A stretch of 64,000 nt of DNA from Candidatus Moraniibacteriota bacterium (GTDB lineage: Bacteria > Patescibacteriota > Minisyncoccia > Moranbacterales > UBA1568), in the NCBI GenBank assembly GCA_017983435.1, contig JAGOBM010000001.1, forward strand, positions 47,916 through 111,915, in the 5' to 3' direction. The notes under the pieces were generated by a model. That model worked only from the letters and a program-made list of their open reading frames with translations, was not told the DNA's origin and made no database searches. The position numbers and the translations under genes were made by a program. Positions 1-64,000 of this stretch are shown piece after piece (the first letter of the stretch is position 1; every line of letters starts with the position of its first letter).

Positions 1-188
1 TTCCACCGCCATCTTTCTTCTCACCGGGCACCCTCTTGGCATAAGCGCCGGTACAAAAGATCCGTGACGCGAGTCTTCCGTAGCGGACAGGAGATTTTGT
101 CGGCGTGATGCTTGAGAGCGGTCGGAAGAAGAAACTGGCGGAGAAAATTTCAAAACGATCTCTCTGCTTCATAAAAGGTTGGGAATAA

Positions 189-216
189 GAAAACCGAGGC
201 ATATCCTCGGTCTTTT
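189..216. terminator. GC hairpin CCGAGGcatatCCTCGG with T/A runs on both sides; probably a bidirectional intrinsic terminator downstream of rel.
   Basis: Inverted repeat with flanking A-run and T-run seen in the sequence. Confidence 0.45.
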
Positions 217-309
217 CATATCTTGGATTTGATATTCCAAATTCTAAAATCTTAAACCCACATTCCACATTCCATATTCCATATTCTCTATTCTACATTC
301 TTCTTCGGC

Positions 310-1815
310 CTACTCCTTCATCTTGAATTCCTCATGCCGGAGTTCGCGGCGGATATGCGATTTCGCGTTGGACGTCTTTACAAAATTGAGCCAGTCACGT
401 GATGGGCGCTTCTTCTCCCGGACAGTGAGGATCTCGACGACTTGGCCGTTCTCGATGTGCGAGTCGAGCGGGACCATCTTGCCGCCGACTTTGGCGCCGG
501 TAGCCCGGTTGCCGACTTCGCTGTGGATGGCATAGGCAAAATCGATCGGAGTGGCATCCTCGGGCAGCTCGATGATGTCGCCTTTCGGCGTGAAGGCGAA
601 GATGTGGTTCTTGAAGAATTCGATCTTGAGTCCCTGCATGAATTCCTCGTCGTTGCGGCCGATCTCGCGCTGCCATTCTTTGAGCTGATTGACCCAGGCG
701 AGTTCCTTGGGAGGGGCCTGGTGAGTCTCCGGCCGGCGTCGGAAAAAGAGATTGCGCCAGCCCCGGCGCTCCTTCTCGGTATAGATCCAGTGGGCCGCGA
801 TGCCATATTCGGATTCGTCGTGCATCTTCTGGGTGCGGATCTGGACTTCGAGGATGCGGCCTTCAGGACCGAAGACGGTCGTATGAAGCGATTGATACCC
901 GTTCGGTTTCGGCAGGGAGATATAGTCCTTGATGCGGCCGACCATGGGACGGTAGAGTTTGTGGATGATGCCGAGCGATTCGTAGCAGTCGGCGATCTCA
1001 GGGACGACGATGCGGATCGCGACCAGGTCATACACCCGGGTGATATCCATATCGTGCTTCTCGAGCTTCTGGAAGAGTCGGTAGAGATGCTTGGTGCGGC
1101 CGTGGATATCGAGGATATGGATCTTCTCCTTCTCGAGCTCCTCCCGGAAGAGACTGACAGTCCGGGTCATGTATTCGTTGCCTTCGCGGAGGTAGGTGTC
1201 CTGCAGCTTCTTCGTGAGCGCGTAGTTCGTCGGGTCGAGGTATTTGAAACAGAGATCCTCGAGCTCGCCCTTGAGCTCGCCGATGCCGAGGCGGTTTGCG
1301 ATCTGCGAGTAGACTTCCAGAGTCTCGCGGGCGATGCGCTCCTGCTTCTCGCGGGGGACGTGCTCGAGCGTGCGCATGTTGTGCAGGCGGTCGGCTAGCT
1401 TGATGATGACGACCCGGATGTCGCGTGCCATGGCGAGAAACATCTTGCGGAGATTCTCGAGATAGAACTCTTCTTTTGTTCCGCGGAGTTTGATCTTGCC
1501 GAGCTTGGTGATACCGTCGACGAGGTAGGCGATTTCGGCACCGAATTTCTTCTCGATCTCGGCGAGCGTGACCTCAGTGTCCTCGGGAACGTCGTGGAGG
1601 AATCCGGCGGCAATTGTCGTGGCGTCCATACCGATCTCACGCAGGGTGAGGCCGACCGCGAGGCAGTGGATGATATAGGGTTCTCCGGAGCGGCGCTTCT
1701 GATGAGCATGCGCCTTTTCGGCGAAAGCATAGGCTTCCTGCAAGAGCTTCTGGTCGTCGCTTGAGAACGGGGAATTGCCGGCTTCAATGATGTCTTTGAG
1801 TGTGGTCGGGTTCAT
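310..1815 (-). CDS. rel: Bifunctional (p)ppGpp synthetase/hydrolase of the RelA/SpoT family, about 502 aa: HD hydrolase domain, synthetase domain and TGS domain. The six-frame ORF runs to 2025, but the ATG at 1815..1813 (MNPTTLKD) fits the conserved N-terminus.
   Basis: Motifs HDVPEDT (HD domain), RelA_SpoT-like core and a TGS segment (TPKGDIIELPEDATPIDFAYAIHSEVG) read directly from the translation. Confidence 0.85.
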   Translation of the reverse strand: MNPTTLKDIIEAGNSPFSSDDQKLLQEAYAFAEKAHAHQKRRSGEPYIIHCLAVGLTLREIGMDATTIAAGFLHDVPEDTEVTLAEIEKKFGAEIAYLVDGITKLGKIKLRGTKEEFYLENLRKMFLAMARDIRVVIIKLADRLHNMRTLEHVPREKQERIARETLEVYSQIANRLGIGELKGELEDLCFKYLDPTNYALTKKLQDTYLREGNEYMTRTVSLFREELEKEKIHILDIHGRTKHLYRLFQKLEKHDMDITRVYDLVAIRIVVPEIADCYESLGIIHKLYRPMVGRIKDYISLPKPNGYQSLHTTVFGPEGRILEVQIRTQKMHDESEYGIAAHWIYTEKERRGWRNLFFRRRPETHQAPPKELAWVNQLKEWQREIGRNDEEFMQGLKIEFFKNHIFAFTPKGDIIELPEDATPIDFAYAIHSEVGNRATGAKVGGKMVPLDSHIENGQVVEILTVREKKRPSRDWLNFVKTSNAKSHIRRELRHEEFKMKE

Positions 1816-1852
1816 ATGGGTAGAGGAGTGTGAGTTTGCTCCAGTATAGCAG

Positions 1853-1881
1853 ATTTGACAAATGCAACTAAGTTGCATAAT
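1853..1881 (+). promoter_or_regulatory. Sigma70-like promoter (TTGACA, 17-nt spacer, CATAAT) with a perfect 17-bp palindrome ATGCAACTAAGTTGCAT at 1862..1878, a candidate Zur/Fur operator. The ATG at 1890 is about 8 nt from the -10, so the mRNA may be leaderless.
   Basis: Hexamers and palindrome seen directly; lies between divergent rel and zur and immediately upstream of the Fur-family gene. Confidence 0.5.
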
Positions 1882-1889
1882 ATCAAAAC

Positions 1890-2315
1890 ATGCTGATCGA
1901 TATGGAAAAAAGCAGGGAGTTCCTCCGGACACGCGGTCTGCGGGAGACGCGCGCCCGGGTAGCGATACTCGGGGTTTTCCTCTCGGCTCCATCGCCGGTA
2001 TCGGTACCGGATGTGTTTTTGGCACTCGCGGATATCGGTCAGGTTTTCAACAAGACGACGCTCTATCGGGAGCTTGAGTTTCTGGCGGCCGAGGGTATCG
2101 TGTCGGGAGCGCTCTCGCTCGGGTCTTGCCAGTACTATGAGCTCGCGCGCGAGCATCATCATCATTTGGTCTGTACCAGTTGCGGCACTATACAGGATAT
2201 CGAAGCGCGGGAAGATCTCTGTCGGTTCGAGCATGAGCTCTGGCATGAGAAGGGGTTCCGTGTGGCCAGGCACTCGATGGAATTCTTCGGGATCTGCCAG
2301 AAGTGTTTGATTTAA
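1890..2315 (+). CDS. zur: Fur-family metalloregulator, probably Zur given the znuABC genes downstream.
   Basis: 141 aa with the Fur fold signature HHHHLVCxxCG...C..C; an ABC metal-uptake operon lies downstream. Confidence 0.75.
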   Translation: MLIDMEKSREFLRTRGLRETRARVAILGVFLSAPSPVSVPDVFLALADIGQVFNKTTLYRELEFLAAEGIVSGALSLGSCQYYELAREHHHHLVCTSCGTIQDIEAREDLCRFEHELWHEKGFRVARHSMEFFGICQKCLI

Positions 2316-2339
2316 TAATTTCGTTGAAGAAGAATCGGT

Positions 2340-3308
2340 ATGAAGAAAGGATATGTGATATTCGGAGTAGTCTCTCTCTTGCTGCTCAGCGGGGCGTACT
2401 GGCTCATGCGCGATGGAATCCCGGCAGATCAGCAGACTCCGCAGGACGACCGCTTGCGGATCGTCGTCTCGTTTTTTCCGTATGGCGAATTCGCACGGGC
2501 GGTCGTCGGGGATCGGGCGACGGTATCTGAGCTGGTGCCATCCGGAGTCGAACCGCATGATTTCGAACCGACCCCTCGCGATATCGAGCAGATGTATCGA
2601 GCGGATATCGTGATTATCAATGGCGCCGGTATTGATGCCTGGGCGGAGAAGGTTGCTCGCGAACTGCCGGAGCGCGGCGTGCGGGTGATCCGTATGGCGG
2701 ATGGTATCGAACTCTTGTCGGCGAGCGAAGAAGAACATGAGGAAGAAAATCAGGAAATATCTCACGAAGAGTCCGGGAATCATTCCGCGGACCCGCATTT
2801 TTGGCTGGATCCTATCCTGGCGGAGAGCCAGGTGAGGACTATCGCTCAGGTGATCGGCGAGCAAGACGAGCAGCATCGCGATTTCTACCAGGCGCGCGCG
2901 GAGGTATTTGCCCTGGAACTCGGTCGGTTGGATCAGGAGTATCAGACGGGTCTTCGTCAGTGCCGCTTGCGGACAATAGTTACTTCGCATGATGCTTTTG
3001 CTTATCTTGCGAAGCGGTATCTCCTTGAGACCGTATCGATCGCTGGCCTCTCTCCGGATGCCGAGCCTTCTTCGCAGCGGCTGGCTGAGATAGCCCGGGA
3101 GACGAGTCGGCTCGGAGTGAAGTTTATTTTTTTCGAGACGCTCTCGAGTCCGAAGCTGGCACAGACACTGGCCAGCGAGCTCGGTATTGGTACGCTCGTC
3201 TTCGATCCGATCGAAGGTTCTCCAGTTGTCGATGGTGCTCGCGCGACGTATACTGAGCTCATGCGCTCGAATCTCCGTAACCTAGAAGTCGCGCTTGAAT
3301 GTCTATGA
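2340..3308 (+). CDS. znuA: Metal ABC transporter substrate-binding protein of the ZnuA/TroA family, with signal/TM N-terminus and a His/Glu-rich loop.
   Basis: Cluster-9 SBP features and the acidic His-rich loop EEEHEEENQEISHEESGNHSADPHFWLDP. Confidence 0.8.
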   Translation: MKKGYVIFGVVSLLLLSGAYWLMRDGIPADQQTPQDDRLRIVVSFFPYGEFARAVVGDRATVSELVPSGVEPHDFEPTPRDIEQMYRADIVIINGAGIDAWAEKVARELPERGVRVIRMADGIELLSASEEEHEEENQEISHEESGNHSADPHFWLDPILAESQVRTIAQVIGEQDEQHRDFYQARAEVFALELGRLDQEYQTGLRQCRLRTIVTSHDAFAYLAKRYLLETVSIAGLSPDAEPSSQRLAEIARETSRLGVKFIFFETLSSPKLAQTLASELGIGTLVFDPIEGSPVVDGARATYTELMRSNLRNLEVALECL

Positions 3309-4054
3309 ATGACGAACCGATCATCGTAGCCGACGGAATGAGTTTCCGGTATGGCCCAGAAGATATCTTGACTGATATCTCGTTTGAGATACCGGCTGGC
3401 GGATATGTCGGCATCCTCGGGGCGAACGGGAGCGGGAAGACGACTTTGATCAAGCTGATCGTAGGGCTCCTGACTCCGGCTGCCGGAACGCTCCGGCTGT
3501 TCGGGAGCGATCCTCGGCTGTTCCGCGGCTGGGAGCAGGTAGGGTATGTCCCGCAGCATGTTTTCAAAAATGATCAGAATTTCCCGGCGACGGTCGAAGA
3601 GATAGTGGCGAGCGGTCTCGGTAGTGATGAACGGCGTCTCTCGAAGATCGAACGCAAGGCCTGTATCGAGCGCGCTCTCGCAGCGGCCCGTGTCGAACAT
3701 GTGGCCAAACGGCGTATCGGCGAGCTCTCCGGTGGTGAGCGGCAACGGGCATTCATCGCCCGGGCGCTCGCGACGCAGCCTCGATTGCTCATCCTCGATG
3801 AGCCAACGACCGGTATCGATCGGACTTCCGAACGGGAATTCTATGCGCTCCTCAAAGAGCTCAATGATAAGGGTATGACGATACTCCTGATCTCACATGA
3901 CCTGGATGCTGTCTCGCGGGAGGTCAAGCAGGTACTCTGTCTCAATCGCCGACTCGTTTATTTCGGTACTCCGGCAGCACTCCGATCCTCAGAGACTCTT
4001 CAAGAAATGTACGGAGATGGGAAGCAGGCGCTCTTTCACTCGCATGAACACTGA
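3299..4054 (+). CDS. znuC: Metal ABC transporter ATP-binding protein.
   Basis: Walker A GANGSGKTT, ABC signature LSGGERQR, Walker B LILDEPT. Confidence 0.85.
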   Translation: MSMNDEPIIVADGMSFRYGPEDILTDISFEIPAGGYVGILGANGSGKTTLIKLIVGLLTPAAGTLRLFGSDPRLFRGWEQVGYVPQHVFKNDQNFPATVEEIVASGLGSDERRLSKIERKACIERALAAARVEHVAKRRIGELSGGERQRAFIARALATQPRLLILDEPTTGIDRTSEREFYALLKELNDKGMTILLISHDLDAVSREVKQVLCLNRRLVYFGTPAALRSSETLQEMYGDGKQALFHSHEH

Positions 4055-4874
4055 TATGGACCTCTCGGCTTTCCTTCAATTCGATTTTCTACAGCGGGCG
4101 CTCGAAGCCGGCATCCTCGTCGGTATCGCTGCTCCGCTGCTCGGCATGTTTCTTGTTGTGCGCCGCTATTCGCTGCTTTCCGATGCATTGTCGCACGTGT
4201 CGCTCCTCGGCGTGGCGCTAGCGCTCATACTCAAGATCCCGATTTTTTTCGGTGCGCTTTTCCTTTCGGTCGCATCAGCGCTCGGCATGGAACGGCTGCG
4301 AGCGAGCGGCCGGATGCCTGGTGAGTCGGTAGTGGCGCTCTTCCTTTCGGGCAGTCTAGCGCTGGCAGTCGTGCTCCTATCCTCGCTCCGCGGGCTCAAT
4401 GCGAATATCATGAGCTATCTCTTCGGGAGTCTTTCGACCGTGACCGCGTTCGATCTCCTGATGCTCTGCGTAATCGTCGCGCTCGTTATCGTGTTCGTCT
4501 CCTGGAAGTATCATTCGCTCTTCCTCTCCTCGCTCGATGAGGAGCTCGCCCGGGTGTCTGGGGTCCGGGTTTCGCTCCTCAATGTCTGCTTTGTCTCTTT
4601 GGCAGCCGGCGTCGTCGCGGCTTCCATTCAGATCGTCGGCGCTCTCCTGATCGGCGCGCTCATGGTAATACCGGTGCTGGCAGCGCTCGAGCTCCGGCGC
4701 GGATTCTTCGCTACCCTGATGGCTGCCGAAGTTATCTCGGTCGTAGCGGTCATCATCGGGTTCTTCCTGTCGTACCATTTCAACCTGGCCAGCGGCGGCG
4801 CTATCGTGCTGGTCGCTATGGGCGGATATTTCCTCGCGTTTTTCTATCGGAGGCTGGTGCCGTCAATTATTTGA
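4044..4874 (+). CDS. znuB: Metal ABC transporter permease. The start is taken at the ATG at 4044, which overlaps the znuC stop; the ORF track begins at 3897.
   Basis: Multi-TM protein typical of ZnuB/TroC; in operon position. Confidence 0.8.
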   Translation: MNTDMDLSAFLQFDFLQRALEAGILVGIAAPLLGMFLVVRRYSLLSDALSHVSLLGVALALILKIPIFFGALFLSVASALGMERLRASGRMPGESVVALFLSGSLALAVVLLSSLRGLNANIMSYLFGSLSTVTAFDLLMLCVIVALVIVFVSWKYHSLFLSSLDEELARVSGVRVSLLNVCFVSLAAGVVAASIQIVGALLIGALMVIPVLAALELRRGFFATLMAAEVISVVAVIIGFFLSYHFNLASGGAIVLVAMGGYFLAFFYRRLVPSII

Positions 4875-5638
4875 TTTTTGATATGCCGGAAATCCAGAAT
4901 CAACGATTGAAATTCTTCACATGGAAGCGCATGGTATTGCGCTTCTTCTATCCTCTCTGGATAGTAGCGTCGAGCAAAAAAAAGATGGACGCGCTCAATG
5001 AGCGCAATATCCTGGACGCGTGCGCTGCTAGTGGCCGCATAACGATTTTTCTACATGGTATCGCTTCGACATACTACTTCGCTCCTTATTGGATCGTGAA
5101 GTGGTTTACCCGGAACGGTATCCATATGGTCTCGCTCGGGTATGATTACAATGCCGATCTCGCGACAGCGGCGAAGGATATCAAGATGCAGATAGATGCG
5201 ATCAGAGAGCGCTCTGGTGTCACGGAAATCAATATCGTCGGAGTCAGTCTCGGTGGTGTCGTAGGACGCTACTATGTCGAGGCTCTGGGCGGAAAGGATA
5301 TTACGCACAAACTGATCACGATTTTTTCGCCGATTATCCCGCCAGAGCCAGGAGAAACAAGTATCGCGCTCAGCATGAGCAAGCTGCTCAGTCACGGAAC
5401 AGCCGAACGATCAGCTAGCCAGAATCGGGTGATCAAGGATACGTTTGCAGTCAGGAATTACCTAGCGATCTATGGGACATCGGACTGGATCGTCGGCAAG
5501 CGGATGTATCCGCTGAAGCAGGCGCCTGAAAGCGTGCGCCAAGTTCCGCTCGCCGGAGGGCATATGCTGGTGACATACAATACGGATGCTGCGGAGGTAG
5601 CGCTGGACTATCTCCAGGAGTGTAGTATATCTGGCTGA
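4871..5638 (+). CDS. Alpha/beta-hydrolase, lipase/esterase-like.
   Basis: GXSXG motif GVSLGG and an alpha/beta-hydrolase-like layout. Confidence 0.55.
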   Translation: MIFDMPEIQNQRLKFFTWKRMVLRFFYPLWIVASSKKKMDALNERNILDACAASGRITIFLHGIASTYYFAPYWIVKWFTRNGIHMVSLGYDYNADLATAAKDIKMQIDAIRERSGVTEINIVGVSLGGVVGRYYVEALGGKDITHKLITIFSPIIPPEPGETSIALSMSKLLSHGTAERSASQNRVIKDTFAVRNYLAIYGTSDWIVGKRMYPLKQAPESVRQVPLAGGHMLVTYNTDAAEVALDYLQECSISG

Positions 5639-5667
5639 TCGGTGGAGGTGAAGCTATCCGTTGTGGG

Positions 5668-6335
5668 CTACTGGGCGGCGGGAGAGACAATGAGTGCTCT
5701 CTCGCTGATTTTGTGTGCCGGGACGCCTCCCCAGACTTCATTCGCTGGGATGACGGTGTCTTTGGGTACTACGGCGCCGGCGACGACGATACTGTTTTCT
5801 CCGATTGTCACACCGGGAAGAATGACAGCATTGACGCCGATCGTAACATAATTGCCGATTGTAATCGGCTGAGCTCCGAGGATGCCGGATTCCATGATAT
5901 GCGGTAGATGCAATTATCACCGATAGTGATCATCGAATAGGGATGACTCAGGATAGAACCGCTCGGATAAGTATTTTTTCCGATCTTTATTCCGAGCATG
6001 ATATGGATGAGCCGAGTGCATGGCAGAGGAATAGGGAGGCGGTGGAGAATCGGGTCGAAGAAGAAGATAACGAATAATGTCTGGAGTTGGTAGTGAAATT
6101 CTTCTGGTGATCTGTCAGTGTAGATACCGGGCGTGAGCGGGAAGAATCGGGCATGCAGCCGATGCGTGATGATGGTAAGGAGAGAGAAGATGGAGATCCA
6201 GAGGATACAAAGCGAGAGCGTGCTGCTAGTCCCGGTCCAAAGAAGGATGCCGGTGACGAGTAAGAAGCTCATGCTGCCGATGAGGAGGAGGATTGAGACG
6301 AAAAAAAATATGATGAGAGGAGGCATGGTTTTCAT
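5668..6335 (-). pseudogene. Possibly frameshifted hexapeptide-repeat (LbH) acetyltransferase. The N-terminal membrane-anchored part (5808..6335) is in one frame, and the C-terminal hexapeptide part (5668..5913, TTG start directly after a TAA) is in another.
   Basis: ITIGDNCIY at the end of frame A and HIMESGILGAQPITIGNYVTIGVNAVILPGVTIGENSIVVAGAVV in frame B; together they resemble a single WcaF/Mac-type transferase. Confidence 0.35.
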
Positions 6336-7561
6336 AGGAGATGTTCTATGGTTTTAAGAAATATGGCATCTGGATGATAGGTGAGTATCTCTTGCTTGAG
6401 CGTATCGGCTTTCTCAGTATAGCTGGTTTGACTGAGAATTTCATCTAGAGCTTTGGTGAGCGAGACTCTCGTCGTCTCGGATGGTCGGAGTATGATACCG
6501 GCACCGAGTTTTTCGATACGTTCCATGCTGAAATACTGAGCGATATTATCAGGGATACCGATGAGAGGGATGCCGTGACGGAAAGCCTGATAGGCAACGA
6601 CATTGCCGCCATGGCAGATGACGAGAGCTGATCGCGCTATTATTTGGAGAGCCGGTGCATAGGGTATGAGACAGAAATTTTCCGGTGGTTTTCCGGGAAT
6701 AAGCCGTCCGGCGGTTGATACAATGACTCGGACCGGTCGTCGGCCGAGTATATCAAAGAGAATGGGAAAAATATTCGTATTGCCTGATGACCCGAAGGAT
6801 ATATAAATAAGCGGCTGCGCTGGATCAGTTGTTGCCAGCCAGTCGGGGATTGGGATTGGCGGCTCCCAGAAGAGAGGGCCGATGAAAGCGTGACCGGAAG
6901 GAAGAGTGGTAACCGGTGTGACGGAGGGGATGTCGGGATAAAGGACAGCGGTACCTTGTGTCGAGGCGGCGCGCTGTGATGATGGGGGTGTGAGCCCGTA
7001 GTGTCGGTAGAGTCTGATAATCGGTCGCTGGTAGAGCCAGAGGACCAGGGGGAGGACTAGCGGGAAAATTCGGTCGGCAATACGGCGTCCGATCAAGGAA
7101 GAAAAGGTATTTTCCGGTTGCGGATAAGGGAGTAATGACGCTGGACTCCAGTATCCATCAGTCAGATTGATATGAGGGATGCCCATTCGGCGCGCGGTGA
7201 TATCTATGCTGAGTCGGAAGTCTGAGATAATAATGTCCGGCCGGATTTTTTTGACCAGAGCCTCATCGGCTTCGACGTAGTCGCGGAGTTCGCGGTATTG
7301 ATAGAGGGCGTTGAGGGCGAAGCGGAGACGGCGGGCGAATGTCTGATGAGGAATCGTTAGGAGCGGATGCCATGTAATCCCGGCCTGTTCGACGAGATCA
7401 CGGTAACGGGTTCCGCATGCAAACGCGATACGGAACCGTGGATCACGGAGAAGCGGCGTAGCGAGGGCGATGAGTCGGACGACATGCGAAAGAGTTACTT
7501 CTTCTCCGATGAAGAGAAGTGTCTTCGGTTCGGCTGGAGTATCTGATGAAGAAGCGATCAT
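6332..7561 (-). CDS. GT-B fold glycosyltransferase (UDP-glycosyltransferase/MGT-like). The start is taken at the ATG at 7561; the GTG at 7621 would overlap topA.
   Basis: C-terminal nucleotide-sugar motif HGGNVVAYQAFRHGIPLIGIP. Confidence 0.7.
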   Translation of the reverse strand: MIASSSDTPAEPKTLLFIGEEVTLSHVVRLIALATPLLRDPRFRIAFACGTRYRDLVEQAGITWHPLLTIPHQTFARRLRFALNALYQYRELRDYVEADEALVKKIRPDIIISDFRLSIDITARRMGIPHINLTDGYWSPASLLPYPQPENTFSSLIGRRIADRIFPLVLPLVLWLYQRPIIRLYRHYGLTPPSSQRAASTQGTAVLYPDIPSVTPVTTLPSGHAFIGPLFWEPPIPIPDWLATTDPAQPLIYISFGSSGNTNIFPILFDILGRRPVRVIVSTAGRLIPGKPPENFCLIPYAPALQIIARSALVICHGGNVVAYQAFRHGIPLIGIPDNIAQYFSMERIEKLGAGIILRPSETTRVSLTKALDEILSQTSYTEKADTLKQEILTYHPDAIFLKTIEHLL

Positions 7562-7581
7562 AGGTACAGCTCGATGTTTGG

Positions 7582-9744
7582 TCAGCGCTTTTCGAGTTTG
7601 TGCGGGTTGTGGTTCGGGCACTCTTTCTTGCTGCAGCGATCAGGAATAGTCTTCGTACCTTGCATCATGAGCGCGCCGCACAGCTTGCAGAGAGCGCCAG
7701 TCGGCCGGGCTTTGATGGCGTGCTTGCAGTCTGGATAGTTCGAGCAGGAATAGAAGAGACCGAAGCGTCCGCGCCGCTCGATCATGTCGCCTTTCTGACA
7801 GAGCGGGCACTGGACGCCGCTCGAGACGATGGACTTCTCGTCTGCTTTGATGAATTTGCATTTAGGATAGTTCGAACAGGCGATGAATTTCCCATATTTG
7901 CCTTCGCGCTCGATGAGCTTGCCATCTTTGCAATCAGGGCAGGCCTCGCCGGTCTCTTTGGGCGGTTCGACGACTTTGCCTTCTTCGGTCAGTGCACCGT
8001 CGCATTCGGGAAACTTCGAACAGGAGAAGAATTTTCCACTGCGGGAGAGCTTGATGACCATGCTGGCCCCGCACTTGGGACAGACCGTGCCTTCCGGAGC
8101 GTCACCCATGTTGGTCACCTTGTCGACTTTGTCCTTGCTCTTCACCTCTTTGGAAAATGGCGTGTAGAATTCTTTGAGCGTCTTCTCGTATTCACGGTCG
8201 CCGTTGGCGATATCGTCGAGTTTGTTCTCCATATCAGCAGTGAATTGTTCGGAGACGATCTCGCTGAAGTGCTGGAAGAGGAAATCATCAACCACGATGC
8301 CGGTATCGGTCGCGATGAGCGATTTTCCTTCTTTGTTGACGTAGCCACGGTCTTGGATGGTTTTCACGATGCTGGCATAGGTCGACGGCCGTCCGATGCC
8401 GCGTTTCTCGAGCTCTTTAACGAGGCCGGCTTCGGTATAGCGCTTTGGTGGTTCGGTAGCTTTTTCTTCGGATTCGATGCGCTTGAGATCGAGCGGATCA
8501 TTGGGAGCGACCTGTGGTACCTCGACGTCATCGCTCCGGGCAGCGGTGTCGAGGGCGAGCCAGCCGTCGAACAGGAGCTGTGATCCGTTCAGGGTGAAAT
8601 CAGGCAGGGCTCGGTCAGTCGTATTGGCCGTGATCTTGGTGCGGAGCACTTCGGCATCGGCCATCTGTGAAGCGAGTGTCCGGATGCGGATGAGCGTATA
8701 GAGCCGCTTCTCATCATCGGTGAAGCCGGCGGTCTTCTTGCCCGGGTCGGTCGGTCGGATAGCCTCATGTGCTTCCTGGGCATTCTTCGATTTCGTCTGA
8801 TAGCGCCTGACGGAGACGTAGCGCTCGCCGAATTCTTTCTTTGCGAGACTGGCGAGTTTCGGGATGATCTCTTCCGAGAGAGAGACACTGTCGGTACGCA
8901 TGTAGGTGATAGCGCCTTTCTCATAGAGCTTCTGAGCGGCACGCATGGTACGCGACGGCGACATGCCGAGACGTGAACTCGCAGCTTGTTGGAGGGTCGA
9001 AGTTGTGAACGGGGGATACGGCCGGCGACGCGCATCGGTCGCGGTAACCGCTGTCACTTCCCAATCTTTCTTTTTGGCTGTCTCGAGGATATGCTCGGCA
9101 GCTTCGGCTGTCTTGGGTTGTTCGGTGCAGGTAAGGAGGAGTGTGGATTTTTTTTTGGTCCGGCACTCGGCAGTGATGATAAAATACGCTTCGGGGATGA
9201 AAGATCGAATCTCTTTTTCGCGTTCGACGAGTATATGGAGGGCCGGAGATTGGACACGGCCAGCTGAGAGTCCGTAGCGGACTTTCTTCCAGACGAGACC
9301 GGAGAGGTCATAGCCGACGAGCCGGTCGAGGACGCGGCGGGCTTCCTGGGCTTTGCGGAGATTCTGATCGAGAGGACGCGGATGCATGACGGCTTCGTTG
9401 ACTGATTTCTCAGTAATCTCGTAGAAGAGGACACGCTCGGGCTTCTTGATGTCGCAGACCTGGGCGACGTGCCAGGCGATCGCTTCGCCTTCGCGGTCGG
9501 GGTCGGTAGCGAGGAATACCTGGGTGCTCTTTTTGACGAGTGATCTGAGTTCACTCACGAGGGATTCTTTGCCGGGCGTGACGACGTAGCGGGGGATGAA
9601 TCCTCCGTCGATATCGATAGCATCCTTGTTGGATTTCGGAAGGTCACGGACATGGCCGACAGAAGCGACGACCTTGTATTCGCTCTTCAGATATTTCTCG
9701 ATGGTTTTCGCTTTGGAGGGCGACTCGACGATGAGAAGTTTCAT
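7582..9744 (-). CDS. topA: DNA topoisomerase I with C-terminal zinc-ribbon repeats.
   Basis: Toprim N-terminus MKLLIVESPSKAKTIEKYL, a 720-aa type IA core, and several C4 ribbons (CPKCG..., CPDCKDG..., CPLCQKG...). Confidence 0.9.
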   Translation of the reverse strand: MKLLIVESPSKAKTIEKYLKSEYKVVASVGHVRDLPKSNKDAIDIDGGFIPRYVVTPGKESLVSELRSLVKKSTQVFLATDPDREGEAIAWHVAQVCDIKKPERVLFYEITEKSVNEAVMHPRPLDQNLRKAQEARRVLDRLVGYDLSGLVWKKVRYGLSAGRVQSPALHILVEREKEIRSFIPEAYFIITAECRTKKKSTLLLTCTEQPKTAEAAEHILETAKKKDWEVTAVTATDARRRPYPPFTTSTLQQAASSRLGMSPSRTMRAAQKLYEKGAITYMRTDSVSLSEEIIPKLASLAKKEFGERYVSVRRYQTKSKNAQEAHEAIRPTDPGKKTAGFTDDEKRLYTLIRIRTLASQMADAEVLRTKITANTTDRALPDFTLNGSQLLFDGWLALDTAARSDDVEVPQVAPNDPLDLKRIESEEKATEPPKRYTEAGLVKELEKRGIGRPSTYASIVKTIQDRGYVNKEGKSLIATDTGIVVDDFLFQHFSEIVSEQFTADMENKLDDIANGDREYEKTLKEFYTPFSKEVKSKDKVDKVTNMGDAPEGTVCPKCGASMVIKLSRSGKFFSCSKFPECDGALTEEGKVVEPPKETGEACPDCKDGKLIEREGKYGKFIACSNYPKCKFIKADEKSIVSSGVQCPLCQKGDMIERRGRFGLFYSCSNYPDCKHAIKARPTGALCKLCGALMMQGTKTIPDRCSKKECPNHNPHKLEKR

Positions 9745-9823
9745 ACATCAGTAAACAGTAAGCAATAAACAGAAAACAGAGAAGAAGAATGTGTTAGCTG
9801 TTCATTGTTGTTTGTTGGTTGGC

Positions 9824-10945
9824 TTATATTCTCATATAGTGCATGCCGCCGATATTCTTGGCAAGCCCCTTCATTTCGAGGAGCGTGAGCAGAGCCATGA
9901 TTTCGCCTGCTGGCCGCTTCGTCCGGAGGATGATGGCATCGATGTGTATCGGCTCACGGCTGAGGAGATCGAAGAGTGCCTGCTCATGGTCTGGAAGCGT
10001 CGGTGTGGATGATTCGGAACTGGTCATATCCGGAGAGAGACGGGGTAATTCTTCAAGTATATCCTCGATCGAGGTGACGAGTTTGGCTCCGCGCTGGATG
10101 AGCCGGTGGCAGCCGATGGCTCCTGGAGCGAAGATGGATCCGGGGACGGCGCAGACATCGCGATTGTATTCGAGCGCGAGGCGGGCAGTGATGAGCGTAC
10201 CACTCTGCTCTCCGGCCTCGATGACGAGCGTGAGCGGGCTCATGCCGGCCATGATGCGGTTGCGGGCGGGGAAGGTACCGACCGTCACGGTGGTTCCCGG
10301 GATGAATTCGGAAATGACCGCACCGTCATGCTCTATGATGCGGTGCGCGAGCGCGAGGTGCGATTGCGGAGCGATCGAAGCGTCATCGATGCCACTGCCG
10401 ATGACCGCGATGGTCCGGCCGCTGTTTTCGAGCGTGGCTTCGTGAGCGAGACCATCGACTCCGAAAGCGAGTCCGGAGATGATAGTGCAGCCAGCTTGCG
10501 AGAGACGGCGGGCGAAGTCCTGAGCGACTTGCCGTCCGTAGACGGATGGCTTGCGGGTACCGACGATAGTGATCATCGGATGATGAGCGTGCCAGTCATA
10601 CGTGCCGCGGACATAGAGAATCGGCGGGGCATCGGGGATTTCTCGGAGAAGTGCCGGGTAGCGATTATCGGTATAGCCGATAGGGGTGGCGCCGAGGGTG
10701 TGGAGTTCTTGCCAGAGCCGGGCGGGCTCGAGGACCGGTAGGGTATCGCGAAGTGCTTTGATTGCCTGGGGTCGGATATCTAGTAGTGTGCTTCCGGTAT
10801 CAGTCACGGCATTCCAGGCGGCTCTCCCTGATCCAAAAGTACGGATGAGTGAGAGAATCGTTTTGTTGCCGATGCCGGGAATACGAGAAAAAGCGTATAT
10901 CCAGGCGGTATCAGGCAGAGACTCGATAGCTGGCGGGGTACTCAT
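9824..10945 (-). CDS. dprA: DNA processing protein A (Smf).
   Basis: DprA Rossmann-like core (ITIVGTRKPSVYGRQVA, ISGLAFGVDGLAHEATL); adjacent to topA, as is common. Confidence 0.85.
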   Translation of the reverse strand: MSTPPAIESLPDTAWIYAFSRIPGIGNKTILSLIRTFGSGRAAWNAVTDTGSTLLDIRPQAIKALRDTLPVLEPARLWQELHTLGATPIGYTDNRYPALLREIPDAPPILYVRGTYDWHAHHPMITIVGTRKPSVYGRQVAQDFARRLSQAGCTIISGLAFGVDGLAHEATLENSGRTIAVIGSGIDDASIAPQSHLALAHRIIEHDGAVISEFIPGTTVTVGTFPARNRIMAGMSPLTLVIEAGEQSGTLITARLALEYNRDVCAVPGSIFAPGAIGCHRLIQRGAKLVTSIEDILEELPRLSPDMTSSESSTPTLPDHEQALFDLLSREPIHIDAIILRTKRPAGEIMALLTLLEMKGLAKNIGGMHYMRI

Positions 10946-11002
10946 ACAATATATATGTGTGCACGCAATATGTCTGGTATTGTAACATGACTGATGTTTG
11001 GA

Positions 11003-11030
11003 TAGACAAAAGCCCGGATTTCGCTATAAT
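11003..11030 (+). promoter_or_regulatory. Candidate sigma70 promoter for the tRNA cluster: TAGACA, 16-nt spacer, TATAAT.
   Basis: Hexamers seen directly upstream of the first tRNA-derived sequence. Confidence 0.35.
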
Positions 11031-11041
11031 GGCTGAGTATC

Positions 11042-11059
11042 TGATCGGGCCCATAGCTC
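11042..11059 (+). repeat. 18-nt partial copy of the tRNA-Ala 5' end (TGATCGGGCCCATAGCTC), duplicated 100 nt upstream of the intact gene.
   Basis: Identical 18-mers at 11042..11059 and 11142..11159. Confidence 0.7.
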
Positions 11060-11146
11060 CCTAGAGAGGCGGGTAAACATTTGGCAGAGCGCGCTTGGGC
11101 GTGTAGGTGCTCCGGTGGATACTCTGTTTGGTTTTTGAAAATGATC

Positions 11147-11219
11147 GGGCCCATAGCTCATTTGGTAGAGCACCTGCTTTGCACGCAGGGGGTGAGCGGT
11201 TCGAATCCGCTTGGGTCCA
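11147..11219 (+). tRNA. tRNA-Ala(TGC).
   Basis: Cloverleaf folds by hand; anticodon loop CTTTGCACG; G3:U70 alanine identity pair; no encoded CCA. Confidence 0.85.
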
Positions 11220-11296
11220 CCCTTGATTTTCTCGGATGCCTGGGGTACACTGGGCAACGTGGTGATCGAACCGGTTTTTTATTGTTGGAATTTCCC

Positions 11297-11370
11297 GGGC
11301 GATTAGCTCAGTTGGTTAGAGCGCGACACTGATAATGTCGAGGTCCCAAGTTCGAATCTTGGATCGCCCA
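11297..11370 (+). tRNA. tRNA-Ile(GAT).
   Basis: Cloverleaf; anticodon loop ACTGATAAT; acceptor stem GGGCGAT/ATCGCCC. Confidence 0.85.
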
Positions 11371-11395
11371 CACCGGCCATGTATGGCGGTATTAT

Positions 11396-11469
11396 AGCGG
11401 GGTAGAGCAGTCTGGCAGCTCGCTTGGCTCATAACCAAGAGGTCGGTGGTTCAAATCCACCCCCCGCAA
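11396..11469 (+). tRNA. tRNA-Met(CAT), possibly the initiator: A11:U24 pair and an unpaired 1-72 position.
   Basis: Cloverleaf; anticodon loop CTCATAA; D-stem GAGC/GCTC gives A11:U24. Confidence 0.65.
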
Positions 11470-11482
11470 CAAATGGAAAGAG

Positions 11483-11556
11483 GGCAGGGTAGCTCAGCCG
11501 GTTAGAGCACAGCACTCATAACGCTGAGGTCGTGGGTTCGATTCCCACCCCTGCTA
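11483..11556 (+). tRNA. Second CAT-anticodon tRNA, either elongator Met or tRNA-Ile2 (lysidine).
   Basis: Cloverleaf; anticodon loop CTCATAA; T-arm GTGGGTTCGATTCCCAC. Confidence 0.65.
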
Positions 11557-11580
11557 CACTTGAAAAAAGAACCAAGAACC

Positions 11581-11640
11581 AAGCTCCAATAACCAAGTAG
11601 CGTATTTCCTTGGTGATTGGATTTTGGTAATTGGAGCTCG
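11581..11640 (+). other. Stem-loop of about 60 nt between tRNAs (CAAGCTCCAATAACCAAG ... TTGGTAATTGGAGCTCG), possibly a processing or spacer structure.
   Basis: Near-perfect inverted repeat seen directly. Confidence 0.4.
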
Positions 11641-11652
11641 AATAGAGTCTAT

Positions 11653-11726
11653 GGGGGCGTAGCTCAGCTGGTTAGAGCGCCACACTGTCACTGTGGAGGT
11701 CGCGGGTCCGAATCCCGTCGCTCCCG
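11653..11726 (+). tRNA. tRNA-Asp(GTC).
   Basis: Cloverleaf; anticodon loop CTGTCAC; discriminator G73. Confidence 0.8.
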
Positions 11727-11735
11727 CCCATAGAA

Positions 11736-11768
11736 AAATACGGCCGGTTCATCCGGTCGTATTTTTTT
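11736..11768 (+). terminator. Intrinsic terminator ATACGGCCGGttcatCCGGTCGTAT followed by T9.
   Basis: Hairpin and T-run seen directly. Confidence 0.7.
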
Positions 11769-11899
11769 TGTGGAGCGAAAGAAATCAACTGCTTGATTTC
11801 TGTCGGGATGAGGAAAGCGGAGCGATGCCGAGCGAGTACGCGAGGCCGCGAGCTGGGGTCGCGAAAATCGGCGAGCGGCGGTGAGGCGATTATTCGTGA

Positions 11900-11924
11900 C
11901 CGAATCCCGTCGCTCCCGCCCATA
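11900..11924 (+). repeat. 25-nt partial copy of the tRNA-Asp 3' end (CCGAATCCCGTCGCTCCCGCCCATA), about 190 bp downstream of the intact gene.
   Basis: Identical to 11708..11732; looks like the partial tRNA copy left at the far end of an element integrated into a tRNA gene. Confidence 0.7.
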
Positions 11925-11958
11925 AACAAAAACAGGTCTCAGTGGACCTGTTTTTGTT
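11922..11958 (+). terminator. Second intrinsic terminator AACAAAAACAGGTCtcagtGGACCTGTTTTTGTT.
   Basis: Hairpin and T-run seen directly. Confidence 0.6.
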
Positions 11959-12093
11959 TGCTCAGGTGGGATATATGGATGAAGAATCCTGTCACTCTCA
12001 CCCAAAATATTCGGAAAGGGATACCGGATTGACAGAACGGATAGTCTCTGGTAGGGTGATATATCCCATTCGCCAAGGAAAGGAGGTGTCGTC

Positions 12094-12450
12094 ATGGGAG
12101 ATATCGTCGGTACGTGTATTACGTTCGGCAAACAGGAATGTGCGGTGATTGTCGCGCAGAAAGAGGTGTCGGGAGCACGGTTCATTGAATTGCTAGAGCA
12201 GAAAGTGATGGATGTCATTTTTCAGATCCATCATGAGATGGAGCGGATGCCGAGAAGCACACTCGTCGAATCTTTCACTGCCTCACCTCCTGAAAAGCCC
12301 TACTATGGTGATCTGATGATCGAAGTGGTCTACCGTCTCAGCGACGAAACTCGCTTTCGGCACACATTGCATTTCGTCTACGTCGATCGAGGGAGAAAGC
12401 TCGATGGAAAGCTGTATACGCAGCAGCGTCGCGAAATTCCACACTCATGA
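12094..12450 (+). CDS. Hypothetical protein, 118 aa.
   Basis: Strong SD AAGGAGGTG 7 nt upstream of the ATG; ordinary amino-acid composition. Confidence 0.5.
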   Translation: MGDIVGTCITFGKQECAVIVAQKEVSGARFIELLEQKVMDVIFQIHHEMERMPRSTLVESFTASPPEKPYYGDLMIEVVYRLSDETRFRHTLHFVYVDRGRKLDGKLYTQQRREIPHS

Positions 12451-12527
12451 TCGTTCCAGGACGATTTTCATAAAGACCGGGGAAGAATCTTTCTCCGGCT
12501 TTTTCTTTTTCTTTATTACAAATGGCT

Positions 12528-12625
12528 CAAAAAATCCTGGGGTGCGAGAAATTTTTTTCTTGCTGTACGCTCGGAAGCGTAGTGCATCGAAAAAATCTTT
12601 CTCGCACCCCAGGATTTTTTCTCGA
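12528..12625. other. Long hairpin of about 23 bp (AAAAAATCCTGGGGTGCGAGAAA ... TTTCTCGCACCCCAGGATTTTTT) with a 40-nt loop.
   Basis: Perfect inverted repeat seen directly. Confidence 0.5.
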
Positions 12626-12646
12626 GATATCAAAACGACACTGGAT

Positions 12647-12738
12647 GGATTATCGAGATGCAAAAGAGTTTTTCTCTGCCGCCCGAGACTTCCGAGGCGA
12701 TAGCAAGGAGAAAAGCTGCTTTTGTAGCTCGATAATCC
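12647..12738 (+). ncRNA. Candidate structured RNA or repeat element, copy 1: an 11-bp closing stem (GGATTATCGAG/CTCGATAATCC) encloses the conserved core ...CTGCCGCCCGAGACTTCCGAGGCGATAGCAAGGAGAAAAGCTGCTTTTGTAG.
   Basis: A second copy with about 85-90% core identity lies at 61975..62060, with a different but also perfect closing stem and a compensatory T:A to C:G change in the inner helix. Confidence 0.4.
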
Positions 12739-12995
12739 GGAATAGTAGAGAGGAGCGTGGGCTAACACTGCTTTTGTAGTTTGGTAGACTGTGATATTTC
12801 GTGGCTTGTTGTAGTGTTGCACTTACTTGTTGAACCTATCGGAGTTAGAATTGACACTTATTTTATTTTCTGCTATAATTTATTTCTTATCTGATTCTTT
12901 TTCTTGGGGGCCGAGATGTGTGAAAAGGGCTTGGGTAGGGGATAATTTACCGTGGATGATCCCAGAGAGGAGTATTCCACCCAAGCGAAGAATAT

Positions 12996-14228
12996 ATGTT
13001 TCGGAAGAGTTTCGAGAAACGCCACTCGCGTGAGCTGAAGCGCGATACCGGCAGGAATTACGTCGGACGGCAGCGCCAGAGCGGCAGCCGGGTCGGCAGC
13101 AGCAGGAAGAAGTTCGCGGGTATCGATCCGGCGTTGTTTGTGCGCAAGGCGATCGTGACCACCCAGGCTGAGGTATTCAATCCGAAGCACCGGTTCGCGG
13201 ATTTCAAGGTGGACCCGAAGCTGAAGGAGAATGTCGAGAAGCGTGGTTTTACAAATCCGACGCCGATCCAGGACGGGACGATTCCGTTCATCCTCGAAAA
13301 GCGCGATGTGATCGGTATGGCCAATACCGGTACCGGCAAGACGGCTGCTTTCCTCATCCCGCTCATCCACAAGGCGATGCATAAGGGAGGGGAGAAGGCT
13401 CTGATCGTCGTACCGACCCGCGAGCTGGCCAACCAGATCGATGCTGAGTTCCATGATTTTTCAGCCAGGACGGGCCTCCGGTCATCTGTCTGTATCGGCG
13501 GCGCCAATATCCAGATGCAGATCCGTCGTCTGCGTCAGGACCCGCATTTCATCATCGGTACCCCAGGACGGTTGAAGGACCTCGTCGAGCGCAAGCATCT
13601 CGATCTCTCGTCTTTCAACAACGTCGTGCTCGACGAAGTGGATCGCATGCTCGATATGGGCTTCATTCATGATATGAAATTCCTGCTCGCGCTCTTGAAG
13701 GAGCCTCGGCAGACCCTTTTCTTCTCGGCAACCCTGCCGAAGGAAATTGCGGAACTGGCGAAGAAATTCCTCAAGGATCCGATTACGGTCCGTATCGAAT
13801 CTCGAGCGACTGCTGAGAACGTCGAACAGAACGTGATCAACGTGAGGAAGAAGGATCAGAAAGTCGATATCCTGCATGATCTCCTCCTGAAAGAGGATTT
13901 CCAGAAGGTGCTGATCTTCTGTCGGACGAAGCGCGGAGCAGAGCGGCTGTCGAAGACGCTTCTTGAGAGCGGCTTCAAGTCAGACTCTATCCATGGCGAC
14001 AAGTCTCAGAGCCAGCGCGAGCGAGCGCTCCGCCGGTTCGAGGAGAATGCCCTCCAGGTGCTCGTCGCAACCGATGTCGCTGCGCGCGGCCTCGATATCG
14101 ATGATGTGACCCATGTCATCAATTTCGATGTCCCAGAGACCTACGAAGACTATATCCATCGTATCGGCCGTACTGGTCGCGGTGGGAAGACCGGCAACGC
14201 GCTGACCTTCATCGAAGAGGAGAAATAA
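12996..14228 (+). CDS. DEAD-box ATP-dependent RNA helicase with an Arg/Gly-rich N-terminus.
   Basis: Motifs TGTGKTAAFLIP, PTRELA, DEVD, SAT, HRIGRTGR. Confidence 0.85.
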   Translation: MFRKSFEKRHSRELKRDTGRNYVGRQRQSGSRVGSSRKKFAGIDPALFVRKAIVTTQAEVFNPKHRFADFKVDPKLKENVEKRGFTNPTPIQDGTIPFILEKRDVIGMANTGTGKTAAFLIPLIHKAMHKGGEKALIVVPTRELANQIDAEFHDFSARTGLRSSVCIGGANIQMQIRRLRQDPHFIIGTPGRLKDLVERKHLDLSSFNNVVLDEVDRMLDMGFIHDMKFLLALLKEPRQTLFFSATLPKEIAELAKKFLKDPITVRIESRATAENVEQNVINVRKKDQKVDILHDLLLKEDFQKVLIFCRTKRGAERLSKTLLESGFKSDSIHGDKSQSQRERALRRFEENALQVLVATDVAARGLDIDDVTHVINFDVPETYEDYIHRIGRTGRGGKTGNALTFIEEEK

Positions 14229-14246
14229 ACATAACGGAAAGCCAAA

Positions 14247-14274
14247 AGACCCCATTCGTGAGGTCTTTTTTGCT
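14247..14274 (+). terminator. Intrinsic terminator downstream of the helicase gene.
   Basis: AAAGACCCCAttcgTGAGGTCTTTTTT. Confidence 0.55.
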
Positions 14275-14319
14275 TCAGAACGCAGTGGTGTATGATGAAG
14301 ATATATAAAATACTCCTTT

Positions 14320-15435
14320 ATGGAAACCGTTCCGTTTGAAGCGATTCTCGAACAGGCGCGTCTGGCGCCTTCGGGGGACAATATCCAGCCGTGGCTGGTG
14401 AAGATCATTTCGGAGCATGAGCTGTGGATTTTCAAGAATCAGCCGGATTTCATCTCGCCGTCGGATTATTTCCGGGGCGGATTGTACTGTGGCGTCGGAG
14501 CATTCATCGAAGTGATTGTCATCGCGGCGAGCCAGCATGGGTTCGCGGTCTCGGTGACCTATACAGAAGATATCGGTCCGGAGACCGGACATCTCGCTTC
14601 ACTCCTGTTTTCGGTGCTTCCAGATTCGGAGCAGCCGGAGCTTGATCGACCGCTGTACCTCGCATTGCCGGACAGGCGGACCGACCGTCGCCGCTATATG
14701 AGAGAGGCACTCGATCCGGGCATCATACGGCAGATGGAGGAAATAGCAGCTCATCTGGGCGGGCACGCGATATGTCTGAGTGATCCATCAGCGCTGAAGC
14801 AGCTGAGCAAGGCTTTCTCGAAACACGATGATTTTTTCTGGACCAGCGATGAAGGGCCTCGTGAAGATCTGGTGAAACTGGTGCATCGGTCCAGATCTTC
14901 TTCAGCTCCGAGTGTCGGCATGCCAAGCGATACACTCGGCCTCGGATGGAAGGGGTCTTGGTTACCGCTGATATTTCGGATAGCATACTTTGTTCCTGGA
15001 CTCTGGAAAATCATCGGATGGCAGTCGAAATATGTTTCGGAGGACCTGATGCAGCACTCGGGAGCTCTCGTGCTAATCACACTGCCGAAGCGGAGAAAGA
15101 AAAAGATTTTTGAAACAGGCTATCAGTTTTCAGATGATATAGTGGGCGGACGCATCATGCTGCGGCTCTGGCTCTTGGCGACGACGCTCGGCCTCAGTGT
15201 ACAGCCGACGTATGCGCTGGTGGCGCAGATGCAGAACGAGGGCAATACCCACGAAGGCGAGCGTTTTCTTCGACTGAATCGGGAAGTGGTCGCGGAGCTG
15301 ACCAGCATAGTCCCGGCGCTGGAACGCGAGACATTGGTCTTCGCCTTTCGTATCGGAAAACCGATAGTATCTACTCCGGTACCGAGTTCGCCGCGCAAGT
15401 CCCTCAAGGATATCATCTGGAGCGTGGCAGAGTGA
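14320..15435 (+). CDS. Nitroreductase-family protein with two nitroreductase-like halves.
   Basis: N-terminal APSGDNIQPW, a typical nitroreductase FMN-site motif; 371 aa. Confidence 0.6.
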   Translation: METVPFEAILEQARLAPSGDNIQPWLVKIISEHELWIFKNQPDFISPSDYFRGGLYCGVGAFIEVIVIAASQHGFAVSVTYTEDIGPETGHLASLLFSVLPDSEQPELDRPLYLALPDRRTDRRRYMREALDPGIIRQMEEIAAHLGGHAICLSDPSALKQLSKAFSKHDDFFWTSDEGPREDLVKLVHRSRSSSAPSVGMPSDTLGLGWKGSWLPLIFRIAYFVPGLWKIIGWQSKYVSEDLMQHSGALVLITLPKRRKKKIFETGYQFSDDIVGGRIMLRLWLLATTLGLSVQPTYALVAQMQNEGNTHEGERFLRLNREVVAELTSIVPALERETLVFAFRIGKPIVSTPVPSSPRKSLKDIIWSVAE

Positions 15436-15561
15436 TAGGGGGGCAATATAATACACAAAAAACCTATCTTTATGAGACAGGTTTTTTGTCTGGCTGGAGC
15501 AATATCAATGAGTGGATCCTGGTGGTTTCCACGGACAGGTCGGGTCGAGCACGATTTCTCT

Positions 15562-16293
15562 TCACATCATCTTGTACCAGAGATGGTAGCCGGCACTGGA
15601 TGGATGGATGCCATCCTTGGCAAAGAAGACCCCGGGTTTCTGTCGGAAAGGGTCTGTCGAATCAGCCGTGAGCAGATCGATGAATTTGACGTGATGGGCA
15701 TGAGCGGCTTGGCGGAAAATATCTCTTTGTCGGAGGGCGCGGCGGCCGAGATAACGGCGGAGCCAGCGGGGAAACAGGGGGGCGGATCCGATATTGCTGT
15801 ACCCGAGCAGGATGACGTGCTGTGTCGAAATACGGTTCGCCCAATCAAGTATGATTGAGAGCTGTCGCTCAAGCTTGGTCGGGGAGCTCAAGTGCCAGAT
15901 ATCGTTGCCGCCGATGCTGATGATGACGAGATCGTAGCAGGCGCTCCCGATCGATTGCAGGGTCGGGAGGAGATCACGGACGCGCGCTCCGTTGCTCGCG
16001 CGGTTATGGATCGTGATCTGCGGGATATCGTGCGCGAGCTTGCCGGAGAGGGTATCTTCCGGCCGGTCGGCTCCGGTACCGACGGCCGTGCTGTCACCCA
16101 AGATGAGTATTTTTTTGAGTGGGTAGCGATGCTGTATGGAAAAGGCTCTCGCTCGATTGGCTAGGGATCGATTCACGCTGAGATGCCAGAGCATCTTGAG
16201 CGCCGAAAGCACGATGAACACATCGATGATCAGGAGTATGGATTCGAGAGTCGTTTCAGCGTCGGAAAGACTGATGAGCGGAGTTGGATTCAT
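15562..16293 (-). CDS. SGNH/GDSL hydrolase with an N-terminal TM anchor.
   Basis: ILILGDSTAVGTG (block I), SIGGNDI (block III), C-terminal DGIHPS. Confidence 0.7.
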   Translation of the reverse strand: MNPTPLISLSDAETTLESILLIIDVFIVLSALKMLWHLSVNRSLANRARAFSIQHRYPLKKILILGDSTAVGTGADRPEDTLSGKLAHDIPQITIHNRASNGARVRDLLPTLQSIGSACYDLVIISIGGNDIWHLSSPTKLERQLSIILDWANRISTQHVILLGYSNIGSAPLFPRWLRRYLGRRALRQRDIFRQAAHAHHVKFIDLLTADSTDPFRQKPGVFFAKDGIHPSSAGYHLWYKMM

Positions 16294-16302
16294 GGGTGTG
16301 AA

Positions 16303-17043
16303 TCAGGATTTGCGGAGCTGGTCGGTCCAGCCATGCTCCTCGAGGGATTGCTTGAGGGCGATATACCAAAGCGCGTAGCCATCGCCGGAGGGATGGATAC
16401 GGTCAGCGGCGAAATATTTTCGGCGGTGCAAGTGCGCGGGAATTTTTGGTACATTGGTGTAGAGATCGATATAGATGAAGTCTCCTTTTTTAGAGCGATG
16501 GAGGGCGAAATCTCGTATGTGTTTGGCGCGCCAGGAGAACAGAAGGGAGAGTGGGAAACGGAAATACGGTATCGATCCAAGATCGGGAGGGGTGACAAGT
16601 ATGATGCGCGGGGCGATATGTTTCGCCATGCGGAGTATCGACGCGATATTCGAGCGCAGGGTACGGAGTGATCTGAGGCCCATGATATCGATGCCGCCGA
16701 TATGGATGATGAGCAGGTCAGCCTTCCATTCCGGATGCTTGGCGGTAAGCAAGGCGACGAGATCAGCAGAGCTCGCTCCGTTGATGCCGTGATTGATGAT
16801 CGTGATATCGGGGAAATCATGAGCGAGACGGCCAGCTACCGACTGTGTGGAGTGCTGCGCGCCGGTACCGACGGCGGTGCTGTCGCCGATACACATGACG
16901 GTCGCACTTGGATGATTGATGAAGCGGCAAAAAGGTACAGCTATACGTCCGAGCCGCCGAGCAGTCAGGCCATTCGATATCATACGGGACACCTCGGAGA
17001 CTACGTAGGTGATGATGATGCTGATGGCAAGTGGAAGTGGCAT
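16303..17043 (-). CDS. Second SGNH/GDSL hydrolase, a tandem paralog of the previous gene. Start taken at the ATG at 17043; the upstream part of the long ORF is antisense to the ftsX-like gene.
   Basis: VMCIGDSTAVGTG, IHIGGIDI, DRIHPS; same domain order as 15562..16293. Confidence 0.65.
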   Translation of the reverse strand: MPLPLAISIIITYVVSEVSRMISNGLTARRLGRIAVPFCRFINHPSATVMCIGDSTAVGTGAQHSTQSVAGRLAHDFPDITIINHGINGASSADLVALLTAKHPEWKADLLIIHIGGIDIMGLRSLRTLRSNIASILRMAKHIAPRIILVTPPDLGSIPYFRFPLSLLFSWRAKHIRDFALHRSKKGDFIYIDLYTNVPKIPAHLHRRKYFAADRIHPSGDGYALWYIALKQSLEEHGWTDQLRKS

Positions 17044-17112
17044 AAGTCTCTCGCATTCTAGCGTGTTTTCTGACCGTATCCAAGTATGAACATGTGTTAG
17101 AATGAAAGAGCT

Positions 17113-18318
17113 ATGATGACTCTGTCTACTTTTTTCTTGTTGGCATCGTATGTGATCCGGGATATCGCTCGGAGCCGCATGCTTTTTGCGTTGATTGTCT
17201 CGGGTCTCTCGGTGGCGTCGGCGGCCATCCTGTTGACGGTCGGCGTGTTGAACGGTTTTCAGACCATGTTGGGTGATAGTGAACGGGGATGGTTGTCTGA
17301 TATCGTCATTACCCCGACTGGTGATGACCGGACAATCGCTGAAAACTCGCGTCTTGAAGCCGAATTGGCCGCGATGGAGGGCGTCGAGGCGTTCAGTCTG
17401 CGGAGCCAGGGAGGGCAGATACTCGTGCGGTACGAGGAGGAGAAAACCAGCCCTTTTTTGACGATCGGGATCGATACGGCCAGCACGGAACAAGCGACAT
17501 TGCTGTCTTCCCGGGTCATTGAGGGGAGTTTTTTTGAGAGTGGCATAGAGTATTCGAATGAAGTCGTGCTCGGAAAGATCATTGCAGATAGTCTGGTCGG
17601 GAGCACGGATGACGGCCGATCGGTCGGGGCGGGTGATGATCTCTATGTCCTCGGTCCGCATGGCGAATCGAAGCGGTTCCGTGTCCGGGGTATTATCGAT
17701 GCCAAGACTTTTTTCCCAAACTGGAGCCTCTTCATGACCAAGCAGGAATATGAAAAACTTGATCCTGCCGGGCGCAACGCGCAGATGGTCGTCAAAATCA
17801 AGCCGGGTGTCGAGAGAGCGGTAGTGATCCGGTCCTTGCAGGATCGATTTCCAAAGGCAAATATCAGAACCTGGGAAGAAGAATCGAAATACGTGCAAGA
17901 CATCATGCTGGCGGTGTCATTTATCACACAGTCTATCCATTATCTCTTGGTCCTGACGATATTTACGATTGTCAGTGTCGTTATCTATATCAATATCAGC
18001 CAGAAGAAGCGGCAGATCGGTATCCTGAAATCGATGGGCGCCGAAAATCGTTTCATTCTTTCCGCATATCTGCTGGAATCGTGTACATACGCAGGTGTCG
18101 CGTTTGTTATCGGCTGCCTGATTTTTTTCGCTCTGTACTCCGTGTCCTCTCAGCATCCGTTACCGATGTTGATCGGTGATTTCCGCATCGTGTTTTCTCT
18201 TGATATCCTGATTTCAGCCTGGATCACGGTGTTTGTCGCTACACTGGGTGGGGGATTCATACCGGCGTATATGGCTTCTCGGACACATATCATCGATGTT
18301 ATGCGCGGGACTGTCTGA
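17113..18318 (+). CDS. ABC transporter permease, FtsX/MacB-like: N-terminal TM, periplasmic domain, three C-terminal TMs.
   Basis: Topology and FtsX-like C-terminal TM bundle. Confidence 0.75.
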   Translation: MMTLSTFFLLASYVIRDIARSRMLFALIVSGLSVASAAILLTVGVLNGFQTMLGDSERGWLSDIVITPTGDDRTIAENSRLEAELAAMEGVEAFSLRSQGGQILVRYEEEKTSPFLTIGIDTASTEQATLLSSRVIEGSFFESGIEYSNEVVLGKIIADSLVGSTDDGRSVGAGDDLYVLGPHGESKRFRVRGIIDAKTFFPNWSLFMTKQEYEKLDPAGRNAQMVVKIKPGVERAVVIRSLQDRFPKANIRTWEEESKYVQDIMLAVSFITQSIHYLLVLTIFTIVSVVIYINISQKKRQIGILKSMGAENRFILSAYLLESCTYAGVAFVIGCLIFFALYSVSSQHPLPMLIGDFRIVFSLDILISAWITVFVATLGGGFIPAYMASRTHIIDVMRGTV

Positions 18319-18329
18319 TTTTTGAACCT

Positions 18330-19067
18330 ATGCTATCACCTCTATCTCTATCACCATCGAACGAGAGCGCTACGCCGACGCTTCCGGTGCGGACGCTGGT
18401 ATCGGTCAGGCATCTGAGGAAAGAATACGCTCCGCGAGGCGGGGTGCCGGTCACCGCTTTGGCCGGTGTGGATCTGGATATCCTTATGGGTGAGTTCGTG
18501 GCGATCACTGGTCACTCCGGATCAGGGAAGAGCACGCTCCTGCATCAGATCGGACTCTTGGATGAGCCGACGAGCGGGAGTATCTTTATCGCCGGCAAGG
18601 ATGTTGCCGCGTTTTCCGAGGCGATGCGGACGGATTTCCGTCTCCGTTCGCTCTCGTTTGTGTTCCAGTTCTTCAACCTGATCGAGCATTATACGGCCCT
18701 GGAAAATATCACCTTTCAGCTGCGCTTGCAGGGGTATGGCATGCGCGACTCCGATGCCAAGGCTCAAGAAATCCTCAATTTCCTCGGATTGGCGGATCGG
18801 GCGGATCTCTTGCCGAAGGAGTTGTCCGGTGGCGAGCAGCAGCGTATCGCTATCGGACGGGCGCTAGCGAAGGATTCCTTGCTCCTGATTGCCGATGAGC
18901 CGACCGCCCATCTGGATTCCAAGAACGCTGAGATCATCATCGATCTGTTGAAACATGTGAACAAGGAGTTCGGGAAGACGATCGTGCTCGTGACGCATGA
19001 GCCGGAAGAAGCCCGGCAGGCTGATCGGATCATTGAGTTGCGGGACGGGAAGATTATCCGGGGGTGA
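18330..19067 (+). CDS. ABC transporter ATP-binding protein (MacB/LolD-like).
   Basis: GHSGSGKSTLL, LSGGEQQR, LLIADEPT. Confidence 0.85.
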   Translation: MLSPLSLSPSNESATPTLPVRTLVSVRHLRKEYAPRGGVPVTALAGVDLDILMGEFVAITGHSGSGKSTLLHQIGLLDEPTSGSIFIAGKDVAAFSEAMRTDFRLRSLSFVFQFFNLIEHYTALENITFQLRLQGYGMRDSDAKAQEILNFLGLADRADLLPKELSGGEQQRIAIGRALAKDSLLLIADEPTAHLDSKNAEIIIDLLKHVNKEFGKTIVLVTHEPEEARQADRIIELRDGKIIRG

Positions 19068-20671
19068 TGCGATTTTGCTCCGTGGATGCTATACTAGGAG
19101 AGATAGAATCTATGCTGGGATCTTGGTGGAAATTCATTCTTGTGCTTCTTGCGGGCATCGTTCTGGCCGTTGTTTTCTTTTTCAGAGATGAGCTCTTTGG
19201 TCGATCTGTCGCGATCATGGGCGGTGAGCTGGTCGAGCTGGTCGATGGTCGTCGTTCGGTGCGGATCAGTGGTGCCAAATTGGTACCGGTCAGTGAATAT
19301 TCGCTGTCCGCTCCGTATGCTGCCAAGGTGGACTCAATCCTGGTGGATGAAGGCGATGTCGTGGGTGCGGCCGGATCAGGCGTGCTCAAGCTGGATACTG
19401 CCGAGCTCGAGCTCGAGTTGAAAAAATACGAGTCATTGCTGGCGCGCGAACGCACCATCGTCGAGAAGCTCCGGCAGGGCACGCGCTACGAAGAACTCGT
19501 GATCGTGCAGCAGCAGAAGAAATCAGCTGAGTCATCCAAGAAGACCATCGGGCAGTCAGCAGTACAGGCGTTGTACAGCGCGTTCGTCCAGGCGGATGAT
19601 GCCATCAGGAACCAGACTGACCCGATGTTCTCTGATCCTGAAGGATCAGACCCACAGCTCTCTTTCGCCGTGGCGGATACCGATCTTGAAGCGGAGATCG
19701 AGAAGGACCGGGAAGCGCTTTCTGGACGATTGCGTGACTGGAAAGATCTCGTGAGCGATATCAAAGCCGGCGATGATTTGGAAAAGCGTTTTGAGAAGAC
19801 CGAATCGAATCTGCGTGCTGTCCGGGAATATCTGGATGAAGTGGCATTGGCGGTCAATAGCTTGTCAGCCGGGGCGGTCTCGCAGTCGACTATCGATGCC
19901 TGGAAGGCGGCGACACTCGTGGCTCGATCCGATGTCGAAGCGGCCGCTGCTGCGATGAGTGAATCCCGATCGGGGTATGCAACTGCCAAGCAGGGAGTAC
20001 TCGTCGCGACCCGCGAGTTGGATCTGCGCATCGCGGGTACCGATAAGCAGGATATCGAGGTGGCGCTGAACGCTGCTGACGCCGCGCGTACCCAGATGGA
20101 GATCATCGCAGAGCGACTGAGGCAGGCGACTGTTTCGACGCCGGAGAATAATCTGCTCGTGAAGAGGATTATTCCGGAGAGAGGTGAATTCATGACGGCC
20201 GGGCTGCCGGTAGCGATCGTGGCGAGTCCGGATATGGAGATCGAAGCGGATGTCGCGGAAGAAGATCTGCGTGGCATCGAGATAGGGAGCGAAGTGCTGT
20301 TGCGGCTGACCGCGTTTCCTGATCAGGACGTACATGGAAAGATTTCCGAAATCGAGGGACAGGAGATCGAGCGGGAAGGCAGCGTCTATTTCAGAGTGCA
20401 TGCCGCGATCGATACGGCGGCGCTCGGGTCAAAACTGAAGCTGCGCTCCGGTATGACTGGCGATCTGGTCGTCGCGACCCGCGAGACCGGGAAGATCATT
20501 CTGGTGCCGAAGCAGCTGGTCTCGTATCGTGATGGGAGAAGTTTTGTGCGAGTAGTGTCTCTGGATACTGGATCGATACGGGAAAAGATGATCGAGACCG
20601 GTATGGCGCAGGGCGAGGATGTGGAAGTGCTTTCCGGTGTCAGTGTCGGAGAACGGATAGTCAGAGAATAG
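19064..20671 (+). CDS. Periplasmic adaptor/membrane-fusion protein of the HlyD/MacA family.
   Basis: N-terminal TM, long coiled-coil, beta-barrel C-terminus; coupled to the ABC genes. Confidence 0.65.
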   Translation: MMRFCSVDAILGEIESMLGSWWKFILVLLAGIVLAVVFFFRDELFGRSVAIMGGELVELVDGRRSVRISGAKLVPVSEYSLSAPYAAKVDSILVDEGDVVGAAGSGVLKLDTAELELELKKYESLLARERTIVEKLRQGTRYEELVIVQQQKKSAESSKKTIGQSAVQALYSAFVQADDAIRNQTDPMFSDPEGSDPQLSFAVADTDLEAEIEKDREALSGRLRDWKDLVSDIKAGDDLEKRFEKTESNLRAVREYLDEVALAVNSLSAGAVSQSTIDAWKAATLVARSDVEAAAAAMSESRSGYATAKQGVLVATRELDLRIAGTDKQDIEVALNAADAARTQMEIIAERLRQATVSTPENNLLVKRIIPERGEFMTAGLPVAIVASPDMEIEADVAEEDLRGIEIGSEVLLRLTAFPDQDVHGKISEIEGQEIEREGSVYFRVHAAIDTAALGSKLKLRSGMTGDLVVATRETGKIILVPKQLVSYRDGRSFVRVVSLDTGSIREKMIETGMAQGEDVEVLSGVSVGERIVRE

Positions 20672-20688
20672 CTGAACTGATTGATGCT

Positions 20689-21312
20689 ATGGAATACTTG
20701 TGTCGGGAGGCGAATGGAGTAGCGGAAAGAACGGAGGCTCGGGCTATCGTGCTCGCCGAATACGCCCGGAGCGGATATATCTCCCAGGAAGATGCGCAAG
20801 CGGGTATCGCCGGTGTGTTGCCGAGCGATGCGGCTGTCGATTCGCCCGCCAGCACGACGCTGGTGATCCCCTCCGGGGAGCGTATCGTCGGTACGGTTTC
20901 AGTTGTTTTTGATTCGCCGGTCGGGTTTCCGATGGACAGCCTGTATCATGATGAGCTCGAGGCGCTTCGGAAGGACGGTCATCAGCTGGCTGAGGTCGTG
21001 CAATTGGCGACCGATCAGGATTTTGTGGCCGGCTTGCCGGGTATCGGCGGAGGGTTGGCGCTGATCCTCCCTCTTTTTCAGGGGGTGTTGCAGCTCGGAA
21101 AAGAGCGGGGAGTGGATGGTTTCTGTATCACTGTCAATCCGAAACATGACCGATTTTATGCCGAAATAGGCTTCGTGCCTCTTGGCCCAGAACGGCAGTA
21201 TGAAGCTCTCGGAGGGGCTCCGACTCTGCCGAAGATACTCTACTGGCAGTCGATCCTGGAGCATTCGGACCAACAAGGCCCCCTTTCCCGTTTACTCACA
21301 GATGCGGTATGA
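20689..21312 (+). CDS. GNAT-fold acyl-ACP-dependent N-acyltransferase-like protein (OlsB/N-acyl amino acid synthase/LuxI-like).
   Basis: C-terminal GVDGFCITVNPKHDRFYAEIGFVPLG resembles PF13444-type acyltransferases; a PlsC-like gene follows directly. Confidence 0.4.
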   Translation: MEYLCREANGVAERTEARAIVLAEYARSGYISQEDAQAGIAGVLPSDAAVDSPASTTLVIPSGERIVGTVSVVFDSPVGFPMDSLYHDELEALRKDGHQLAEVVQLATDQDFVAGLPGIGGGLALILPLFQGVLQLGKERGVDGFCITVNPKHDRFYAEIGFVPLGPERQYEALGGAPTLPKILYWQSILEHSDQQGPLSRLLTDAV

Positions 21313-21328
21313 TGAGACACAAGAAAAT

Positions 21329-22030
21329 ATGCGTAGAGATACCCGTACAACCGTAGTGATAGGCCGATGGCGCGCGATGGCGAGCAATCGGGTGATTTTT
21401 CTGGTGCAGCTGGCTTCATATTTCATCCTCTATCTCCCTCTGCTCATCTTTTTCCGTTCGCATCGTCTGCTTTCAGGCAATATCCGGCAGCTTGATCGCG
21501 GGGCGCTCCTGATCGCGAATCATCAGTCGATCGCTGATCCGTTCATCGTGATGGGTAATCTCCCGTTTTCAGTCTTCATCCGGCTTTTGCCAGTCCGCTT
21601 CCCGACCGATCATGATTATATGCAGTTGCCGGTGACTGGTCAGCTCCTCCGATTCTTCGGGTGTTATGATGTCGGGGCGACGCCGCGATTGCGGATGTGC
21701 ACGCTGCTTAAGACCTGTGATCTCCTGCGTTCCGGGGAGACGGTGTTCTTGTTTCCGGAAGGCTCGATCGCTCGCTCCGAGATGAAGGAGTTCAATCGGG
21801 GTATAGAATTTTTCATCCGTGAGTCCCGGTCGGTAGTCTTTGTCCGCATGGACGGATTCAATGAACCGATCGCGGATCATATCATCGAGACTGGGCGGAC
21901 GCTCTGTTATGGGGAAGTGCGGAGTGCCGACGATCTTGAGCACGACGCTCGTTCTCTCCGGGAGTCCTTCGATTTTTTGACGGGACATACCGAGAGCGTC
22001 GGATGGCAGCCTTCAAACCAAGAAGCCTAA
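21329..22030 (+). CDS. Lysophospholipid/lyso-aminolipid acyltransferase of the PlsC/OlsA-like family. Start ambiguous between 21302 and 21329.
   Basis: HXXXXD motif NHQSIAD and FPEGS block. Confidence 0.7.
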   Translation: MRRDTRTTVVIGRWRAMASNRVIFLVQLASYFILYLPLLIFFRSHRLLSGNIRQLDRGALLIANHQSIADPFIVMGNLPFSVFIRLLPVRFPTDHDYMQLPVTGQLLRFFGCYDVGATPRLRMCTLLKTCDLLRSGETVFLFPEGSIARSEMKEFNRGIEFFIRESRSVVFVRMDGFNEPIADHIIETGRTLCYGEVRSADDLEHDARSLRESFDFLTGHTESVGWQPSNQEA

Positions 22031-22051
22031 TCATATATCTGAGGTACCTCT

Positions 22052-22915
22052 ATGGAACAGGAAGCCATGACCTATTTTCGTGAGGCATTCGCACGAAATA
22101 TTGGTATTCTCACGATTGAAGAGCAGGAGAAACTGCGTTCATCGACGATAGCCATCGCTGGACTCGGTGGTGTCGGTGGAGCGCATGCACACGGGTTCGC
22201 TCGTATGGGAGTCTGCCGTTTCCATCTGTCGGATCTGGATATCTTCGAGACCGTGAATATCAATCGGCAGTTCGGAGCGAATCGTGATACGTTTGGGAAA
22301 CCGAAAGTGCTCATGGTTCGCGACCAGGTCTTGGCGATCAATCCGTATGCTGAGATTGAAATATTTGAGCAGGGATTCTCGGAGGCCAATGCGGAAGAGT
22401 TTTTTCGGGGAGTCGATCTGGCTATCGATGGGCTGGATTTCTTCAGTATCGATGCGCGTCGCATATATTTCCGGGAAGCGCGCAAGCGGGGGATACCGGT
22501 CGTTACCGCTGCCCCGATCGGATTCGGATCAGCCGCTTATGTCTTCACTCCGGAGGGGATGAGCTTCGATGAGTATTTCGATCTGCACGACGGTCTGGAA
22601 AAGAAAGAGCTGCTTTTCCGGTTCGCGATCGGTCTGGCTCCGGCGATGCTGCAGCGGAAGTATTTCCGACCGACCACTATCGATTTCGATGATCATGCTG
22701 CTCCATCCATCGTATCGGGGATATTGGCAGCCGCGTCGATAGCGACCACGTTCGGTGCTCAGGTGCTGCTCGGGAAACCGATATCGGCCGCGCCGCATTC
22801 GATTCATTTCGATCCGTACGTGTTGCGTTATCGGCAGGTCTATCTTCCTTTCGGCAATCGTTCTCCTTGGAGACGGCTCATCCGTGAGATCGCTCGGAGA
22901 CTGTATCTGAAATAA
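22052..22915 (+). CDS. ThiF/MoeB/E1-like adenylyltransferase-fold protein (ThiF/HesA/TcdA-like).
   Basis: Rossmann motif IAGLGGVGGAHAHGFARMG. Confidence 0.75.
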   Translation: MEQEAMTYFREAFARNIGILTIEEQEKLRSSTIAIAGLGGVGGAHAHGFARMGVCRFHLSDLDIFETVNINRQFGANRDTFGKPKVLMVRDQVLAINPYAEIEIFEQGFSEANAEEFFRGVDLAIDGLDFFSIDARRIYFREARKRGIPVVTAAPIGFGSAAYVFTPEGMSFDEYFDLHDGLEKKELLFRFAIGLAPAMLQRKYFRPTTIDFDDHAAPSIVSGILAAASIATTFGAQVLLGKPISAAPHSIHFDPYVLRYRQVYLPFGNRSPWRRLIREIARRLYLK

Positions 22916-22923
22916 GACTGGAT

Positions 22924-23562
22924 ATGGAAGTTGCTTTTTCCCTGCCGGCGGATATTGATGGAGACTGGTTTGCGGAGGATGAGCCGGCTCTGTGGCCGGA
23001 GCTGACTGCGGACAAGCGCGTCGCCCGCATGCTCGGGAGGATCGCAACCAAGAAGGCTACCGTTCAGTATCTTCAGCAGGAAGGTATAGTCTGTGCGCCG
23101 AGGTCCGTGGTGGTACACAACGATGCTCTCGGTGTGCCTTTTGTTTCAGTTGATGCCGTGACTCGAGAGGATATCCGGATCAGCCTGAGTCATGAGAGCG
23201 CGGGAGCGGTGGCAGCAGTAGGCTCATCGGCAACGCCACGGTTCGGAGTCGATATCGAACGTATCCGATCTTTTGATGCTCGCTTTCAGGCGGATTTTCT
23301 CTCCCCGGAAGAACAGCAGATAGTGGCGATACTGCCAGTAGCTGAGCAGTCTCATGCTCTGACGCGGTATTGGTCGATCAAGGAAGCCTGTCTCAAGGCG
23401 CTCGGGACCGGTCTGCGAGAACATCCACATACGCTCTCGGTACGGGATATCGATCCGGGGAAATACGGGATTTTTCGTGCAGACAGGCTGATCGGGGAGG
23501 GGAGCGAGCTCCCAGTGCCGATAGCGGGGCGGATCGCGGTCATCGTGCATCTTTCGGAATGA
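22924..23562 (+). CDS. 4'-phosphopantetheinyl transferase, Sfp/EntD type.
   Basis: FGVDIERI and WSIKEACLKALG motifs. Confidence 0.75.
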   Translation: MEVAFSLPADIDGDWFAEDEPALWPELTADKRVARMLGRIATKKATVQYLQQEGIVCAPRSVVVHNDALGVPFVSVDAVTREDIRISLSHESAGAVAAVGSSATPRFGVDIERIRSFDARFQADFLSPEEQQIVAILPVAEQSHALTRYWSIKEACLKALGTGLREHPHTLSVRDIDPGKYGIFRADRLIGEGSELPVPIAGRIAVIVHLSE

Positions 23563-23595
23563 TACGCTATACTGGGCGCGATAAGCTTTTTAAGC

Positions 23596-23841
23596 ATGAA
23601 ATTACGTATGAGTACCGATCTACTGCAGCGCGTGCAGACGCTAGTATCGAGAGTGACGGGCAAGGATGCTAAGATGATTCAGCCCGAGATGAAAATTGAT
23701 GACCTGGTCACCGATTCGATCGAGCTCTTCCGGTTGATTATGGCTTTTGAGGAGGAGTTCAAGCAGAGGGCTGATTATAAGGAATTGATGAAAATAGAGA
23801 CGGTCGCCGATATCGTCGCGTATCTGGGTCGTCTCCGTTAA
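23596..23841 (+). CDS. Acyl carrier protein.
   Basis: Ser attachment motif DDLVTDSIELFRLIMAFEEEF; 81 aa. Confidence 0.7.
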   Translation: MKLRMSTDLLQRVQTLVSRVTGKDAKMIQPEMKIDDLVTDSIELFRLIMAFEEEFKQRADYKELMKIETVADIVAYLGRLR

Positions 23842-23868
23842 TGTTGCGATACAAAAGAGCGTCTTGCA

Positions 23869-23898
23869 GCATCCCTCCTGATCGGAGGGATTTTTTTT
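23869..23898 (+). terminator. Intrinsic terminator after the ACP gene.
   Basis: CATCCCTCCtgatcGGAGGGAT followed by T9. Confidence 0.7.
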
Positions 23899-24009
23899 TC
23901 GAGCAGACTGGCTTCTATCGGCGCTCGTTCTGCGATATCTGGCGGCTTTCGTCAACGGTGTCGGCCATCCGATTGTGCGCTATCATGAAGGGGATAATCC
24001 TTTCTGCGT

Positions 24010-25086
24010 ATGTCAGGAACATTGACGAGACATCCGGTCGCTCAGGCCCTCGAGCATTCACTCGGGATGTTTGTCGTGACGGATCGTGACGGAGTGGCGC
24101 TCTATGCCAATGACGGAGCGGCTCGCCGCACCGGCTATGCGGTCGCTGAAACGGTCGGCAAGAAGCCAGGGAAGCTCTGGGGCGGCCATATGCCACGCGC
24201 GTTTTATGACCATCTCTGGGAGACGATCGATGCTGGACAGCCGATCGTGGCCGATCTTGAGAATCAGCGCAAGGACGGACGTCTCTATGCCGAGCGGGTG
24301 CATATCGCACCGATACTTGGTACTGGTCGAGAACCGCAATTCTTCATCGCTGCGCAGCCGTTCCACCTCGAGAGCGCGGAGGCACTCGATCGTTTCGGTG
24401 TTGAATTCAGGTGGTTCTTCTCGACCGGCACAAAAATATCCGATCTCCGTTTCATCGAGTGGATCAATCGCTGGTTCACAGCTGAGCGCGATCCGGAGGG
24501 AAATCATTCTTCTGGTTCGACAGCGGGCTTCATCGAGAGCGAGCTAGTCGATCCGCTCCGCGAGCGGTTCGCTGCCCGCGAGGAAGACCGGGTGCTGATC
24601 GAAGCGGCGCAGGCGGATGCCCGGGAGTTTCGGGAGCTCTACGCCAAGTATCAGGATCTGGTACGGCAGTACTTCCTCCGGCATCTCCGCTATGATCGCG
24701 ATGTGGCGGATGACCTGACGCAAGACACCTTCTATCGGGCTCTCTCGTATCTCCCGGGCTTCACCGCGACCAACGCTTCCTACGGGACCTATCTCCTCCG
24801 GGTCGCGCACAATCTCCTCGTCAATCACTATCGGAAAAAGAAGACGCTCGGCCTGTTTGACGAGCGCATCGCGAGCGAGGTAAGCGGAGTCGCCGCGCCC
24901 GAGCCGCTTTCCGTGTGCCAGATTTTTGATTCGCCGCTCCTGCGTCCGGCTGAGCGCCGCATCCTGTCGATGAAATACCAGGAGGGATTCGCGGTGCAGG
25001 AGATAGCCGCTCTGCTCGGTACTTCCGAGAATGCGGTCAAGCTTCGGCTCTCTCGTGCCCGGAAGCGTCTGCGGGGCCTACTGTAA
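24010..25086 (+). CDS. ECF-type sigma-70 factor with an N-terminal PAS-like sensor domain of about 180 aa.
   Basis: Region 2 (DLTQDTFYRALSYLPGF) and region 4 (RILSMKYQEGFAVQEIAALLGTSENAVKLRLSRARKRL) at the C-terminus; PAS-like N-terminal half. Confidence 0.65.
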   Translation: MSGTLTRHPVAQALEHSLGMFVVTDRDGVALYANDGAARRTGYAVAETVGKKPGKLWGGHMPRAFYDHLWETIDAGQPIVADLENQRKDGRLYAERVHIAPILGTGREPQFFIAAQPFHLESAEALDRFGVEFRWFFSTGTKISDLRFIEWINRWFTAERDPEGNHSSGSTAGFIESELVDPLRERFAAREEDRVLIEAAQADAREFRELYAKYQDLVRQYFLRHLRYDRDVADDLTQDTFYRALSYLPGFTATNASYGTYLLRVAHNLLVNHYRKKKTLGLFDERIASEVSGVAAPEPLSVCQIFDSPLLRPAERRILSMKYQEGFAVQEIAALLGTSENAVKLRLSRARKRLRGLL

Positions 25087-25325
25087 GAGGGGATTTCGAC
25101 TTTTTTTTGAACCCATAATCCGCACAGCAGCCGGTCTGCTTCGCGGGTTTTTTGTGTGATGACACCTTTTGCTGTCTCAAGTGTTTGTATAGATGTACTG
25201 GCCGGATCCCAGAAAGGGCCGAGGCCGAAGGAGATGGATGGAGATGTGCGCTGTCGCTTCGGCGAAGCGTCTTTTCTTCCCCCTAAATGCCGTTCGTAAA
25301 TACCATAAGATAAGCTCTACGCACT

Positions 25326-27524
25326 ATGCCGGTCTACAAAATACAGAAGCGCAACGGGTCGATCGTGGATTTCAATCTCGAGAAGATAGAGGAGGCGATC
25401 AGTCATGCGGCGGCCGCGACCGGCAAGCACGACGAAATCGTCGCGCAGGTGCTGGCAGCCGATGTCTATGCCCGGCTCGAGGAGGAATTCGCCGACCGGA
25501 TTCCGGCCGTCGAGGAAGTGCAGGATATCGTCGAAGATATGCTCATTCAGTACGGTTACGCCGAGACCGCCAAGGCCTATATCCTCTATCGGCAGAAGCG
25601 CCGCGAAGCGCGCGAAGAGAAGAACGTCGTGGTCGAGGTGGAGAAGGCGATCCGTGAGTATCTCGAGAAACTCGACTGGCGGGTCAATGCCAATTCGAAT
25701 CAGGGCTACTCGCTCGGTGGCATGATCCTCAATACCGCCGGCAGCGTCATCGCGAACTACTGGCTCTCGCATATCTATCCGAAGGCGGTCGGCGACGCGC
25801 ATCGCAATGGGGACTATCATATCCATGATCTCGATATGTTTTCCGGCTACTGCGCCGGCTGGAGCCTGCGGGTATTGCTCGAGGAGGGTTTCAACGGCGT
25901 GCCAAACAAGATCGAATCGGCGGCTCCGAAACATCTCTCATCAGCCGTCTCGCAGATGGTCAATTTTCTCGGGACGCTTCAGAACGAATGGGCGGGCGCG
26001 CAGGCTTTCTCAAGCTTCGATACCTACCTCGCTCCGTTCGTGAAGAAATACGAGCTGGAGCTTCGGGAAGATATCGGCCGCTATGGCATGGCCTTCACAG
26101 ATGACGCGGCTCGTGAGCGCTATGTCGTTGAGAAGGTCTACGAGTACACGCATCAGAATATCCAGTCTTTCGTTTTCAATCTCAATATCCCGTCGCGTTG
26201 GGGGACGCAGACACCATTTACAAATATCACGCTCGACTGGGATGTGCCGGAAGACATGCGCGAGAAGCGTCTTGTGCTCGGCGGCGAGCCTTTTGCTTAT
26301 ACCTTCGGCGAGCTCCAGCCTGAGATGGATGTCATCAACCGCGCTTTTATCGAAGTGATGTCCCGCGGCGACCGCAAGGGGCGCACCTTCACCTTTCCGA
26401 TTCCGACCTACAATATCACCAAGGATTTCGATTGGGCCGACGAGAAGAATCTGCCGCTCTTCGAGATGACTGCCAAGTACGGCACGCCGTATTTCCAGAA
26501 CTTCGTGAATTCAGAGCTCAACCCGGGCGATGTCCGTTCCATGTGCTGCCGGCTCCAGCTTGATCTCCGAGAGCTCAGGAAGCGCGGTGGCGGTCTCTTT
26601 GGCTCGGCTGAGATGACCGGTTCGATCGGCGTTGTCACGATCAACGCAGCCCGGCTCGGCTATCTCTATCGCGGGGACAAGGAGAAGCTCTTCGAACGGC
26701 TCGGCTACCTGATGGAGCTCGCCAAAACATCGCTCGAGATCAAGCGCGAGGAGATACAGAAATGGATCGACCGAGGACTCTTCCCGTATACGAAGCGCTA
26801 TCTCGGTTATCTACGCAATCACTTCTCGACTATCGGTGTGAACGGTATCAACGAAGCGATCCGCAATTTCACCGAGGACCGGGAGAATATCTCGACACCG
26901 GAGGGGCAGGCCCTGGCCAAAGAGATTCTTGATTTCATGCGCGAGCGGATCAAAGATTTTCAGGAGGAGACGAACAACTACTACAATCTCGAAGCCACAC
27001 CAGCCGAGGGGACGACGTACCGGTTCGCCAAGGAAGACAAGAAGCGTTTCCCAGATATCATCCAGGCCGGGACCGCCGAAGCGCCCTACTATACCAATTC
27101 CTCCCAGGTACCGGTCGAGTATAGCGATGATATCTTCGAAGTGCTCGAGCTCCAGGATGAGCTCCAGCGCAAGTATACCGGCGGCACGGTGCTGCACTGC
27201 TACATGCACGAGAAGGTGAGCTCGGGCGAGGCCTGCCGCAATCTCGTCCGCTCGATACTCTCGAATTTCCGCCTGCCATATATCACTATCACGCCGACCT
27301 TCTCCATCTGTCCGAAGCACGGCTATCTCGAGGGAGAGTGGGACTACTGTCCGAAGTGCGATCACGAGCTTGGTATTGAGGACGGGGAGCGCTACGATAC
27401 GGAGCTGCACAAGACCTATCGGAGCGAGCTCGCTCGGACAGCAGTAGTCCCGAAGAAAAAACCAGTGATGAAAAAGAAGCCGATCGCCAAAAAGAAGCCA
27501 GTATCATCAAAGAATAAAAAATAA
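25326..27524 (+). CDS. nrdD: Anaerobic ribonucleoside-triphosphate reductase (class III) with ATP-cone, C-terminal Zn-ribbon and a Lys-rich tail.
   Basis: ATP-cone N-terminus, NrdD core, C-terminal CPKHGYLEGEWDYCPKC, then KKKPVMKKKPIAKKKPVSSKNKK. Confidence 0.9.
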   Translation: MPVYKIQKRNGSIVDFNLEKIEEAISHAAAATGKHDEIVAQVLAADVYARLEEEFADRIPAVEEVQDIVEDMLIQYGYAETAKAYILYRQKRREAREEKNVVVEVEKAIREYLEKLDWRVNANSNQGYSLGGMILNTAGSVIANYWLSHIYPKAVGDAHRNGDYHIHDLDMFSGYCAGWSLRVLLEEGFNGVPNKIESAAPKHLSSAVSQMVNFLGTLQNEWAGAQAFSSFDTYLAPFVKKYELELREDIGRYGMAFTDDAARERYVVEKVYEYTHQNIQSFVFNLNIPSRWGTQTPFTNITLDWDVPEDMREKRLVLGGEPFAYTFGELQPEMDVINRAFIEVMSRGDRKGRTFTFPIPTYNITKDFDWADEKNLPLFEMTAKYGTPYFQNFVNSELNPGDVRSMCCRLQLDLRELRKRGGGLFGSAEMTGSIGVVTINAARLGYLYRGDKEKLFERLGYLMELAKTSLEIKREEIQKWIDRGLFPYTKRYLGYLRNHFSTIGVNGINEAIRNFTEDRENISTPEGQALAKEILDFMRERIKDFQEETNNYYNLEATPAEGTTYRFAKEDKKRFPDIIQAGTAEAPYYTNSSQVPVEYSDDIFEVLELQDELQRKYTGGTVLHCYMHEKVSSGEACRNLVRSILSNFRLPYITITPTFSICPKHGYLEGEWDYCPKCDHELGIEDGERYDTELHKTYRSELARTAVVPKKKPVMKKKPIAKKKPVSSKNKK

Positions 27525-28030
27525 TCAGCACGCATATGACGCAGGCACACACAGCAGTCGAACGGACCCGGTGCGAGGTATGGACGAGGGTGATGGGGTA
27601 TCATCGGCCGGTCTCTCATTTCAATATCGGCAAGAAGTCCGAGCACTACTCCCGCAAGCATTTTCAGGAGACCGTCGTAGCCAACCATGATTTCTGCCGG
27701 AAGTACGCCGAAGCTGGATGCTGAAATCGCCGATGAGGGTACGCGGAGACATTCTTTGGAAGTTTCGATCGACCATGTTTCTGAGGATCGCTTTGTTTCC
27801 GACGCAAGCGCCGCTAGAAAATTTCCGTGGCCTGAGCGCAGCATAAGGTAACAGGAAATTTCCTCGGCGCGGCGTTGTGAAACAATCGATACCAGAAGCG
27901 GTCGGGCGGGGCTTTCAAAGAGTGTCTCGCGCGATTTTGTAGAGCCATTCTGTCTTGTTCCTCTGAATTTTTTCTGGCTGCCGCCAGTCATCTCTTCGGA
28001 AAGTTTGTTTATGTGTAGCTTATTTCTTCT

Positions 28031-28738
28031 ATGCTTATCAGTGGCGTGACCAAACTGACCCTGATCGATTTCCCCGGCAAGACTGCTTGCATCGTTTTCA
28101 CAGCGGGCTGCAATTTCCGTTGCGGGTACTGCCACAATCCTGAGTTCGTCCTGCCGGAGCGGCTCAAGGAGATCGCGCCGGGCTTCATTCCTGAGGAGAC
28201 GATGCTCGGCTTCCTCAAGCGCCGTCAGGGCATGCTCGAGGGAGTGGTCATCACCGGCGGGGAGCCGACGCTTCACCCGGATCTCGAAGTGTTCATCCGG
28301 AAGGTGCGGGCACTCGGCTACGCTATCAAGCTCGATACCAATGGCAATCGGCCGGAGATGTTGCGTCGATTGATCGATGCGGAGCTCCTCGACTCTGTCG
28401 CCATGGATTTCAAGATCGATCACACCCGCTACCCTGGTCTCGTCGGTCCGGGCGCGGATCCGGAGAAAATCCGGGAGAGCTTCGATCTGCTCAAGGAGGG
28501 GCGAGTGCCGTACGAGTTCCGGACGACCTTGGTGCGGGAGATACATACGGACGAGGTGTTGGCGGATATGCGGCGCGAACTCAGGGGAGCGGCGCGCTAT
28601 TTTCTCCAGACATTCCGGCCGGGCATCGTGCTCCATCCATCGTTCGCCGGGTACCATTCGTTCTCCCGAGAGGAGATGCAGGAAATAGCGGATGACTTTT
28701 CCGCTGTGGTCGGAGAAATCGGCGTCCGTGAAGAGTGA
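28031..28738 (+). CDS. nrdG: Anaerobic RNR activating enzyme (radical SAM).
   Basis: CNFRCGYCHN radical-SAM cluster motif. Confidence 0.85.
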   Translation: MLISGVTKLTLIDFPGKTACIVFTAGCNFRCGYCHNPEFVLPERLKEIAPGFIPEETMLGFLKRRQGMLEGVVITGGEPTLHPDLEVFIRKVRALGYAIKLDTNGNRPEMLRRLIDAELLDSVAMDFKIDHTRYPGLVGPGADPEKIRESFDLLKEGRVPYEFRTTLVREIHTDEVLADMRRELRGAARYFLQTFRPGIVLHPSFAGYHSFSREEMQEIADDFSAVVGEIGVREE

Positions 28739-28855
28739 TTCCTGACTTGACTTTTTGTTGAAAAAGATGTATAAGCAGAGCAGGAGGGATACGTCGTAAG
28801 ACGATCCTATTTTTGTTGCTTTACAATTTTTTCTACTTTCTCGAAAGGAACGGCC

Positions 28856-30322
28856 ATGGCTGCCACGGTCAAGCAGAGACGGACTGCGAAAAGCAAGACG
28901 AAAGTGTTCGTGCTTGATACCAACGTCCTGATGCACGATCCGAACTGTCTCTTTAGGTTCGAAGAGCATGACGTATTCATCCCCATGATGACGCTCGAAG
29001 AGCTCGATAACCACAAGAAAGGACAAACCGAAGTAGCACGTAACGCCCGTCAGGCGACGCGTCTCATCGACCAGATGCTCGAAGCGGATGATGCGATCGA
29101 TATCGCTGCCGGCGTTTCCCTTACTGAACCTTCCAAAGGTCTGGCAAGCGGCCGGTTGTTCCTGCAGGCGGAGAATATGGCTGGCACATTGCCGGATTCT
29201 CTACCAAAGGGCAAGGGGGATCACCAGATTCTTTCGGTGATCATACACATGAAGGACAATGAGGCGTATGAAGGACGCCAAGTCATTCTCGTCACGAAAG
29301 ATCTGAACATGCGCATCAAAGCGCGGACGATCGGCGTGACGGCGCAGGACTACCTGAGCGACAAAGTGCTTGAGGATACGGATCTCTTGTATTCCGGTAT
29401 GACGGAGCTCGCTCCTGATTTCTGGGAGCAGCACAGCGAAGGTATGCAGTCAAAGAAGGAGGGTGCCAAGATCATCTATCGTGTCTCCGGCCCGCTCTGT
29501 CCGAGTCTGCTCGTCAATCAGCTGGTGTGGTCGGATGAATTCCAACTCGACGCTCTGGTCCGGGAAGTTTCTGGTCGTCGGGCGACGATCGAAACGCTGA
29601 CTGACTACACGCATCAGAAGCACGCGATCTGGGGGATCATGGCCAGGAACCGGGAGCAGAATTTCGCTCTCAACTTGCTCATGGATCCGAATATCGATTT
29701 CGTCACGCTCGTAGGTCAGGCGGGTACCGGCAAGACATTGCTGACGCTCGCTGCCGGTCTCGTGCAGACGCTCGAATCAAATCAGTATTCCGAAATCATC
29801 ATGACTCGGGTGACGGTGCCGGTCGGCGAAGACATCGGCTTTCTTCCGGGGACGGAGGAGGACAAGATGGCTCCGTGGATGGGTGCACTCGAGGATAACC
29901 TGGATGTATTGGGTTGTGATGCTGGTGAAGAGCACGAAAAAGACGACGGGATATATGGGAAGACAGCATTGGGACGGGAGGCTTCTCGGGCAGCAACCAG
30001 AGATATGATGCGTTTGCGCATCAAAGTCAGGTCGCTCAATTTCATGCGTGGCCGGACGTTCCTTAAGAAGTATGTCATCATCGACGAGGCTCAGAACCTG
30101 ACGCCGAAGCAGATGAAGACACTCATCACTCGTGCCGGTCCCGGTACGAAGATCGTGTGTCTCGGCAATCTCGCGCAGATCGATACTCCCTACCTCACGG
30201 AAGGGTCGTCCGGTCTTACGTATGTCGTCGACCGCTTCAAAGGATGGGAGAATGGCGGACACGTCATTCTCAAGCGCGGTGAACGCTCACGCTTGGCGGA
30301 TCATGCCAACGACGTGCTGTAA
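28856..30322 (+). CDS. PhoH2-type protein: N-terminal PIN domain plus PhoH-like ATPase.
   Basis: PIN-like N-terminus (VLDTNVLMHD); Walker A GQAGTGKTLL; PhoH core. Confidence 0.85.
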   Translation: MAATVKQRRTAKSKTKVFVLDTNVLMHDPNCLFRFEEHDVFIPMMTLEELDNHKKGQTEVARNARQATRLIDQMLEADDAIDIAAGVSLTEPSKGLASGRLFLQAENMAGTLPDSLPKGKGDHQILSVIIHMKDNEAYEGRQVILVTKDLNMRIKARTIGVTAQDYLSDKVLEDTDLLYSGMTELAPDFWEQHSEGMQSKKEGAKIIYRVSGPLCPSLLVNQLVWSDEFQLDALVREVSGRRATIETLTDYTHQKHAIWGIMARNREQNFALNLLMDPNIDFVTLVGQAGTGKTLLTLAAGLVQTLESNQYSEIIMTRVTVPVGEDIGFLPGTEEDKMAPWMGALEDNLDVLGCDAGEEHEKDDGIYGKTALGREASRAATRDMMRLRIKVRSLNFMRGRTFLKKYVIIDEAQNLTPKQMKTLITRAGPGTKIVCLGNLAQIDTPYLTEGSSGLTYVVDRFKGWENGGHVILKRGERSRLADHANDVL

Positions 30323-30330
30323 GAGTCGCG

Positions 30331-30367
30331 TATGCCCTGGAAAGGAAACTTTCCAGGGCTTTTTTTT
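30331..30367 (+). terminator. Intrinsic terminator.
   Basis: GCCCTGGAAAGgaaaCTTTCCAGGGC followed by T8. Confidence 0.75.
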
Positions 30368-30756
30368 ATGAAAAAACGTGTATACTAGGAGGGCAATCAG
30401 TAATATATCCAGATATGGAAGGGGAGAATATGCTGTCCGCGATGGGCAGGAAGGATGAGAGAGAGATACCGTCAGGAGAGACACCGCAGGAGATGCCGCG
30501 TACGCCGGAAGAGGAGCAGGAGCCGGAAATCGATCATGAGATCGGTCAGCGCATCATCGATGATATCGAGAGCGGCGAAGATGCTGATCGGCAGCATCGC
30601 GACCGTGTTGACCAGATCATTTATGACCGGGATCATCGCCGGACGATTCATTGAAAAACAGGGGATAAACCGCCTTGGTTCACATCGGGGCGGTTTTGTG
30701 TTTGGAGCGGAAGCCCGGGCAGTGCTACGATACGGAAACACCTCTCGATACTCCGT

Positions 30757-32298
30757 ATGACTCAGGATGAAGCTCTGGCGATCCTCAGGACCGGCGCGCA
30801 TGTCTTTCTGACGGGCGAGGCCGGATCCGGCAAGACGCACACCATCAATCGTTACACCACGTACCTGCGCGAGCACGGTATCGATTTTGCCGTGACCGCT
30901 TCGACTGGTATCGCGGCGACGCATATCCATGGCCTGACCATCCATGCGTGGAGCGGAGTCGGGGTGGAGCGCCGGCTCGATGACGATGCTATCGCTGATA
31001 TCGCGGACAATCGCAAGGTCGCCAAGCGCATCAAAAAAGCCAAGGTGCTTATCATCGATGAGATCTCGATGCTCGATGCAGCGGTTTTCGATCTCGTCGA
31101 GCGGGTCTGCCGCAAGGTCCGCAAGGGGCATCTGCCGTTCGGGGGATTGCAGGTCGTCGTGGTCGGTGATTTCTTCCAGCTGCCGCCGATCGCACACGAG
31201 GGGCAGACCGCTCGTTTCGCCTTCGAATCTGATGCCTGGCTCTGGCTCAATTTCAAAGTCTGCTACCTCACTGAGCAGCACCGCCAGGAGGATGATGTCT
31301 TCCTGGGGATGCTGACGGCCATCCGCCGTCAGAGCTGGACAGCGGACCACCAGCGCATCATCGAGGAGCGCCTCATCGGCGAAGGCGAATTGCCGGACGA
31401 GATGACGCGGCTTTTCTCACACAACGTCGATGTCGATCGGATCAACCAGGGTGAGCTCCGGAAGCTGCCGAGCAAGACCTATCGGTTCATCATGGCGGAG
31501 CGCGGGCCCGAGAAGCTCGTCGCGGCGCTCAAGCGCGGCTGTCTCTCCCCGGAGAGCCTCGAACTCAAAGAAGGAGCGACCGTCATGTTTACCAAGAACA
31601 ATCCGGATGAAGGCTATGTCAACGGGACGCTCGGTATTATCACCGGCTTCGAGGGATCGAAACATTTTCCAGTCGTACGGACTCATCGCGGCGATCGTGT
31701 CACGGTGGAGCCGGCCGAGTGGATGATCGCCGAGGGCGATGAGATCTTCGCCAAGATCACCCAGCTGCCGCTCCGGCTCGCCTGGGCGATGACGATACAC
31801 AAGAGCCAGGGGGTGAGCCTCGACGCGGCGGTGATGGATCTCTCGCAGACTTTCGAATTCGGCCAGGGCTATGTGGCGCTGTCACGGGTGCGCCGCTTGT
31901 CAGGCATTCATCTCATCGGCATCAACGCCAAGGCGCTCATGGTGCATCCGGCAGTGCTCGAGGTGGACGTCTCTTTCCGCCAGGTTTCCGAGAAAGCCGG
32001 AGAAGATCTCTCTCTCCTCGCGCCGGAGAAACAGCGGGAGCTCGAGAAGAATTTCATCCTGATCTGCGGAGGGAAGATACAGGCGGTGAAGCGGGTCGAA
32101 AAGCCGGTTGAGACCGATCTTGAGAAACGACGCACGGAACATAAGAACGCGTATCGCCCTTGGACGGGCGCGGAAGAGACGGAACTCAAGCAGTGCTTCG
32201 ACCGGGGCGATCGGGTCAAAGATATGGCGGAGAGACTCGGTCGTGAGCCTGGGGCGATCCGGGCCCGGATCAAGAAGCTCGGTCTCAAGGAGATCTAG
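30757..32298 (+). CDS. Pif1/RecD-family 5'-3' DNA helicase with a C-terminal HTH-like extension.
   Basis: Walker A GEAGSGKTHT, AAA_30/Pif1 core, IDEISML, C-terminal helicase motifs. Confidence 0.75.
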   Translation: MTQDEALAILRTGAHVFLTGEAGSGKTHTINRYTTYLREHGIDFAVTASTGIAATHIHGLTIHAWSGVGVERRLDDDAIADIADNRKVAKRIKKAKVLIIDEISMLDAAVFDLVERVCRKVRKGHLPFGGLQVVVVGDFFQLPPIAHEGQTARFAFESDAWLWLNFKVCYLTEQHRQEDDVFLGMLTAIRRQSWTADHQRIIEERLIGEGELPDEMTRLFSHNVDVDRINQGELRKLPSKTYRFIMAERGPEKLVAALKRGCLSPESLELKEGATVMFTKNNPDEGYVNGTLGIITGFEGSKHFPVVRTHRGDRVTVEPAEWMIAEGDEIFAKITQLPLRLAWAMTIHKSQGVSLDAAVMDLSQTFEFGQGYVALSRVRRLSGIHLIGINAKALMVHPAVLEVDVSFRQVSEKAGEDLSLLAPEKQRELEKNFILICGGKIQAVKRVEKPVETDLEKRRTEHKNAYRPWTGAEETELKQCFDRGDRVKDMAERLGREPGAIRARIKKLGLKEI

Positions 32299-32299
32299 A

Positions 32300-32542
32300 G
32301 TGTATTTTGAGATCATTCCTTCTATGCGTATTTTTGTCACCACCAAGACGAAAGCGAGAGCTGAGAGTGTGGAGCGTCTCGACGAGACTCATTTTGTCGT
32401 GTCCGTGAAAGCCCTTCCGATCGAAGGCAAGGCGAATACAGCTATCATGAAGCTTCTGGCTCGGCATCTCGGCATTCCGATCGCGGATATCTCGCTTCGG
32501 TCCGGATCGACCGGGAAGCACAAGGTCTTCGAGGTCGGATAG
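32300..32542 (+). CDS. DUF167/YggU-family small protein; GTG start at 32300 or ATG at 32324.
   Basis: The stretch HFVVSVKALPIEGKANTAIMKLLARHLGIPIADISL resembles UPF0235. Confidence 0.5.
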   Translation: MYFEIIPSMRIFVTTKTKARAESVERLDETHFVVSVKALPIEGKANTAIMKLLARHLGIPIADISLRSGSTGKHKVFEVG

Positions 32543-32561
32543 GGAAGATATACGGTATACT

Positions 32562-33839
32562 GTGTCTATGTTCTCCTTGCATACATCAGAGCGGAAGACT
32601 CAGAGCCTCCGGGGCGGCATCATCGTGCGGGTGATCTCGTCGTTCCTGTCTTTGTTTGTGCTCGTAGTCGCATGCCTCGCGCTCTCCGATGCGTTTCGCG
32701 GAGTCTCGCTCGACCAGGCTGGCCTGCGCTCAGGTGTCGCCGAGATGCTCGGGGTCAGAGTTTCGGAGACCGTGGCAACGCTGCCGGCGGCCGCAGATCC
32801 GAAGTTGGTCCGGTTCGAATGGAAATACGGTGGTCATACTTATGCCCTCGATGAAACATTCTACGGATCGCACTACCGTTTTTACCGTTCGCTGCCGACC
32901 GGCATACCGCTCGGGGATACCGGGGCGCAGGACCGGACCTGGTGGGCTTCGCTCGACGCGCTGTTTCTCAGGACCATCGAGGGGGATATGGCTATCAGCC
33001 GATTGGCGCCGGCTCTCCGAGAGCTCGGCCAGGCACAGAAGCTTTCTGATGATCAGCTCGTCGAGTTTGTCGCGGCGTTCGTGCAGGCTATTCCGTATGA
33101 TCAGGCGAAGACCGACCGGCGCGAGCAGGGTCTGAGTACCGATGCCGAGAAAGTCACCTATCCGTACGAGGTACTCTACGATCAGAAAGGAGTCTGTCAG
33201 GACAAGAGCTATCTCGCCTATCGTCTGCTCCAGGAGCTCGGCTATGGTGTCGCGATTTTTCTCTTCCCGGATCCGGCTGACAATCACATGGCGGTCGGCG
33301 TCCGCTGTCCGGCACAGTATTCGAATTATGCTTCCGGATACTGCTTTCTCGAGACGACTGGCACAGGCAACAAGATCGGCATGATACCGGAGCTCTCCGC
33401 AGCGACGCGTGTAGCGACGGCTGATATCGAGATCGGAGATATCAAGACGGACCAGCCAGCCGGTCAGTACCAGCCGCTCGGGCGAGTCGAAGTCATCAAT
33501 GCGATCGAGGGGAAGGAATATGCCGGCATCGTCGCGACAATCAAGACGCGCGATGAGCTCGAGCGTTTGAGGACATCGATCGCGGGTTATCGACGTGAGC
33601 TCAAAACGCTTGGCTCGACCGTCGAGTCCGAGGAGAGCACACTTGAGAAGTACAGAGACAAACTCGACAAGCTGAAACGGCAGGAGCGCTACGAGGATTA
33701 CAACGACCTTGTGGAGGAGTACAATGATCTGGCCGCCAAGCTGAAGAAACATATCGCTGCCTACAATGCCTTGGTAACCAAGAGCAATGCGGCGATACAG
33801 CGATACAATACGCTCGGGAATGGCTTCTATGCTGATTGA
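32562..33839 (+). CDS. Membrane-anchored transglutaminase-like domain protein with a C-terminal coiled-coil.
   Basis: Putative Cys core GVCQDKSYLAYRLLQELGY; N-terminal TM. Confidence 0.45.
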   Translation: MSMFSLHTSERKTQSLRGGIIVRVISSFLSLFVLVVACLALSDAFRGVSLDQAGLRSGVAEMLGVRVSETVATLPAAADPKLVRFEWKYGGHTYALDETFYGSHYRFYRSLPTGIPLGDTGAQDRTWWASLDALFLRTIEGDMAISRLAPALRELGQAQKLSDDQLVEFVAAFVQAIPYDQAKTDRREQGLSTDAEKVTYPYEVLYDQKGVCQDKSYLAYRLLQELGYGVAIFLFPDPADNHMAVGVRCPAQYSNYASGYCFLETTGTGNKIGMIPELSAATRVATADIEIGDIKTDQPAGQYQPLGRVEVINAIEGKEYAGIVATIKTRDELERLRTSIAGYRRELKTLGSTVESEESTLEKYRDKLDKLKRQERYEDYNDLVEEYNDLAAKLKKHIAAYNALVTKSNAAIQRYNTLGNGFYAD

Positions 33840-33903
33840 CTTTCCTGCTTGTTTGGTGTATAATAGTACGTTGCCATTGTAGCAACATTGACAAGGAGAA
33901 AGT

Positions 33904-34249
33904 CATGACTCACATGACAAGTATGGAGATATCATCGGCCCTGCTCGGATCGATGATAGCGATTACGCTGACTCGATCGGTACGGTATTTCATTCGGACA
34001 CCGGATGGCTGCCTGCATCAGGAAGCGAAATGGCTGTTCCAAGGAGAGTTCATCCATATCGGCGCGATCAAAGAAGGATATTATCCTCAGAAGGTCGAGG
34101 TGGTACCGTTTGTCCGGTTCGGACATATCTACTACGTGATACTGCGTGAGCTCGTCACACAGGACATCGCCGAGCGCATCCGTTTCATAGGTGAGCTCGA
34201 CCGTCAGGGGAGTCCTGAGCAGAAAGGAGTCCGTCCATGGATGCGGTAG
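33904..34249 (+). CDS. Hypothetical protein.
   Basis: ORF with ordinary composition; weak similarity to the next ORF. Confidence 0.35.
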
Positions 34250-34527
34250 TCAAACCAGCGACCATCATGGTCACGATGACGCATGCGGTCCGCTTCTTCC
34301 GGGTAGTGGACAGTCAGGTACAGTTGTACCGTACGGATCGGATCGTTATTGAAGGGTCGAAGATCCGTATCTGGCCTCCGGAGCAGAAGGTATATGATCA
34401 TCGGATACAGCTGGCGGTGCCATGTGTGTATCTGTCTCGTCCGGGATATATCTTGCTTGAGGAGATCCGTGATCCGTTTCTGAAAGAGCGCATGTCTCTG
34501 CTGCGTCGATTCTCGATAGCCGCGTGA
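34237..34527 (+). CDS. Hypothetical protein.
   Basis: ORF overlapping the previous one by 13 nt. Confidence 0.35.
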   Translation: MDAVVKPATIMVTMTHAVRFFRVVDSQVQLYRTDRIVIEGSKIRIWPPEQKVYDHRIQLAVPCVYLSRPGYILLEEIRDPFLKERMSLLRRFSIAA

Positions 34528-34671
34528 GCGATGAAGTACTTTTGACACAGAGGAGAAAGAAACATGAATGGTAAGTCATGACGATTGTTCCTACAGAAGC
34601 GTTGTTTCCCGAGAGGAGACAGCACTTTTTCTTTTGTCAGAGAAGGGGAAACAGTGATAGACTGGAAGCGT

Positions 34672-35070
34672 ATGAAAAAGAAGAAACACATGTTCAGGCT
34701 GTTCGGGCACGGAGGGGCGATCGATATCTGGTCGATGCCGCATCTTTTCTTCGGCGTGGTCGCGGCGATTTTCGCGATCGTGGTTGGTTTGGATTTCCTG
34801 CCGACATTTGTCATTATCCTCATGGTCGCGATCTTCTGGGAATGGTTCGAACGGCGCTATCTCGGCGTCCGTGAGAATCGTCTCAACCAGTCCGCGGATT
34901 GCGCGCTGCCGCTCATCGCCTTCAGCCTGGCCTACCCGCTCTTCGAGACCGTGCCGTTTGCGCATGGCAGCCGTCCGGCGATACTGGTGGCAGCGGTGCT
35001 TCTCTTCTTTCTCCTGAACTATATCTCCTGGGAAGCCCGGCTCAACGGCGAACGGGAATTTCTTGGGTAA
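34672..35070 (+). CDS. Hypothetical membrane protein.
   Basis: Three to four predicted TM helices. Confidence 0.45.
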   Translation: MKKKKHMFRLFGHGGAIDIWSMPHLFFGVVAAIFAIVVGLDFLPTFVIILMVAIFWEWFERRYLGVRENRLNQSADCALPLIAFSLAYPLFETVPFAHGSRPAILVAAVLLFFLLNYISWEARLNGEREFLG

Positions 35071-35095
35071 GATCTATCGCTGCTAGAAAGAACAT

Positions 35096-35476
35096 ATGGC
35101 AGATGTTTGGAATCAGCTCACACCCGAAGAAGAAGAAATCATCGCGCACAAGAAAACAGAGCGTCCGTTTTCGGGTCAGTACGATGATTTTTTTGGGGAA
35201 GGGATATATCGCTGTCGGCGGTGTGACGCCCAGCTTTATATTTCTCGGGATAAATTCCATTCTGGCTGCGGCTGGCCAAGCTTCGACGACGCCGTGCCTG
35301 GTGCGGTGACCCGAATACCAGATACGGATGGGTTCCGGACAGAGATCGTCTGCACGCATTGCGGGGCGCATCTCGGGCACGTGTTTGAAGGAGAGCAGCT
35401 GACGGAGAAGAATACGCGTTACTGCGTGAATTCCCTTTCCCTCTCTTTCGTCCCGAAAGATACGAAAGAAAAATAA
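35096..35476 (+). CDS. msrB: Peptide methionine sulfoxide reductase B.
   Basis: CRRCDAQL...GCGWPSF...HLGHVF (SelR). Confidence 0.9.
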
Positions 35477-35477
35477 T

Positions 35478-36026
35478 ATGGCTACAAACACTCCTTGTAT
35501 CGAACGGGCCGTATTCGGTGGTGGGTGTTTCTGGTGTGTCGAAGCGATATTTTCACGATTACGTGGCGTGGAGAGTGTCGTGTCGGGGTATGCCGGCGGA
35601 CTGACTGTCGACCCGACATATGCAGAGGTCTCTTCCGGGGAGACGGGGCATGCCGAAGTTGCGGAAATTCGATTTGATCCGACGGTCATACCGTACGAGA
35701 TTTTGCTCGAAGTATTTTTTGCCATGCATGACCCGACCACGCCGAACCGGCAGGGAGCTGATATCGGGACACAGTATCGCTCCATTATTCTTACAGTTAC
35801 CGAGGCGCAGCAGAAGAGAGTGGAACAGGCATTAGCTTCGCTTGAGTCCGAACACGTCTTCGATCGTCCGATCGTGACAGAGATCAGGCCGCTGGATGCT
35901 TTTTATCAGGCGGAAGCCTCCCATCAGGAGTACTATCAACGGCATCCGGAGCAGGCCTACTGTCAGGCAGTCATCACTCCGAAGCTCGCCCATCTCCGAG
36001 TCTCTTTTCAGGAACTGCTCAGGTAA
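35478..36026 (+). CDS. msrA: Peptide methionine sulfoxide reductase A.
   Basis: GGGCFWCVEA active-site motif. Confidence 0.9.
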   Translation: MATNTPCIERAVFGGGCFWCVEAIFSRLRGVESVVSGYAGGLTVDPTYAEVSSGETGHAEVAEIRFDPTVIPYEILLEVFFAMHDPTTPNRQGADIGTQYRSIILTVTEAQQKRVEQALASLESEHVFDRPIVTEIRPLDAFYQAEASHQEYYQRHPEQAYCQAVITPKLAHLRVSFQELLR

Positions 36027-36119
36027 ACCGATCGGGGAGACCAGGAAATTCCGTATGCTAGAATAGGCAGACGCTTCTTTTTGACTATTCACTTGAATTG
36101 ATGGGTTAGTTTACGCATT

Positions 36120-37337
36120 ATGAAAAAGAAAACGCTCCGAGTCCTCTTCTTCACCCTCATGCTCGACATGATCGGACTCGGCATGGTCATCCCCATCATT
36201 CCGATCATCTTCACCGACCCATCAAGTCCGTCCTTCCTGCTCCAGGGCTATTCGACGCAGGGGCAGTATATCGTGTCCGGAGTCATCACAGCGCTGTTCG
36301 GTATCATCCTCTTTTTCGCTGCCCCGATACTCGGCGAGCTGTCGGATGTCTATGGGCGCAAGCGGCTGCTCATGGTCGGTGTCGGTGTGCTGGCATTCTC
36401 GCAGCTCCTCTTCGGTCTCGGCATCGAGATTGGTTCACTCACGCTTCTCTTCGTCAGTCGGGCGGTAGCCGGTCTGGCAGGGGCGAATTTCAGCATCGCG
36501 CAGGCGAGTATCGCTGATGTCTCGGAGCCTCACGAGCGGGCCAAGAATTTCGGCCTTATCGGAGCCGCTTTCGGCATTGGATTCATACTGGGCCCGGTGC
36601 TCGGCGGGTGGATCGCTGCCGCTCTGCATTCGGCCGCCGCTCCTTTCTGGTTCTCGGGCATGCTCGGCATCGTCAACACGCTCCTCGTCATGTTCTTCCT
36701 GCCGGAGACCCGGAAGACGAGTGCGGCCGATCGGAAGCGGTTCCATCTGCTCCGCGGCATCGACAATATCCGGGCAGCGTTCCGGGACAAGGATGCGAGC
36801 CCAGTCTATATGGCGAGCTTCCTGTATATCTCTGGCTTCTCTTTCTTCACTTCGTTCATCGGCATCCTGCTCGTCAGCCGCTTCAGTCAGTCGGAGGCGG
36901 AGATCGGCAGCTTTTTCGGCTTCGTCGGTGTCTGGATCATCGTGACACAGACGGTGATCCTCCGGACGCTATCGAAGCGCTATACGGAGCGGACGATACT
37001 CCGTATCTCGCTCGCGTGTCTCGCTGGTGCGATCGCGCTCTATCCGCTCGCTCCGAGCGTCTTCTGGGTGTTCTTGCTCGCTCCGCTGACGTCTATTCCC
37101 AACGGCCTTTCGATGGCCAATATGAGCGCGCTCGTGAGCAAGAGCGTTTCGGTCGACAAGCAGGGGGCGGCGCTCGGTATCAATGGCTCGCTCGGCGCAC
37201 TGTCGAGCGGCATCGTCCCGCTCCTGGCCGGCTTCGGCTCAGGCTTCCTCGGTCTCTCGGCACCGTTCTTCGTGGGCGGCTTGCTCGTGGCGGCCGCCTG
37301 GGGTATGATGGTGCTCAATCATCGACGCTATGCCTGA
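36120..37337 (+). CDS. MFS transporter.
   Basis: 12-TM topology with MFS signature loops. Confidence 0.8.
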   Translation: MKKKTLRVLFFTLMLDMIGLGMVIPIIPIIFTDPSSPSFLLQGYSTQGQYIVSGVITALFGIILFFAAPILGELSDVYGRKRLLMVGVGVLAFSQLLFGLGIEIGSLTLLFVSRAVAGLAGANFSIAQASIADVSEPHERAKNFGLIGAAFGIGFILGPVLGGWIAAALHSAAAPFWFSGMLGIVNTLLVMFFLPETRKTSAADRKRFHLLRGIDNIRAAFRDKDASPVYMASFLYISGFSFFTSFIGILLVSRFSQSEAEIGSFFGFVGVWIIVTQTVILRTLSKRYTERTILRISLACLAGAIALYPLAPSVFWVFLLAPLTSIPNGLSMANMSALVSKSVSVDKQGAALGINGSLGALSSGIVPLLAGFGSGFLGLSAPFFVGGLLVAAAWGMMVLNHRRYA

Positions 37338-37887
37338 GAAATTCCTACTGCATACCTGCTGCGCGCCGTGCGGCATCGCGGTCATCGACGAGCTCCGGAA
37401 GGAGTTCGATTTGACTATCCTCTTCTTCAATCCGAATATCTATCCGGAGACGGAATACATCAAGCGCAAGGCCGAAGTGATACGCGTGTGCGAGGAGTGG
37501 TCGCTCCCGATGATCGATATGGACTATGTGCCGGAGGAGTGGGCCAGCCGGGTCCGAGGACTCGAGAGCGAGCCGGAGCAGGGCAAGCGCTGCTATACCT
37601 GTATTGGCATGCGGCTTGACCGGTCAGCTCGTGAAGCTAAGGAGCGGGGATTCGGCATCTTCGGGACGACGCTCACGATGGGCAGCCGCAAGAGCTCCAA
37701 AGTCATCTTTCCGATCGGCGAGGCGGCGGCCCGCCGGCATGGTCTGGATTTTTACGCTGAGGACTGGAAGAAGCAGGGGCGCGAAGCGATCGGCCGCCAA
37801 ATGGTCCGCGAGCGAGGCATCTATCGTCAGAATTATTGTGGTTGCCGCTACTCGATCCGAGAGTCGGTGCCTGGCCGAGATGTCTAG
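37330..37887 (+). CDS. queH: Epoxyqueuosine reductase QueH (DUF208).
   Basis: LLHTCCAPCG and conserved DUF208 cysteines. Confidence 0.8.
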   Translation: MPEKFLLHTCCAPCGIAVIDELRKEFDLTILFFNPNIYPETEYIKRKAEVIRVCEEWSLPMIDMDYVPEEWASRVRGLESEPEQGKRCYTCIGMRLDRSAREAKERGFGIFGTTLTMGSRKSSKVIFPIGEAAARRHGLDFYAEDWKKQGREAIGRQMVRERGIYRQNYCGCRYSIRESVPGRDV

Positions 37888-37958
37888 CTGGGTATTGCTA
37901 TTTTGCTCGATATGTGATACAATATATTGAGTTCATTTTTCAATACAAGGGAGGAATC

Positions 37959-38456
37959 ATGGCAGCTCAACAGCTTCCGCAAGGGTGTATCGATGCGGTC
38001 CGTTTCATGGCCTGCGGCGGACAAGGGATAGCCCCTGAGTGTTCTCGGGCGCGCTTCTATCGGCTTGAGGACTATCAAGAGCGGTTGGCAGCGCGTCAGA
38101 TCGATGCCAGTGATTGTCCGGTCGTCGACCGATATTTCGATATCGTCATTTCTCAGCCGGAGAATCACCGCCGTCTTGCAGCTCTGCTCGGGTTCGCACA
38201 CGGGCTCTGTCTCACGGATCGGACTCTACCGCAGGACTTCCCGTTCTGGTGGCAGGCGCTCTCAGCACTCGGTGTGACTGGCTGGGAAGCGGATGCTCGT
38301 CAGACCGCATTTCAGTTCCGTTTTCTCGAGCGGGGGTACTATCTGTCGGATGTGACGGATGTCCGCCTCTGTATCCGGCGCGAAGCCTATCGCTTCGATC
38401 CGACTGACACGGCGATTATGGAGAACCTCTCGTGTTTCGAGACGCAGTACGTGTAG
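37959..38456 (+). CDS. Hypothetical protein.
   Basis: SD AAGGGAGGAAT before the ATG at 37959. Confidence 0.5.
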   Translation: MAAQQLPQGCIDAVRFMACGGQGIAPECSRARFYRLEDYQERLAARQIDASDCPVVDRYFDIVISQPENHRRLAALLGFAHGLCLTDRTLPQDFPFWWQALSALGVTGWEADARQTAFQFRFLERGYYLSDVTDVRLCIRREAYRFDPTDTAIMENLSCFETQYV

Positions 38457-38512
38457 TCAAAGCGGATGATCCCTAGATCATCCGCTTCTTTTTTTTCAGG
38501 GTGGGGTAAACT

Positions 38513-39106
38513 CTATTTCTCGTGCTTGATCGCGCGGATCTCCTGGAGGAGGATCTCGATCGCCGATTCGATCTTCTCAATGCGCTTCTGGTCCTCGGTG
38601 CGCTCGACAGCGTCTTCCTGGTCATCCCTCTCGATTTCTACGCCGAGCTCATCGACATCCTCAGATATGTCCTCCACATCCTCGCTGATCTCTTTCACGT
38701 CTTCCTGGATGGTATCGATATCCTTGGAAATCTCCTCCACATCCTCGCTGATCTCTTCCACATCTTCCTGGATGGTATCGATATCCTTGGAAATCTCTTC
38801 CACATCCTCAGATATGTCTTCCACGTCTTCGCTCACTTCCTCGATCTGCTTGGCGTGCTGATTGACCGTCATCTGGATGAAGAGCGAGAGATAGATCGCT
38901 TCGAGTGAGACGAGAGTCGTCAGGATAAGCATGATCTGGTCGAACGAGAACCCGAACAGCTGCAGCGTGAAGATGCCGACGAAGAAGCAAGTGTGCAGGA
39001 TGAGCGAGGTCGGCGATCCGAGATACTGTGGGGCAGCGAGCGCGAGGGATTCGACGCGTGAGGCCTTCGGTTCCGTGACTTCCGGCAATGGGAGCGGGGT
39101 TTCCAT
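38513..39106 (-). CDS. DUF1003-family membrane protein with a C-terminal acidic tandem-repeat coiled-coil.
   Basis: FDQIMLILTTLVSLEAIYLSLFIQMTVNQHAKQ matches the DUF1003 core; repeated EDVEEISKDIDTIQ units follow. Confidence 0.6.
   Translation of the reverse strand: METPLPLPEVTEPKASRVESLALAAPQYLGSPTSLILHTCFFVGIFTLQLFGFSFDQIMLILTTLVSLEAIYLSLFIQMTVNQHAKQIEEVSEDVEDISEDVEEISKDIDTIQEDVEEISEDVEEISKDIDTIQEDVKEISEDVEDISEDVDELGVEIERDDQEDAVERTEDQKRIEKIESAIEILLQEIRAIKHEK
38640..38850. repeat. Tandem DNA repeats of about 66 nt, three or more units, inside the DUF1003 gene.
   Basis: Near-identical blocks ATCTCCTCCACATCCTCGCTGATCTCTTCCACATCTTCCTGGATGGTATCGATATCCTTGGAA. Confidence 0.75.
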
Positions 39107-39464
39107 AGATGATTGATAGTGAATGCTGGTAATCGGGCTCCCCGAGAGGAGGACTTTCAAGCAAAAAGCCCTCAATGCGGAGAGGTGATTGAGTCCCGTA
39201 AAAATGAGTAACGGAAAAAATATTTCATTTTTCCCTGGCTTAGTCAGGTGGGTCTCAGTTAGGAATCCGAGGATTCCATCGCTTCTCGTTCTGAAGGCTT
39301 TTCACTGCCAGTATACTCTTCTTTGGCTGTCTGTGCTATCCTGGCGCGGAAAGCCCTTTGGATAAAGCAAAAAAAGTATGTCGGATATCATCGTGCATGA
39401 TCGGACGCAGATTACTCCTGTACCGGGCCTCTGATAGTCGGAAATTCTCATATCTCTCCACCCT

Positions 39465-39893
39465 ATGAAAAAGATCAGACCGAGCATCGCGATACTCGAC
39501 ACCGAGATGGAACCGCTTGCATACCGGAGCCATGCGTTCCGTTGGCTGGACCGATGGCTGCCCGAGGTGGTCGATCTGGTCATGCATGCTTACTGGTATG
39601 CGACTGATCCATCGTATCGCCTGGTCATACAGCTCGACCGCCTGTTCCGTCGGCACTCTGACCGTATCGATCTCCTGCCGGAGTCCTCAGGGGAGCGCGG
39701 CTTCGTTCTTTCGCTCGACCGTCAGGCCGCCCTCTATTTCGTCCAGGATGGCGATCGGTTTTTCTACGAGGGTTGGAGTCTCGCCGGACCAGGAGAAGAG
39801 TACGAGACAGGGAGTCCGCTCGTCGCCGATACGCTCCGCGACGCGCACGAAGCGATCGCCGCGGAAGATACACCTGATCAGGTCAGTGAATAG
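39465..39893 (+). CDS. Hypothetical protein.
   Basis: ORF with ordinary composition. Confidence 0.4.
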   Translation: MKKIRPSIAILDTEMEPLAYRSHAFRWLDRWLPEVVDLVMHAYWYATDPSYRLVIQLDRLFRRHSDRIDLLPESSGERGFVLSLDRQAALYFVQDGDRFFYEGWSLAGPGEEYETGSPLVADTLRDAHEAIAAEDTPDQVSE

Positions 39894-40039
39894 TCCGGTA
39901 TTGTTGACATTCCCAGTATATTCAGTATAATGTTATTGCCCTTTGACAATCTCTGTTTCTCAGAAAGTCGCGGCTTTTTGTTGTTGAAGCTCGGTCGAGC
40001 TTCGCCAAAAGGGTGTTTTGGAAGTGAAAGGAGTCAATC

Positions 40040-40237
40040 ATGAGCAAAGACGTCTATCGTAATGGCGAACTTGTCGGTAAGATCGATGTTACACCTACGG
40101 CTAACGGTGGCACAAAGACAACGGAATCAGAAGTTCTTTCCCGAGATATTTTCGGGTTTGATACGGCAAAGATTACCACGGAAACTTACAGAGACGAGAA
40201 CAATAATGTTACTCGCATCGATGATCGTAAAAAATAA
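40040..40237 (+). CDS. Small hypothetical protein, 65 aa.
   Basis: Strong SD GAAAGGAG 7 nt upstream. Confidence 0.45.
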   Translation: MSKDVYRNGELVGKIDVTPTANGGTKTTESEVLSRDIFGFDTAKITTETYRDENNNVTRIDDRKK

Positions 40238-40597
40238 TCGGCATGGACGTAATTTGTCCATAACCGTATAAAGCAACTCTTCCGGATTCGCAGAAGTATC
40301 GGAGCGACGGAAGCCCCCTCGTACAAGAGTCGCCTGGCGACGAGACGGACAGCTCGTCTTGATCACCAGGTGCACGCATCGCACACAATAGTATCTGAGA
40401 CAGCTAGAATCCCGAGCAGTCTCCTCATCGCTTCATCAGAAGCGGCAGCAGTCAGTATCATCTGGCTGCTTTTTTCTTGCCCGATGGGGCTGCTCCGTGT
40501 TGGGGTGTCCCTATCGCAATACAGTTCTTTTCGTCTGAAACAGGGTGCCGGGTAGCCGATGTGATATGATGGACACATTGCTATTAAAGGAACAGCT

Positions 40598-40816
40598 ATG
40601 TTCGTTCGGCATCATCTCGTACGATATTTTACTCACAATATCGCTGTCGTCGTCGGCGTGGTCTTTGTCTGGCGAGGCATCTGGCATCTTCTCGATATCG
40701 TCGACATCAAGCTTTTCGACGGCAATCTGGCATATACCGCAGTAGGCGGTATTGTCCTCGGTCTGCTTATCCTGTATCTGCCGGACAAGGATCTGAAAGA
40801 GCTGGGAAATCTTTAG
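40598..40816 (+). CDS. Small membrane protein, 72 aa.
   Basis: Two TM helices; followed by a terminator. Confidence 0.35.
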   Translation: MFVRHHLVRYFTHNIAVVVGVVFVWRGIWHLLDIVDIKLFDGNLAYTAVGGIVLGLLILYLPDKDLKELGNL

Positions 40817-40828
40817 CGCCACTCACCC

Positions 40829-40858
40829 AGGGCTTCCACCGGAAGCCCTTTTATTTTT
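40829..40858 (+). terminator. Intrinsic terminator just outside the island's left border.
   Basis: GGGCTTCCaccGGAAGCCC followed by TTTTATTTTT. Confidence 0.7.
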
Positions 40859-40921
40859 ACTCAAAATGGGGTGTAATGCGGCTTGTGGAGCGGGGTATCA
40901 GGTGATAGGATATACGTAACA

Positions 40922-40941
40922 AGTTACGTAACTGATTACGT
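40922..40941. repeat. Left 20-bp direct repeat AGTTACGTAACTGATTACGT, containing the palindrome GTTACGTAAC; an extra inverted arm ACGTAACaaGTTACGT lies just upstream.
   Basis: Identical 20-mer at 49651..49670. Confidence 0.85.
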
Positions 40942-40943
40942 CT

Positions 40944-41120
40944 ATGACCAAGAAAATAACGGGGGATAAGAATACCAGAAAACTGACCAAGCTCGGGGGA
41001 AAGAGTATCGGGCTGACGCTTCCCATTGATATGGTCCGCGAGCTCGGCTGGAGAGAGAAACAGAAAGTTACAGTGAAGAGAGTAAGAGGAGGAGTTCTCA
41101 TCAAAGATTGGAAAGCTTAA
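40944..41120 (+). CDS. AbrB/MazE/SpoVT-like small DNA-binding protein, 58 aa (below the ORF-track size cutoff).
   Basis: Manual translation MTKKITGDKNTRKLTKLGGKSIGLTLPIDMVRELGWREKQKVTVKRVRGGVLIKDWKA; swapped-hairpin-like pattern. Confidence 0.45.
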   Translation: MTKKITGDKNTRKLTKLGGKSIGLTLPIDMVRELGWREKQKVTVKRVRGGVLIKDWKA

Positions 41121-41179
41121 ACGAATATTGATTAAGGATTTATCCCGCTAGATTCACCTGAGTGATCATTTAACTGGGA

Positions 41180-44100
41180 TTGGAAGAAATAGATTGTATG
41201 TCAGCAATAACAAACGTAGGGGCAAATACATTGTCATCTAATCTCAAAAGCATTCTTCCGAATTGTGATCGGGTAGATGCTCTTGTTGGTTATTTCTATT
41301 TTTCTGGATTCAAAGATCTTCATCATGAGCTCGAAGATAAGCAGATTCGGATTCTTGTCGGGATGGATATAGATAGGAAAATAATTGAGAAAGTGTCGAC
41401 ATTGAAGGATATTAATCTTGATTTCCATACGATCGAAACAAAAATTTCGTCTCGCTCAGGGGCGAAAGATGATTATATCGAAAACTTCTCAAAAGTTTTT
41501 AATGATACGGATTATTTTGATAATGAGGAGTCGCAAGTAGCCTTTGAAATATTTCTTGGGAAGATTCAGGATGGGAGTCTGCAGATTAAGAAGACTGCAC
41601 AAGCTAATCATTCTAAATTCTACATACTTCACAATAAACCGGAATTTTCCATGAATGGTATAACTCCGGGTATCGTTATTGAAGGTTCTAGTAATCTAAC
41701 CTTTTCTGGTTTGAAAGGACAAGGGGAGCATAATAGGATTTTGCAAGAAAAACATTATTATGATGATGATGTTCAGCGATTTGAAGAGTGCTGGAATGAT
41801 CCGGACAACATCATTATTACGGATTTGGACTCCTCAGAATCCTTTATCAAGGAGGTGAAGAGCAGAATCTGGCTTTATTCATTGCCGGATCCGCTTCTTA
41901 TGTACTACCGGGTGTTGAGCGAATACTTTTCCATCACGGAAGTCGAGGACATGAAGACCCCGAAGAATATAACCGGCGGGAAGTTTTCTGATCTTAAATA
42001 TCAGAAGGACGCGATCAATCTTGGTATTGACCGGATTAAGAAATTCGGCGGGGTGATAATTGCGGATGTTGTCGGACTCGGGAAAAGTATTGTGGCTTCC
42101 GCTATTGCTCATAACTTAGGCATGAAGACGCTTATCATTGCGCCACCACACCTTGAGAGCCAGTGGAAAGACTACATGGCAGAATTCGATTTCAAAGGTT
42201 TTGTGTATACGACTGGGAAAATCGAGGAGGCTCTCGAGAGACATGGGAGTGATGATGGAAAGTTATTGATTATTCTCGACGAAGCGCATAAGCACCGGAA
42301 CGAGGATACGGACAACTACAAAGTGCTCCATCGTCTCTGTGCTGGTCACTATGTGATGGCTCTTTCCGCGACTCCGTTCAATAATGATCCAAAAGATATC
42401 TATGCGCTCATAAAACTGTTCAGTACACCGGGACAGTCGACTATCCGGACCGTGGAGAATTTGAGCATGTCGTTCCATATGCTTTTCAAGCGATACAAGA
42501 CAGTGAGAAGGCAGCTCCGTAATACAGGAAAAGATGACAATGGCGAGGGGTCTACTATCAGAGTTGAACTTCATTCCATCGCTGATGAATTGCGTAGGAT
42601 GATAGAGCCGCTCATTATCCGGCGATCAAGATTGGATCTCGAGGAAATCGACGAGTACCGGAACGATCTGAAAGCGCAAGGAATTTCTTTCGCGAAGGTA
42701 CATGATCCAGAATTACTCGAGTACGAACTGGGAGATATGTTTGACCTGTATGTTGGGACACTCGAGAAAATCGCTCCGGAAGACAAGAGCACAAGTTTCA
42801 TCGGCGCGAGGTACAAGCCGGCTAGTTATATCCGGCAGGGGTCGGAGTTTATCAAGAAGCTTGTCGAGGGTGACGATGACGAGGATGGCGTATCTCCTGA
42901 AGAAAAACTCCATAGCATCAAACAGGCGCAGGTGAACATCACGAAGTTCATGCGAAGATTACTGGTGAGGCGCTTTGAAAGTTCAATCGGTGCGTTCAAA
43001 CTTTCACTGGGGAATATGATCACGTCTTCGGAAGTGATGCTGGATTGGTATGTGAATAGACATGAAGTTCCTATTTTCAAGAAGGGGGCGCTCCCGGATG
43101 TCGAAGATCTGAATGAGATGGACGATAAGGAACGGGAAGATCTTCTTTCAAAATTCGAGGATAAGGGACTCATCAGGATACCTGTTGCGGAACTTCAGCC
43201 GGAGTTTGAATCGCATTTGAGAAGCGATATAGTTCTGCTTAAAGAGATACAAGGGAAGTGGGCGCACAATTCTGATGATCCGAAATACGAATTCCTTAAG
43301 AAGAAATTGTCTGAAGCTATTTTTCAAGACAAGAAGCGGAAGATCATCATCTTTACGGAGTTTTCTGATACCGCCAATTACGTTTATCAAAAACTGAACG
43401 ATGATGGATTCAAGAGGGTATTCAAATATAGTTCGGAAGATTCCACTGATGAGAACAAGCGGATTATCCGGGCTAATTTTGATGCTGGGTTGGATGATGC
43501 GAAACAAACCGATGATTATGATGTCATTATCGCAACAGATGCGATTTCGGAAGGATTCAACCTGCACCGCGCCGGCATCGTCATCAACTATGATATTCCT
43601 TACAATCCGACGAGAGTGATCCAGCGTGTTGGTCGTATAAACCGCATCAACAAGAAGGTTTTTGACGAGTTGTATATATACAACTTTTTCCCAACTTTGA
43701 CCGGCGAGATGGAGACCCGGACGAAGGCGATCTCGACACTAAAGATGGATCTGATTCATACGCTTCTCGGGGAGGACACCAAGACATTGACATCCGATGA
43801 GGATTTGAAGAATTACTTCGCGAAGCAGTACAAGGAGGAAAATTCGAAAAGCGAGAAGCTCTCATGGGATGCTCCATACAGGAATACCTGGCTCTCCATA
43901 AAAGACGACCAGGATATAATGCGAAAAATCGCTGAAATTCCCCATCGATCAAGAATCGCAAGGAAAGCGAAAATTTCTGGTGTTGTGGCATTTGCCAAGA
44001 AGAGTGGAAACTACGTATTTGCGTTTGGTGAGAGTCCGGAGACTGTGCAGATTGTATCCCCGCAGATTGCTCTACCATTGTTCAATGAGGTCGCGGATTT

Positions 44101-44488
44101 AGAGCAACCTCTCCAGACGACTATCAACTTTGATCCAATTTATAAAATAGCCAAGGAACATATCTTTAAGGATAACACTCGATCGCCGGTTGATAGCGGA
44201 AGAAAACAGGACTCACTTAATAAAATTAAGATCCTTTCGGATAATTATCCTCAAGCCAAAGATCTTTGTATTGACCTGATTAGGGTTATTAAGGATCTTG
44301 ACGGTCTGCCGAACGGAGTGCTTAAGGAAATCGCAGAGCTAAAAATCGACAAGAACGATTTTGGAAAAGCGTTCCAGGAATTGAAGGAGCTCGTGCCACA
44401 CAAGTATCTCGAAAGCATATTTAGGACAGCGGATCGAGCCAATGACACTGGGAAGCTTATTGTCTTATCCGAAGAGTTGGTCGTATGA
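41180..44488 (+). CDS. Fusion of an N-terminal PLD-family (HKD) nuclease domain with an SNF2-family helicase, 1102 aa.
   Basis: HSKFYILHN...GSSNLT matches the HxK...GSxN PLD motif; SNF2 motifs ADVVGLGKS (I), ILDEAHKHRN (II), LSATPFNN (III), and helicase C-terminal motifs DAISEGFNLH and QRVGRINR. Confidence 0.85.
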   Translation: MEEIDCMSAITNVGANTLSSNLKSILPNCDRVDALVGYFYFSGFKDLHHELEDKQIRILVGMDIDRKIIEKVSTLKDINLDFHTIETKISSRSGAKDDYIENFSKVFNDTDYFDNEESQVAFEIFLGKIQDGSLQIKKTAQANHSKFYILHNKPEFSMNGITPGIVIEGSSNLTFSGLKGQGEHNRILQEKHYYDDDVQRFEECWNDPDNIIITDLDSSESFIKEVKSRIWLYSLPDPLLMYYRVLSEYFSITEVEDMKTPKNITGGKFSDLKYQKDAINLGIDRIKKFGGVIIADVVGLGKSIVASAIAHNLGMKTLIIAPPHLESQWKDYMAEFDFKGFVYTTGKIEEALERHGSDDGKLLIILDEAHKHRNEDTDNYKVLHRLCAGHYVMALSATPFNNDPKDIYALIKLFSTPGQSTIRTVENLSMSFHMLFKRYKTVRRQLRNTGKDDNGEGSTIRVELHSIADELRRMIEPLIIRRSRLDLEEIDEYRNDLKAQGISFAKVHDPELLEYELGDMFDLYVGTLEKIAPEDKSTSFIGARYKPASYIRQGSEFIKKLVEGDDDEDGVSPEEKLHSIKQAQVNITKFMRRLLVRRFESSIGAFKLSLGNMITSSEVMLDWYVNRHEVPIFKKGALPDVEDLNEMDDKEREDLLSKFEDKGLIRIPVAELQPEFESHLRSDIVLLKEIQGKWAHNSDDPKYEFLKKKLSEAIFQDKKRKIIIFTEFSDTANYVYQKLNDDGFKRVFKYSSEDSTDENKRIIRANFDAGLDDAKQTDDYDVIIATDAISEGFNLHRAGIVINYDIPYNPTRVIQRVGRINRINKKVFDELYIYNFFPTLTGEMETRTKAISTLKMDLIHTLLGEDTKTLTSDEDLKNYFAKQYKEENSKSEKLSWDAPYRNTWLSIKDDQDIMRKIAEIPHRSRIARKAKISGVVAFAKKSGNYVFAFGESPETVQIVSPQIALPLFNEVADLEQPLQTTINFDPIYKIAKEHIFKDNTRSPVDSGRKQDSLNKIKILSDNYPQAKDLCIDLIRVIKDLDGLPNGVLKEIAELKIDKNDFGKAFQELKELVPHKYLESIFRTADRANDTGKLIVLSEELVV

Positions 44489-47400
44489 TGAAATTCAACG
44501 AGAAATATCAACCCGATGATTTTCTGCAATTTTTGCAGGAGTTTTTACCGGAAGATTTTTCAGAAAAAGAGGAAGATATTGTCATCAACAAGGAACGATA
44601 TAAGGTGATAACCGAAGCTACGGTTCTTGGCTACTGTGGCTCGCTCGATCTTCATGTTTTGGAGATGGTCCATACCAGAGAAAAGGATCCTCGGGTTTCT
44701 ATTACTACAGATGCGTTCAAGATTCTTGCTGATAATTGGATTCATCGTGCGCTGGTCGTTTTTAGGAACAAGGATACCGAGAATTATCGGTTTTCATATT
44801 TGACTATCACTCTTGATCTAAATGATAAGAGTAAAGCAGTTAAAAAGTATTCAAATGCACGGAGATATTCTTTCTATCTAGGAGCGAATGCAAAGGTGCG
44901 GACGCCGGAGCAGCAGTTGATCAAGAAAGGGAGAATTAAGGATGTCGACGATCTGCTCACCCGGTTCTCGGTGGAGGTGGTCAATAAGCAATTCTATCTT
45001 GAGGTGGCCAAATTTTTTGATGAGCTTGTATCGGGTGAGGGTAAAAATTTGTCGCTTCCGAGCGTATCGCAGGAAAACGTAAATGTTAGGAAGAGCTTTG
45101 CTGTCCGGTTGATCGGCCGCCTGATGTTCTGCTGGTTTTTGAAACAGAAGAAATCTGAATCAGGCCAGCTTATTCCCGATGAATTGCTTTCTTCTGATGT
45201 CGCTAGGAAGACAAGTGGTTATTATCACGGCATTCTTGAGCCGCTCTTTTTTGAGGTGCTGAACACGAGTATTAACACTCGTGGCATCAGGAGCGAGTTG
45301 TTCGATAGGGTGCCGTATTTGAATGGTGGACTTTTTAATCCTCAGCCGGAGGATTACTACGAATTAGACGGAAGTACATTTTTTTCGAAGTATATCAATA
45401 CGCTTTCGATAAGTGATCAGTGGTTCGTGGATTTCTTCGAACTCCTCGAACTGTATAACTTCACCATCGATGAAAACACGGTGTTCGATCAGGAGCTTTC
45501 CGTGGATCCGGAGATGCTCGGGAGGATCTTCGAGAATTTGCTTGCCGAGATAAATCCGGAAACCGGGAGCAGCGAGCGGAAACGGACTGGGAGTTTTTAC
45601 ACCCCACGGCAGATCGTGGAGTATATGGTCGACCAGTCGCTCATAGAATACTTCAAGACCAAGACGAGCATCGACGAAGCGAAACTCGCCGCGCTTGTGA
45701 GTTACGATCTTAATGATGATGCTGGCTATCCATTGTCGGATGATGAGAAACAGAAAGTGGTGATGGCGATTGAGACCCTGAAACTTCTTGATCCGGCCTG
45801 TGGATCTGGCGCATACCCGATTGGGGCACTCCAGAAGATCGTTTATATCCTCCAGATCGTCGATCCGGACTGCAAACTCTGGCTTAATGAGAAGCTGAAA
45901 GACGTCCCAGATCTGTACAAACAGAAGATCATTAATGAAGTTCACTCAAACCCATTTGATTACACGCGCAAGCTCGATGTGATTAAAAATTCCATTTTCG
46001 GAGTGGATATCCAGCCGATTGCTGTGGACGTATCTCGTTTGCGGTGTTTTCTTACACTTGTTGTGGAATCGGAGATTGACGATATAAAGCCAAATCGAGG
46101 CATTGAACCACTGCCAAACCTTGATTTCAAATTCGTATGCGCCAATACGTTGATTGGTCTCCCGAAGGCGGAGTCGAGCGGATTGTTTGATGACCATTCT
46201 GGAATTTCAGAACTTTCAAAGATCATGTCAGAGTATTTCTCCTGTAATAGTCAGAGAAAAAATGAAATTCGTCTTAAGTTTCTTCATGTTCAAAAAGATA
46301 TCCTCGAGAAAACTATTTCTGCCTTTGGAAAAAATACTGGAGAGCTCACGCTGAGGCTCGCCACATGGAATCCGTTCAGTAATAATTCTAATAGCTGGTT
46401 TGATCCGGAGTGGATGTTTGGTATTACAGAAAAGTTCGATATTGTAATCGGAAATCCTCCTTATAATGTTAAATTATCTGGCGAGGAGAGAAAATTTTAT
46501 AAAGGAAATTATATAGGGGTAAAGTCTGGAAGACAGGATACCGCTGCAATTTTTGTTGAGGCAGCTTCGCGGTTTAGCAATAACGAATCTATTGTATGTT
46601 TTATCATCCCATACCGGCTGTTCTCTCGAAAAAGAAATCATGGAGCTTTCCAAGAGTATGTTCTGAAAAATTCTTCAATAAATGAGATAGTTTATCTAGG
46701 AAAGGATGCTGGGTTTGACACTGCAAAAGATGAATTTATGATCGTGGTGTTTTCGAAATATGAACACGATAATTCTATAAGAATTTGCAGTAAGCCCGAT
46801 TTCAAGAATCTAAATAGACTAGATTTTTCGCGTGTCGCCCAGTGTATATTCGAGAAAAGTAATGAAATTAATATAAATGTTTCTAAGTTTGACACGCGAA
46901 TTTTATCAAAGATAGAAAAAGGGAATCCCATTTTATCAGACATATGTTATGTCAAAGATGGAATAGTCCCGTATATTCGGGAGAAAATGATAAGCCAAAG
47001 AAAAATTGATGATCGTTATGTAAAGTTCGCTGGTGTTTCTGGAACGTATAAGCTTGATAGGTACGCATTTACCGCAGATGAGATGTATTTATGCTATGAC
47101 ATATTAGAAGCAAAAAAGTATATATCGGATATTAACGAATTAAGAAAAGTGCAGTTAAGGGATAAGGCAATCTTCTTGCAAGATGAGAAAATCATTACTT
47201 CTCAGAATAGCGCGAAATTAAAAGGATCGATTGATACTGAACAGTATTTCGTATCTAATTCGATACACAGTACATACCTCAAAGAAGAATGTAAGGACAA
47301 GTATAAACTATCCTTTATTTTAGGTTGTATCAATTCTTCCTTGCTAAATTATTACTATAACTCGAAGCGGTTGAAGGGAGTGGATTTGCACCCACAGATA

Positions 47401-47610
47401 TTAATTACAACATTGAAACTATTGCCGATTCCAGCGATCATTGGGGAGCGAGTTGTGGTGGTTAAAGAAGTTATTTCTTTAGTTGAGGATGTGATGAGAA
47501 TGAAAAAGTCTGGTACAAATACTGAGGATTTAGAAAACAAGATTGATGAGCTTGTTATGGATCTTTACGGACTCAATGATGAAGAAAAGGAAGTTGTAAG
47601 AAATTCGTAG
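44485..47610 (+). CDS. Gamma-class N6-adenine DNA methyltransferase of the Eco57I/MmeI/PglX type, with an N-terminal domain of about 350 aa and a C-terminal TRD-like region; 1041 aa. Translationally coupled to the upstream gene by an ATGA overlap.
   Basis: GSFYTPRQIVEYMV (motif X), LLDPACGSGAYP (motif I), VIGNPPYNV (motif IV). Confidence 0.85.
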   Translation: MMKFNEKYQPDDFLQFLQEFLPEDFSEKEEDIVINKERYKVITEATVLGYCGSLDLHVLEMVHTREKDPRVSITTDAFKILADNWIHRALVVFRNKDTENYRFSYLTITLDLNDKSKAVKKYSNARRYSFYLGANAKVRTPEQQLIKKGRIKDVDDLLTRFSVEVVNKQFYLEVAKFFDELVSGEGKNLSLPSVSQENVNVRKSFAVRLIGRLMFCWFLKQKKSESGQLIPDELLSSDVARKTSGYYHGILEPLFFEVLNTSINTRGIRSELFDRVPYLNGGLFNPQPEDYYELDGSTFFSKYINTLSISDQWFVDFFELLELYNFTIDENTVFDQELSVDPEMLGRIFENLLAEINPETGSSERKRTGSFYTPRQIVEYMVDQSLIEYFKTKTSIDEAKLAALVSYDLNDDAGYPLSDDEKQKVVMAIETLKLLDPACGSGAYPIGALQKIVYILQIVDPDCKLWLNEKLKDVPDLYKQKIINEVHSNPFDYTRKLDVIKNSIFGVDIQPIAVDVSRLRCFLTLVVESEIDDIKPNRGIEPLPNLDFKFVCANTLIGLPKAESSGLFDDHSGISELSKIMSEYFSCNSQRKNEIRLKFLHVQKDILEKTISAFGKNTGELTLRLATWNPFSNNSNSWFDPEWMFGITEKFDIVIGNPPYNVKLSGEERKFYKGNYIGVKSGRQDTAAIFVEAASRFSNNESIVCFIIPYRLFSRKRNHGAFQEYVLKNSSINEIVYLGKDAGFDTAKDEFMIVVFSKYEHDNSIRICSKPDFKNLNRLDFSRVAQCIFEKSNEININVSKFDTRILSKIEKGNPILSDICYVKDGIVPYIREKMISQRKIDDRYVKFAGVSGTYKLDRYAFTADEMYLCYDILEAKKYISDINELRKVQLRDKAIFLQDEKIITSQNSAKLKGSIDTEQYFVSNSIHSTYLKEECKDKYKLSFILGCINSSLLNYYYNSKRLKGVDLHPQILITTLKLLPIPAIIGERVVVVKEVISLVEDVMRMKKSGTNTEDLENKIDELVMDLYGLNDEEKEVVRNS

Positions 47611-47628
47611 GTATAGTTATAGTTTTGT

Positions 47629-48501
47629 ATGGAAAGTCAGCTTTTTTCAGAAAAATCTTTGGCGGATCATTTATTTGATATCTGTTATGATGGTCCATCT
47701 TTTGATGGTGCCATGGAAATTTCTTTGTTAAAAAATGAAATAGCTGGTCTTGATAATGCTTTACGTATAGCAGCGCAAGTTTTAGCAAAACATAAAAAAA
47801 TCGACTTTCGTTCTGGTGATGTAGAGATTTATATTGAGGCTTTTGAGAGGGGTTCTTTTAAGAAAAAAGTTAAAGTTGTTTTAAAATCTTTACAGGATTT
47901 AAACCAGTATCAAGGTGCGATAGCTCTGGGGGCGTTAGTTATTAGTGTGATGACATTCGTAAAACAACAGGAGACTTTAGATATAGACCATATACCACCG
48001 GAAATAATGGCTCAGTTTAAGACTCAAGTGGAGTATGATTTGTTACAGAATAGAGAATTTCTTAAGTCTGTTTCTGATATTGTTGCCCCATTGAATCAAA
48101 GCGGTGATCATTTACATATAGCCGTCCCGAAAAATTCTGAAACCGATATAGATTACTTGGATAAAGAAAAATTTATTAAATTAGCACTACCCAGCGTGGT
48201 TGAAGGGGTTGATGGCGATAAACACGAGATAATCGTAGGGCGGATTAATCGCGTTGATCTCGATGCTACTATTCGCCATATTGGATTCAAGGTAAAAGGA
48301 GAGGGGTCTTCGATTCCGGCAACGCTTTCAACTCAGGTAAAATCTTCTGTTAGTATGAATGACTTACTGGGGAAGTGGGTGGAAATGGGTGCTTTAACTA
48401 CGTATAAAGGCGATATCAGAGAGCATATCGAGATTGAGGATATAAAAATAGTAGAACAACAAAAACTCCCCATTGATTTTAATAATGAAGGAATCGAGTG
48501 A
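47629..48501 (+). CDS. Hypothetical protein, 290 aa, island cargo.
   Basis: ORF with AT-rich codon usage matching the island. Confidence 0.5.
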   Translation: MESQLFSEKSLADHLFDICYDGPSFDGAMEISLLKNEIAGLDNALRIAAQVLAKHKKIDFRSGDVEIYIEAFERGSFKKKVKVVLKSLQDLNQYQGAIALGALVISVMTFVKQQETLDIDHIPPEIMAQFKTQVEYDLLQNREFLKSVSDIVAPLNQSGDHLHIAVPKNSETDIDYLDKEKFIKLALPSVVEGVDGDKHEIIVGRINRVDLDATIRHIGFKVKGEGSSIPATLSTQVKSSVSMNDLLGKWVEMGALTTYKGDIREHIEIEDIKIVEQQKLPIDFNNEGIE

Positions 48502-48546
48502 TTTGGCGTTAAAAAATTCGTTGTAAGTTAGGGATTACTAGGCAAT

Positions 48547-49368
48547 ATGCGTTTTTCTCAAAGAATAGGTAAATCTTCAATAAGGACAGAAATTCAAGTT
48601 GATTCGATGGATGATCGACTAAGGAACCGACTTTTTAATGTTGTGAAAGACTATATAGATCAACAATTGGCCTTCTGGGATGCGGGACGATATATTAAGC
48701 ATGATTTTATTGTTCAATATTGTGATTGTTTTGGTAAGTTACATAAGAGTGATGACTACGAAGATTTTTTTAAAGAATTATTCCAAAAAATATTTGTTAA
48801 TGAAGATATTTTTTTCTTTTATGATTTTATAGAATTTGTAGTTCGGCGGGGCGCACATAGTAAAGAAATTCTTATTCATGAATTCAATCGTATTTTTGAA
48901 GAAGAAAAATCAGCGTACAAACTTGATATTAGTGGGTCTTTAATACAAATTACAGATGATATTGAGCTTGAAGAGATTGATTTGGCAATAGCGAGTGCGA
49001 GCGAGTATAAGAGTGTACAAGAGCATTTGGAGAAGGCTAGGGGATTTTTCTCTAGCCGTGAAAATCCTGATTACAAGAAATCTATCGAAGAATCTGTTCA
49101 TGCTATAGAGGCAATGGCTAAAATAGTAGTAAAAGATAAAAATGCTATTTTGAGTGATGCGTTGAAGAAGATAAATGATTTGCACCCAGCTTTGAATCAG
49201 AGTTTGCAAAAGTTGTATGCCTTTGCCGGGGATGCAAGCGGTATTCGTCATAGTAACAAAGAGCCTGTTGATTCTGAAAAAGAACATTCTGTAGGAATTG
49301 GTGAGGCAAGAATGATTCTTGTTTTGAGTCACTCAATGATTAATTATTTGAAAGAGAAGTTTTTGTAA
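48547..49368 (+). CDS. Hypothetical protein, 273 aa, possibly AbiJ-N-terminal-like plus a HEPN-like C-terminus (ARMILVLSH, Rx6H).
   Basis: N-terminus MRFSQRIGKSSIR and the C-terminal Rx6H motif; weak manual similarity only. Confidence 0.45.
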   Translation: MRFSQRIGKSSIRTEIQVDSMDDRLRNRLFNVVKDYIDQQLAFWDAGRYIKHDFIVQYCDCFGKLHKSDDYEDFFKELFQKIFVNEDIFFFYDFIEFVVRRGAHSKEILIHEFNRIFEEEKSAYKLDISGSLIQITDDIELEEIDLAIASASEYKSVQEHLEKARGFFSSRENPDYKKSIEESVHAIEAMAKIVVKDKNAILSDALKKINDLHPALNQSLQKLYAFAGDASGIRHSNKEPVDSEKEHSVGIGEARMILVLSHSMINYLKEKFL

Positions 49369-49652
49369 TGAAAAAGAATGATAAGAGAGAATTGAATCGA
49401 GGATTTGGGCTTACTATTATAGGGGCCTTGCTTGGATTTTTCATAAGCGTGACAGCATCGGGAGTGTTTGAAATTTCAATGCATGGCCGGTCTGGTCGGG
49501 CAGGCTGGATTACTCTTTGTTATGGTGTAGTCTCTTTGTTTCTGATTTCGTTATTTTCGTACCGTATAGAAAATTTAGATCGGGTAAAAAACATGTCCGA
49601 TGGAGAAATTTTTAAAGATTATTTGAAAACCGTGCTTCATTTTAAGAAATAG
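49368..49652 (+). CDS. Small two-TM membrane protein, 94 aa; its ATG overlaps the upstream TAA.
   Basis: TAATG overlap; two hydrophobic helices. Confidence 0.4.
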   Translation: MKKNDKRELNRGFGLTIIGALLGFFISVTASGVFEISMHGRSGRAGWITLCYGVVSLFLISLFSYRIENLDRVKNMSDGEIFKDYLKTVLHFKK

Positions 49653-49670
49653 TTACGTAACTGATTACGT
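49651..49670. repeat. Right 20-bp direct repeat AGTTACGTAACTGATTACGT.
   Basis: Identical to 40922..40941. Confidence 0.85.
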
Positions 49671-49678
49671 AAACCGGT

Positions 49679-50074
49679 ATGCAAGCCTGCGAGACGGTCG
49701 GGGAATATATGGAGGGGCTGCCTGAGGGAGTGCGGGCGGAGTTCACTCTGCTCTGGCAGACAGTCCGGGAGCTGGTACCAGGGGGCGAGGAAGTGATCCG
49801 CTACGGGATGCCGACTATGCGGGTGGTGGGGAAGAATCTCGTCCACTGCGCCGTCATGAAAGAGCATTTCGGATTCTATCCGACCCCTTCGGGCGTGAAG
49901 GCATTTGAGAGCGAGCTTCTTGGGAAATATCGGTATTCCGAGGGTGCTATCCAGTTTCCGTTCGGCGAGCGGCTGCCGCTCCCGCTTGTCCGCAAGATCG
50001 TGCGCTTCCGCCTCTCCGAAGAATCTTCCCTCCCAGAATCCCTCGAAATCCCACCCTCCAAAAAAGTAACATAA
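49679..50074 (+). CDS. DUF1801/YdhG-like protein.
   Basis: Pattern HCAVMKEHFGFYPTPSGVKAFESELL; 131 aa. Confidence 0.55.
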   Translation: MQACETVGEYMEGLPEGVRAEFTLLWQTVRELVPGGEEVIRYGMPTMRVVGKNLVHCAVMKEHFGFYPTPSGVKAFESELLGKYRYSEGAIQFPFGERLPLPLVRKIVRFRLSEESSLPESLEIPPSKKVT

Positions 50075-50075
50075 T

Positions 50076-50097
50076 TATACGGCCGTGGAATTATGTT
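50076..50097. promoter_or_regulatory. Palindromic element TAATTATACGGCCGTGGAATTATG upstream of the PaaX-like gene; a related copy lies downstream of it.
   Basis: The arm CGTGGAATTATG is shared with 50759..50783. Confidence 0.4.
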
Positions 50098-50154
50098 ACA
50101 ATATAAAAAAGAGAAGATGTATTTTTCGGATACGATATAAGGTGCAGAAGATGT

Positions 50155-50760
50155 ATGTATAAGTTCGGCCCGGTTCAACAGAAGCTCCTCCTCCTGCTTG
50201 TCGCTGGAATCGGGTTGGGATTGGAGACTTCCTCTATCCGCTATTATCAGAAGCTCGGAGCGATAGTGAGGGAATGGAAACGTATCGATCAGCGAAGTAT
50301 CAAGCGTTCCGTAAGGCGCTTGTGCAGTGAGAAGCTGGTCAGGGAAATCATCCAGCCTGATGGATCATTCAAGCTCGTGCTTACGGAGGAGGGGAAGAGG
50401 CAGGCTCGCATCCAATTTCTTTTCGACAATTCGATCCGTTTCAAGAATTCGAGGCGATGGGATAAGAAATGGCGTATCGTCATGTTTGATATCCCGGAAA
50501 AGGAGAGAGGATTCCGCGATATTCTGCGCGAGCATCTGCGTGAATTGAATTTTTATAAGCTGCAGCAGAGTGTCTTCGCTTCCCCGAATCCGTGCGAGAA
50601 GCAGATAGCGGAACTGGTATCGTTGTATAGAGCGGAATCGTTGGTGCGTGTAATGACAGTCGATTGGATCGATAACGAGAAGAAGCTCAGGGATTATTTT
50701 TTTGGCCAGAAATCTTCCCGGAAAATTACTCAGAAAACCGAATATGAAACGGTATCATAA
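50155..50760 (+). CDS. PaaX-like transcriptional regulator: N-terminal wHTH plus a C-terminal PaaX_C-like domain.
   Basis: WDKKWRIVMFDIPEKERGFRDILREHLRELNFYKLQQSVFASP resembles the PaaX C-terminal signature. Confidence 0.45.
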   Translation: MYKFGPVQQKLLLLLVAGIGLGLETSSIRYYQKLGAIVREWKRIDQRSIKRSVRRLCSEKLVREIIQPDGSFKLVLTEEGKRQARIQFLFDNSIRFKNSRRWDKKWRIVMFDIPEKERGFRDILREHLRELNFYKLQQSVFASPNPCEKQIAELVSLYRAESLVRVMTVDWIDNEKKLRDYFFGQKSSRKITQKTEYETVS

Positions 50761-50783
50761 TTCCACGGTCGTGGAATTATGAT
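50759..50783. promoter_or_regulatory. Perfect palindrome AATTCCACGGTCGTGGAATT (20 bp) overlapping the stop of the PaaX-like gene.
   Basis: Seen directly; related to the upstream copy. Confidence 0.4.
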
Positions 50784-50986
50784 ACTTTTAAAAATGCGGG
50801 ATTATTCTTAATGGGGACAGATATGGAAAAATCCTACCAGCAGTGCCAGTCGTGCAGCAGATCCCGAAGAGCTGGTAAGATAGGCTGATCCGGAGCGGTA
50901 AGTAGATCGAATCAGGGGCTTGACTTCCGGGTGTATACTGGAAGAGTCAATGAGGGGGGGTGTAATTCGTAACGCAGAACATGCTT

Positions 50987-51214
50987 ATGGAAACTACGCC
51001 AGTGAGACGTCTGTATCGGAGCGCTACGGAGCGGGTCTGCGCGGGAGTGTGCGGCGGTCTGGGGGAATACTGGGCGATCGACCCGGTCGTGCTGCGGCTC
51101 TTGTGGACATTTATCACGGTCTTTACCGGGTTTGCGCCCGGCATCATCGTCTATATCCTCGCGGTCTTCATCATCCCAGTGAAGCCTCTGGAACTGCCAG
51201 TTGCTCATCAATAA
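50987..51214 (+). CDS. PspC-domain membrane protein.
   Basis: LYRSATERVCAGVCGGLGEYWAIDPVVLRLLW PspC signature followed by a TM helix. Confidence 0.7.
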   Translation: METTPVRRLYRSATERVCAGVCGGLGEYWAIDPVVLRLLWTFITVFTGFAPGIIVYILAVFIIPVKPLELPVAHQ

Positions 51215-51425
51215 TTTTTAACAGGACGAGTATGGATAAGATCAAAATCGAGAATCATGCGTGCTCAGGCGGCATATGGATAGTGGCCTGGATGTTCACC
51301 GTCGGATTCTTGCAGCTGACATTCTGGCAGGGAGTGCAGGCGATCGTCATCTGGCCGTACTATCTCGGCGATGCTGTCCGTCCGATGTTTTTCGAGTAGA
51401 TCAGGAACTTTTCCGTGGGGTGCTT

Positions 51426-51731
51426 ATGCCAAAAGATATATTCAAAATACAGGCAGCAGTATGGCTGTATCCGGGGGAGAATGCCAACTGGCATTTTGTA
51501 AATGTATCGAAAGAGGTATCAGCTGAGATCCGAGAGCGTTTCGGGGGGAAATCGAGAGGGTGGGGATCCTTGCCGGTGACGGTGACTCTCGGTCAGACGA
51601 CTTGGGATACTTCGATTTTTCCCGATAAGAAATCCGCTACCTATCTCCTGCCGCTCAAGGCGGCGGTGCGAACCAAGGAGACGGTTCGGGCTGGTGACAG
51701 CGTATCCTTATCGATACGGATCCGCGCCTAA
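51426..51731 (+). CDS. DUF1905-family small protein.
   Basis: GSLPVTVTLGQTTWDTSIFP pattern; 101 aa. Confidence 0.5.
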   Translation: MPKDIFKIQAAVWLYPGENANWHFVNVSKEVSAEIRERFGGKSRGWGSLPVTVTLGQTTWDTSIFPDKKSATYLLPLKAAVRTKETVRAGDSVSLSIRIRA

Positions 51732-51873
51732 GGTGTCTTTTTTTTGGTCTTCAAATCCCATCCCTTCCACTACGGAAGGGGTTTTTGATATATCATTTGA
51801 CGGTTTTTCCGTATCTTCCTATACTGTATGCAGATGGTAGTGTAAGTCTGGTAAACAAACTTTCATACGTCGT

Positions 51874-52722
51874 ATGGAGAAAGAAATCATATCGCGTCTG
51901 CATAAGCACTTCGAAGAATACGCCCATGACCGGGATGGGGTGGAGTTCTGGTATGCTCGGGAGCTCCAGGATTTGCTTGGATATGATGAGTGGCGGAATT
52001 TTGAAGGGGTTATTGATAAGGCGAAGATAGCCTGTAGAATGGCTCAACAGAAAGATTCTGATCATTTTGTTGACGCCAACAAAACGATACCGATGCCGAA
52101 AGGCGCCAGCAAGGAAGTACTGGATATCATGCTGACGCGCTACGCCTGCTATCTCATCGCCCAGAATGGCGATCCGCGCAAGGATGAGATCGCTTTTGCA
52201 ATGACGTATTTTGCCATCCAGACCCGCAAGCAGGAGGTGGTCGAACAGCGGCTGGCCGAGTGGGAGCGGCTGTACGCGCGGGAGAAGCTGACACTTTCGG
52301 AAAAGGAACTCTCCGGCGTGCTGTACGAGCGCGGTGTCGACAGCCATGGATTCGCGCGTATCCGAAGTCGTGGGGATCAGGCTCTATTCGGTGGGAGCAC
52401 GACGCAGGAGATGAAGTTCAAGCTGCGGGTGCCATCGACTCGCGCCTTGGCGGATTTCCTCCCTGCAGTGACGATCAAGGCCAAGGATCTGGCTACGGAG
52501 ATCACCAATCACAATATCAAGCAGGACGGGACGCTCCGAGGGGAGCCGATCATCGCAAGTGAGCACGTGAAGAACAATCGGAATATGCGCGAGATGCTCG
52601 TCAAAAGCGGTATCTATCCGGAAGCGCTCCCGGCAGAAGAGGATATCCAGAAGCTGGGGCGTCGGCTGAAATCCGAAGGCAAGAAGCTGTCGAAACAGGT
52701 GAAGGTATTGAAGAAAAAATAA
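51874..52722 (+). CDS. dinD: DNA-damage-inducible protein D.
   Basis: Strong similarity to the remembered E. coli DinD sequence: EFWYARELQDLLGYDEWRNFEGV and MLTRYACYLIAQNGDP. Confidence 0.8.
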   Translation: MEKEIISRLHKHFEEYAHDRDGVEFWYARELQDLLGYDEWRNFEGVIDKAKIACRMAQQKDSDHFVDANKTIPMPKGASKEVLDIMLTRYACYLIAQNGDPRKDEIAFAMTYFAIQTRKQEVVEQRLAEWERLYAREKLTLSEKELSGVLYERGVDSHGFARIRSRGDQALFGGSTTQEMKFKLRVPSTRALADFLPAVTIKAKDLATEITNHNIKQDGTLRGEPIIASEHVKNNRNMREMLVKSGIYPEALPAEEDIQKLGRRLKSEGKKLSKQVKVLKKK

Positions 52723-52745
52723 TTTGTCGGGTTAAGCAGAAGAAT

Positions 52746-53396
52746 ATGGAAATTCTGACACAGAAGCAGAAGATCGTGCTGCAAGCTATCAAGCAGTTCC
52801 TCGCCGAGCATGGCAAGATGCCGACGGTGCGGGAGATCAAAGAAGAGAGCTCACGGCTCGGGTTGCAGCTCAAGAGCTTGCGCAGCTTCTTCATCTATCT
52901 CAATGCGCTTGAGGAGAAGGGGTATATCGAGCGGACCTCCGAAGATCGGGGGATACTGCTCAAGGGGGTGACGAGCGAGAATTTCGTCCAAGTGCCGGTT
53001 TTCGGATCGGCGAGCGCCGGCGCGGCGGCGATGTTTGCGGATCAGTATGTCGAGGGGTATCTCCGGGTCTCCAAGCGTCTGGTGAAAGATCGGAATATCT
53101 TCGCCGTGCAAGTCAACGGCACGTCGATGAACAAAGCAGTGGTCAATGGCAAGACCATCGAGAGCGGCGATTTCGTCCTGGTGGATGGCAGCTCTCGGGA
53201 ATACAAGAACAACGATCGGGTGCTGGTGGTGATCGACGGCTTGGCGACGGTGAAGACCTATCGGACCGTGGACGGCAAGACGATCGCGCTCGTACCGGAA
53301 TCGACCGACAAGAAGCATCAGCCGATCTTCCTCTCGGACGATGACAATTTCGTCATCAACGGTCTCGTGGTGAATGTACTCAAGCTGCCGAAATAA
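52746..53396 (+). CDS. lexA: LexA repressor (S24 peptidase).
   Basis: N-terminal wHTH, cleavage-site region VPVFGSASAGAA, and Ser/Lys dyad NGTSM...K. Confidence 0.85.
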   Translation: MEILTQKQKIVLQAIKQFLAEHGKMPTVREIKEESSRLGLQLKSLRSFFIYLNALEEKGYIERTSEDRGILLKGVTSENFVQVPVFGSASAGAAAMFADQYVEGYLRVSKRLVKDRNIFAVQVNGTSMNKAVVNGKTIESGDFVLVDGSSREYKNNDRVLVVIDGLATVKTYRTVDGKTIALVPESTDKKHQPIFLSDDDNFVINGLVVNVLKLPK

Positions 53397-53404
53397 TTTT
53401 TTTT

Positions 53405-53953
53405 ATGTACGTTTTTATCGATGAATCCGGTACGAACAAAGGAAGCGGATACTCGGCTTTTGCATTGGTCTATATAGCGGTGGACGATTATAGGATTTTT
53501 GATCGTGCCGTGATAGAAATCGAAAAGACTCTCGGGATCGAGAGTTTCCATTGGGCTAAGAATGCTCCACTAGTCCGGGCGAAGTTTTTTGAAGGTATGA
53601 TGAAACTTGATTTCAAATCGAAGATTGCGATTGTGCGTAATCCGTCGCTGCCTGACAGCGAGATGGAGCGTCTCTTGCCCCATATGCTGATAGAAAAAAA
53701 TATCCGATCGATTGTTTTGGATGGGAAAAAACCGAAGTGGTATCAGAAAAAACTCAAAAAGATATTGCGCGATCGGGGTGTTACGACGAAAAAGTTGAAG
53801 ATAGAAAATGATAGGAGTTCCGGGGGTATTCGTGCAGCGGATGCGATAGCGGGTTTGGCGCGGGCTTACTATGATGGGAAGGGCGGATCCGTAGTCCGGG
53901 AGCGGTTCGAACAGCTCAAACGAAAGAAGAAGATAATGCTTATTTTAGAATAA
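53405..53953 (+). CDS. DUF3800-family protein.
   Basis: N-terminal MYVFIDESGT motif. Confidence 0.6.
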   Translation: MYVFIDESGTNKGSGYSAFALVYIAVDDYRIFDRAVIEIEKTLGIESFHWAKNAPLVRAKFFEGMMKLDFKSKIAIVRNPSLPDSEMERLLPHMLIEKNIRSIVLDGKKPKWYQKKLKKILRDRGVTTKKLKIENDRSSGGIRAADAIAGLARAYYDGKGGSVVRERFEQLKRKKKIMLILE

Positions 53954-54189
53954 TAAGTATTCGCCTTAGAGCCTGCCTACGACGATTCGTGTAGCGATTC
54001 AGATTGGCCAGTTCTGGACACTGGAGTGATGTTTCGTCGGGTAATAAACAAAAACCCCAGCTTACGCCGAGGTCAGGGTGTCCGCTAGCCTTTCGGCTCT
54101 CCCTCTGGGATTTGTCGCGGAACCCTCGTTGGTACTTCTATAGTATACTGGACGTGAAGTTGTGTCAAAGATCTAACGGGAATGCGCTT

Positions 54190-54525
54190 ATGGCGACGAA
54201 GCTCTCGACTATCGAATACATAGAAGATCAGCTGGCGGATGTGCCGGGCGTGCGGTCGCGCAAGATGTTTGGCGAGTATGCGCTCTATGTCGGAGACAAA
54301 GTCGTGGCGCTCATCTGCGACGATACGCTCTATGTGAAGATCACTGATGCGGGCAGGGAGTATGTCGGAGAGCGCTACGAGGAGGGCATCGCCTATCCTG
54401 GAGCCAAGCCGTCGATACGAATCGATGATGACAGCCTGGAAGATCGTGAGTGGTTGGCGACGCTGATCCGTATCACCGCTGATGTGCTTCCAGATCCCAA
54501 GCCGAAAAAAAAGCGCCGCTCATGA
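54190..54525 (+). CDS. TfoX/Sxy N-terminal-domain protein (competence-regulator-like).
   Basis: RKMFGEYALYVGDKVVALICDDTLYVKI. Confidence 0.6.
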   Translation: MATKLSTIEYIEDQLADVPGVRSRKMFGEYALYVGDKVVALICDDTLYVKITDAGREYVGERYEEGIAYPGAKPSIRIDDDSLEDREWLATLIRITADVLPDPKPKKKRRS

Positions 54526-54639
54526 CATGAACTGAAATCCATCGTATTGGTCGGCAATCCGATAAGGAACGCTGGCATGGTACAATAGGTACTGCTGAGA
54601 TTTGGAAGCGGCACTCGGTATATCAATTAAAAGAATAGT

Positions 54640-55062
54640 ATGGGAAAAATCATTGTGGTAGCGGTAATAATCGGTTTGGGCGCGTATGTCTTCATGCAAA
54701 AGACAGCGGCCCCGGCATCTGATATGACAGAGTCATCGCGATCAGGTGCGGCGTCTGAGCAGGCCGCCAGCGGTCCGGTCAAGGAGTTCTCCATGACGGC
54801 GTATTACGATGCGCAGGGGAAGTGGTATTCTCTCAAGGATATTTCGGTCAAGAAAGGCGATCGCGTGCGGATCAAGGTGACCAATACGGCCGGCATGCAT
54901 GATTTTGTGCTGGATGAATTCGGCGTGAAGCAGGAATTACCATTGAATCAGGAAATGGTCATCGATTTCGTGGCCGATAAGGTGGGGGCGTTTCAGTACT
55001 ATTGTTCCAAACCGGGTCACCGGGCTGGCGGGCAGTGGGGTACACTTACCGTATCTGAGTAG
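54640..55062 (+). CDS. Membrane-anchored cupredoxin-like (blue-copper-like) protein.
   Basis: GMHDF ... YYCSKPGH ligand-like spacing; N-terminal TM. Confidence 0.55.
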   Translation: MGKIIVVAVIIGLGAYVFMQKTAAPASDMTESSRSGAASEQAASGPVKEFSMTAYYDAQGKWYSLKDISVKKGDRVRIKVTNTAGMHDFVLDEFGVKQELPLNQEMVIDFVADKVGAFQYYCSKPGHRAGGQWGTLTVSE

Positions 55063-55140
55063 TCCTGAGTGCAGAGGAAAGGCCGCCGACGATCGGACGG
55101 CTTTTTTCGAGACCGATAGACATATATTGAGAAACAAGAT

Positions 55141-55875
55141 ATGACGAATGACACTCTTCTTTTCCTCGATACCGAGACGACCGGGACCGGACCGGATGAT
55201 CGGCTGTGCCAGGTGGCGTACAGCTTCGCGGGCCGGGAGGCTGAGGCGCTCTTCAAGCCGTCGGTACCGATCAGCGTCGATGCCATGAGCGTGACGCATA
55301 TCACGAACCGCATGGTCGAGCACTGTGAGACGTTTGCCGGATCGACGATGCGGCAGGAGCTCGAGCACATCCTGGCTGGCGGAGCGATACTCGTGGCGCA
55401 CAATGCCAAGTTCGATATCGAGATGCTTCGGCACGAAGGGCTCTCGGTGACTGCCTCGATCGATACCTTCAAACTCTCGCACCATCTCGATGCGGCGGGG
55501 ACGGTACCACGGCACAATCTCCAGTATCTCCGCTACTATCATGACCTCGAGGTCGCTGATGCGACGGCGCACGATGCGCTCGGCGATGTCCGGGTTCTCC
55601 GTGCACTCTTCGATTTCTATGCCGACACGATGCTTGCCGTCTCGGGCGATGAAGCAGCCGTGCTCCGCGAGATGATCGAGGTTTCATCCCGTCCGATCCT
55701 CATGAAGAAATTCAATTTTGGAAAATACACCGGAGAAGAAGTGAAGAAAGTCGCCTTGGAGGATGCGAGCTATCTGACCTGGCTCCTCAATCAGAAAATC
55801 ATGACACGCGAGCAGGGCGGCGAGGATGATGAGAACTGGATCTATACTCTTGATCATTATCTGCCGAAGCCATGA
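55141..55875 (+). CDS. DnaQ-like 3'-5' exonuclease (DEDDh).
   Basis: Exo I FLDTETTG; Exo II and Exo III spacing with H...D. Confidence 0.8.
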   Translation: MTNDTLLFLDTETTGTGPDDRLCQVAYSFAGREAEALFKPSVPISVDAMSVTHITNRMVEHCETFAGSTMRQELEHILAGGAILVAHNAKFDIEMLRHEGLSVTASIDTFKLSHHLDAAGTVPRHNLQYLRYYHDLEVADATAHDALGDVRVLRALFDFYADTMLAVSGDEAAVLREMIEVSSRPILMKKFNFGKYTGEEVKKVALEDASYLTWLLNQKIMTREQGGEDDENWIYTLDHYLPKP

Positions 55876-56159
55876 TGGATTCCCTTGATCTCCTATTATG
55901 GTTGGCTGGTTTTTTCATCGCGATCAATGCGACGGCTTTCGGCATCATGCTCTGGGATAAGTCGCGATCGAAGCGTGCGGGAGCAGAGCGGATTTCTGAA
56001 GGGCTGCTCTTCTTCATGGCGGCGATGTTCGGCAGTATCGGAGTGTATGCGGGCATGTTTGCCTTCCGGCACAAGACGCGCAAGTGGTATTTCGTGATCG
56101 GTATTCCGGTACTCATCCTCGAGCAGGCCGCGCTCCTCTATCTGATATACTCGATGTGA
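55872..56159 (+). CDS. DUF1294 membrane protein.
   Basis: WDKSRSKRAGAERISEGLLFFMAAMFGSIGVYAGMFAFRHKTRKWYF. Confidence 0.6.
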   Translation: MMDSLDLLLWLAGFFIAINATAFGIMLWDKSRSKRAGAERISEGLLFFMAAMFGSIGVYAGMFAFRHKTRKWYFVIGIPVLILEQAALLYLIYSM

Positions 56160-56256
56160 ATCCGTCGATGATCCGTATGCAGATATCGGCTCTGGCGTCG
56201 GCGGATGAGCGGAGGGCGTATACTGAAGGAAGGAGAATTTTTTACACAAAAGAAGT

Positions 56257-56712
56257 ATGTCGAAACAGATACTGATCATTGTTCTCGTGATGCTCGCCGT
56301 AGCGCTCGCTGGCGGAGCGGCTTTTTGGAAGGGTGGTACGACTCTGGATGAATCAGTAATGCCGACAGCGAAGATAGTCCAGCCGGTGGAGCAGGCGGTG
56401 GATGATGCGGCTACTGCGTCTGAGACAGCAGCCGATCCGACACCGGCAGCCAAGCCCGGGGTGAAGCATGTCTCCATCACCATCTATGAGGATGCGGCGA
56501 GCGGAGAAGAGCTCGAGGTGGCTCTGGCTGATGATGAGAGTACGGTGACGCTCTCAGGTATCGGATTCAATCGGCTCGTGCTCGTATCGATCGCATCGGT
56601 ATCCGGATCCAAGTATGAGAATGCGGAGCAGAAGATAGTGTTCTGGGAGAAGGATGGTCATGCAGCGGTCTATCGCGGAGACAAGAAGATCTTCGCAGGG
56701 TCGATTCAGTAG
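56257..56712 (+). CDS. Hypothetical secreted or membrane-anchored protein.
   Basis: N-terminal TM; Ala/Glu-rich. Confidence 0.45.
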   Translation: MSKQILIIVLVMLAVALAGGAAFWKGGTTLDESVMPTAKIVQPVEQAVDDAATASETAADPTPAAKPGVKHVSITIYEDAASGEELEVALADDESTVTLSGIGFNRLVLVSIASVSGSKYENAEQKIVFWEKDGHAAVYRGDKKIFAGSIQ

Positions 56713-56955
56713 ATAGAGAGGCGGGTAATGGAGGGGAAAACTCTTGAGTCTTGACAGGGTTCTCGAATGCCGGTATATTGCTTTGGTCGGCTGAAATGCC
56801 GATTTTGCTTTTCGAGTCCATTCCGGACTCGGAGCAACATAGCCAGGAGATTACCAATGCAGAAGCAAACTCAGTAGGGTAACAGTCGTTCCGTCAAGTC
56901 CTTTCCGCACCGTCCGTCGACGCTCAGCATCTCTATCGGCTCCACGTCGATCCCG

Positions 56956-57186
56956 ATGTCTGCTGGCCAGGTCAAAAAGCTGGCTGGTAGTGACTGGACC
57001 CATTGCCACGGTACCGCCAGCGATGGCACCCCGGTCAACTCGCTGTCGATCGGTGATGCCGCCGACTCGCTCCTGATCCGTGATGGCTCCGGCAAGCTGC
57101 ACGCTTTCGATAAGAAGGAAATCGAAGTCGCGCTGCCGAAAATCGCCAAGCGTCTCGGTATGGATCCGGCCGTCTTCTCTGCCTAG
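56956..57186 (+). CDS. Small hypothetical protein.
   Basis: ORF only. Confidence 0.25.
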   Translation: MSAGQVKKLAGSDWTHCHGTASDGTPVNSLSIGDAADSLLIRDGSGKLHAFDKKEIEVALPKIAKRLGMDPAVFSA

Positions 57187-57355
57187 GCCTGAGCGCCTCC
57201 TCAGTGCTAGCACCGCATCCGCAGCGCTAGCATCATCCCCCGAACATCCATCGTGATGTTTCGGGGGATTTTTCTTAGTCATTCTTGATTGACCACTTCG
57301 GAGCAAAAGGAGTGAGGGGTATTGTCGTGCTAGGTGTCTTTTTCCGGTATATACG

Positions 57356-57390
57356 AAAACAGCCCTGACGTGAGTCAGGGCTGTGTTTCA
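57356..57390. terminator. Bidirectional intrinsic terminator CAGCCCTGACgtgaGTCAGGGCTG with flanking A-run and T-run.
   Basis: Seen directly downstream of cspA (minus strand). Confidence 0.7.
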
Positions 57391-57406
57391 TCTGTATCGA
57401 TCGCGA

Positions 57407-57604
57407 TTAGGCGAGGGACACATTGGTGGCCGCAGGGCCCTTCTGGCCTTCAGTGACCTCGAAGGTGACGTTGTCGCCGACCTTGAGCTCATCGAAGGTA
57501 ACGCCTACGAGCTCCTTGGAGTGGAAGAAAAGATCCTTCGCCTCGCCATCGCGAGAGATGAATCCGAATCCGCGATCCGTGAGCGTCTTGATAGTTCCGT
57601 TCAT
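57407..57604 (-). CDS. cspA: Cold-shock protein.
   Basis: MNGTIKTLTDRGFGFISRDG...FHSKEL... with RNP1/RNP2 motifs; 65 aa. Confidence 0.9.
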   Translation of the reverse strand: MNGTIKTLTDRGFGFISRDGEAKDLFFHSKELVGVTFDELKVGDNVTFEVTEGQKGPAATNVSLA

Positions 57605-57853
57605 AGTGTTGCTTCTTGGCTTGTTCGATAGAAATCCGACTACATTTCTTCTTGCATTAGTTGCATAGCCACTATAGCATAAAAGATTGTATCGGTCAAT
57701 ACTCTGAAATATCGCTGAAATAAGGGAAAAAAATCGATACAAAACTGAGTTCTGGTTGACGGAATGGAGAGGGTATGACACATTCTGGAAGGTTCTTTTA
57801 ATCGCTCTCTTCGGAGAGTTTTCTGTTTTGATGACGCCTGAAAGGCAGAGGAG

Positions 57854-58876
57854 ATGATCATGAGGAAGCTTGAGAAGCACGAATACGATTCGGTCAAAGG
57901 TATTGGCGGACTTTTGAAACACTATCCGCATTTCCATGCGGTGATAGAGGAACGGCGTCTCGCGGCCGAGAGAGGGGAGGAGCTGCATGAGTTCGTGGTG
58001 CTCCGGCATTTCGTGCTGGATCATTTCGGTCAGGTGGGCAGGATCAGTCCATATCCTGACGGCAGCATGGACCATAAGGGTCTCTGCGAGCCCAAGGCGG
58101 AATTCTTTGCGGACCTGCACGGGAAGTGTCAGTATGTCTCCGTCACGCTGGCGCCGGTCTACTTGCCGCCGCTCAATATACAATGCGCGGGCTGCGGCCA
58201 GTACTACGGTACCGAGGACTGTCATGACGTGATGGTATGGAATGAGCACGAGATCCATCTGCCGCTCGATGAGTTCGTCGGCCGGCAGTTCTGGGAGGTG
58301 AAGCACGCTTTCAGTACTTGTCATACGGCGCACCACTTCTTTTCTCCGCAGGCTATGATCCGGAACGATCGTTTCATCGATCTGGCGCAGGAGCCGTACT
58401 TCGATTCGAAATCGCGGATCAACCAGCGCGGATGGGTCGGTGTCGAGCAGGGGCTCGGCGATTGGTATGTCGTCCAGCCGGGAGATGAGACCTGCTACCA
58501 TCGGACGCAGTATTTCCATCAGGCCTGTTTTGAACCGTGGATGACTGAGAAGACGAGAAGGGAGTTCGAAGCAGTGCTGCTTGCGACCGGTTTCGATGCG
58601 AGCAGCGCTATGACGGTCATGCCCAACGGGTACGGATCTTTCGCGTACCGCGGTCCGTGGTTCCGAGTGGAGCTGCCAGAAGGCTCTCTTCGTATCGGCT
58701 GGCGCAAGCGAGTCATCGAGATCGTCCTGAATGATTGGCCGATAGACTGTGCGAGTCTGTTGGCTGATGAGAGTGTGACGGTGGGTCAGCAGCTGGTACA
58801 TGCCTGGGATTATGACAAGGCAGTGCAGTATCTCAGTCGTATGCGGCAGGCCATGTACGACAAAGTGTCCGTGTAA
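57854..58876 (+). CDS. Hypothetical Cys/His-rich protein, 340 aa.
   Basis: SD GGCAGAGGAG before the ATG; complex composition. The long antisense ORF opposite it is spurious apart from cspA. Confidence 0.55.
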   Translation: MIMRKLEKHEYDSVKGIGGLLKHYPHFHAVIEERRLAAERGEELHEFVVLRHFVLDHFGQVGRISPYPDGSMDHKGLCEPKAEFFADLHGKCQYVSVTLAPVYLPPLNIQCAGCGQYYGTEDCHDVMVWNEHEIHLPLDEFVGRQFWEVKHAFSTCHTAHHFFSPQAMIRNDRFIDLAQEPYFDSKSRINQRGWVGVEQGLGDWYVVQPGDETCYHRTQYFHQACFEPWMTEKTRREFEAVLLATGFDASSAMTVMPNGYGSFAYRGPWFRVELPEGSLRIGWRKRVIEIVLNDWPIDCASLLADESVTVGQQLVHAWDYDKAVQYLSRMRQAMYDKVSV

Positions 58877-58956
58877 GGACGGATCGATTTTTGAAGACCG
58901 AAAGCTCGAATGAGCGAGTAGGTCTTTTTTCTTGGCAGCGATATAATGGAAGTCCT

Positions 58957-60252
58957 ATGAATACTCTCTTCAAAATCATGCTGGCGGCGGGTATCGGAGG
59001 CGTGCTCTGGATGTTTTTTCTCGATCCGGAAAGACCTCCGCAAAATCAGGCGGTCGAGATGCCGGCCCTGATCGATTCAGCGCCAGCTGAAACAGGTGCG
59101 ACGGACAGATCGGATGATCGATCTTTGGCAGTAATCCAAGTGCCGATAGACCGGACGGATGAACGCGTGACTCGGAAGCCTTTCGGCATTCTGATCGATC
59201 CCGAGACATCGCCGGTGCAGCCAGAGCGTTTCCGGGGCTACCACACCGGGACAGACTTTGAGATTTTTCCTGAAGAGGCGGAGAGGGAGGTCCTTATCCG
59301 GGCGGTCTGCAACGGGACGATCGCGGTGAAGCGTGATGCTTCTGGGTATGGCGGCGTCATCGTCGAGCACTGTGAGCTCGGAGGCGAGATCGTGACGGTG
59401 ATCTACGGACATCTGACGCTCGAGAGTGTGAAGGCAAACGCGGGTGGCCGTGTGGAAAGAGGGGATGTGCTTGGCCGGCTCGGCGCGGCTGGAAGCACGG
59501 ATACCGATGGGGAGCGCAAACACCTGCACCTCAGTATCCATAAGGGTGAGGCGATAGATATCCGCGGCTACGTGAGCCGGCGAGCTGATCTGTCCCAGTG
59601 GATCGATCCCTGTCTCTTCTTCTGCTCGGAGACGCGACGAGCTCATGAACCGGTATCATCGATTATGAATCATGTCGTACCGTTTGCGGTGCAGGCGCCA
59701 GCTGGCGCTTGGCAGGACCCGATATTCCAGGACGGATGCGAGGAGGCATCGATACTCATGGCAGCGCATCTGGGAAGAGCAACTCCTTTTTCAGCCGAAG
59801 AAGCGAAACGGGAAATATACAGGCTCTCGAAACTCTCAGCCGAGCTCTTCGGGACGGCGGTGGATACGTCGGCTGAGGACACCTTGACTCTGTTTCGGAA
59901 ATATACCGGCCGGTCGGACGGCGAGCTGCTTGATCCGGCGACGGATGATGGGATGCGGTCAGCTTTGGTATCGGGCTATATTCTCATCGTACCGGTGGAT
60001 GGTCAGGCACTCGGCAATCCGCATTTCACGGCACCGGGACCGGAGACACATATGCTCGTCGTGATCGGATACGATGCGACGACGGGGGAGTATATCACGC
60101 ATGATCCAGGGACGCGCTTCGGCGAGGGGTATCGGTATCCAGAAGAGCGGCTCATCAGGGCGATGCGCGATTATCCGACGGGCGATCATTTGCCTATCGG
60201 GTCGGTCGTGAAGCGGGCGATCGTGATCGGCCAGGGTGCGGATCGGGAGTGA
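58957..60252 (+). CDS. M23/LytM metallopeptidase with a C-terminal papain/C39-like domain.
   Basis: HTGTDFE ... HLHLSIHKG (M23 HxH); C-terminal DGCEEASILMAAH...HMLVVIGYD. Confidence 0.65.
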   Translation: MNTLFKIMLAAGIGGVLWMFFLDPERPPQNQAVEMPALIDSAPAETGATDRSDDRSLAVIQVPIDRTDERVTRKPFGILIDPETSPVQPERFRGYHTGTDFEIFPEEAEREVLIRAVCNGTIAVKRDASGYGGVIVEHCELGGEIVTVIYGHLTLESVKANAGGRVERGDVLGRLGAAGSTDTDGERKHLHLSIHKGEAIDIRGYVSRRADLSQWIDPCLFFCSETRRAHEPVSSIMNHVVPFAVQAPAGAWQDPIFQDGCEEASILMAAHLGRATPFSAEEAKREIYRLSKLSAELFGTAVDTSAEDTLTLFRKYTGRSDGELLDPATDDGMRSALVSGYILIVPVDGQALGNPHFTAPGPETHMLVVIGYDATTGEYITHDPGTRFGEGYRYPEERLIRAMRDYPTGDHLPIGSVVKRAIVIGQGADRE

Positions 60253-60487
60253 TTCGGGTATACTACGGAGGTTCATCATTTTTTTTGCAGTATGTCAGAT
60301 ATCCGACTGCCTTTCGATGCGAGCCGCAACATTTCGGGCCCGCTCGCTTTGCTGATAGTGACAGCGGTGGCCGGTCTGGCGGCCTGGTTTTTATTGTCGA
60401 TCGGCCGTCAGGTGATAGAGAACGCGGAACATTCACCGATGGTGGATGTCAGTCAGCGCTCTTCAGACATCAAACGCTAGACCGATT

Positions 60488-61174
60488 ATGCTCTTCCATT
60501 CCGCTACTCTGATCAGTTGGATCAAAGACTATGTGATGCAGGTGCCGCTTGAGTGGTTCGTTTTTTCGGGGTCGTTTCTTGAAGAAGTCATCAGTCCGAT
60601 ACCGTCGATGCTTATCACCGGCATCGCCGGGTCGCTCGCACTCATGCGGCACGAAGGCTGGTGGTATCTCGCACTCCTGGCACTTTTGGCGAGCTCGGGC
60701 AAGACGATCGGTGCCTGGGTGTATTATGTTTTCGGCGACAAAGGGGAAGATCTCTTGATCGGCCGCGTCGGCCGCTGGCTCGGCGTTACGCATGCGGATG
60801 TCGAGCGCGTCGGCACGCGGTTCACCAGGCATCACTGGAAGGATGGCGGGCTCTTGTTTCTGATACGTGCCGTGCCGTTCATGCCGACCACTCCATTTTC
60901 GGTGGCATCGGGGATCTTCAAGATGGATATCCGCGTCTTCCTCACGGCGACGCTCTCAGGATACTTCGTGAAAGATCTCGGCTATGTCCTGGCGGGGTAT
61001 TTCGGCATTGCGAAACTCTCGACTCTCTGGCGGGATATCCGTGACGTCAAATGGATCTTCGATGACCTGGTCGCGATCGCGATCGTCGTCTCGTTGTATC
61101 TCTTGTATCGACACCGGCATCACGGCCGGCATGTCTGGCGGCGGCTCTGTCAGATCTTCGATCGAAAAAAATAG
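60488..61174 (+). CDS. DedA/VTT-family membrane protein.
   Basis: DedA core EEVISPIPSMLITGIAG...LIRAVPFMPTTPFSVASG. Confidence 0.75.
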   Translation: MLFHSATLISWIKDYVMQVPLEWFVFSGSFLEEVISPIPSMLITGIAGSLALMRHEGWWYLALLALLASSGKTIGAWVYYVFGDKGEDLLIGRVGRWLGVTHADVERVGTRFTRHHWKDGGLLFLIRAVPFMPTTPFSVASGIFKMDIRVFLTATLSGYFVKDLGYVLAGYFGIAKLSTLWRDIRDVKWIFDDLVAIAIVVSLYLLYRHRHHGRHVWRRLCQIFDRKK

Positions 61175-61413
61175 CGTTTATCGGAGCAGCTATTGCACAA
61201 TGTGCTTGAAAAGGTCTCAAAGCCTTCGGTTCTCCATACCGTCCTTCGATCATTTCTCGACGCCACGCCGACAAAATTTCCTGTCCTCTACGTAAGACAT
61301 CGCGTCACGGAAATTTTCTTGCGGCGCTTACGTCGGAAATGATACCGAATGACGGTCAAGGAGACCCAAAAACTTTGAGACCTTTTTACTGAGAGGAAAT
61401 CAAAGAGGGTTGT

Positions 61414-61872
61414 TTAATATATGAATGGGAAGAGCTTCTGGGTGCCGGCCTGGTAGACAGCATAGCCGGGGAATCTGGCCGTGAGCAGGCGCTCTTCATA
61501 GGAGAATTTGATATTGAGCACTGCGAAGAGGAGCGCCCAGGCGATGAAGTGTCCCGGAACTGGATAGTTGAGGAACAGACCGAAGGTCGCTACGATGAGC
61601 GCTGTATACATCGGGTGACGGATGATTGCGTAGGGACCGCTCGTGATGAGCGTGGCAGTGGCATGTGGCTCCGGAGCGATCTTGAATCGGCTCTGGCGCA
61701 TGGTGAAGAGCGCAGAGAGGCCGAGCGCGATGCCGGTGATGACGAGCGTCCCGGCGACGATATCCTGCGGGCCGAAGACCTGACGGATCGGATGGAAGAG
61801 GATGAAGTAGCCGATGATGGCGAATTGCGCGGCGATGAGGAATCGCGACAGCCAAGAAGTTTGATGCGTCAT
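61414..61872 (-). CDS. Isoprenylcysteine carboxyl / phospholipid methyltransferase-family membrane protein.
   Basis: GPYAIIRHPMYTALIV motif. Confidence 0.65.
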   Translation of the reverse strand: MTHQTSWLSRFLIAAQFAIIGYFILFHPIRQVFGPQDIVAGTLVITGIALGLSALFTMRQSRFKIAPEPHATATLITSGPYAIIRHPMYTALIVATFGLFLNYPVPGHFIAWALLFAVLNIKFSYEERLLTARFPGYAVYQAGTQKLFPFIY

Positions 61873-61974
61873 AAGGGAATTGTTTTTTAAGAAAATAATG
61901 ATGGAAAAGTAGATTGTATTTCGTTGATCGAAAAAGCAGATTTTCTTTGAATATCAACCTGGATAATGCGCACT

Positions 61975-62060
61975 CTCCTGGGTTGCGAAAGAGGTTTTCC
62001 CTGCTGCCCGAGACTTCCGAGGCGATAGCGAGGGGAAAAGCTGCTTTCGTGACCCAGGAG
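61975..62060 (+). ncRNA. Candidate structured RNA or repeat element, copy 2: a 9-bp closing stem (CTCCTGGGT/ACCCAGGAG) encloses the core ...CTGCTGCCCGAGACTTCCGAGGCGATAGCGAGGGGAAAAGCTGCTTTCGTGA.
   Basis: Homologous to 12647..12738, with compensatory changes. Confidence 0.4.
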
Positions 62061-62255
62061 AGGCCTCAGGGATAACAACCCCTTCCGCATCTTGAGACAA
62101 GTATTCCTGTTGTGCAGTCTGAGAAATTATTTATATTACCGGAAATCTTTTTTAGTATAACACTGACATCGGTAAGGTGGGGTGTGTTACGATAGAAGCA
62201 TTGACGCTTCGACAGGAGCACCGTAGACTACTCCTTTCCAAAGACACTCATATAT

Positions 62256-64000
62256 ATGAACATATCACCATTCCAATTGAAATCGCCCTGGGGTCCGTCG
62301 GGGGATCAGCCGAAGGCTATCGAAGCGCTGACACGCGGCGTCGGGTCGGGTGCGCCTTTCCAGACGCTGCTCGGAGTGACCGGATCAGGCAAGACGTTTA
62401 CCATGGCCAACGTGATCGCGAATATCGGCAAGCCGACCTTGGTCATCGCGCACAACAAGACGCTTGCGGCTCAGCTGGCCCAGGAGTATCAGGAATTCTT
62501 CCCCGATCATGCGGTGCACTATTTCGTCTCGTACTATGATTTCTATCAGCCGGAAGCCTATCTCCCAGTCACTGATACCTATATTGAGAAAGACGCGCAG
62601 ATCAACGAGGAGATCGACCGGCTGCGGCACGCTTCGACGCAGGCGCTGCTTACCCGGCGCGATACGATCATCGTGGCTTCGGTATCCTGCATCTATGGCT
62701 TGGGGAGTCCGGCAGAATACGAGAAGAAGAATCTTCGCCTTTCGGTCGGGACACCGATGACGCGCACCGAGCTGCTCCATACACTGGTAGCTATCTTTTT
62801 CGAGCGGACGAATGCCGATCTTTCGCCGGGTATGTTCCGCAGTCTCGGCAATCGCGTCGAAGTGATGCCGATATCGGAGAAGTATGTGTATAGCATCGAT
62901 ATCGTGGCGGGAAAAATCGGACATATCGTGAAGATTGATCCAGTGACGCAGAAGATCTTCGAAGAGCCGAAGGATATCTTCCTCTTTCCGGCCAAGCATT
63001 TCATCACCGACGAGAACGAGAAGGAGCAGGCGGTCAAAAATATCCGCGAAGAACTCTCGCTGCGCCTTTCGGAGCTCGATGCCGAGGGGAAGCTTCTCGA
63101 AGTGGAGCGGCTCAAGCGGCGCACGACGTATGATCTCGCGATGATTGAGGAAATCGGCTACTGCAGCGGCATCGAGAATTATTCGCGACATCTTTCGGGC
63201 AAGCTGCCAGGCGAGCCGGCCGAGACGTTGCTCTCATATTTCCCGCACCTGCCGGACGGCACGCCGGATTTCCTGACCGTCATCGACGAGTCGCACGTGA
63301 CGATACCGCAGCTCCGCGGCATGTATGCCGGTGATCAGTCGCGCAAGAAGACACTGGTTGAATTCGGTTTCCGGCTTCCATCGGCGCTCGACAATCGGCC
63401 GCTCCGCTATGAAGAGTTCCTCGAGCGGGTCGGACCGGTCGTCTTTACATCGGCGACTCCGGCGGACTATGAGCGTGAGGTGAGTGAGCAGATCGTCGAG
63501 CAGGTGATCCGGCCGACCGGCCTGCTGGACCCGATCGTCGATGTGCGCGGTGTCCGGGCGGATGAGCCCAGCGACTATCCGGGTCAGATACAGGACTTCA
63601 TCCGTGAGACGGAAATCGAGGTCAAGAAAGGCGGTCGGGTGATCGCGACGACCCTGACCAAGAAGATGGCGGAAGACCTCTCGGTGTACCTCAAAGAAAA
63701 AGGCATCCGATCAGAATACCTGCACAGCGATATCAAGACGATCGATCGTATCAAGATACTGACTTCATTCCGTCGGGGCGAGTTCGACTGCATCGTCGGC
63801 GTCAACCTGCTGCGCGAAGGGCTCGATCTGCCCGAGGTATCGTTCATCGGTATCCTCGATGCGGACAAGGAAGGGTTCCTCCGCTCGGAGACATCGCTTA
63901 TTCAGATCATCGGCCGGGCGGCGCGCAATGCGAGCGGCCGGGTGACGCTCTATGCCGACCGCATGACCGGTTCGATCAACTATGCTCTCAGCGAGACGAA
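62256..64000 (+). CDS. uvrB: Excinuclease ABC subunit B, 5' partial; continues beyond the window.
   Basis: N-terminus F.LKSPWGPSGDQPKAIEALTRGV; Walker A GVTGSGKTFT; helicase motifs; YYDFYQPEAY. Confidence 0.9.
   Translation, partial: MNISPFQLKSPWGPSGDQPKAIEALTRGVGSGAPFQTLLGVTGSGKTFTMANVIANIGKPTLVIAHNKTLAAQLAQEYQEFFPDHAVHYFVSYYDFYQPEAYLPVTDTYIEKDAQINEEIDRLRHASTQALLTRRDTIIVASVSCIYGLGSPAEYEKKNLRLSVGTPMTRTELLHTLVAIFFERTNADLSPGMFRSLGNRVEVMPISEKYVYSIDIVAGKIGHIVKIDPVTQKIFEEPKDIFLFPAKHFITDENEKEQAVKNIREELSLRLSELDAEGKLLEVERLKRRTTYDLAMIEEIGYCSGIENYSRHLSGKLPGEPAETLLSYFPHLPDGTPDFLTVIDESHVTIPQLRGMYAGDQSRKKTLVEFGFRLPSALDNRPLRYEEFLERVGPVVFTSATPADYEREVSEQIVEQVIRPTGLLDPIVDVRGVRADEPSDYPGQIQDFIRETEIEVKKGGRVIATTLTKKMAEDLSVYLKEKGIRSEYLHSDIKTIDRIKILTSFRRGEFDCIVGVNLLREGLDLPEVSFIGILDADKEGFLRSETSLIQIIGRAARNASGRVTLYADRMTGSINYALSET

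What the first reader, a model, noticed from the sequence alone, without database searches (positions are those of the whole stretch)
40922..49670. AT-rich 8.75-kb island bounded by perfect 20-bp direct repeats with a palindromic core
The 20-mer AGTTACGTAACTGATTACGT occurs exactly twice, at 40922..40941 and 49651..49670. Between the copies the sequence is clearly AT-rich (roughly 35-40% GC by eye), while the flanks are roughly 60% GC. Each repeat contains the perfect palindrome GTTACGTAAC. The left border also carries an extra inverted arm (ACGTAACaaGTTACGT), as expected for a recombinase core site. Every gene inside is on the plus strand, several are translationally coupled, and all have AT-rich codon usage. 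There is no integrase, transposase or tRNA at either border, so how the element inserted is unknown. The 20-bp repeats could be att remnants of a site-specific recombination event or an unusually long target duplication.
Basis: seen in the sequence. Interest (0 to 1): 0.85.

Follow-up and report, generated by a model that had tools for sequence, protein, structure and literature searches.

The report
Defence-gene hotspot behind a small regulator
The two identical 20-base repeats are most likely binding sites for a small AbrB/MazE-type regulator conserved in Candidate Phyla Radiation bacteria, not insertion scars, and the AT-rich DNA between them is imported anti-phage cargo sitting in a hotspot directly behind that regulator's gene.

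Summary
AGTTACGTAACTGATTACGT occurs exactly twice (40922, 49651). The interval is about 41% GC against about 55% outside, and all its genes are on the + strand.

The att/target-duplication reading does not hold.
- The same 20-mer occurs at unrelated loci in other CPR genomes.
- It is two 12-nt units of a TTACGTAA palindrome array. That array sits between a -10-like box and the start codon of a 58-aa AbrB/MazE-like gene (40944-41120).
- In 59 relatives the array sequence changes together with a loop motif of the protein. I infer an autoregulatory operator.
- The right copy is a second such site, 8 nt before DUF1801.

The imported DNA starts after the regulator gene, not at the left repeat. Homology to prophage-borne copies of the helicase-methylase pair begins at about 41183. 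In a related population the identical regulator protein and upstream genes are followed by several different restriction-modification cargos, which diverge at its stop codon. A sister strain carries a different last gene against the same right-hand site.

Best reading: a lineage-wide defence hotspot anchored on a controller-like regulator gene, with cargo probably swapped by homologous recombination in conserved flanks. That mechanism is inferred. Operator-targeted recombination is not excluded.

The parts
40829..40858 (+). Terminator-like hairpin plus T-run ending the upstream 72-aa membrane-protein gene (40598-40816). This is the left conserved flank.
   Evidence: 9-bp stem, 6 GC pairs, TTTATTTTTA tail.
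40883..40911 (+). Promoter-like site: TTGTGG, 17-nt spacer, TAGGAT. The -10-like box directly abuts the operator array.
   Evidence: Read from the sequence. The same TAGAAT/TAGGAT/TAAAAT box precedes the repeat array upstream of most homologues. It fell below the threshold of the generic scan.
40910..40945 (+). Left operator array: three 12-nt units (ATATACGTAACA, AGTTACGTAACT, GATTACGTCTAT) that run into the ATG of the regulator gene. It contains the left 20-mer (40922-40941).
   Evidence: conserved architecture.
40944..41120 (+). 58-aa AbrB/MazE/SpoVT-family DNA-binding protein. I infer it is the autoregulator and the conserved left anchor of the hotspot.
   Evidence: Pfam PF04014, 28.2 bits against a cut-off of 24.7. 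282 homologous clusters, named AbrB/MazE/SpoVT by NCBI in Moraniibacteriota MAGs. AF2 model and Foldseek top hits are AbrB-N, MazE and SpoVT. No toxin partner is present.
41111..41185 (+). About 67-nt hairpin element inserted in the 3' end of the regulator gene, with the 8-nt GATTGGAA duplicated. The second copy restores the ancestral gene end GATTGGAAGAAATAG just before the helicase start.
   Evidence: Related hairpins with a compensatory change occur in L020, L025, L028 and L030. In L029 the same inverted-repeat ends enclose a GIY-YIG gene.
41198..44488 (+). PLD(HKD)-nuclease / SNF2-helicase protein (1096 aa from the ATG at 41198). First cargo gene.
   Evidence: 70-90% aa homologues occur across CPR phyla. 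Nucleotide homology starts at 41183-41197.
44485..47610 (+). Eco57I/MmeI-type N6-adenine DNA methyltransferase with a TaqI_C specificity domain. Its start overlaps the helicase stop.
   Evidence: 61% aa identity to the partner gene in prophage loci L104/L105, and nucleotide homology ends at about 46464, before the specificity domain.
47629..48501 (+). 290-aa protein of unknown function, in the most AT-rich part of the island.
   Evidence: No Pfam hit. Only a sub-threshold NCBIfam LAPAL hit.
48547..49368 (+). AbiJ_NTD4-domain protein, matching the PADLOC candidate single-gene defence system PDC-S32.
   Evidence: Pfam 3.5e-26; PADLOC PDC-S32 3.2e-68.
49368..49652 (+). 94-aa predicted membrane protein, overlapping the previous gene by 1 nt. 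Its TAG stop overlaps the first two bases of the right 20-mer. This is the last cargo gene.
   Evidence: Replaced by a different gene in sister strain L100.
49651..49674 (+). Right operator site: two 12-nt units (AGTTACGTAACT, GATTACGTAAAC), 8 nt of spacer before the DUF1801 start codon. It contains the right 20-mer. Conserved DNA resumes at 49646.
   Evidence: The identical junction is in L100, with homology starting at 49646.
49679..50074 (+). DUF1801 (YdhG-like) gene at 60% GC. This is the right conserved flank, syntenic with TspO-DUF1801-TfoX in relatives.

Best explanation
The host is a Candidate Phyla Radiation bacterium, probably Moraniibacteriota-like. The 20-mer is the consensus two-unit core of the operator for a small AbrB/MazE-fold transcription factor, the 58-aa protein encoded at 40944-41120.

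The left copy is part of a three-unit, 12-nt-phased array between the gene's -10-like box and its start codon. Binding there would repress the regulator's own promoter and, with it, the genes transcribed behind it. This is functionally like a restriction-modification controller (C) protein. The right copy is a second site for the same protein, just in front of DUF1801. It is either that gene's operator or a roadblock/relic at the end of the cargo.

The AT-rich DNA is imported defence cargo: a PLD-SNF2 helicase plus an Eco57I-type methylase whose closest relatives are prophage-borne, then an AbiJ-like/PDC-S32 gene and small partners. It lies in a lineage-wide hotspot that begins at the regulator's stop codon and here ends at the next operator.

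Cargo is most likely exchanged by homologous recombination in the conserved flanks after DNA uptake. The left flank is the regulator gene. The right flank is the operator plus DUF1801.

Shown directly: the repeats, the composition shift, the conserved architecture, the co-variation, the variable cargo behind an identical regulator, and the junction positions. Inferred: DNA binding, repression, co-transcription, and the recombination route.
For: - Motif conservation elsewhere. The exact 20-mer occurs in 6 GTDB contigs (about 1.1 expected from 596 Gb x 2 / 4^20, my calculation), and 5 of them are CPR contigs at non-homologous loci: upstream of ispG; between rarA and pepA; between TspO and a membrane-protein gene; directly upstream of the orthologous regulator in Doudnabacteria; and a mis-binned duplicate.
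- Operator architecture. Upstream of most of the 59 non-redundant homologues lies a -10-like box followed by 2-3 tandem repeats that end at the ATG. 42 of the 52 detected repeats have 12-nt spacing.
- Co-variation. The protein loop motif tracks the repeat sequence: GKTS goes with TA(C/A)(T/A)TA-type repeats in 12/14 loci, SGNGS with TTCAGNAA in 3/4, and GG(K/R)S with TACGTA. Secondary sites a few kb downstream carry the lineage's own motif (L053, L089, L091).
- Location. By a crude ORF call, 28 of 37 tandem TTACGTAA arrays are intergenic, against 14% intergenic sequence overall.
- Fold. Pfam PF04014 is above its cut-off. Foldseek top hits are AbrB-N, MazE, SpoVT and Sso7c4.
- Hotspot. The identical regulator protein P0240 occurs in 21 contigs with the same upstream genes. 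The places with readable downstream sequence show at least five different cargos, and they diverge at the stop codon.
- Cargo content. R-M families top the list downstream of the gene and are absent from the upstream top 25. By phmmer labelling, 14/43 loci have R-M genes downstream against 1/41 upstream. GC is lower downstream in 18/24 loci. Other cargos include type I R-M plus Mrr, type III-like, type II and DpnI.
- Cargo origin. The helicase-methylase pair is 83-90% identical (aa) to copies next to terminase and serine recombinase genes. Those copies are led by an HTH_17 gene or by no called leader, never by the regulator, and nucleotide homology begins at 41183-41197.
- Right edge. Sister strain L100 has a different last gene against the same site, with homology starting at 49646.
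- Recombination. Window versus L020 is mosaic, with a breakpoint inside the regulator gene.
Against: - No binding, transcription or recombination was measured. Everything about function is inferred from sequence.
- The co-variation is confounded by shared ancestry.
- Only two arrays occur in this 64-kb window, so the regulon is small or local.
- I could not find a convincing -35/-10 in front of the right-hand site, and the sequence upstream of it differs between the window and L100.
- In L009 and L012 an array lies between convergent genes. In L089 and L091 the right-hand copy is part of an approximately 85-nt direct repeat (terminator, -10 and two units) with no co-oriented gene behind it. 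Both look more like duplication or recombination products than promoters.
- In the P0240 lineage no array was seen at the right side of the cargo within 10 kb, so the 'bounded by two operators' layout is not general.
- The junctions at the stop codon are very precise. Homologous recombination explains that only if donors also carry the regulator gene.
Confidence: 0.68

Rival explanations
1. The repeats are recombination sites after all. A unit made of regulator gene plus cargo integrates by recombination between an operator-like site on a circular intermediate and an operator in the chromosome. This could be Campbell-type RecA-mediated recombination, or the work of a recombinase encoded elsewhere. 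Either would leave direct repeats at both ends.
For: The repeats bracket exactly 'regulator gene ... last cargo stop codon'. L089 and L091 have an approximately 85-nt direct repeat around regulator plus cargo, with nothing co-oriented behind the right copy. L029 shows a truncated and a complete regulator gene in tandem. The sister-strain breakpoint lies 5 nt from the right repeat. Arrays also occur between convergent genes in L009 and L012.
Against: There is no recombinase in or near the island. The regulator gene stays put while the cargo changes in the P0240 population, with divergence at its stop codon. The cargo's closest relatives lack both the regulator and the motif. L089 and L091 share both repeat copies but differ in cargo, so the repeat is older than the last swap. 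The exact 20-mer also sits in front of housekeeping genes in other genomes.
Confidence: 0.14
2. The palindromic arrays are bound by some other factor, or are a lineage-specific promoter or insulator element, and their link to the 58-aa protein is only positional.
For: Binding was not tested. The same motif occurs far from any regulator gene (L018 and L019). TTACGTAA-type palindromes are generic dimer sites.
Against: The repeat sequence changes together with the protein's loop motif across lineages, and the array always abuts this gene's start codon. The protein belongs to a DNA-binding fold whose members bind repeated sites in their own promoters (established knowledge of AbrB, MazE and MraZ).
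Confidence: 0.12
3. The repeats are a target-site duplication from a transposition event, or a chance or assembly artefact.
For: They are direct repeats at the two ends of a compositionally foreign segment.
Against: 20 bp is far beyond known duplications. There is no transposase and there are no terminal inverted repeats. The same sequence was assembled independently in eight Logan and NCBI contigs from five samples or assemblies. The motif is conserved in other genomes.
Confidence: 0.02

Closest known systems
Defence-island hotspots flanked by conserved core genes (described in E. coli, Pseudomonas, Acinetobacter and P2/P4 elements; e.g. PMC9122126 and PMC11723918, seen as titles and abstracts)
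   Same: The flanks are conserved and the defence cargo between them varies among close relatives. The cargo is compositionally foreign. No dedicated recombinase sits at the site.
   Different: The left anchor here is a 58-aa AbrB-fold regulator gene, and its stop codon is the junction. The cargo appears to be placed under that gene's operator-controlled promoter. The host is a CPR bacterium. The hotspot recurs across several CPR lineages with lineage-specific operator sequences.
Restriction-modification controller (C) proteins and their C-boxes, including the Mollicutes HsdC that binds (GTGTTAN5)2 direct repeats and also host promoters (PMC5282649, abstract read)
   Same: A small regulator is encoded first in the operon and co-oriented with the R-M genes. 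Tandem repeated operator units lie immediately upstream of its own start codon. Extra sites occur at unrelated host promoters.
   Different: C proteins are helix-turn-helix (Xre-type) proteins, whereas this one has the AbrB/MazE swapped-hairpin fold. It precedes R-M systems of types I, II, IIG and III as well as non-R-M cargo, and in some genomes no defence genes at all (L015, L016). Regulation was not tested.
AbrB / MazE / SpoVT / MraZ family DNA-binding proteins
   Same: There is a Pfam PF04014 match, and the predicted beta-alpha-beta-beta core gives AbrB, MazE, SpoVT and Sso7c4 as the best structural matches. As with MraZ, it is a leader gene bound (by inference) to tandem repeats in its own promoter.
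   Different: There is no MazF/PemK toxin partner here. The protein is only 58 aa, with no C-terminal domain. The operator units are 12-nt-phased TTACGTAA palindromes.
Integrase-mediated genomic islands and integron cassettes
   Same: Direct repeats lie at the two ends of foreign, co-oriented, promoter-proximal genes.
   Different: There is no integrase, IntI, attC-like structure or tRNA target. The repeat is a conserved motif found at other loci. The left repeat is not at the cargo junction.
Split type ISP / type IIG-like restriction-modification modules, and DISARM DrmD or BREX PglX components
   Same: A PLD-nuclease/SNF2 translocase is paired and translationally coupled with an Eco57I/MmeI-type N6A methylase that carries a specificity domain.
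   Different: All matches to the named systems fall far below curated cut-offs. There are no DrmA/B/C or BrxA/B/C/L partners. The closest relatives are encoded in CPR prophage-like regions.

Membership tests
Genomic island integrated by site-specific recombination (att-flanked) | Integrase or recombinase gene in or next to the island | tested here: not met
   No recombinase family among the island proteins or in the gene table for 39.7-60 kb.
Genomic island integrated by site-specific recombination (att-flanked) | Direct repeats lie exactly at the junctions between foreign and resident DNA | tested here: not met
   The right repeat meets this: homology to L100 resumes at 49646. The left repeat does not. 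Foreign DNA starts at 41183-41197, and in relatives at the regulator's stop codon, which is 180-260 nt inside the left repeat.
Genomic island integrated by site-specific recombination (att-flanked) | The repeat is specific to the insertion, with a single copy at the empty site in relatives | tested here: not met
   The exact 20-mer is present at unrelated loci in other CPR genomes, twice in one MAG. No empty site was found. All exact-protein contigs carry the island, and the sister strain has other cargo.
Genomic island integrated by site-specific recombination (att-flanked) | Excision or circular forms | not testable with these tools
   Needs read mapping in SRR11088476, SRR11088471 and SRR8648016.
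AbrB/MazE/SpoVT DNA-binding domain proteins | Sequence match to the family model above the curated threshold | tested here: met
   PF04014: 28.2 bits against 24.7, E 1.8e-6. Most homologues carry PF04014 and are named AbrB/MazE/SpoVT by NCBI.
AbrB/MazE/SpoVT DNA-binding domain proteins | Swapped-hairpin beta-barrel fold | tested here: inconclusive
   The AF2 monomer has pLDDT 67 overall and above 80 for residues 31-58. The best Foldseek hits are AbrB-N, MazE, SpoVT and Sso7c4, but E is 0.14 or worse. A PDB sequence search found nothing significant.
AbrB/MazE/SpoVT DNA-binding domain proteins | Sequence-specific DNA binding | not testable with these tools
   Only inferred, from the position of the repeat and its co-variation with the protein.
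MazEF-type toxin-antitoxin module | Adjacent MazF/PemK (or other) toxin gene | tested here: not met
   The next gene is the 1096-aa helicase, and there is no toxin family in the island. In the P0240 lineage Fic genes lie upstream of the regulator gene. I did not pursue this.
Restriction-modification controller (C) proteins | Helix-turn-helix (Xre-like) fold | tested here: not met
   The fold is AbrB/MazE-type.
Restriction-modification controller (C) proteins | Encoded upstream of and co-oriented with R-M genes, with a repeated operator upstream of its own start | tested here: met
   Window. R-M families are enriched downstream.
Restriction-modification controller (C) proteins | Controls timing or level of nuclease expression | not testable with these tools
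   Needs reporter or transcript data.
Defence-island hotspot flanked by conserved genes | Same flanking genes with different defence cargo among close relatives | tested here: met
   P0240 population: identical regulator and upstream genes, with at least five cargos. L100 has different cargo next to the same right flank. L089 and L091 share flanks but differ in cargo.
Defence-island hotspot flanked by conserved genes | Cargo made of recognised defence genes | tested here: met
   PADLOC and Pfam hits for the window cargo. R-M types I, II, IIG and III, plus Mrr, DpnI, Schlafen, AAA_15 and DUF4238, in relatives.
DISARM / BREX / named PLD anti-phage systems | Whole-protein score above the curated cut-off, and the system's partner genes | tested here: not met
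   DrmD 138 bits against 610; phospholipD_antiphage 108 against 1100; PglX 63 against 500. No partner genes are present.
Integron gene cassettes | IntI integrase and attC sites | tested here: not met
   No integrase. The repeats are short tandem palindromes at the 5' side of genes, not attC-like imperfect hairpins at 3' ends.

The most novel reading that the evidence does not exclude
The AbrB-type leader gene and its 12-nt-phased operator form a dedicated, CPR-wide platform for capturing and exchanging defence cassettes. New R-M and other defence modules, including phage-derived ones, would be joined precisely to the regulator's stop codon and delimited by operator copies. The operator, or the conserved 3' end of the gene, would itself be the recombination target. 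That would make it an integron-like system with no recognisable integrase, in bacteria with minimal genomes.
Probability: 0.15. Interest if true: 0.85.

Novelty: new variant of a known kind. Interest (0 to 1): 0.55.

Why it matters
CPR/Patescibacteria have tiny genomes, few known regulators and few CRISPR systems, and they are thought to rely heavily on restriction-modification. A single conserved 58-aa regulator gene may mark where their defence genes are kept and also control them. If so, three things follow.
- It gives a simple handle for finding new defence systems in uncultured CPR genomes: look directly behind this gene.
- It is a candidate non-HTH analogue of R-M controller proteins.
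- It is a tractable test case for how defence cargo is swapped without a dedicated recombinase.

For the scan itself there is a caution. Perfect direct repeats flanking a foreign segment can be regulatory sites rather than insertion scars.

Tried and rejected
- Empty-site search. Exact-protein look-ups of both flanking genes and of the regulator returned only contigs of the same strain, all carrying the island. The only near relative (L100, 570 nt) has different cargo, not an empty site.
- Chance or dispersed repeat. The window holds only the two arrays plus four isolated TACGTAA half-sites.
- Viral collection. The 20-mer hits two related contigs inside a 706-aa ORF, which I take as chance.
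- tRNA or RNA-gene target. None is near. The Rfam scan found only the tRNA cluster at 11 kb and a DUF3800-II RNA at 54 kb.
- Hairpin after the regulator gene as a terminator or attenuator. Its folding energy is not better than shuffles in the window or in L025 (z = 0.19), and there is no T-run. I reinterpreted it as a small inserted element with an 8-nt duplication. No further copies were found in the window.
- MazEF toxin-antitoxin reading. There is no toxin gene.
- PDB sequence search with the regulator profile gave nothing significant.
- Generic sigma-70 scan. Counts were not above shuffles, and it did not report the TTGTGG/TAGGAT pair.
- Literature. No paper was found that describes an AbrB-type R-M controller or a CPR defence hotspot. 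The library is incomplete, so absence is weak evidence.
- Reference-set bias. The phmmer labelling used references taken from downstream genes, so it favours downstream hits. The unbiased comparison is the Pfam tally.

Full report
**1. The observation**

The 20-mer AGTTACGTAACTGATTACGT occurs exactly at 40922-40941 and 49651-49670. None is expected in shuffles. The extra inverted arm (TACGTAAC-AA-GTTACGTA, 40913-40930) is real.

GC is 0.34-0.47 (mean about 0.41) between 41 and 49 kb. It is mostly 0.51-0.60 elsewhere, so the flanks are about 55% rather than 60%. The right edge is abrupt, 0.40 to 0.60 at about 49700. The left edge is softer.

Six long ORFs fill the interval, all on the + strand, and two pairs overlap. 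The nearest tRNAs are at 11 kb. No recombinase family is recorded for 39.7-60 kb. The sequence was assembled identically in several independent Logan and NCBI contigs, so it is not an assembly artefact.

**2. What the genes are**

| Coordinates | Product | Evidence |
|---|---|---|
| 40944-41120 | 58-aa AbrB/MazE/SpoVT-family protein (PF04014 above cut-off) | |
| 41198-44488 | PLD(HKD)-SNF2 helicase | |
| 44485-47610 | Eco57I/MmeI-type N6A methylase with TaqI_C specificity domain | |
| 47629-48501 | unknown, 290 aa | |
| 48547-49368 | AbiJ_NTD4 protein, PADLOC candidate system PDC-S32 (E 3e-68) | |
| 49368-49652 | 94-aa membrane protein | |

None of the helicase or methylase matches reaches the curated cut-offs of DISARM, BREX or the named PLD anti-phage protein. 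To the right lie DUF1801 (60% GC) and a PaaX_M/Cas2-like gene.

The closest named relatives of DUF1801, the helicase and the regulator are from Candidatus Moranbacteria/Moraniibacteriota and other Parcubacteria. The host is therefore a CPR bacterium.

**3. The 20-mer is not specific to this island**

A scan of 185,579 species genomes found the exact 20-mer in six contigs. My estimate of the chance expectation is about 1.1 (596 Gb x 2 strands / 4^20). Five of the six are CPR:
- a Moraniibacteriota MAG, where it lies between TspO and a membrane-protein gene, 500 nt downstream of an orthologue of the 58-aa gene;
- another Moraniibacteriota MAG, where it occurs on two different contigs, upstream of ispG and between rarA and a pepA-like gene;
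- a 'Bdellovibrionales' contig, identical to one of these and probably mis-binned;
- a Doudnabacteria MAG, where three 12-nt units (ATTACGTAATT|AATTACGTAATC|AGTTACGTAACT) sit directly upstream of the orthologous 58-aa gene.

In all of these the conserved block is AGTTACGTAACTGATTACGTAA(C/T). Two copies that are identical over 20 nt therefore need no duplication event. Functional constraint on a consensus site is enough.

**4. The motif behaves as the operator of the 58-aa protein**

I fetched 80 metagenome loci encoding relatives of the protein, which reduce to 59 non-redundant loci once the window and the GTDB and NCBI loci are added.
- Upstream of most of them is a -10-like box (TAGAAT, TAGGAT or TAAAAT) followed by two or three tandem repeats that run up to the ATG.
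- 42 of the 52 detected repeats have a 12-nt period.
- The repeat sequence differs between lineages and tracks a loop motif of the protein. RKLTKLGGKS goes with T(T)ACGTAA, RKITRxGKTS with TACTTAC/TAAGTA/TACATA types (12 of 14), and KSGNGS with TTCAGNAAT (3 of 4). Shared ancestry inflates this association, but it is what an autoregulatory operator predicts.
- Secondary sites a few kb downstream carry the lineage's own motif (L053, L089, L091).
- By a crude ORF call, 28 of 37 tandem TTACGTAA arrays are intergenic, against 14% intergenic sequence.
- The AF2 model (pLDDT above 80 for residues 31-58) finds AbrB-N, MazE, SpoVT and Sso7c4 as its best structural matches, with weak E-values as expected for a 58-residue monomer of an obligate dimer.

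In the window the layout is TTGTGG (40883), a 17-nt spacer, TAGGAT (40906), then ATATACGTAACA|AGTTACGTAACT|GATTACGTCTAT, then G of the ATG. The array lies downstream of the -10-like box and fills the leader. That is the classical position for a repressor (inference).

**5. Where the foreign DNA really begins and ends**

*Left side.*
- The helicase has 70-90% identical homologues across CPR phyla.
- The closest ones (83-90%) lie in prophage-like regions, next to terminase, ParB-methylase and large serine recombinase genes. They are preceded by an HTH_17/MerR gene or by no called leader gene, never by the 58-aa gene, and they have no TTACGTAA arrays nearby.
- Nucleotide homology to them starts at 41183-41197, just before the helicase ATG. 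It ends at about 46464, before the methylase specificity domain.
- In a related population the identical regulator protein (P0240, 89% identical to the window's) occurs in 21 contigs. The upstream genes are the same in all of them: a ligT-like gene, RhuM-Fic and Fic.
- Behind the gene there are at least five different cargos, including type I R-M plus DUF87, SNF2 plus Schlafen plus methylase, and RadC plus MutH plus Dcm plus Vsr. The sequences diverge at or directly after the stop codon.

The regulator gene is therefore the last conserved element on the left, not part of the insert.

In the window the ancestral junction (GATTGGAAGAAATAG-attgt-ATG) is still visible at 41178-41200. A 67-nt hairpin element has since been inserted into the gene's 3' end, with an 8-nt duplication.

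*Right side.* A sister strain (L100; DUF1801 96% aa, 97% nt) has a different gene ending in the same ...aaaTAG|TTACG junction. Homology to the window begins at 49646, 5 nt before the 20-mer.

So the variable segment runs from the regulator's stop codon to the next operator.

**6. The site is a hotspot across the lineage**

- Pfam families found in the first four ORFs downstream of the regulator gene are dominated by R-M functions: N6_N4_Mtase 8, ResIII 7, N6_Mtase 6, Eco57I 5, MmeI 4, DpnI 3, plus HsdR, AAA_15 and RadC.
- The upstream ORFs show Fic, RhuM and housekeeping families instead.
- By phmmer labelling, 14/43 loci have R-M genes downstream against 1/41 upstream. The reference set for this labelling was biased towards downstream genes.
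- GC is lower downstream in 18 of 24 loci.
- Individual loci carry type I R-M plus Mrr (L023), type II plus toxSAS-like (L025), type III-like (L009, L093, L028), Dam/DpnI (L053) and DUF4238 (L089).
- Some genomes have the gene with no defence cargo (L015, L016).
- Several loci repeat the window's layout of operator, regulator, cargo, operator: L023, L025, L093, L058 and L009. The P0240 lineage does not. Its array heads a four-gene operon 3 kb upstream.

**7. Mechanism**

Most likely (confidence about 0.68), the 58-aa protein represses its own promoter through the 12-nt-phased array, and thereby represses the cargo transcribed behind it.
- Cargo genes start 0-10 nt after its stop codon in the P0240 lineage and can use the GGAAGGA in its 3' end as a ribosome-binding site.
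- This is analogous to an R-M controller protein. The Mollicutes HsdC, which binds (GTGTTAN5)2 repeats and also host promoters, is the nearest described parallel.
- The right-hand site is a second target in front of DUF1801.
- Cargo turnover is best explained by homologous recombination in the conserved flanks. The window and L020 are about 95% identical over the 3' two-thirds of the regulator gene plus the hairpin, but diverged in its 5' third and in the operator. That places a breakpoint inside the gene.

DNA binding, repression, co-transcription and the recombination route are all inferences.

**8. What does not fit neatly**

- L089 and L091 have an approximately 85-nt direct repeat (terminator, -10 box and two operator units) around regulator plus cargo, with no co-oriented gene after the right copy. 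Because the two relatives share both copies but differ in cargo, the repeat predates the last swap.
- L029 has a truncated and a complete regulator gene in tandem, separated by a GIY-YIG gene bounded by the hairpin element's arms.
- Arrays lie between convergent genes in L009 and L012.
- I could not identify a convincing promoter in front of the right-hand site in the window.

These points keep alive the minority view (about 0.14) that operator-containing sequences are themselves recombination substrates.

**9. Comparison with known systems, and novelty**

It works like a core-gene-flanked defence hotspot combined with a C-protein-like controller. It is not a member of the att/integrase island class, because three defining features were tested and not met. 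It is not a MazEF module, a C-protein family member (different fold), an integron, or a named DISARM/BREX system.

I found no paper describing an AbrB-type leader of R-M systems or a CPR defence hotspot. I rate it a new variant of a known kind.

**10. Verdict**

The att/target-duplication part is not. Interest is 0.55: the original puzzle has an ordinary regulatory answer, but the answer exposes a conserved, previously undescribed regulator-anchored defence hotspot in CPR bacteria that can be tested directly.

Noticed in passing
window 41111-41185; L020 8038-8128; L025 about 10172-10215; L028, L030; L029 9125-9430: A small hairpin element (arms GGTTTACCCCGTTAAAT ... ATTTAACTGGGG, with a compensatory variant CCCCGTTACAT/ATGTAACTGGGG in L030) sits right after, or inside the 3' end of, the regulator gene in several lineages. 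In the window it is flanked by an 8-nt duplication, GATTGGAA. In L029 the same arms enclose an 86-aa GIY-YIG gene inserted after codon 20 of a truncated regulator copy. It looks like a GIY-YIG mobile element and its miniature derivatives, targeting this gene.
   Followed up: partly
window 50062-50099 and 50752-50789; L009 221-263 and 9440-9475: 38-nt perfect-stem hairpins (GTAACATAATTCCACGGCCGTGGAATTATGTTAC type) flank the PaaX_M/Cas2-like gene at 50155-50760. They recur after the PaaX-like gene and before TspO in a Moranbacteria relative. This is a repeated palindromic element of unknown role, possibly a terminator or a REP-like element.
   Followed up: no
L102 1328-8761; L103 1945-15603; L104/L105 1167-19807: The closest homologues of the helicase-methylase pair lie in CPR prophage-like regions, next to the terminase large subunit, a ParB_N-methylase and large serine recombinases. 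They are followed by uncharacterised 1160-aa and 664-aa proteins. The module may serve the phage (anti-defence or superinfection exclusion) before being domesticated.
   Followed up: partly
L106-L111, about 3 kb upstream of the regulator gene (e.g. L106 7005-7025): In the P0240 lineage the TTACGTAACCCGTTACGTAAC array heads a four-gene operon (ligT-like 2',5'-RNA-ligase-fold gene, RhuM-Fic, Fic_N-Fic, then the regulator). The regulator might double as an antitoxin-like partner of Fic/Doc proteins, as in composite mazE-doc modules (PMC1626090, title only).
   Followed up: no
L089 9888-9968 and 12868-12948; L091 347-417 and 2257-2330: An approximately 85-nt direct repeat (terminator hairpin, -10 box, two operator units) flanks regulator plus cargo in two relatives that carry different cargo. 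No co-oriented gene follows the right copy.
   Followed up: partly
window 54071-54132 (- strand): Rfam DUF3800-II RNA motif (65 bits against a gathering score of 43.2), next to the DUF3800 gene at 53405-53953. A DUF3800 gene also lies inside the type III-like cargo of L009.
   Followed up: no
window 38513-39175 (- strand), repeats at 38651-38860: A 220-aa ORF with 63-nt and 21-nt tandem repeats encoding acidic EDVEEISKDIDTIQ-type units, just left of the variable region.
   Followed up: no
window 50155-54525: The stretch right of DUF1801 also looks accessory: a PaaX_M/Cas2-like gene, PspC, DUF1905, a Bro-N protein, a LexA/S24-like repressor and DUF3800. In relatives, DUF1801 is followed directly by TfoX_N. 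The variable region therefore probably extends beyond the island as reported.
   Followed up: partly
L008 (SRR8648016), equal to window 39460-40903: A Logan contig from another sample ends at 40903, just before the -10 box and operator. This may reflect strain variation starting there, or just low coverage.
   Followed up: no
L017 (CAYGEA010000006.1, labelled Bdellovibrionales): The sequence around the 20-mer is identical to Moraniibacteriota contig L018. The contig is probably mis-binned.
   Followed up: no
window 11147-11730: A cluster of five tRNA genes (Ala, Ile, Met, Met, Asp) with no adjacent rRNA genes in the window.
   Followed up: no

Follow-up and report, generated by a model that had tools for sequence, protein, structure and literature searches.

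A PLD–Snf2 gene paired with a PglX/MmeI-like methylase gene: a widespread restriction-modification-like module common in CPR bacteria

A widespread and hitherto uncharacterised, putative two-component restriction-modification-like defence is made up of a gene for a PLD–Snf2 protein (ORF1) and a gene for a PglX/MmeI-like methylase (ORF2), and CPR bacteria (Patescibacteria) are hosts in which this gene pair is especially common. The pair described here lies in a 64,000-nucleotide stretch of Moranbacteria DNA (the window). Judged from their sequences, ORF1 and ORF2 quite probably form a two-subunit ATP-dependent restriction-modification system, in which ORF2 would methylate DNA and give specificity while ORF1 would translocate and cut. 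For the ORF1/ORF2 family, methylation and cleavage of DNA as well as protection from phages are predicted activities. The component parts are already known: HKD–helicase effectors occur with N6-methylases in the four-gene MANTIS systems. The pair is outside DISARM, BREX, MANTIS/BR type 2 and Types I, III, ISP and IIG, judged by the features that define these systems.

Genomic setting of the gene pair

Both open reading frames are found in the ORF list where the original prediction had placed them, at 41180-44488 (1102 aa from TTG) and 44485-47610 (1041 aa), and the motifs that it quoted (HSKFYILHN, GSSNLT, DEAH, FYTP, LDPACGSG and NPPY) are all present in the translations, as are GLGKS, SATP and QRVGRINR. 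The mechanical reading frame of ORF1 begins at the TTG at 41180; ATG 41198 is the likely start, because the homologs and the NCBI protein start at MSAITN. That protein, MBP5993348.1 ('helicase [Candidatus Moranbacteria bacterium]'), is identical to the ORF1 protein. The locus comprises the following features:

40922..40941, no strand: left-hand 20-nt direct repeat, AGTTACGTAACTGATTACGT, identical to the right-hand one (repeat search)
40944..41120, plus strand: short ORF for a 58-aa DNA-binding protein of MazE/AbrB (SpoVT) type, at 78 nt 5' of ORF1 (Pfam MazE_antitoxin, 1.8e-6, 28.2 bits, cutoff 24.7)
41198..44488, plus strand: ORF1, R subunit, PLD(HKD) nuclease, Swi2/Snf2 ATPase and C-terminal domain, 1096 aa (ORF list, Pfam, identical NCBI protein)
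44485..47610, plus strand: ORF2, M/S subunit of 1041 aa, gamma-class N6-adenine methyltransferase of PglX/MmeI-like type that includes a recognition domain (ORF list, Pfam, PADLOC, structural alignment)
49651..49670, no strand: right copy of the 20-nt repeat AGTTACGTAACTGATTACGT, 8729 nt downstream of the left one (repeat search)

The pair is inside a 43% GC block of a 55% GC chromosome. Between approximately 40 and 50 kb of the window the GC content drops from ~55% to 43-35%, and the two repeat copies bracket this low-GC block, in agreement with the earlier view that the module is carried on acquired DNA. The left copy is located inside a palindrome-rich stretch (40910-40945), immediately 5' of the MazE-like ORF. 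The latter is a possible controller or regulator, whose place in the module is uncertain because it does not recur in the other loci (no tblastn match across 147 loci).

With regard to the beneficiary, the module could chiefly serve its own mobile element instead of host antiviral defence, by causing addiction to that element, by excluding superinfection or by acting as a phase-variable epigenetic regulator. We regard this as quite unlikely, even if serine recombinase, terminase-like and ParB-methylase genes neighbour around half of the CPR-clade loci, IMG/VR viral contigs carry the module and a Bacteroides homolog shows programmed inversions. The 70-85% identity of ORF1 between different CPR classes also implies that it has spread horizontally in recent times. 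Inside the 8.7-kb block of the window, however, there is no recombinase or phage gene, and PADLOC identifies the gene adjoining the module as an AbiJ-like PDC-S32 defence candidate. Furthermore, this explanation concerns who benefits and not the mechanism, and is compatible with a two-subunit restriction-modification system, for which the signs of mobility and the neighbouring defence candidate also speak.

ORF1 combines a PLD nuclease with a Snf2 motor

Four features were delimited in ORF1:

41372..41794, plus strand: PLD/HKD nuclease domain, aa 59-199 (Pfam, residue invariance)
41609-41734, plus strand: catalytic block H138-K140...S164-S165-N166...E177-x-N179 (alignment of 20 sequences)
41990..43687, plus strand: Swi2/Snf2 ATPase core, aa ~265-830, with motifs I GLGKS, II DEAH, III SATP and VI QRVGRINR (Pfam, alignment, Foldseek, profiles)
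43895..44485, plus strand: C-terminal domain, aa ~900-1096, with a beta-sheet module and then helices, conserved in the family (AlphaFold secondary structure, full-length alignment)

The nuclease domain is recognised by Pfam as PLDc_2 (aa 59-199, 28.8 bits, cutoff 27), with only one HKD motif per polypeptide. As expected from the original prediction, the PLD catalytic residues are present upon alignment: H138, K140, S164, S165, N166, E177 and N179 are invariant in an alignment of 20 family members, the most distant at 28% identity. The same applies to the helicase residues K296, D361, E362, H364, T392, P393, Q809, R810, G812 and R813. The motor region matches SNF2-rel_dom (44.1 bits, cutoff 24.9) and Helicase_C (63.1 bits), and its assignment to the Snf2 type, predicted from sequence and structure model, is one on which profile search and Foldseek agree, the top matches in both being RapA and the chromatin remodellers ISWI, Chd1 and Mot1. 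The two protein structure models used in this work are moderate (pLDDT 77 and 70, pTM 0.45 and 0.54). The C-terminal domain of about 200 aa, which is conserved and had previously been overlooked, possibly contacts the partner or the DNA.

ORF2 is a methylase with its own recognition domain

Five regions can be distinguished along ORF2:

44485..44889, plus strand: N-terminal restriction-endonuclease-like domain, aa 1-135, with a degenerate triad (predicted fold, column counts over 88 partners)
44902..45474, plus strand: helical spacer, aa ~140-330, with weak MmeI_hel and DUF7814 matches (sub-threshold Pfam, PADLOC)
45502..46764, plus strand: methyltransferase domain, aa ~340-760, with motifs X FYTP (371-374), I LDPACGSG (435-442) and IV NPPY (657-660) (Pfam, 88-partner conservation)
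46765..47484, plus strand: hypervariable target-recognition domain of TaqI_C type, aa ~761-1000 (Pfam TaqI_C at aa 870-982, column conservation, domain swaps)
47485..47607, plus strand: conserved C-terminal helical tail, aa 1001-1041 (conservation back to 0.41, helices with pLDDT >90)

No motif expected of an active gamma-class N6-adenine methyltransferase is missing from ORF2, for which this activity is predicted. It matches Eco57I (92.4 bits), N6_Mtase (46 bits) and TaqI_C (38.4 bits) in Pfam, and FYTP, LDPACGSG and NPPY are conserved at 90% or more among 88 partners. The methyltransferase and recognition domains align to CamA, BseCI and TaqI, and the recognition domain has profile matches to those of CamA, BseCI and PglX. 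Mean column conservation falls to 0.04-0.28 in the recognition region, versus 0.44-0.79 for aa 1-560. The N-terminal restriction-endonuclease-like domain and the helical spacer, which had gone unmentioned before, give ORF2 a PglX/MmeI-like full-length architecture, and structural alignment of the entire protein extends over ~1040 columns to BrxX/PglX and MmeI.

This architecture bears on the question of which subunit cuts. ORF2 might be a self-sufficient Type IIG/IIL enzyme of the Cj0031/MmeI kind whose N-terminal nuclease does the cutting, with ORF1 as an accessory or independent helicase-nuclease that, for instance, stands in as effector or processes DNA once it is cleaved. Besides the alignment to MmeI, the N-terminal fold, predicted as alpha-beta-beta-beta-alpha-beta (pLDDT 77-91), would fit such an enzyme, and so would the best PADLOC matches of ORF2, which are REase_MTase_IIG models (1e-70, 2e-48 and 5e-46). 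However, these profiles align only from aa 88-161 onward, PDLC03601 covering aa 161-566 at 1e-70, and leave the nuclease part uncovered, and no Pfam nuclease family is present in any of the 120 homologs listed. E60 is present in the ORF2 of the window and kept in 72 of the 88 distinct partners, but Lys62 is found in just 13, position 62 being Val in the window, and column counts over the same 88 reveal no conserved Asp or other acidic residue in the preceding strand (strand 2). On its sequence, the domain has therefore lost the catalytic triad, while R102, S104, R127 and S129 remain invariant. Some members, namely the 13 that retain E-x-K at positions 60-62, could still cut via ORF2. An optional accessory would also not be expected to show the strict 4-nt coupling and the co-evolution with ORF1 described below, and a self-sufficient ORF2 is, in our view, rather unlikely. 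The division of labour originally proposed, with nuclease in the motor gene and methylation and specificity in its partner, is supported, and the ORF1 PLD domain is the only credible nuclease of the module.

Coupling, synteny and co-evolution

ORF2 overlaps ORF1 by ATGA, the junction reading GTC GTA TGA / ATG ATG AAA, and a 4-nt overlap is usual among related loci. A neighbourhood survey of PLD–SNF2 homologs located the methylase partner directly downstream in 121 of the 123 loci, with ORF1 identities down to ~30%; no recurrent third gene family was found beside the pair across the 121 loci, so that the idea of a self-contained two-gene module holds. In some loci, hitchhiker genes, which we tentatively take to be DUF1016-, DUF3800-, AlbA- and Bro-like, are inserted between the two homologs. 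The Spearman correlation between ORF1 and the ORF2 core is 0.80. These data directly support translational coupling, joint inheritance and co-evolution of both genes over thousands of genomes, without a third partner. The sequences also directly support exchange of the recognition domain between otherwise near-identical systems, as in one pair of loci (L097/L098) with 99% identity in ORF1 and 95% in the ORF2 core but only 29% in the recognition domain.

The arrangement is also found outside CPR bacteria. In the Parabacteroides distasonis plasmid NZ_OY725763.1, a 43%-identical ORF1 is followed by an 'N-6 DNA methylase'. In Bacteroides ovatus (CP083813.1 and CP044495.1), a PLD + SNF helicase CDS directly precedes a Cj0031-like Type IIG CDS that is the target of programmed inversions (Nucleic Acids Res 2023, PMC9881135). 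Matched by description, these B. ovatus loci appear to have the same two-gene arrangement. The suggestion that the system is possibly undescribed must hence be qualified, since the pair was listed in 2023, albeit only as inversion context; that paper gives the locus no name, family definition, survey or mechanism. Aravind's group has also pointed out HKD–SNF2 fusions in R-M contexts.

Comparison with known systems

PADLOC gave partial and weak matches, with neither protein claimed by a curated model. DrmA/DrmB, BrxC/PglZ, HsdS and a PD-(D/E)xK Res or HsdR are missing at the locus and in 121 of the 123 related loci, as the original prediction held for the locus itself. Its claim that the pair matches no system stands insofar as the scores are far under the curated-model cutoffs; on the other hand, HKD–Swi2/Snf2 plus N6-methylase is the core of BR type 2/MANTIS (Gao_RL; MtsA-D). 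In the latter, the effector joins an N-terminal HKD/PLD nuclease to an SF2/Swi2-Snf2-type ATPase, specificity is set by a separate N6-adenine methyltransferase through the recognition domain that it bears, and a small repressor gene is sometimes located upstream. However, MANTIS requires a DUF499 AAA+ ATPase (MtsA) and a DUF3780 protein (MtsB) to load and activate the methylase, and both are absent at the locus and in 121 related loci. Matches of the pair to MANTIS-type models are remote (HmaA 92 bits, PLD_Helicase 64 bits); phospholipD_antiphage (NF042964), presumably MtsD, scores 108 bits against ORF1 (cutoff 1100). Class 1 DISARM (DrmD, DrmMI, DrmA, DrmB, DrmC) likewise includes a SNF2 helicase gene adjoining an Eco57I/PglX-like N6-adenine methylase, plus a PLD nuclease, but it has DrmA (YprA helicase) and DrmB (DUF1998), and its PLD is encoded separately instead of being fused to SNF2. 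Identity with DISARM was rejected (DrmD 138 bits, cutoff 610; DrmMI 38 bits).

A very unlikely explanation sees the pair as what is left of a larger known system, or as a sub-module of one (drmD-drmMI of Class 1 DISARM or mtsC-mtsD of BR type 2/MANTIS), inactive or acting only in trans for want of DrmABC or of the DUF499 ATPase and DUF3780. The domain set does correspond to DrmD+DrmC and DrmMI, or to MtsD and MtsC; the best curated match of ORF1 is DrmD (3e-40), followed by phospholipD_antiphage (5e-31), and weak HmaA and DrmMI/PglX matches are also found. Nevertheless, the scores of 138, 108 and, for BREX-1 PglX, 63 bits (cutoff 500) are far below the family cutoffs, and the 64-kb window contains no DUF499-sized ORF, only TopA, NrdD, ORF1 and ORF2 exceeding 700 aa. 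No additional gene family recurs beside the pair in the 121 loci, and purifying selection on catalytic residues over at least 858 clusters at 50% identity argues against decay.

Type IIG/IIL enzymes (MmeI, Cj0031) and BREX PglX/BrxX share with ORF2 the N-terminal domain, helical spacer, Eco57I-type methylase, TaqI_C-type domain and C-terminal helices, as well as recognition-domain diversification and programmed inversions. Unlike in Type IIG enzymes, the nuclease triad is not conserved and a motor-nuclease gene is always upstream in the loci surveyed; unlike in BREX, PglZ and BrxC are missing. A PglX identity was rejected (29-63 bits against cutoffs of 400-900), and of the two groups it is the Type IIG enzymes, not the PglX-type methylases, that ORF2 resembles more closely.

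SauUSI (Type IV), CglI and NgoAVII also couple a PLD nuclease, whose site forms by dimerisation, to a helicase-like ATPase. SauUSI, however, is a single protein with its own recognition domain and without a methylase partner, targets modified DNA, and is not among the top 50 Foldseek or top 60 profile matches of ORF1, all of which are Swi2/Snf2 or other SF2 proteins. In CglI and NgoAVII, the PLD is on a B3-domain R protein, with a separate DEAD-Z1 or other ATPase and a C5 methylase.

Type ISP enzymes (LlaGI, LlaBIII) have the same four activities, namely a nuclease, a dsDNA-translocating SF2 ATPase, a gamma-class N6-adenine methylase and a single recognition domain. They hemimethylate asymmetric sites and cleave in a collision-dependent manner, which is the scheme proposed below for ORF1–ORF2. 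They differ in being single polypeptides with an Mrr-type PD-(D/E)xK nuclease, as opposed to two proteins with a PLD that must pair.

Proposed mechanism

ORF2 would bind a short asymmetric site and methylate one adenine as a self mark, with a hemimethylated product as for MmeI, Type ISP, BREX and MANTIS. At an unmethylated site, it would recruit or license ORF1; the contact, which is conjectural, would probably join the degenerate N-terminal domain and/or the conserved C-terminal tail of ORF2 to the C-terminal domain of ORF1. The Snf2 motor would next translocate along double-stranded DNA. With a single HKD, each ORF1 would bring only half a PLD active site, as is the case for Nuc, BfiI, SauUSI and the MtsD dimer, and cutting would therefore need two ORF1 protomers, meeting as a constitutive dimer or by convergence of two motor complexes. 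It follows that one unmodified site would not suffice for cleavage, two being the minimum, and that hemimethylated daughter DNA would be protected. Functionally, the pair would resemble a Type ISP enzyme split over two polypeptides, with PLD replacing the Mrr nuclease, and could equally resemble the MtsC/MtsD half of MANTIS working without its MtsA/MtsB loader.

The MANTIS methylase, which is homologous in kind to ORF2, does not load on DNA without its AAA+ ATPase; the autonomy of ORF2 is therefore an assumption, made because ORF2 is closer to the autonomous Type IIG enzymes (PADLOC 1e-70). Class 1 and Class 2 DISARM can defend without their PLD protein DrmC, and a PLD domain thus need not be the effector. 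In MANTIS, the MtsD dimer builds a single PLD site, and the system hemimethylates DNA and prefers inverted site pairs.

Domain architecture of the ORF1 protein

The two genes lie on the forward strand, and the ORF list agrees with the positions given for them in the original prediction (41180-44488 and 44485-47610). The start of ORF1 is likely to be the ATG at 41198, which yields a protein of 1096 residues, since its homologs and the NCBI protein all begin with MSAITN. The stop codon of ORF1 overlaps the start of ORF2 (GTA TGA / ATG ATG). The exact ORF1 protein is found as MBP5993348.1, encoded on a 187-kb contig of a 'Candidatus Moranbacteria' MAG.

41198-44488, + strand: ORF1, single-HKD PLD nuclease fused to a Swi2/Snf2 ATPase
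44485-47610, + strand: ORF2, PglX/MmeI-like gamma-class N6-adenine methyltransferase with a TaqI_C-type recognition domain

ORF1 matches the Pfam families PLDc_2 (residues 59-199, 28.8 bits against a cutoff of 27), SNF2-rel_dom (44.1 bits, cutoff 24.9) and Helicase_C (63.1 bits), and all the motifs initially quoted for the two proteins were found in their translations. The catalytic residues of the proposed PLD nuclease are present and invariant in an alignment of 20 members with identities down to 28% (H138, K140, S164, S165, N166, E177 and N179), forming the HxK, downstream GSxN and acidic residue of the PLD/HKD superfamily of the Nuc/BfiI type. Equally invariant in this alignment are the Walker A residue K296, D361, E362 and H364 of the DEAH box, T392 and P393 of motif III, and Q809, R810, G812 and R813 of motif VI. 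A conserved C-terminal module of approximately 200 residues completes the protein.

With regard to the motor, a profile search of the PDB ranked RapA, CHD4, Fft3, SsoRad54 and DDM1 highest, and Foldseek with an AlphaFold model (pLDDT 70) placed RapA, ISWI, Chd1, Mot1 and SMARCAD1 at the top. The Snf2 assignment holds, since both searches top-rank Swi2/Snf2 proteins, and ORF1 combines an SNF2 family domain with Snf2 structure matches, as expected of a Swi2/Snf2 ATPase. Sequence searches of the PDB with the single proteins returned domain-level matches only.

Each ORF1 chain contains one HKD motif. In Nuc and BfiI, a single HKD motif provides half of the active site. The structure of MtsD, the effector of MANTIS (BREX-related, BR, type 2), likewise presents a single HKD motif that supplies half of the active site. 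Since the motif amounts to a half-site in all three proteins, the PLD nuclease of ORF1 would, by analogy, have to act as a dimer.

The ORF2 methyltransferase and its recognition domain

Pfam identifies Eco57I (92.4 bits), N6_Mtase and TaqI_C (38.4 bits) in ORF2. The motifs FYTP (residues 371-374), LDPACGSG (435-442) and NPPY (657-660), each kept at 90% or more among 88 partners (ORF2 homologs), follow the order X, I, IV and then recognition domain that defines gamma-class N6-adenine methyltransferases of the Eco57I/TaqI type. The best sequence-level matches are the PADLOC Type IIG REase-MTase models (1e-70), and profile matches extend to CamA (1e-44) and BseCI (1e-36). In Foldseek searches with the structural model (pLDDT 77), the methylase and recognition domain show similarity to CamA, M.BseCI and M.TaqI, and the full-length protein aligns over approximately 1040 columns to BrxX/PglX and 980 to MmeI. 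The structural comparison had been proposed at the outset for both proteins, and it returns Swi2/Snf2 proteins for ORF1 and BrxX/PglX, MmeI, CamA, M.BseCI and M.TaqI for ORF2.

The first 135 residues of ORF2 are predicted to adopt a restriction-endonuclease-like fold (alpha-beta-beta-beta-alpha-beta, pLDDT 77-91). The E-x-K of strand 3 is degenerate, with E60 in 72 and Lys62 in 13 of the 88 partners, and the window protein has Val62. Strand 2 has no conserved acidic residue among these 88 distinct partners, in which R102, S104, R127 and S129 of the same domain are invariant; a Pfam nuclease family is absent from all 120 ORF2 homologs listed. Judging from its sequence, ORF2 appears to derive from a Type IIG enzyme and, in this clade, to have lost the function of its own nuclease. 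Since the ORF2 nuclease is apparently dead, the PLD domain of ORF1 is the only credible nuclease of the pair; with the E-x-K eroded in ORF2 (Lys62 in 13 of 88) and the PLD residues intact in ORF1, the earlier claim that ORF1 supplies the nuclease stands.

Conservation is unevenly distributed along ORF2. Across the 88 partners, column conservation is 0.44-0.79 over residues 1-560, 0.04-0.28 over residues 760-1000 and 0.41 over the last 40 residues. Pairwise identities of ORF1 correlate with those of the ORF2 core (Spearman 0.80) and are nearly uncoupled from those of the recognition domain (Spearman 0.18), so that many pairs of systems share at least 85% identity in ORF1 and less than 35% in the recognition domain. 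The clearest case is that of loci L097 and L098, where ORF1 is 99%, the ORF2 core 95% and the recognition domain 29% identical. Taken over this pair and two further groups (L003, L014 and L037; L013 and L025), the ranges are 95-99% for ORF1, 81-95% for the core and 12-30% for the recognition domain. Such groups indicate a recent exchange of the recognition domain inside otherwise identical cassettes, and the overall pattern of conservation and identity is the one classically seen when restriction-modification systems exchange recognition domains. A Bacteroides homolog, likened to this family by its description, undergoes programmed inversions that match the exchange seen here (PMC9881135).

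Conservation and distribution of the gene pair

The ORF1 family comprises more than 5000 clusters at 90% identity (E <= 1e-10) and, at 50% identity (E <= 1e-30), at least 858 representatives; some 100 or more of these align near full length, down to approximately 32% identity. Close relatives (67-90% identity) belong overwhelmingly to several classes of Patescibacteria, including Moranbacteria, Paceibacterota, Saccharibacteria, Nomurabacteria, Kaiserbacteria and Falkowbacteria. Identity so high across these classes points to recent horizontal spread of ORF1. The pair is abundant in CPR bacteria and is also present in gut Bacteroidales. A cultured carrier is known from the latter, the Parabacteroides distasonis plasmid NZ_OY725763.1, on which a 43% identical 'SNF2-related protein' is followed by an 'N-6 DNA methylase', with an HTH gene upstream and TIR and AAA genes nearby.

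A total of 147 loci were gathered from species-representative genomes, metagenomes and IMG/VR, and synteny was counted in the 123 that extended 1.5 kb or more beyond the ORF1 homolog on its downstream side. An ORF2 homolog lies directly downstream on the same strand in 121 of them, down to 30% ORF1 identity, which answers in the affirmative the question of whether PLD-SNF2 homologs are accompanied by Eco57I-type methyltransferases. The 4-nt overlap of the two genes is the same in most of the 121 loci. Clustering of all other ORFs within 5 kb of these 121 loci revealed no third conserved gene. The recurrent neighbours were large serine recombinases (31 loci), terminase-like genes (18), ParB-N6/N4 methylases (15) and HTH proteins (15), all of them genes of mobile elements or prophages and most frequent in the CPR clade. 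Prophage-like or integrative elements appear to carry the system among Patescibacteria.

Nine loci have a gap of 0.6-2.3 kb between the two genes (L049, L060, L069, L072, L082, L085, L090, L101 and L107), filled in most of them by an extra ORF. Some of these ORFs we take to be DUF1016/YhcG-, DUF3800-, AlbA/Schlafen- or Bro-N-like; DUF1016, DUF3800, AlbA and Bro proteins are usual passengers inside Type I restriction-modification operons.

As to the surroundings of individual CPR-clade loci (L001, L002/L117, L118 and others), the cassette often adjoins one or two large serine recombinases, as well as a terminase-like gene, a ParB-N6/N4 methylase and FtsK/SpoIIIE. IMG/VR lists several of the CPR contigs that carry it.

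Relationship to known defence systems

The pair was originally held to match no canonical system. Of Class 1 DISARM, the core proteins DrmA (a YprA-like helicase) and DrmB (DUF1998) and the separate PLD protein DrmC are absent around the pair in the window and their genes do not recur in the 121 related loci, so that the absence of DrmA and DrmB noted earlier extends to the family. ORF1 is not a DrmD equivalog (138.3 bits against a cutoff of 610 for NCBIfam DISARM_DrmD, 77.7 against 950 for DrmD_b), nor is ORF2 a DrmMI equivalog, with 37.6 bits to the PADLOC model over residues 361-523 only. For BREX (types 1-6), the window contains no PglZ- or BrxC-like ORF, and ORF2 falls below the PglX models (63 against 500, 32 against 900 and 29 against 400 bits).

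The comparison with MANTIS is closer. Restriction effectors in which an HKD nuclease is fused to an SF2 or Snf2 helicase are a recognised theme. The effector of Type 2 BR/MANTIS begins with an HKD nuclease joined to Snf2, and ORF1 conforms to this layout, its HKD nuclease lying N-terminal to a Swi2/Snf2-type helicase. The matches to MANTIS-type models are nonetheless remote (HmaA 6e-27, partial; PLD_Helicase 1.5e-18; NF042964 108 bits against a cutoff of 1100). The DUF499 AAA+ ATPase (MtsA) and DUF3780 protein (MtsB) are absent from the window, as judged from ORF sizes and Pfam searches of the small flanking ORFs, and no third family of the DUF499 or DUF3780 type is conserved in the 121 loci.

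Among the classical types, Type IIG/IIL enzymes such as MmeI and Cj0031 have an active N-terminal PD-(D/E)xK nuclease, whereas ORF2 has no conserved triad; it does share their methylase and recognition-domain arrangement, with a Pfam MmeI_hel match (18.4 bits) under the cutoff of 27. Type ISP enzymes unite an Mrr nuclease, SF2 ATPase, coupler, methylase and recognition domain in one polypeptide; the pair instead consists of two polypeptides with a stop/start overlap, and its nuclease is of the PLD rather than the Mrr type. In Type III systems, a beta-class Mod with an internal recognition domain precedes a Res with a C-terminal PD-(D/E)xK nuclease. Unlike these, the pair has the reversed gene order, a gamma-class methylase, a C-terminal recognition domain and an N-terminal PLD nuclease, and Pfam ResIII matches ORF1 only over residues 338-394 (30.9 bits, no stretch passing alone). 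Finally, Type I systems have separate HsdS, HsdM and HsdR proteins, the last with PD-(D/E)xK, whereas the recognition domain of the pair is fused to the methylase; no HsdS-like ORF was found, and the PADLOC MTase_I model matches ORF2 over residues 341-384 only.

Neither PADLOC v2 nor NCBIfam captures the family, distant members included. A merging of the distant members with a named PADLOC family was considered and rejected, the best score, 188 bits, being that to C3a139 ('HKD+Snf2'), which is a candidate family of accessory proteins in type III CRISPR systems. Literature searches for the Eco57I, SNF2 and PLD combination and for fusion names returned nothing specific. The statement that the pair matches no system is therefore upheld in that the pair fails the defining features of DISARM, BREX, MANTIS and Types I, III, ISP and IIG; nevertheless, its ingredients are known and the pair has been seen before, though without name, delimitation or study. 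It may already bear a name in REBASE, DefenseFinder or the newest PADLOC release. Overall, the functional reading first proposed was largely right, and its claim of novelty too strong.

More distantly related helicases (25-30% identity) are found in different gene arrangements on Thermales and Acinetobacter plasmids; they were left out of the two-gene system and mark the edge of the family. Plasmids pMESIL02 of Allomeiothermus silvanus and pTHEOS02 of Thermus oshimai encode full-length ORF1 relatives (30% identity) in the order 'DNA methyltransferase' (~745-790 residues), hypothetical protein (~330-410 residues) and helicase, which may represent a three-gene relative with the methylase and specificity parts split. 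On pBDT201-3 of Acinetobacter indicus, a helicase relative with 25% identity belongs to a four-gene cassette in the order helicase-related protein, DUF4391, site-specific DNA methyltransferase and DEAD/DEAH helicase, and similar matches occur on Enterococcus and Latilactobacillus plasmids. This cassette is a different multi-gene restriction-modification-like system that shares the Snf2 part only.

The low-GC block and its genes

The pair occupies a block with a GC content of 43-35%, whereas the sequence around it has approximately 55%. An exact 20-nt direct repeat, AGTTACGTAACTGATTACGT, brackets this block precisely, at 40922-40941 and 49651-49670 (8729 nt apart), with no likeness between the two copies beyond the 20 nt. 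The repeat contains palindromic TTACGTAA half-sites, and its copies lie 2-8 nt upstream of the start codons of a MazE-like ORF (40944) and a DUF1801 ORF (49679). It could be an att-like duplication left by insertion or a shared operator. No integrase or phage gene was found inside the block, and the 10-kb block gave no match when compared by megablast with collections of phage, plasmid and E. coli sequences. The acquired island originally suggested is plausible in view of the low GC and the bracketing repeats. Besides the pair, the block contains:

40944-41120, + strand: MazE/AbrB (SpoVT)-type ORF of 58 residues, just upstream of ORF1
47629-48501, + strand: ORF of 290 residues directly after the methylase, in the lowest-GC stretch (~35%)
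48547-49368, + strand: AbiJ_NTD4 gene (Pfam 3.5e-26; PADLOC PDC-S32 3e-68)
49368-49652, + strand: ORF of 94 residues, overlapping the AbiJ_NTD4 stop by 1 nt

A strong terminator-like hairpin (40829-40849) stands before the block, the promoter and terminator scan being otherwise uninformative, and a palindrome-rich stretch (40910-40945) precedes the MazE-like ORF. This ORF may be a controller-like regulator, comparable to MtsR of MANTIS and to the HTH gene upstream of the Parabacteroides homolog. The 290-residue ORF has weak matches (NCBIfam LAPAL_fam, 32.7 bits against a cutoff of 60; phrog_3243, 3.5e-6), and the 94-residue ORF has no family match. PDC-S32 is a single-gene defence candidate of PADLOC, which makes the AbiJ_NTD4 gene the second defence-type gene here, and the block resembles a small defence island. 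The MazE-like, 290-residue, AbiJ-like and 94-residue ORFs do not travel with the pair elsewhere; the DUF1801 ORF (131 residues) recurs in 2 loci.

Proposed mechanism and implications

The pair quite probably constitutes a two-subunit restriction-modification system. As read from the genes, it would be a minimal two-gene, loader-free system of a PLD-Snf2 protein and a PglX/MmeI-like methylase, a putative function supported by genomic signatures, namely the coupling of the genes, the swapping of recognition domains and the mobile or defence-island context. As to the features observed, the methylase, PLD and Snf2 domains retain their catalytic sets and the nuclease domain of ORF2 is degenerate; the two genes are strictly coupled as an operon and co-evolve, the recognition domains are swapped, and the surroundings are those of mobile elements and defence genes.

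In the model proposed, which borrows by analogy from Type ISP, Type III and MANTIS, ORF2 would recognise a short asymmetric site and hemimethylate it. An unmodified site would license ORF1, whose Snf2 motor would translocate double-stranded DNA, and two ORF1 protomers would build one PLD site and cut the DNA, probably favouring molecules with at least two unmodified sites. MANTIS has been shown to hemimethylate, to prefer inverted sites and to have a PLD-ATPase that is a dimer. The site geometry is held less firmly than the two-subunit restriction-modification reading. More tentatively, and at slightly less than an even chance, the pair may form a distinct, uncharacterised class of ATP-dependent restriction-modification enzyme, a holoenzyme of two subunits. 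Its methylase, of Type IIG origin and with a dead nuclease, would license the Snf2-driven PLD nuclease in trans with no need of a loader ATPase, two converging motors would have to assemble one PLD site for cleavage, and the whole would serve as a major motor-driven restriction system of CPR bacteria, spread on phage-like elements. To our knowledge, CPR bacteria (Patescibacteria) mostly lack CRISPR.

The mechanism of the methylation-based defences that use motors (BREX, DISARM and MANTIS) is still poorly understood, and the restriction activity of MANTIS has so far seen no in vitro reconstitution. For studying how a PglX/MmeI-type methylase passes an unmodified site on to a motor nuclease, whether the loader ATPase is dispensable and how a half-site PLD nuclease on a translocase assembles to cut, a two-protein version found in nature would offer the simplest setting. 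Since its recognition domain is modular and swappable, the ORF2 methylase is a candidate for specificity engineering. Defence censuses probably undercount the family because PADLOC v2 and NCBIfam miss it, an undercount likely to be greatest in CPR bacteria and gut Bacteroidales.

Host and wider window

The window comes from the chromosome of a CPR bacterium. A large phage genome had been suspected from a tRNA cluster, NrdD, PhoH and a Dda-like helicase. This reading was rejected because the flanks of the block encode TopA, DprA, MacB/FtsX, HlyD and a sigma factor and the protein occurs in a Moranbacteria MAG; the flanks also encode a DEAD helicase, NrdD and PhoH. The only ORFs of the window longer than 700 residues are TopA, NrdD, ORF1 and ORF2. 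The tRNA cluster is as follows:

11147-11730, + strand: five tRNA genes (Ala-TGC, Ile-GAT, Met, Met, Asp) within approximately 600 nt

Other features were observed in the vicinity of the block. A coiled-coil ORF (38513-39175, - strand) contains 63-nt and 21-nt tandem repeats at 38651-38860, in five in-register copies with 60-100% identity to the reference copy. An ORF with a PaaX_M/Cas2-like domain (50155-50760, + strand; Pfam 4e-22) is flanked by 38-nt inverted repeats (50062-50099 and 50752-50789) that are 87% complementary and each palindromic. Lastly, two genes of phage type lie just outside the low-GC block, at 51874-53396 (+ strand): one for a Bro-N domain protein (phrog_8036, 4e-80) and, after it, one for a LexA/CI-like S24 repressor.

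Follow-up and report, generated by a model that had tools for sequence, protein, structure and literature searches.

The closest described relatives of two of the genes considered here are single-protein abortive-infection factors of the AbiJ type and the candidate defence families collected in PADLOC. Anantharaman et al. (2013, PMC3710099) introduced AbiJ-NTD4 as a domain that occurs in fusion with AbiJ-type HEPN; in HEPN domains at large, the canonical Rx4-6H motif lies at the end of helix 3 or the start of the helix 3-4 loop, and helix 2 carries an acidic residue, often as part of Ex3[KR] (PMC3710099). SadR, an Abi_C homologue with the canonical motif, has been shown experimentally to be a HEPN RNase that defends against phage; the mutations by which phages escape SadR, like those that overcome lactococcal AbiJ, fall in phage single-strand annealing proteins. 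The PADLOC PDC set, by comparison, comprises 145 candidate systems, the families of which are defined by their embedding in BREX, DISARM and Type I restriction-modification (R-M) loci. One of them, PDC-S32, barely overlaps in sequence with Abi_C, since AbiJ-NTD4 was found on only three of the 2,815 Abi_C proteins in a survey and PADLOC matched none of those three.

How does the present locus compare? The window (the whole 64,000-nucleotide stretch that was analysed) belongs to a Candidatus Moranbacteria genome and contains a low-GC island whose first gene, at 41180..44488 on the + strand, encodes a PLD (HKD) and SNF2 helicase fusion (Pfam PLDc_2, SNF2-rel_dom and Helicase_C), the product of which also matches the PADLOC C3a139 'HKD+Snf2' and DrmD-like models. 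It is followed by a gene for an Eco57I / Type IIG-like N6-adenine methyltransferase with a TaqI_C specificity domain (44485..47610, + strand; Pfam, PADLOC), and behind these two lie three further + strand genes, all starting with ATG, which an earlier sequence-only reading of this DNA had delimited correctly: A (290 aa, 47629..48501), B (273 aa, 48547..49368) and C (94 aa, 49368..49652). They are closely spaced, with 18 nt between the methyltransferase gene and A, 45 nt between A and B, and a 1-nt overlap of B and C in the form of the TAATG stop-start already spotted in that reading (49366-49370). A consensus terminator scan revealed no terminator-like sites at the methyltransferase/A, A/B or B/C junctions and, judging from this result and the spacing, the three genes probably share a transcript with the upstream R-M-like operon. 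Their third-position GC contents (GC3) of 0.30, 0.27 and 0.36, respectively, compare with a range of 0.59-0.78 for five measured genes of the flanks; the island, including the R-M-like operon and all three genes, was probably acquired horizontally. Homologues of A, B and C occur in other metagenomes, which marks the three as real genes and not chance ORFs.

Does such a compact arrangement mean that A, B and C constitute one system, with A as OB-fold sensor, B as HEPN effector and C as membrane component? The shared strand, the short A-B gap followed by the TAATG overlap, and the similarly very low GC3 of all three genes would be consistent with it, as would two partial parallels at other loci: the Type I operon of L017 has, directly behind its A homologue and overlapping it by 4 nt, a gene for a different HEPN-family protein (DUF3644), and in L026 the gene after B overlaps it and encodes a membrane protein. 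(An hhalign comparison of the B family with the L017 DUF3644 protein found no relationship, an outcome of little weight with a single sequence as target.) The other loci examined, however, contain neither the trio nor any pair of its members, B being absent from all 23 A-encoding loci, A from all 12 B loci, and both A and B from all three C loci; moreover, the loci of C homologues are syntenic with the window and yet carry different cargo upstream. The single-system explanation is thereby largely refuted, and we consider it highly improbable. The fact that A, B and C are never found together elsewhere argues for independent add-ons, and the same observations dispose of the idea that the three genes are conserved cargo of the PLD-SNF2 and methyltransferase pair: A alone recurs with a homologue of the window methyltransferase, and does so once, in L021, where a methyltransferase 45% identical to it over residues 41-736 likewise precedes an A homologue.

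In the product of gene C, two hydrophobic segments, detected as 19-residue Kyte-Doolittle windows above 1.6 centred at approximately 12-38 and 45-65, agree with the two transmembrane segments previously assigned to it. One weak terminator-like hairpin falls within the coding sequence of C. Only two homologues were found (78% and 60% identical), both at loci that are syntenic with the flanks of the window and lack A and B. The possibility that C is a conserved partner of B was considered and rejected, because these syntenic loci do without B; judged by sequence and neighbourhood, C recurs as the gene that closes, on the 3' side, a variable island site bounded by C and a DUF1801 gene, and has no functional tie to B.

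Gene A, by contrast with the earlier verdict that it had no nameable motif, now presents both an OB fold and a strong association with R-M. The family is rare, a search of 1.84 billion proteins yielding only 100 representatives at E<=1e-3; 15 homologues were recovered from other metagenomes. In 15 of the 19 informative loci R-M genes adjoin A on the same strand, with A directly after them, and the R-M architectures concerned number at least eight: Type I, Type II IceA/Dam, EcoO109I, Type ISP, a large N6_N4 methyltransferase, C5 methyltransferase/Vsr, a methyltransferase with an HKD protein, and that of the window. The spacing can be tight, with gaps of 1-4 nt or 4-nt overlaps in L006, L017, L018 and L023, and in L017 and L018 the A homologue is placed between hsdM and hsdS. 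In the window itself A and B are terminal in the R-M-like operon and do not have R-M genes on both sides. Taken together, these neighbourhoods suggest that the A family has entered R-M operons of many types repeatedly; of all the results of this analysis, the most original is that so rare a family accompanies at least eight unrelated R-M architectures.

What could A do in such varied company? Its AlphaFold2 (AF2) model (pLDDT 78) has an alpha+beta region at the N-terminus, a hydrophobic helix in the middle and, towards the C-terminus, an OB fold of the nucleic-acid-binding type (residues ~196-275; 48214..48453, + strand), in which D210, D212, F220, K221 and G226 are invariant across the family and W250 and H266 nearly so. 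A five-stranded OB barrel is present that superposes on known OB domains binding single-stranded DNA or RNA: Foldseek searches of the PDB returned the OB domain of the ExoVII large subunit (8txr), the N-terminal OB domain of LysRS, the Rim1 SSB, RPA, Teb1 and Stn1-Ten1 (probability 1.00, E ~7e-4 to 4e-3, rmsd 3-5 A over ~85 columns), and phage SSB and LEF-3 emerged as fold matches in BFVD. Most likely, then, A would bind single-stranded nucleic acid through this domain and would work on its own, as a self-contained defence factor or R-M accessory. The hydrophobic helix (residues 93-113; 47905..47967, + strand; predicted as a helix at 95-113) is kept across the family, with 19-residue Kyte-Doolittle maxima of 1.4-2.2 at the same position in 15 of 15 members, and could serve either to anchor the protein in a membrane or as a helix buried in its core. 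A may thus be membrane-anchored; if the helix does cross the membrane, however, the lysine-rich stretch N-terminal to it would place the OB domain outside the cell, a poor fit with intracellular nucleic-acid binding and hence an argument against the role proposed for A.

A could alternatively be a passenger derived from a phage or another mobile element, for instance a structural protein with no defence role, and its remote sequence relationships give this idea some substance. LAPAL_fam of NCBIfam (NF053583), annotated as 'putative phage structural protein', is matched weakly and under its cut-off by 14 of 15 members (the window protein scoring 32.7 bits against a cut-off of 60), and phrog_3243 is matched, again weakly, by 13 of 15 (E=3.5e-6); in addition, the fold of A matches an uncharacterised protein of a Myoviridae-labelled contig over its full length (E=1.5e-10) and a Leptospira phage LE1 protein in part. 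Seven of 15 family members nevertheless match, weakly, the PADLOC defence-candidate model PDC-S42 (best 1.7e-8), although the window protein itself does not at E<=0.01. Membership in LAPAL_fam was rejected after distant A representatives tested against NCBIfam produced no match to it, and by sequence A appears to be only remotely related to PDC-S42, LAPAL_fam and phrog_3243. Prophages themselves often carry defence genes. Against a passenger, furthermore, a scan of 2.9 million viral contigs with the A profile and tblastn searches of 50,697 phage and 72,556 plasmid records yielded no relative, and the neighbours of A are R-M genes and not genes of phage morphogenesis. We therefore regard the passenger explanation as very unlikely and retain that of a nucleic-acid-binding defence or R-M accessory factor.

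Turning to gene B, the protein begins with MRFSQRIGKSSIR and carries ARMILVLSH near its C-terminus. Its 273-aa start is favoured over that of a 253-aa form (P0001), given that F3, S4 and G8 are conserved in the family and that the match to AbiJ_NTD4 begins at residue 1 and profile position 1. This match (Pfam PF18863), spanning residues 1-149 (48547..48993, + strand) and profile positions 1-151 of 152 at 92.9 bits against a cut-off of 34 (E=3.5e-26), bears out the AbiJ-N-terminal-like domain noticed in the sequence-only reading and is shared by all 44 family members; the domain is proposed to be sensory or regulatory. Beyond it, B matches PADLOC PDC-S32 over its full length (PDLC04997, E=3.2e-68, residues 1-271 on profile positions 7-280 of 285; a second model, PDLC04996, at E=8e-57) and is, on sequence grounds, a member of this already known candidate AbiJ-type defence family.

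The C-terminal half (residues 150-273; 48994..49368, + strand; AF2 pLDDT 86) is modelled as helices at 155-168, 176-195, 214-228 and 251-272, with an insert at 202-207, and is HEPN-like by predicted fold: its best PDB fold matches are HEPN proteins, namely 1wol (probability 0.98), 2q00, sacsin HEPN, TM0613, AbiV and RnlA, with Foldseek E-values all above 0.1. Six of 44 relatives also match Pfam Abi_C (PF14355) weakly (best E=1.6e-4). The earlier proposal of a HEPN domain is thus upheld at the level of fold and by these few relatives; in sequence, the window protein itself gives no match to Abi_C at E<=1 and has no canonical Rx4-6H. In particular, the R255...H262 pair of ARMILVLSH (49309..49332, + strand), originally taken for an Rx6H HEPN motif, is not one, as it sits inside helix 4 (251-272) and is not conserved, the alignment consensus being D-A-K-x-M-L-V-S-C-S-A-F and most relatives having K and S/A/C at the two positions. 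The motif that the family does conserve is G232-I-R234-H235, just past helix 3 (49240..49251, + strand), in which H235 is invariant and R234 at least 90% conserved among 44 sequences of 29-78% identity. These two residues occupy the canonical HEPN active-site position as given in PMC3710099. Their adjacency makes the motif non-canonical, and the family conserves neither an H at a distance of 4-6 residues downstream of R234 nor an R at that distance upstream of H235. Helix 2 (176-195) supplies the conserved acidic residues of a HEPN domain in the form of E182 and E188 (49090..49110, + strand), invariant in the same 44 sequences, and the window protein reads E188-x3-K192. In the explanation that we prefer, the AbiJ-NTD4 domain would, by analogy, sense or be restrained by an infection cue, and the HEPN-like domain would then act on RNA via the non-canonical R234-H235 site, with the support of E182 and E188, so as to stop growth.

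Is such a domain an RNase at all? An inactive HEPN-like binding or regulatory module, or even a non-HEPN domain, would account for the missing Rx4-6H and the missing Abi_C match, as well as for the outcome of searching PDB sequences with the B family profile, which gave only a chance match; in SadR the essential R225 and H232 (RNEYGDAH) have six residues between them, as opposed to the adjacent R and H here, and HEPN domains devoid of the motif may be binding domains (PMC3710099). On the other hand, H235, E182 and E188 are invariant and R234 is highly conserved, all at the places of a HEPN active site, and there are HEPN families, AbiV and Parep1/8 among them, that are active although arranged differently (PMC3710099). 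We judge it unlikely that B is not an RNase effector and keep to the putative RNase, B being a clear case for asking whether PDC-S32 proteins are RNases despite having no canonical Rx4-6H.

The genomic settings of B fall into two groups. For its close homologues, five contexts out of five place the gene within an R-M system or next to one, namely Eco47II with a C5 methyltransferase, the order hsdM-B-hsdS-hsdR, a C5 methyltransferase, a ResIII/HI_1054 helicase with an Mrr-like nuclease, and the window, so that the placement of B behind an R-M-like core, as read from the sequence, is real and recurs for its close relatives. More distant members are mostly stand-alone, being found by themselves beside YoeB or Fic genes, or in mixed defence islands. 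A 289-aa gene near P0006 was considered as an A homologue and ruled out.

Given such embedding, A and/or B might be PrrC-like guards or subunits that depend on the adjacent R-M system, being kept inactive by the R-M complex and released when a phage inhibits restriction, and not autonomous defence genes. The B homologue P0005 is in keeping with this picture: its Type I operon is complete and has it between hsdM and hsdS, much as the A homologues of L017 and L018 are placed with their 4-nt overlaps or gaps; PrrC, for its part, is cited as embedded almost exclusively in Type I R-M, and functional coupling of HEPN genes with R-M operons has been described (PMC3710099). What speaks against a specific protein-protein partnership is that the R-M partners have no mechanism in common (Type I, II, ISP, IIG-like, III-like and PLD-SNF2); the distant B relatives, residing near YoeB or Fic or in mixed islands, also count against dependence on R-M. 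Pfam, moreover, detects in neither A nor B the ABC ATPase domain of PrrC, so that the hallmark of such guards, an ABC ATPase plus a HEPN anticodon nuclease within a Type I R-M operon, is not seen here, embedding in Type I operons being confined to homologues of A and B. For these reasons dependence of the PrrC kind seems doubtful to us.

The explanation that we prefer, with somewhat more confidence than doubt, is that A, B and C are independent accessory genes at the 3' end of an R-M-like operon, with the roles proposed above; a putative layered defence of restriction plus abortive infection at this locus is plausible. In CPR/Patescibacteria the genomes are tiny and, R-M apart, few defences are recognised. 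The locus offers two candidate families, A and the close subfamily of B, riding on R-M operons in these bacteria, on the same strand, in or adjoining the operons and at multiple unrelated loci, as 'guilt-by-embedding' predicts. We would also raise, tentatively and as a rather improbable joint proposition, that the A family is an undescribed R-M-coupled class found largely in CPR/Patescibacteria and that PDC-S32 possesses a new 'RH-dyad' HEPN active site. If so, A, nominated here as a new R-M-linked factor with an OB fold, would sense nucleic acids, perhaps from a membrane anchor, in combination with restriction systems of any type, and it might detect single-stranded DNA or RNA products of restriction, or the failure of restriction, and trigger a second response.

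Set beside the known systems, the locus adds members and targets to a familiar pattern and does not overturn current understanding. With PrrC/RloC, B shares the nesting of a HEPN-type effector gene in an R-M operon, as a second, abortive layer behind restriction; it differs in having no ABC ATPase, another N-terminal domain and R-M partners of many types. HEC-08 (DUF3644; Payne et al. 2024) is a validated HEPN protein embedded in a helicase-methylase defence system, but represents another HEPN family, with a canonical Rx4-6H in which H128 is essential. AbiJ and SadR resemble B as single-protein factors of ~270-280 aa with a C-terminal HEPN-type helical domain, whereas SadR/Abi_C proteins carry the canonical R-Phi-x3-5-H (RNEYGDAH) in place of the adjacent R-H of the B family, in which no downstream H is conserved. 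For A, the nearest counterparts are the ~290-aa proteins of PDC-S42, LAPAL_fam and phrog_3243, which resemble it over the N-terminal ~190 residues, with a best E-value for the A family of only 1.2e-10. The literature searched contained no mention of PDC-S32, PDC-S42 or the 'LAPAL motif'. B and PDC-S32 agree in length and two-domain layout along the full-length match and share the embedding in R-M loci typical of the PDC set; the CPR subfamily to which B belongs (>=44% identity), however, lacks the longer insertions that the main family has in the N-terminal domain and is R-M-associated in all five contexts, in contrast to the mostly stand-alone distant members.

The island that extends from approximately 41.0 to 49.65 kb is of low GC, and at its 3' end it carries three plus-strand genes with ATG starts, whose coordinates and lengths in the ORF listing agree exactly with those of the sequence-only reading: A (47629-48501, 290 aa), B (48547-49368, 273 aa) and C (49368-49652, 94 aa). 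Two further genes precede them: one, at 41180-44488, encodes a PLD(HKD)+SNF2 helicase fusion, the other, at 44485-47610, an Eco57I/Type IIG-like methyltransferase that includes a TaqI_C domain. The other particulars of that reading can be seen directly as well, namely the TAATG in which the B stop overlaps the C start (49366-49370), the start MRFSQRIGKSSIR of B and the ARMILVLSH within it, and the two hydrophobic stretches of C, each of membrane-spanning length by hydropathy. The genes are closely spaced (18 nt between methyltransferase and A, 45 nt between A and B, a 1-nt overlap between B and C), and a terminator scan found no terminator-like sites between them. Proteins identical to those of the window carry source names that assign it to a Candidatus Moranbacteria (CPR) genome. 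Their GC3 is 0.30 (A), 0.27 (B) and 0.36 (C), next to 0.49 for the SNF2 gene, 0.45 for the methyltransferase gene and 0.59-0.78 for the five flanking genes measured. At about position 46,200, within the methyltransferase gene, GC falls from ~45-50% to ~33-36% and stays low through A and B; the protein is 45% identical to a homologue from another A-encoding locus (L021) over residues 41-736, as against 17-20% in the C-terminal ~300 residues. The drop in GC and the loss of similarity together suggest that the 3' third of the gene (46200-47610) encodes a target-recognition module obtained by exchange, which may have arrived along with A and B.

B had been read as an AbiJ N-terminal domain joined to a HEPN RNase. 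The first half of this proposal holds, for residues 1-149 score 92.9 bits with Pfam AbiJ_NTD4 (cut-off 34; E=3.5e-26), and plasmid-borne relatives carry the PGAP label 'AbiJ-NTD4 domain-containing protein'; this alpha+beta domain of ~160 aa was defined as a fusion partner of AbiJ-type HEPN domains, and such N-terminal domains have been proposed to sense phage components and restrain the toxin (Anantharaman et al., PMC3710099). The second half is supported by fold and not by profile: the C-terminal half of B has no HEPN match in Pfam, and Abi_C is matched weakly by 6 of 44 relatives (best E=1.6e-4). The AlphaFold model (pLDDT 86) has helices at 155-168, 176-195, 214-228 and 251-272 with a short insert at 202-207, and Foldseek ranks HEPN proteins first among the PDB matches of this model, none of them at E<0.1: 1wol (with a probability of 0.98 and a target TM-score of 0.65), 2q00, sacsin HEPN, TM0613, AbiV, 4nqf and RnlA. 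The Rx6H cited as the HEPN motif does not stand, as R255 and H262 lie within helix 4 and are K and S/A/C in most relatives. Conserved instead across the 44-sequence alignment are E182 and E188 in helix 2 (both invariant) and, just past helix 3, G232, R234 (at least 90%) and H235 (invariant). This last site fits a HEPN motif in position and context, but not in spacing, because R234 and H235 are adjacent; in SadR, an experimentally proven Abi_C RNase, R225, N226 and H232 of the motif RNEYGDAH are all essential. B is HEPN-like with a non-canonical site, and we infer that it may act as an RNase. The PADLOC candidate defence model PDC-S32 spans its full length (E=3.2e-68), and 46 homologues were found. 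In the protein collection, B occurs solely as a 253-aa sequence from M21 (P0001), which appears truncated, since the upstream MRFSQR... segment (48547-48606) is among the best-conserved parts of the family.

The close relatives of B (44-78% identity) are associated with restriction-modification (R-M) genes in every context seen: downstream of Eco47II endonuclease and C5 methyltransferase genes, between hsdM and hsdS in a full Type I operon, adjoining a C5 methyltransferase, or ahead of a ResIII/HI_1054 helicase and Mrr-like nuclease. More distant relatives stand alone or within mixed defence islands. One B homologue (P0006; L026, 3600-4556) is directly followed by an overlapping gene for a membrane protein of 318 aa, which has hydrophobic segments in its N-terminal part and shows no sequence relationship to C.

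A has no Pfam match and belongs to a rare family: when 1.84 billion representatives were searched exhaustively by profile, 100 proteins reached E<=1e-3, nearly all full-length members measuring 250-330 aa. Its remote relations all fall below curated cut-offs: NCBIfam LAPAL_fam (14 of 15 members, best 1.2e-10), phrog_3243 (13/15) and the PADLOC candidate family PDC-S42 (7/15, best 1.7e-8, the window's A not among them). In the predicted model (pLDDT 78), an alpha+beta region is N-terminal, helix 95-113 is hydrophobic in all family members, and residues ~196-275 match nucleic-acid-binding OB folds in a structure search with probability 1.00 (ExoVII, LysRS, Rim1 SSB, RPA, Teb1, Stn1-Ten1). In a viral structure library, the first match is one uncharacterised 270-aa protein over its whole length (E=1.5e-10), and phage SSBs follow; searches of viral contigs and of phage and plasmid records found no relatives of A. 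Gracilibacteria read UGA as glycine (code 25), and the homologue on a Gracilibacteria contig (L007, 9596-10414), which looks fragmented under translation table 11, is probably so for this reason and not a pseudogene.

The 23 A-encoding loci reduce to 20 distinct ones, which come for the most part from CPR/Patescibacteria MAGs and also from a Bathymodiolus endosymbiont. In 15 of 19 informative loci, window included, A has an R-M gene no more than ~1.5 kb away, nearly always upstream and on the same strand. The partners comprise Type I genes in the order hsdM(-hsdS)-A (L005, L017, L018, L022, L023); an N6_N4 methyltransferase with IceA endonuclease and Dam methyltransferase (L001, L002, L010); a methyltransferase with EcoO109I endonuclease (L016, with a related methyltransferase in L004); an 867-aa N6_N4 methyltransferase (L003); a 1,622-aa Type ISP enzyme with PIF1 helicase (L006); and, downstream of A, PDDEXK, Vsr and C5 methyltransferase genes (L012). 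In L021, A comes third, after the homologue of the window's methyltransferase and a 368-aa protein; the latter has no Pfam match and has an HKD motif that can be aligned to the PLD domain in the window (pairwise E=0.001). This stretch (1-5192) is analogous to the core in the window, minus the helicase, on a contig that begins within the methyltransferase, so that an SNF2 gene upstream is possible. Gaps of 1-4 nt or 4-nt overlaps beside A in L006, L017, L018 and L023 suggest translational coupling. It is possible that A and B depend on the R-M enzyme in a PrrC-like manner, but the diversity of the R-M partners makes this less likely.

Do A, B and C, then, form a shared cargo set? Among the loci examined, the trio is seen nowhere but in the window: B-family genes occur in 0 of 23 A loci, no A-family gene occurs in those B loci (L024-L030, L034-L038) within the A-profile scan of L024-L034, and both A and B are missing from the loci of the only two C homologues (identities 78% and 60%). 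The latter loci are syntenic with the window's flanks, L031 running on into homologues of 50920-51399 and L032 having homologues of the DUF1801 (49679-50074) and DUF3800 (53405-53953) genes. Upstream of C they carry other low-GC cargo (a restriction-type endonuclease-domain protein in L032, NOV_C-like and DUF3800 genes in L031). C is thus an incidental gene at the border of an island site whose contents vary and, with B absent from these syntenic loci, not a partner of B. The site at 49368-53953 looks like a variable defence hot spot. At the exact low-GC/high-GC boundary, two copies of the self-complementary octamer TTACGTAA with a CTGA spacer (49653-49672) take up most of the 26-nt gap between the C stop and the DUF1801 start and may serve as an operator or mark a recombination junction. 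A search of the island borders turned up neither tRNA nor integrase; a five-tRNA cluster (Ala, Ile, Met, Met, Asp) lies far away at 11147-11730. Just outside the island, a 201-aa protein (50155-50760) has a PaaX central Cas2-like domain (E=4e-22) and weak Cas2 matches; no CRISPR context was seen in the adjoining region that was examined.

The observation of the sequence-only reading is thus borne out, and its reading of the genes in part. Most likely, A and B are independent candidates for defence, one gene each, that joined an R-M-like operon separately. Restriction would then be backed by a second layer, in the case of B an abortive HEPN-type response and in that of A some activity based on nucleic-acid binding. 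B is a new member of a known candidate family, PDC-S32, with a non-canonical HEPN motif; A belongs to a rare family, and new about it are the repeated R-M operon placement and the OB fold. Within a Type I operon in L017, the A homologue overlaps by 4 nt the next gene, which encodes a DUF3644 protein (2996-4845 for the two) and thus a member of the HEPN family to which the validated defence protein HEC-08 belongs; the order of A then HEPN parallels the window, although this HEPN family is unrelated to that of B. The PDC families, 145 in number and all still candidates, were defined from uncharacterised genes that lie inside BREX, DISARM and Type I R-M loci; the placement of A and B in R-M loci matches this picture of 'guilt-by-embedding' (Payne et al., bioRxiv 10.1101/2024.01.29.577857).
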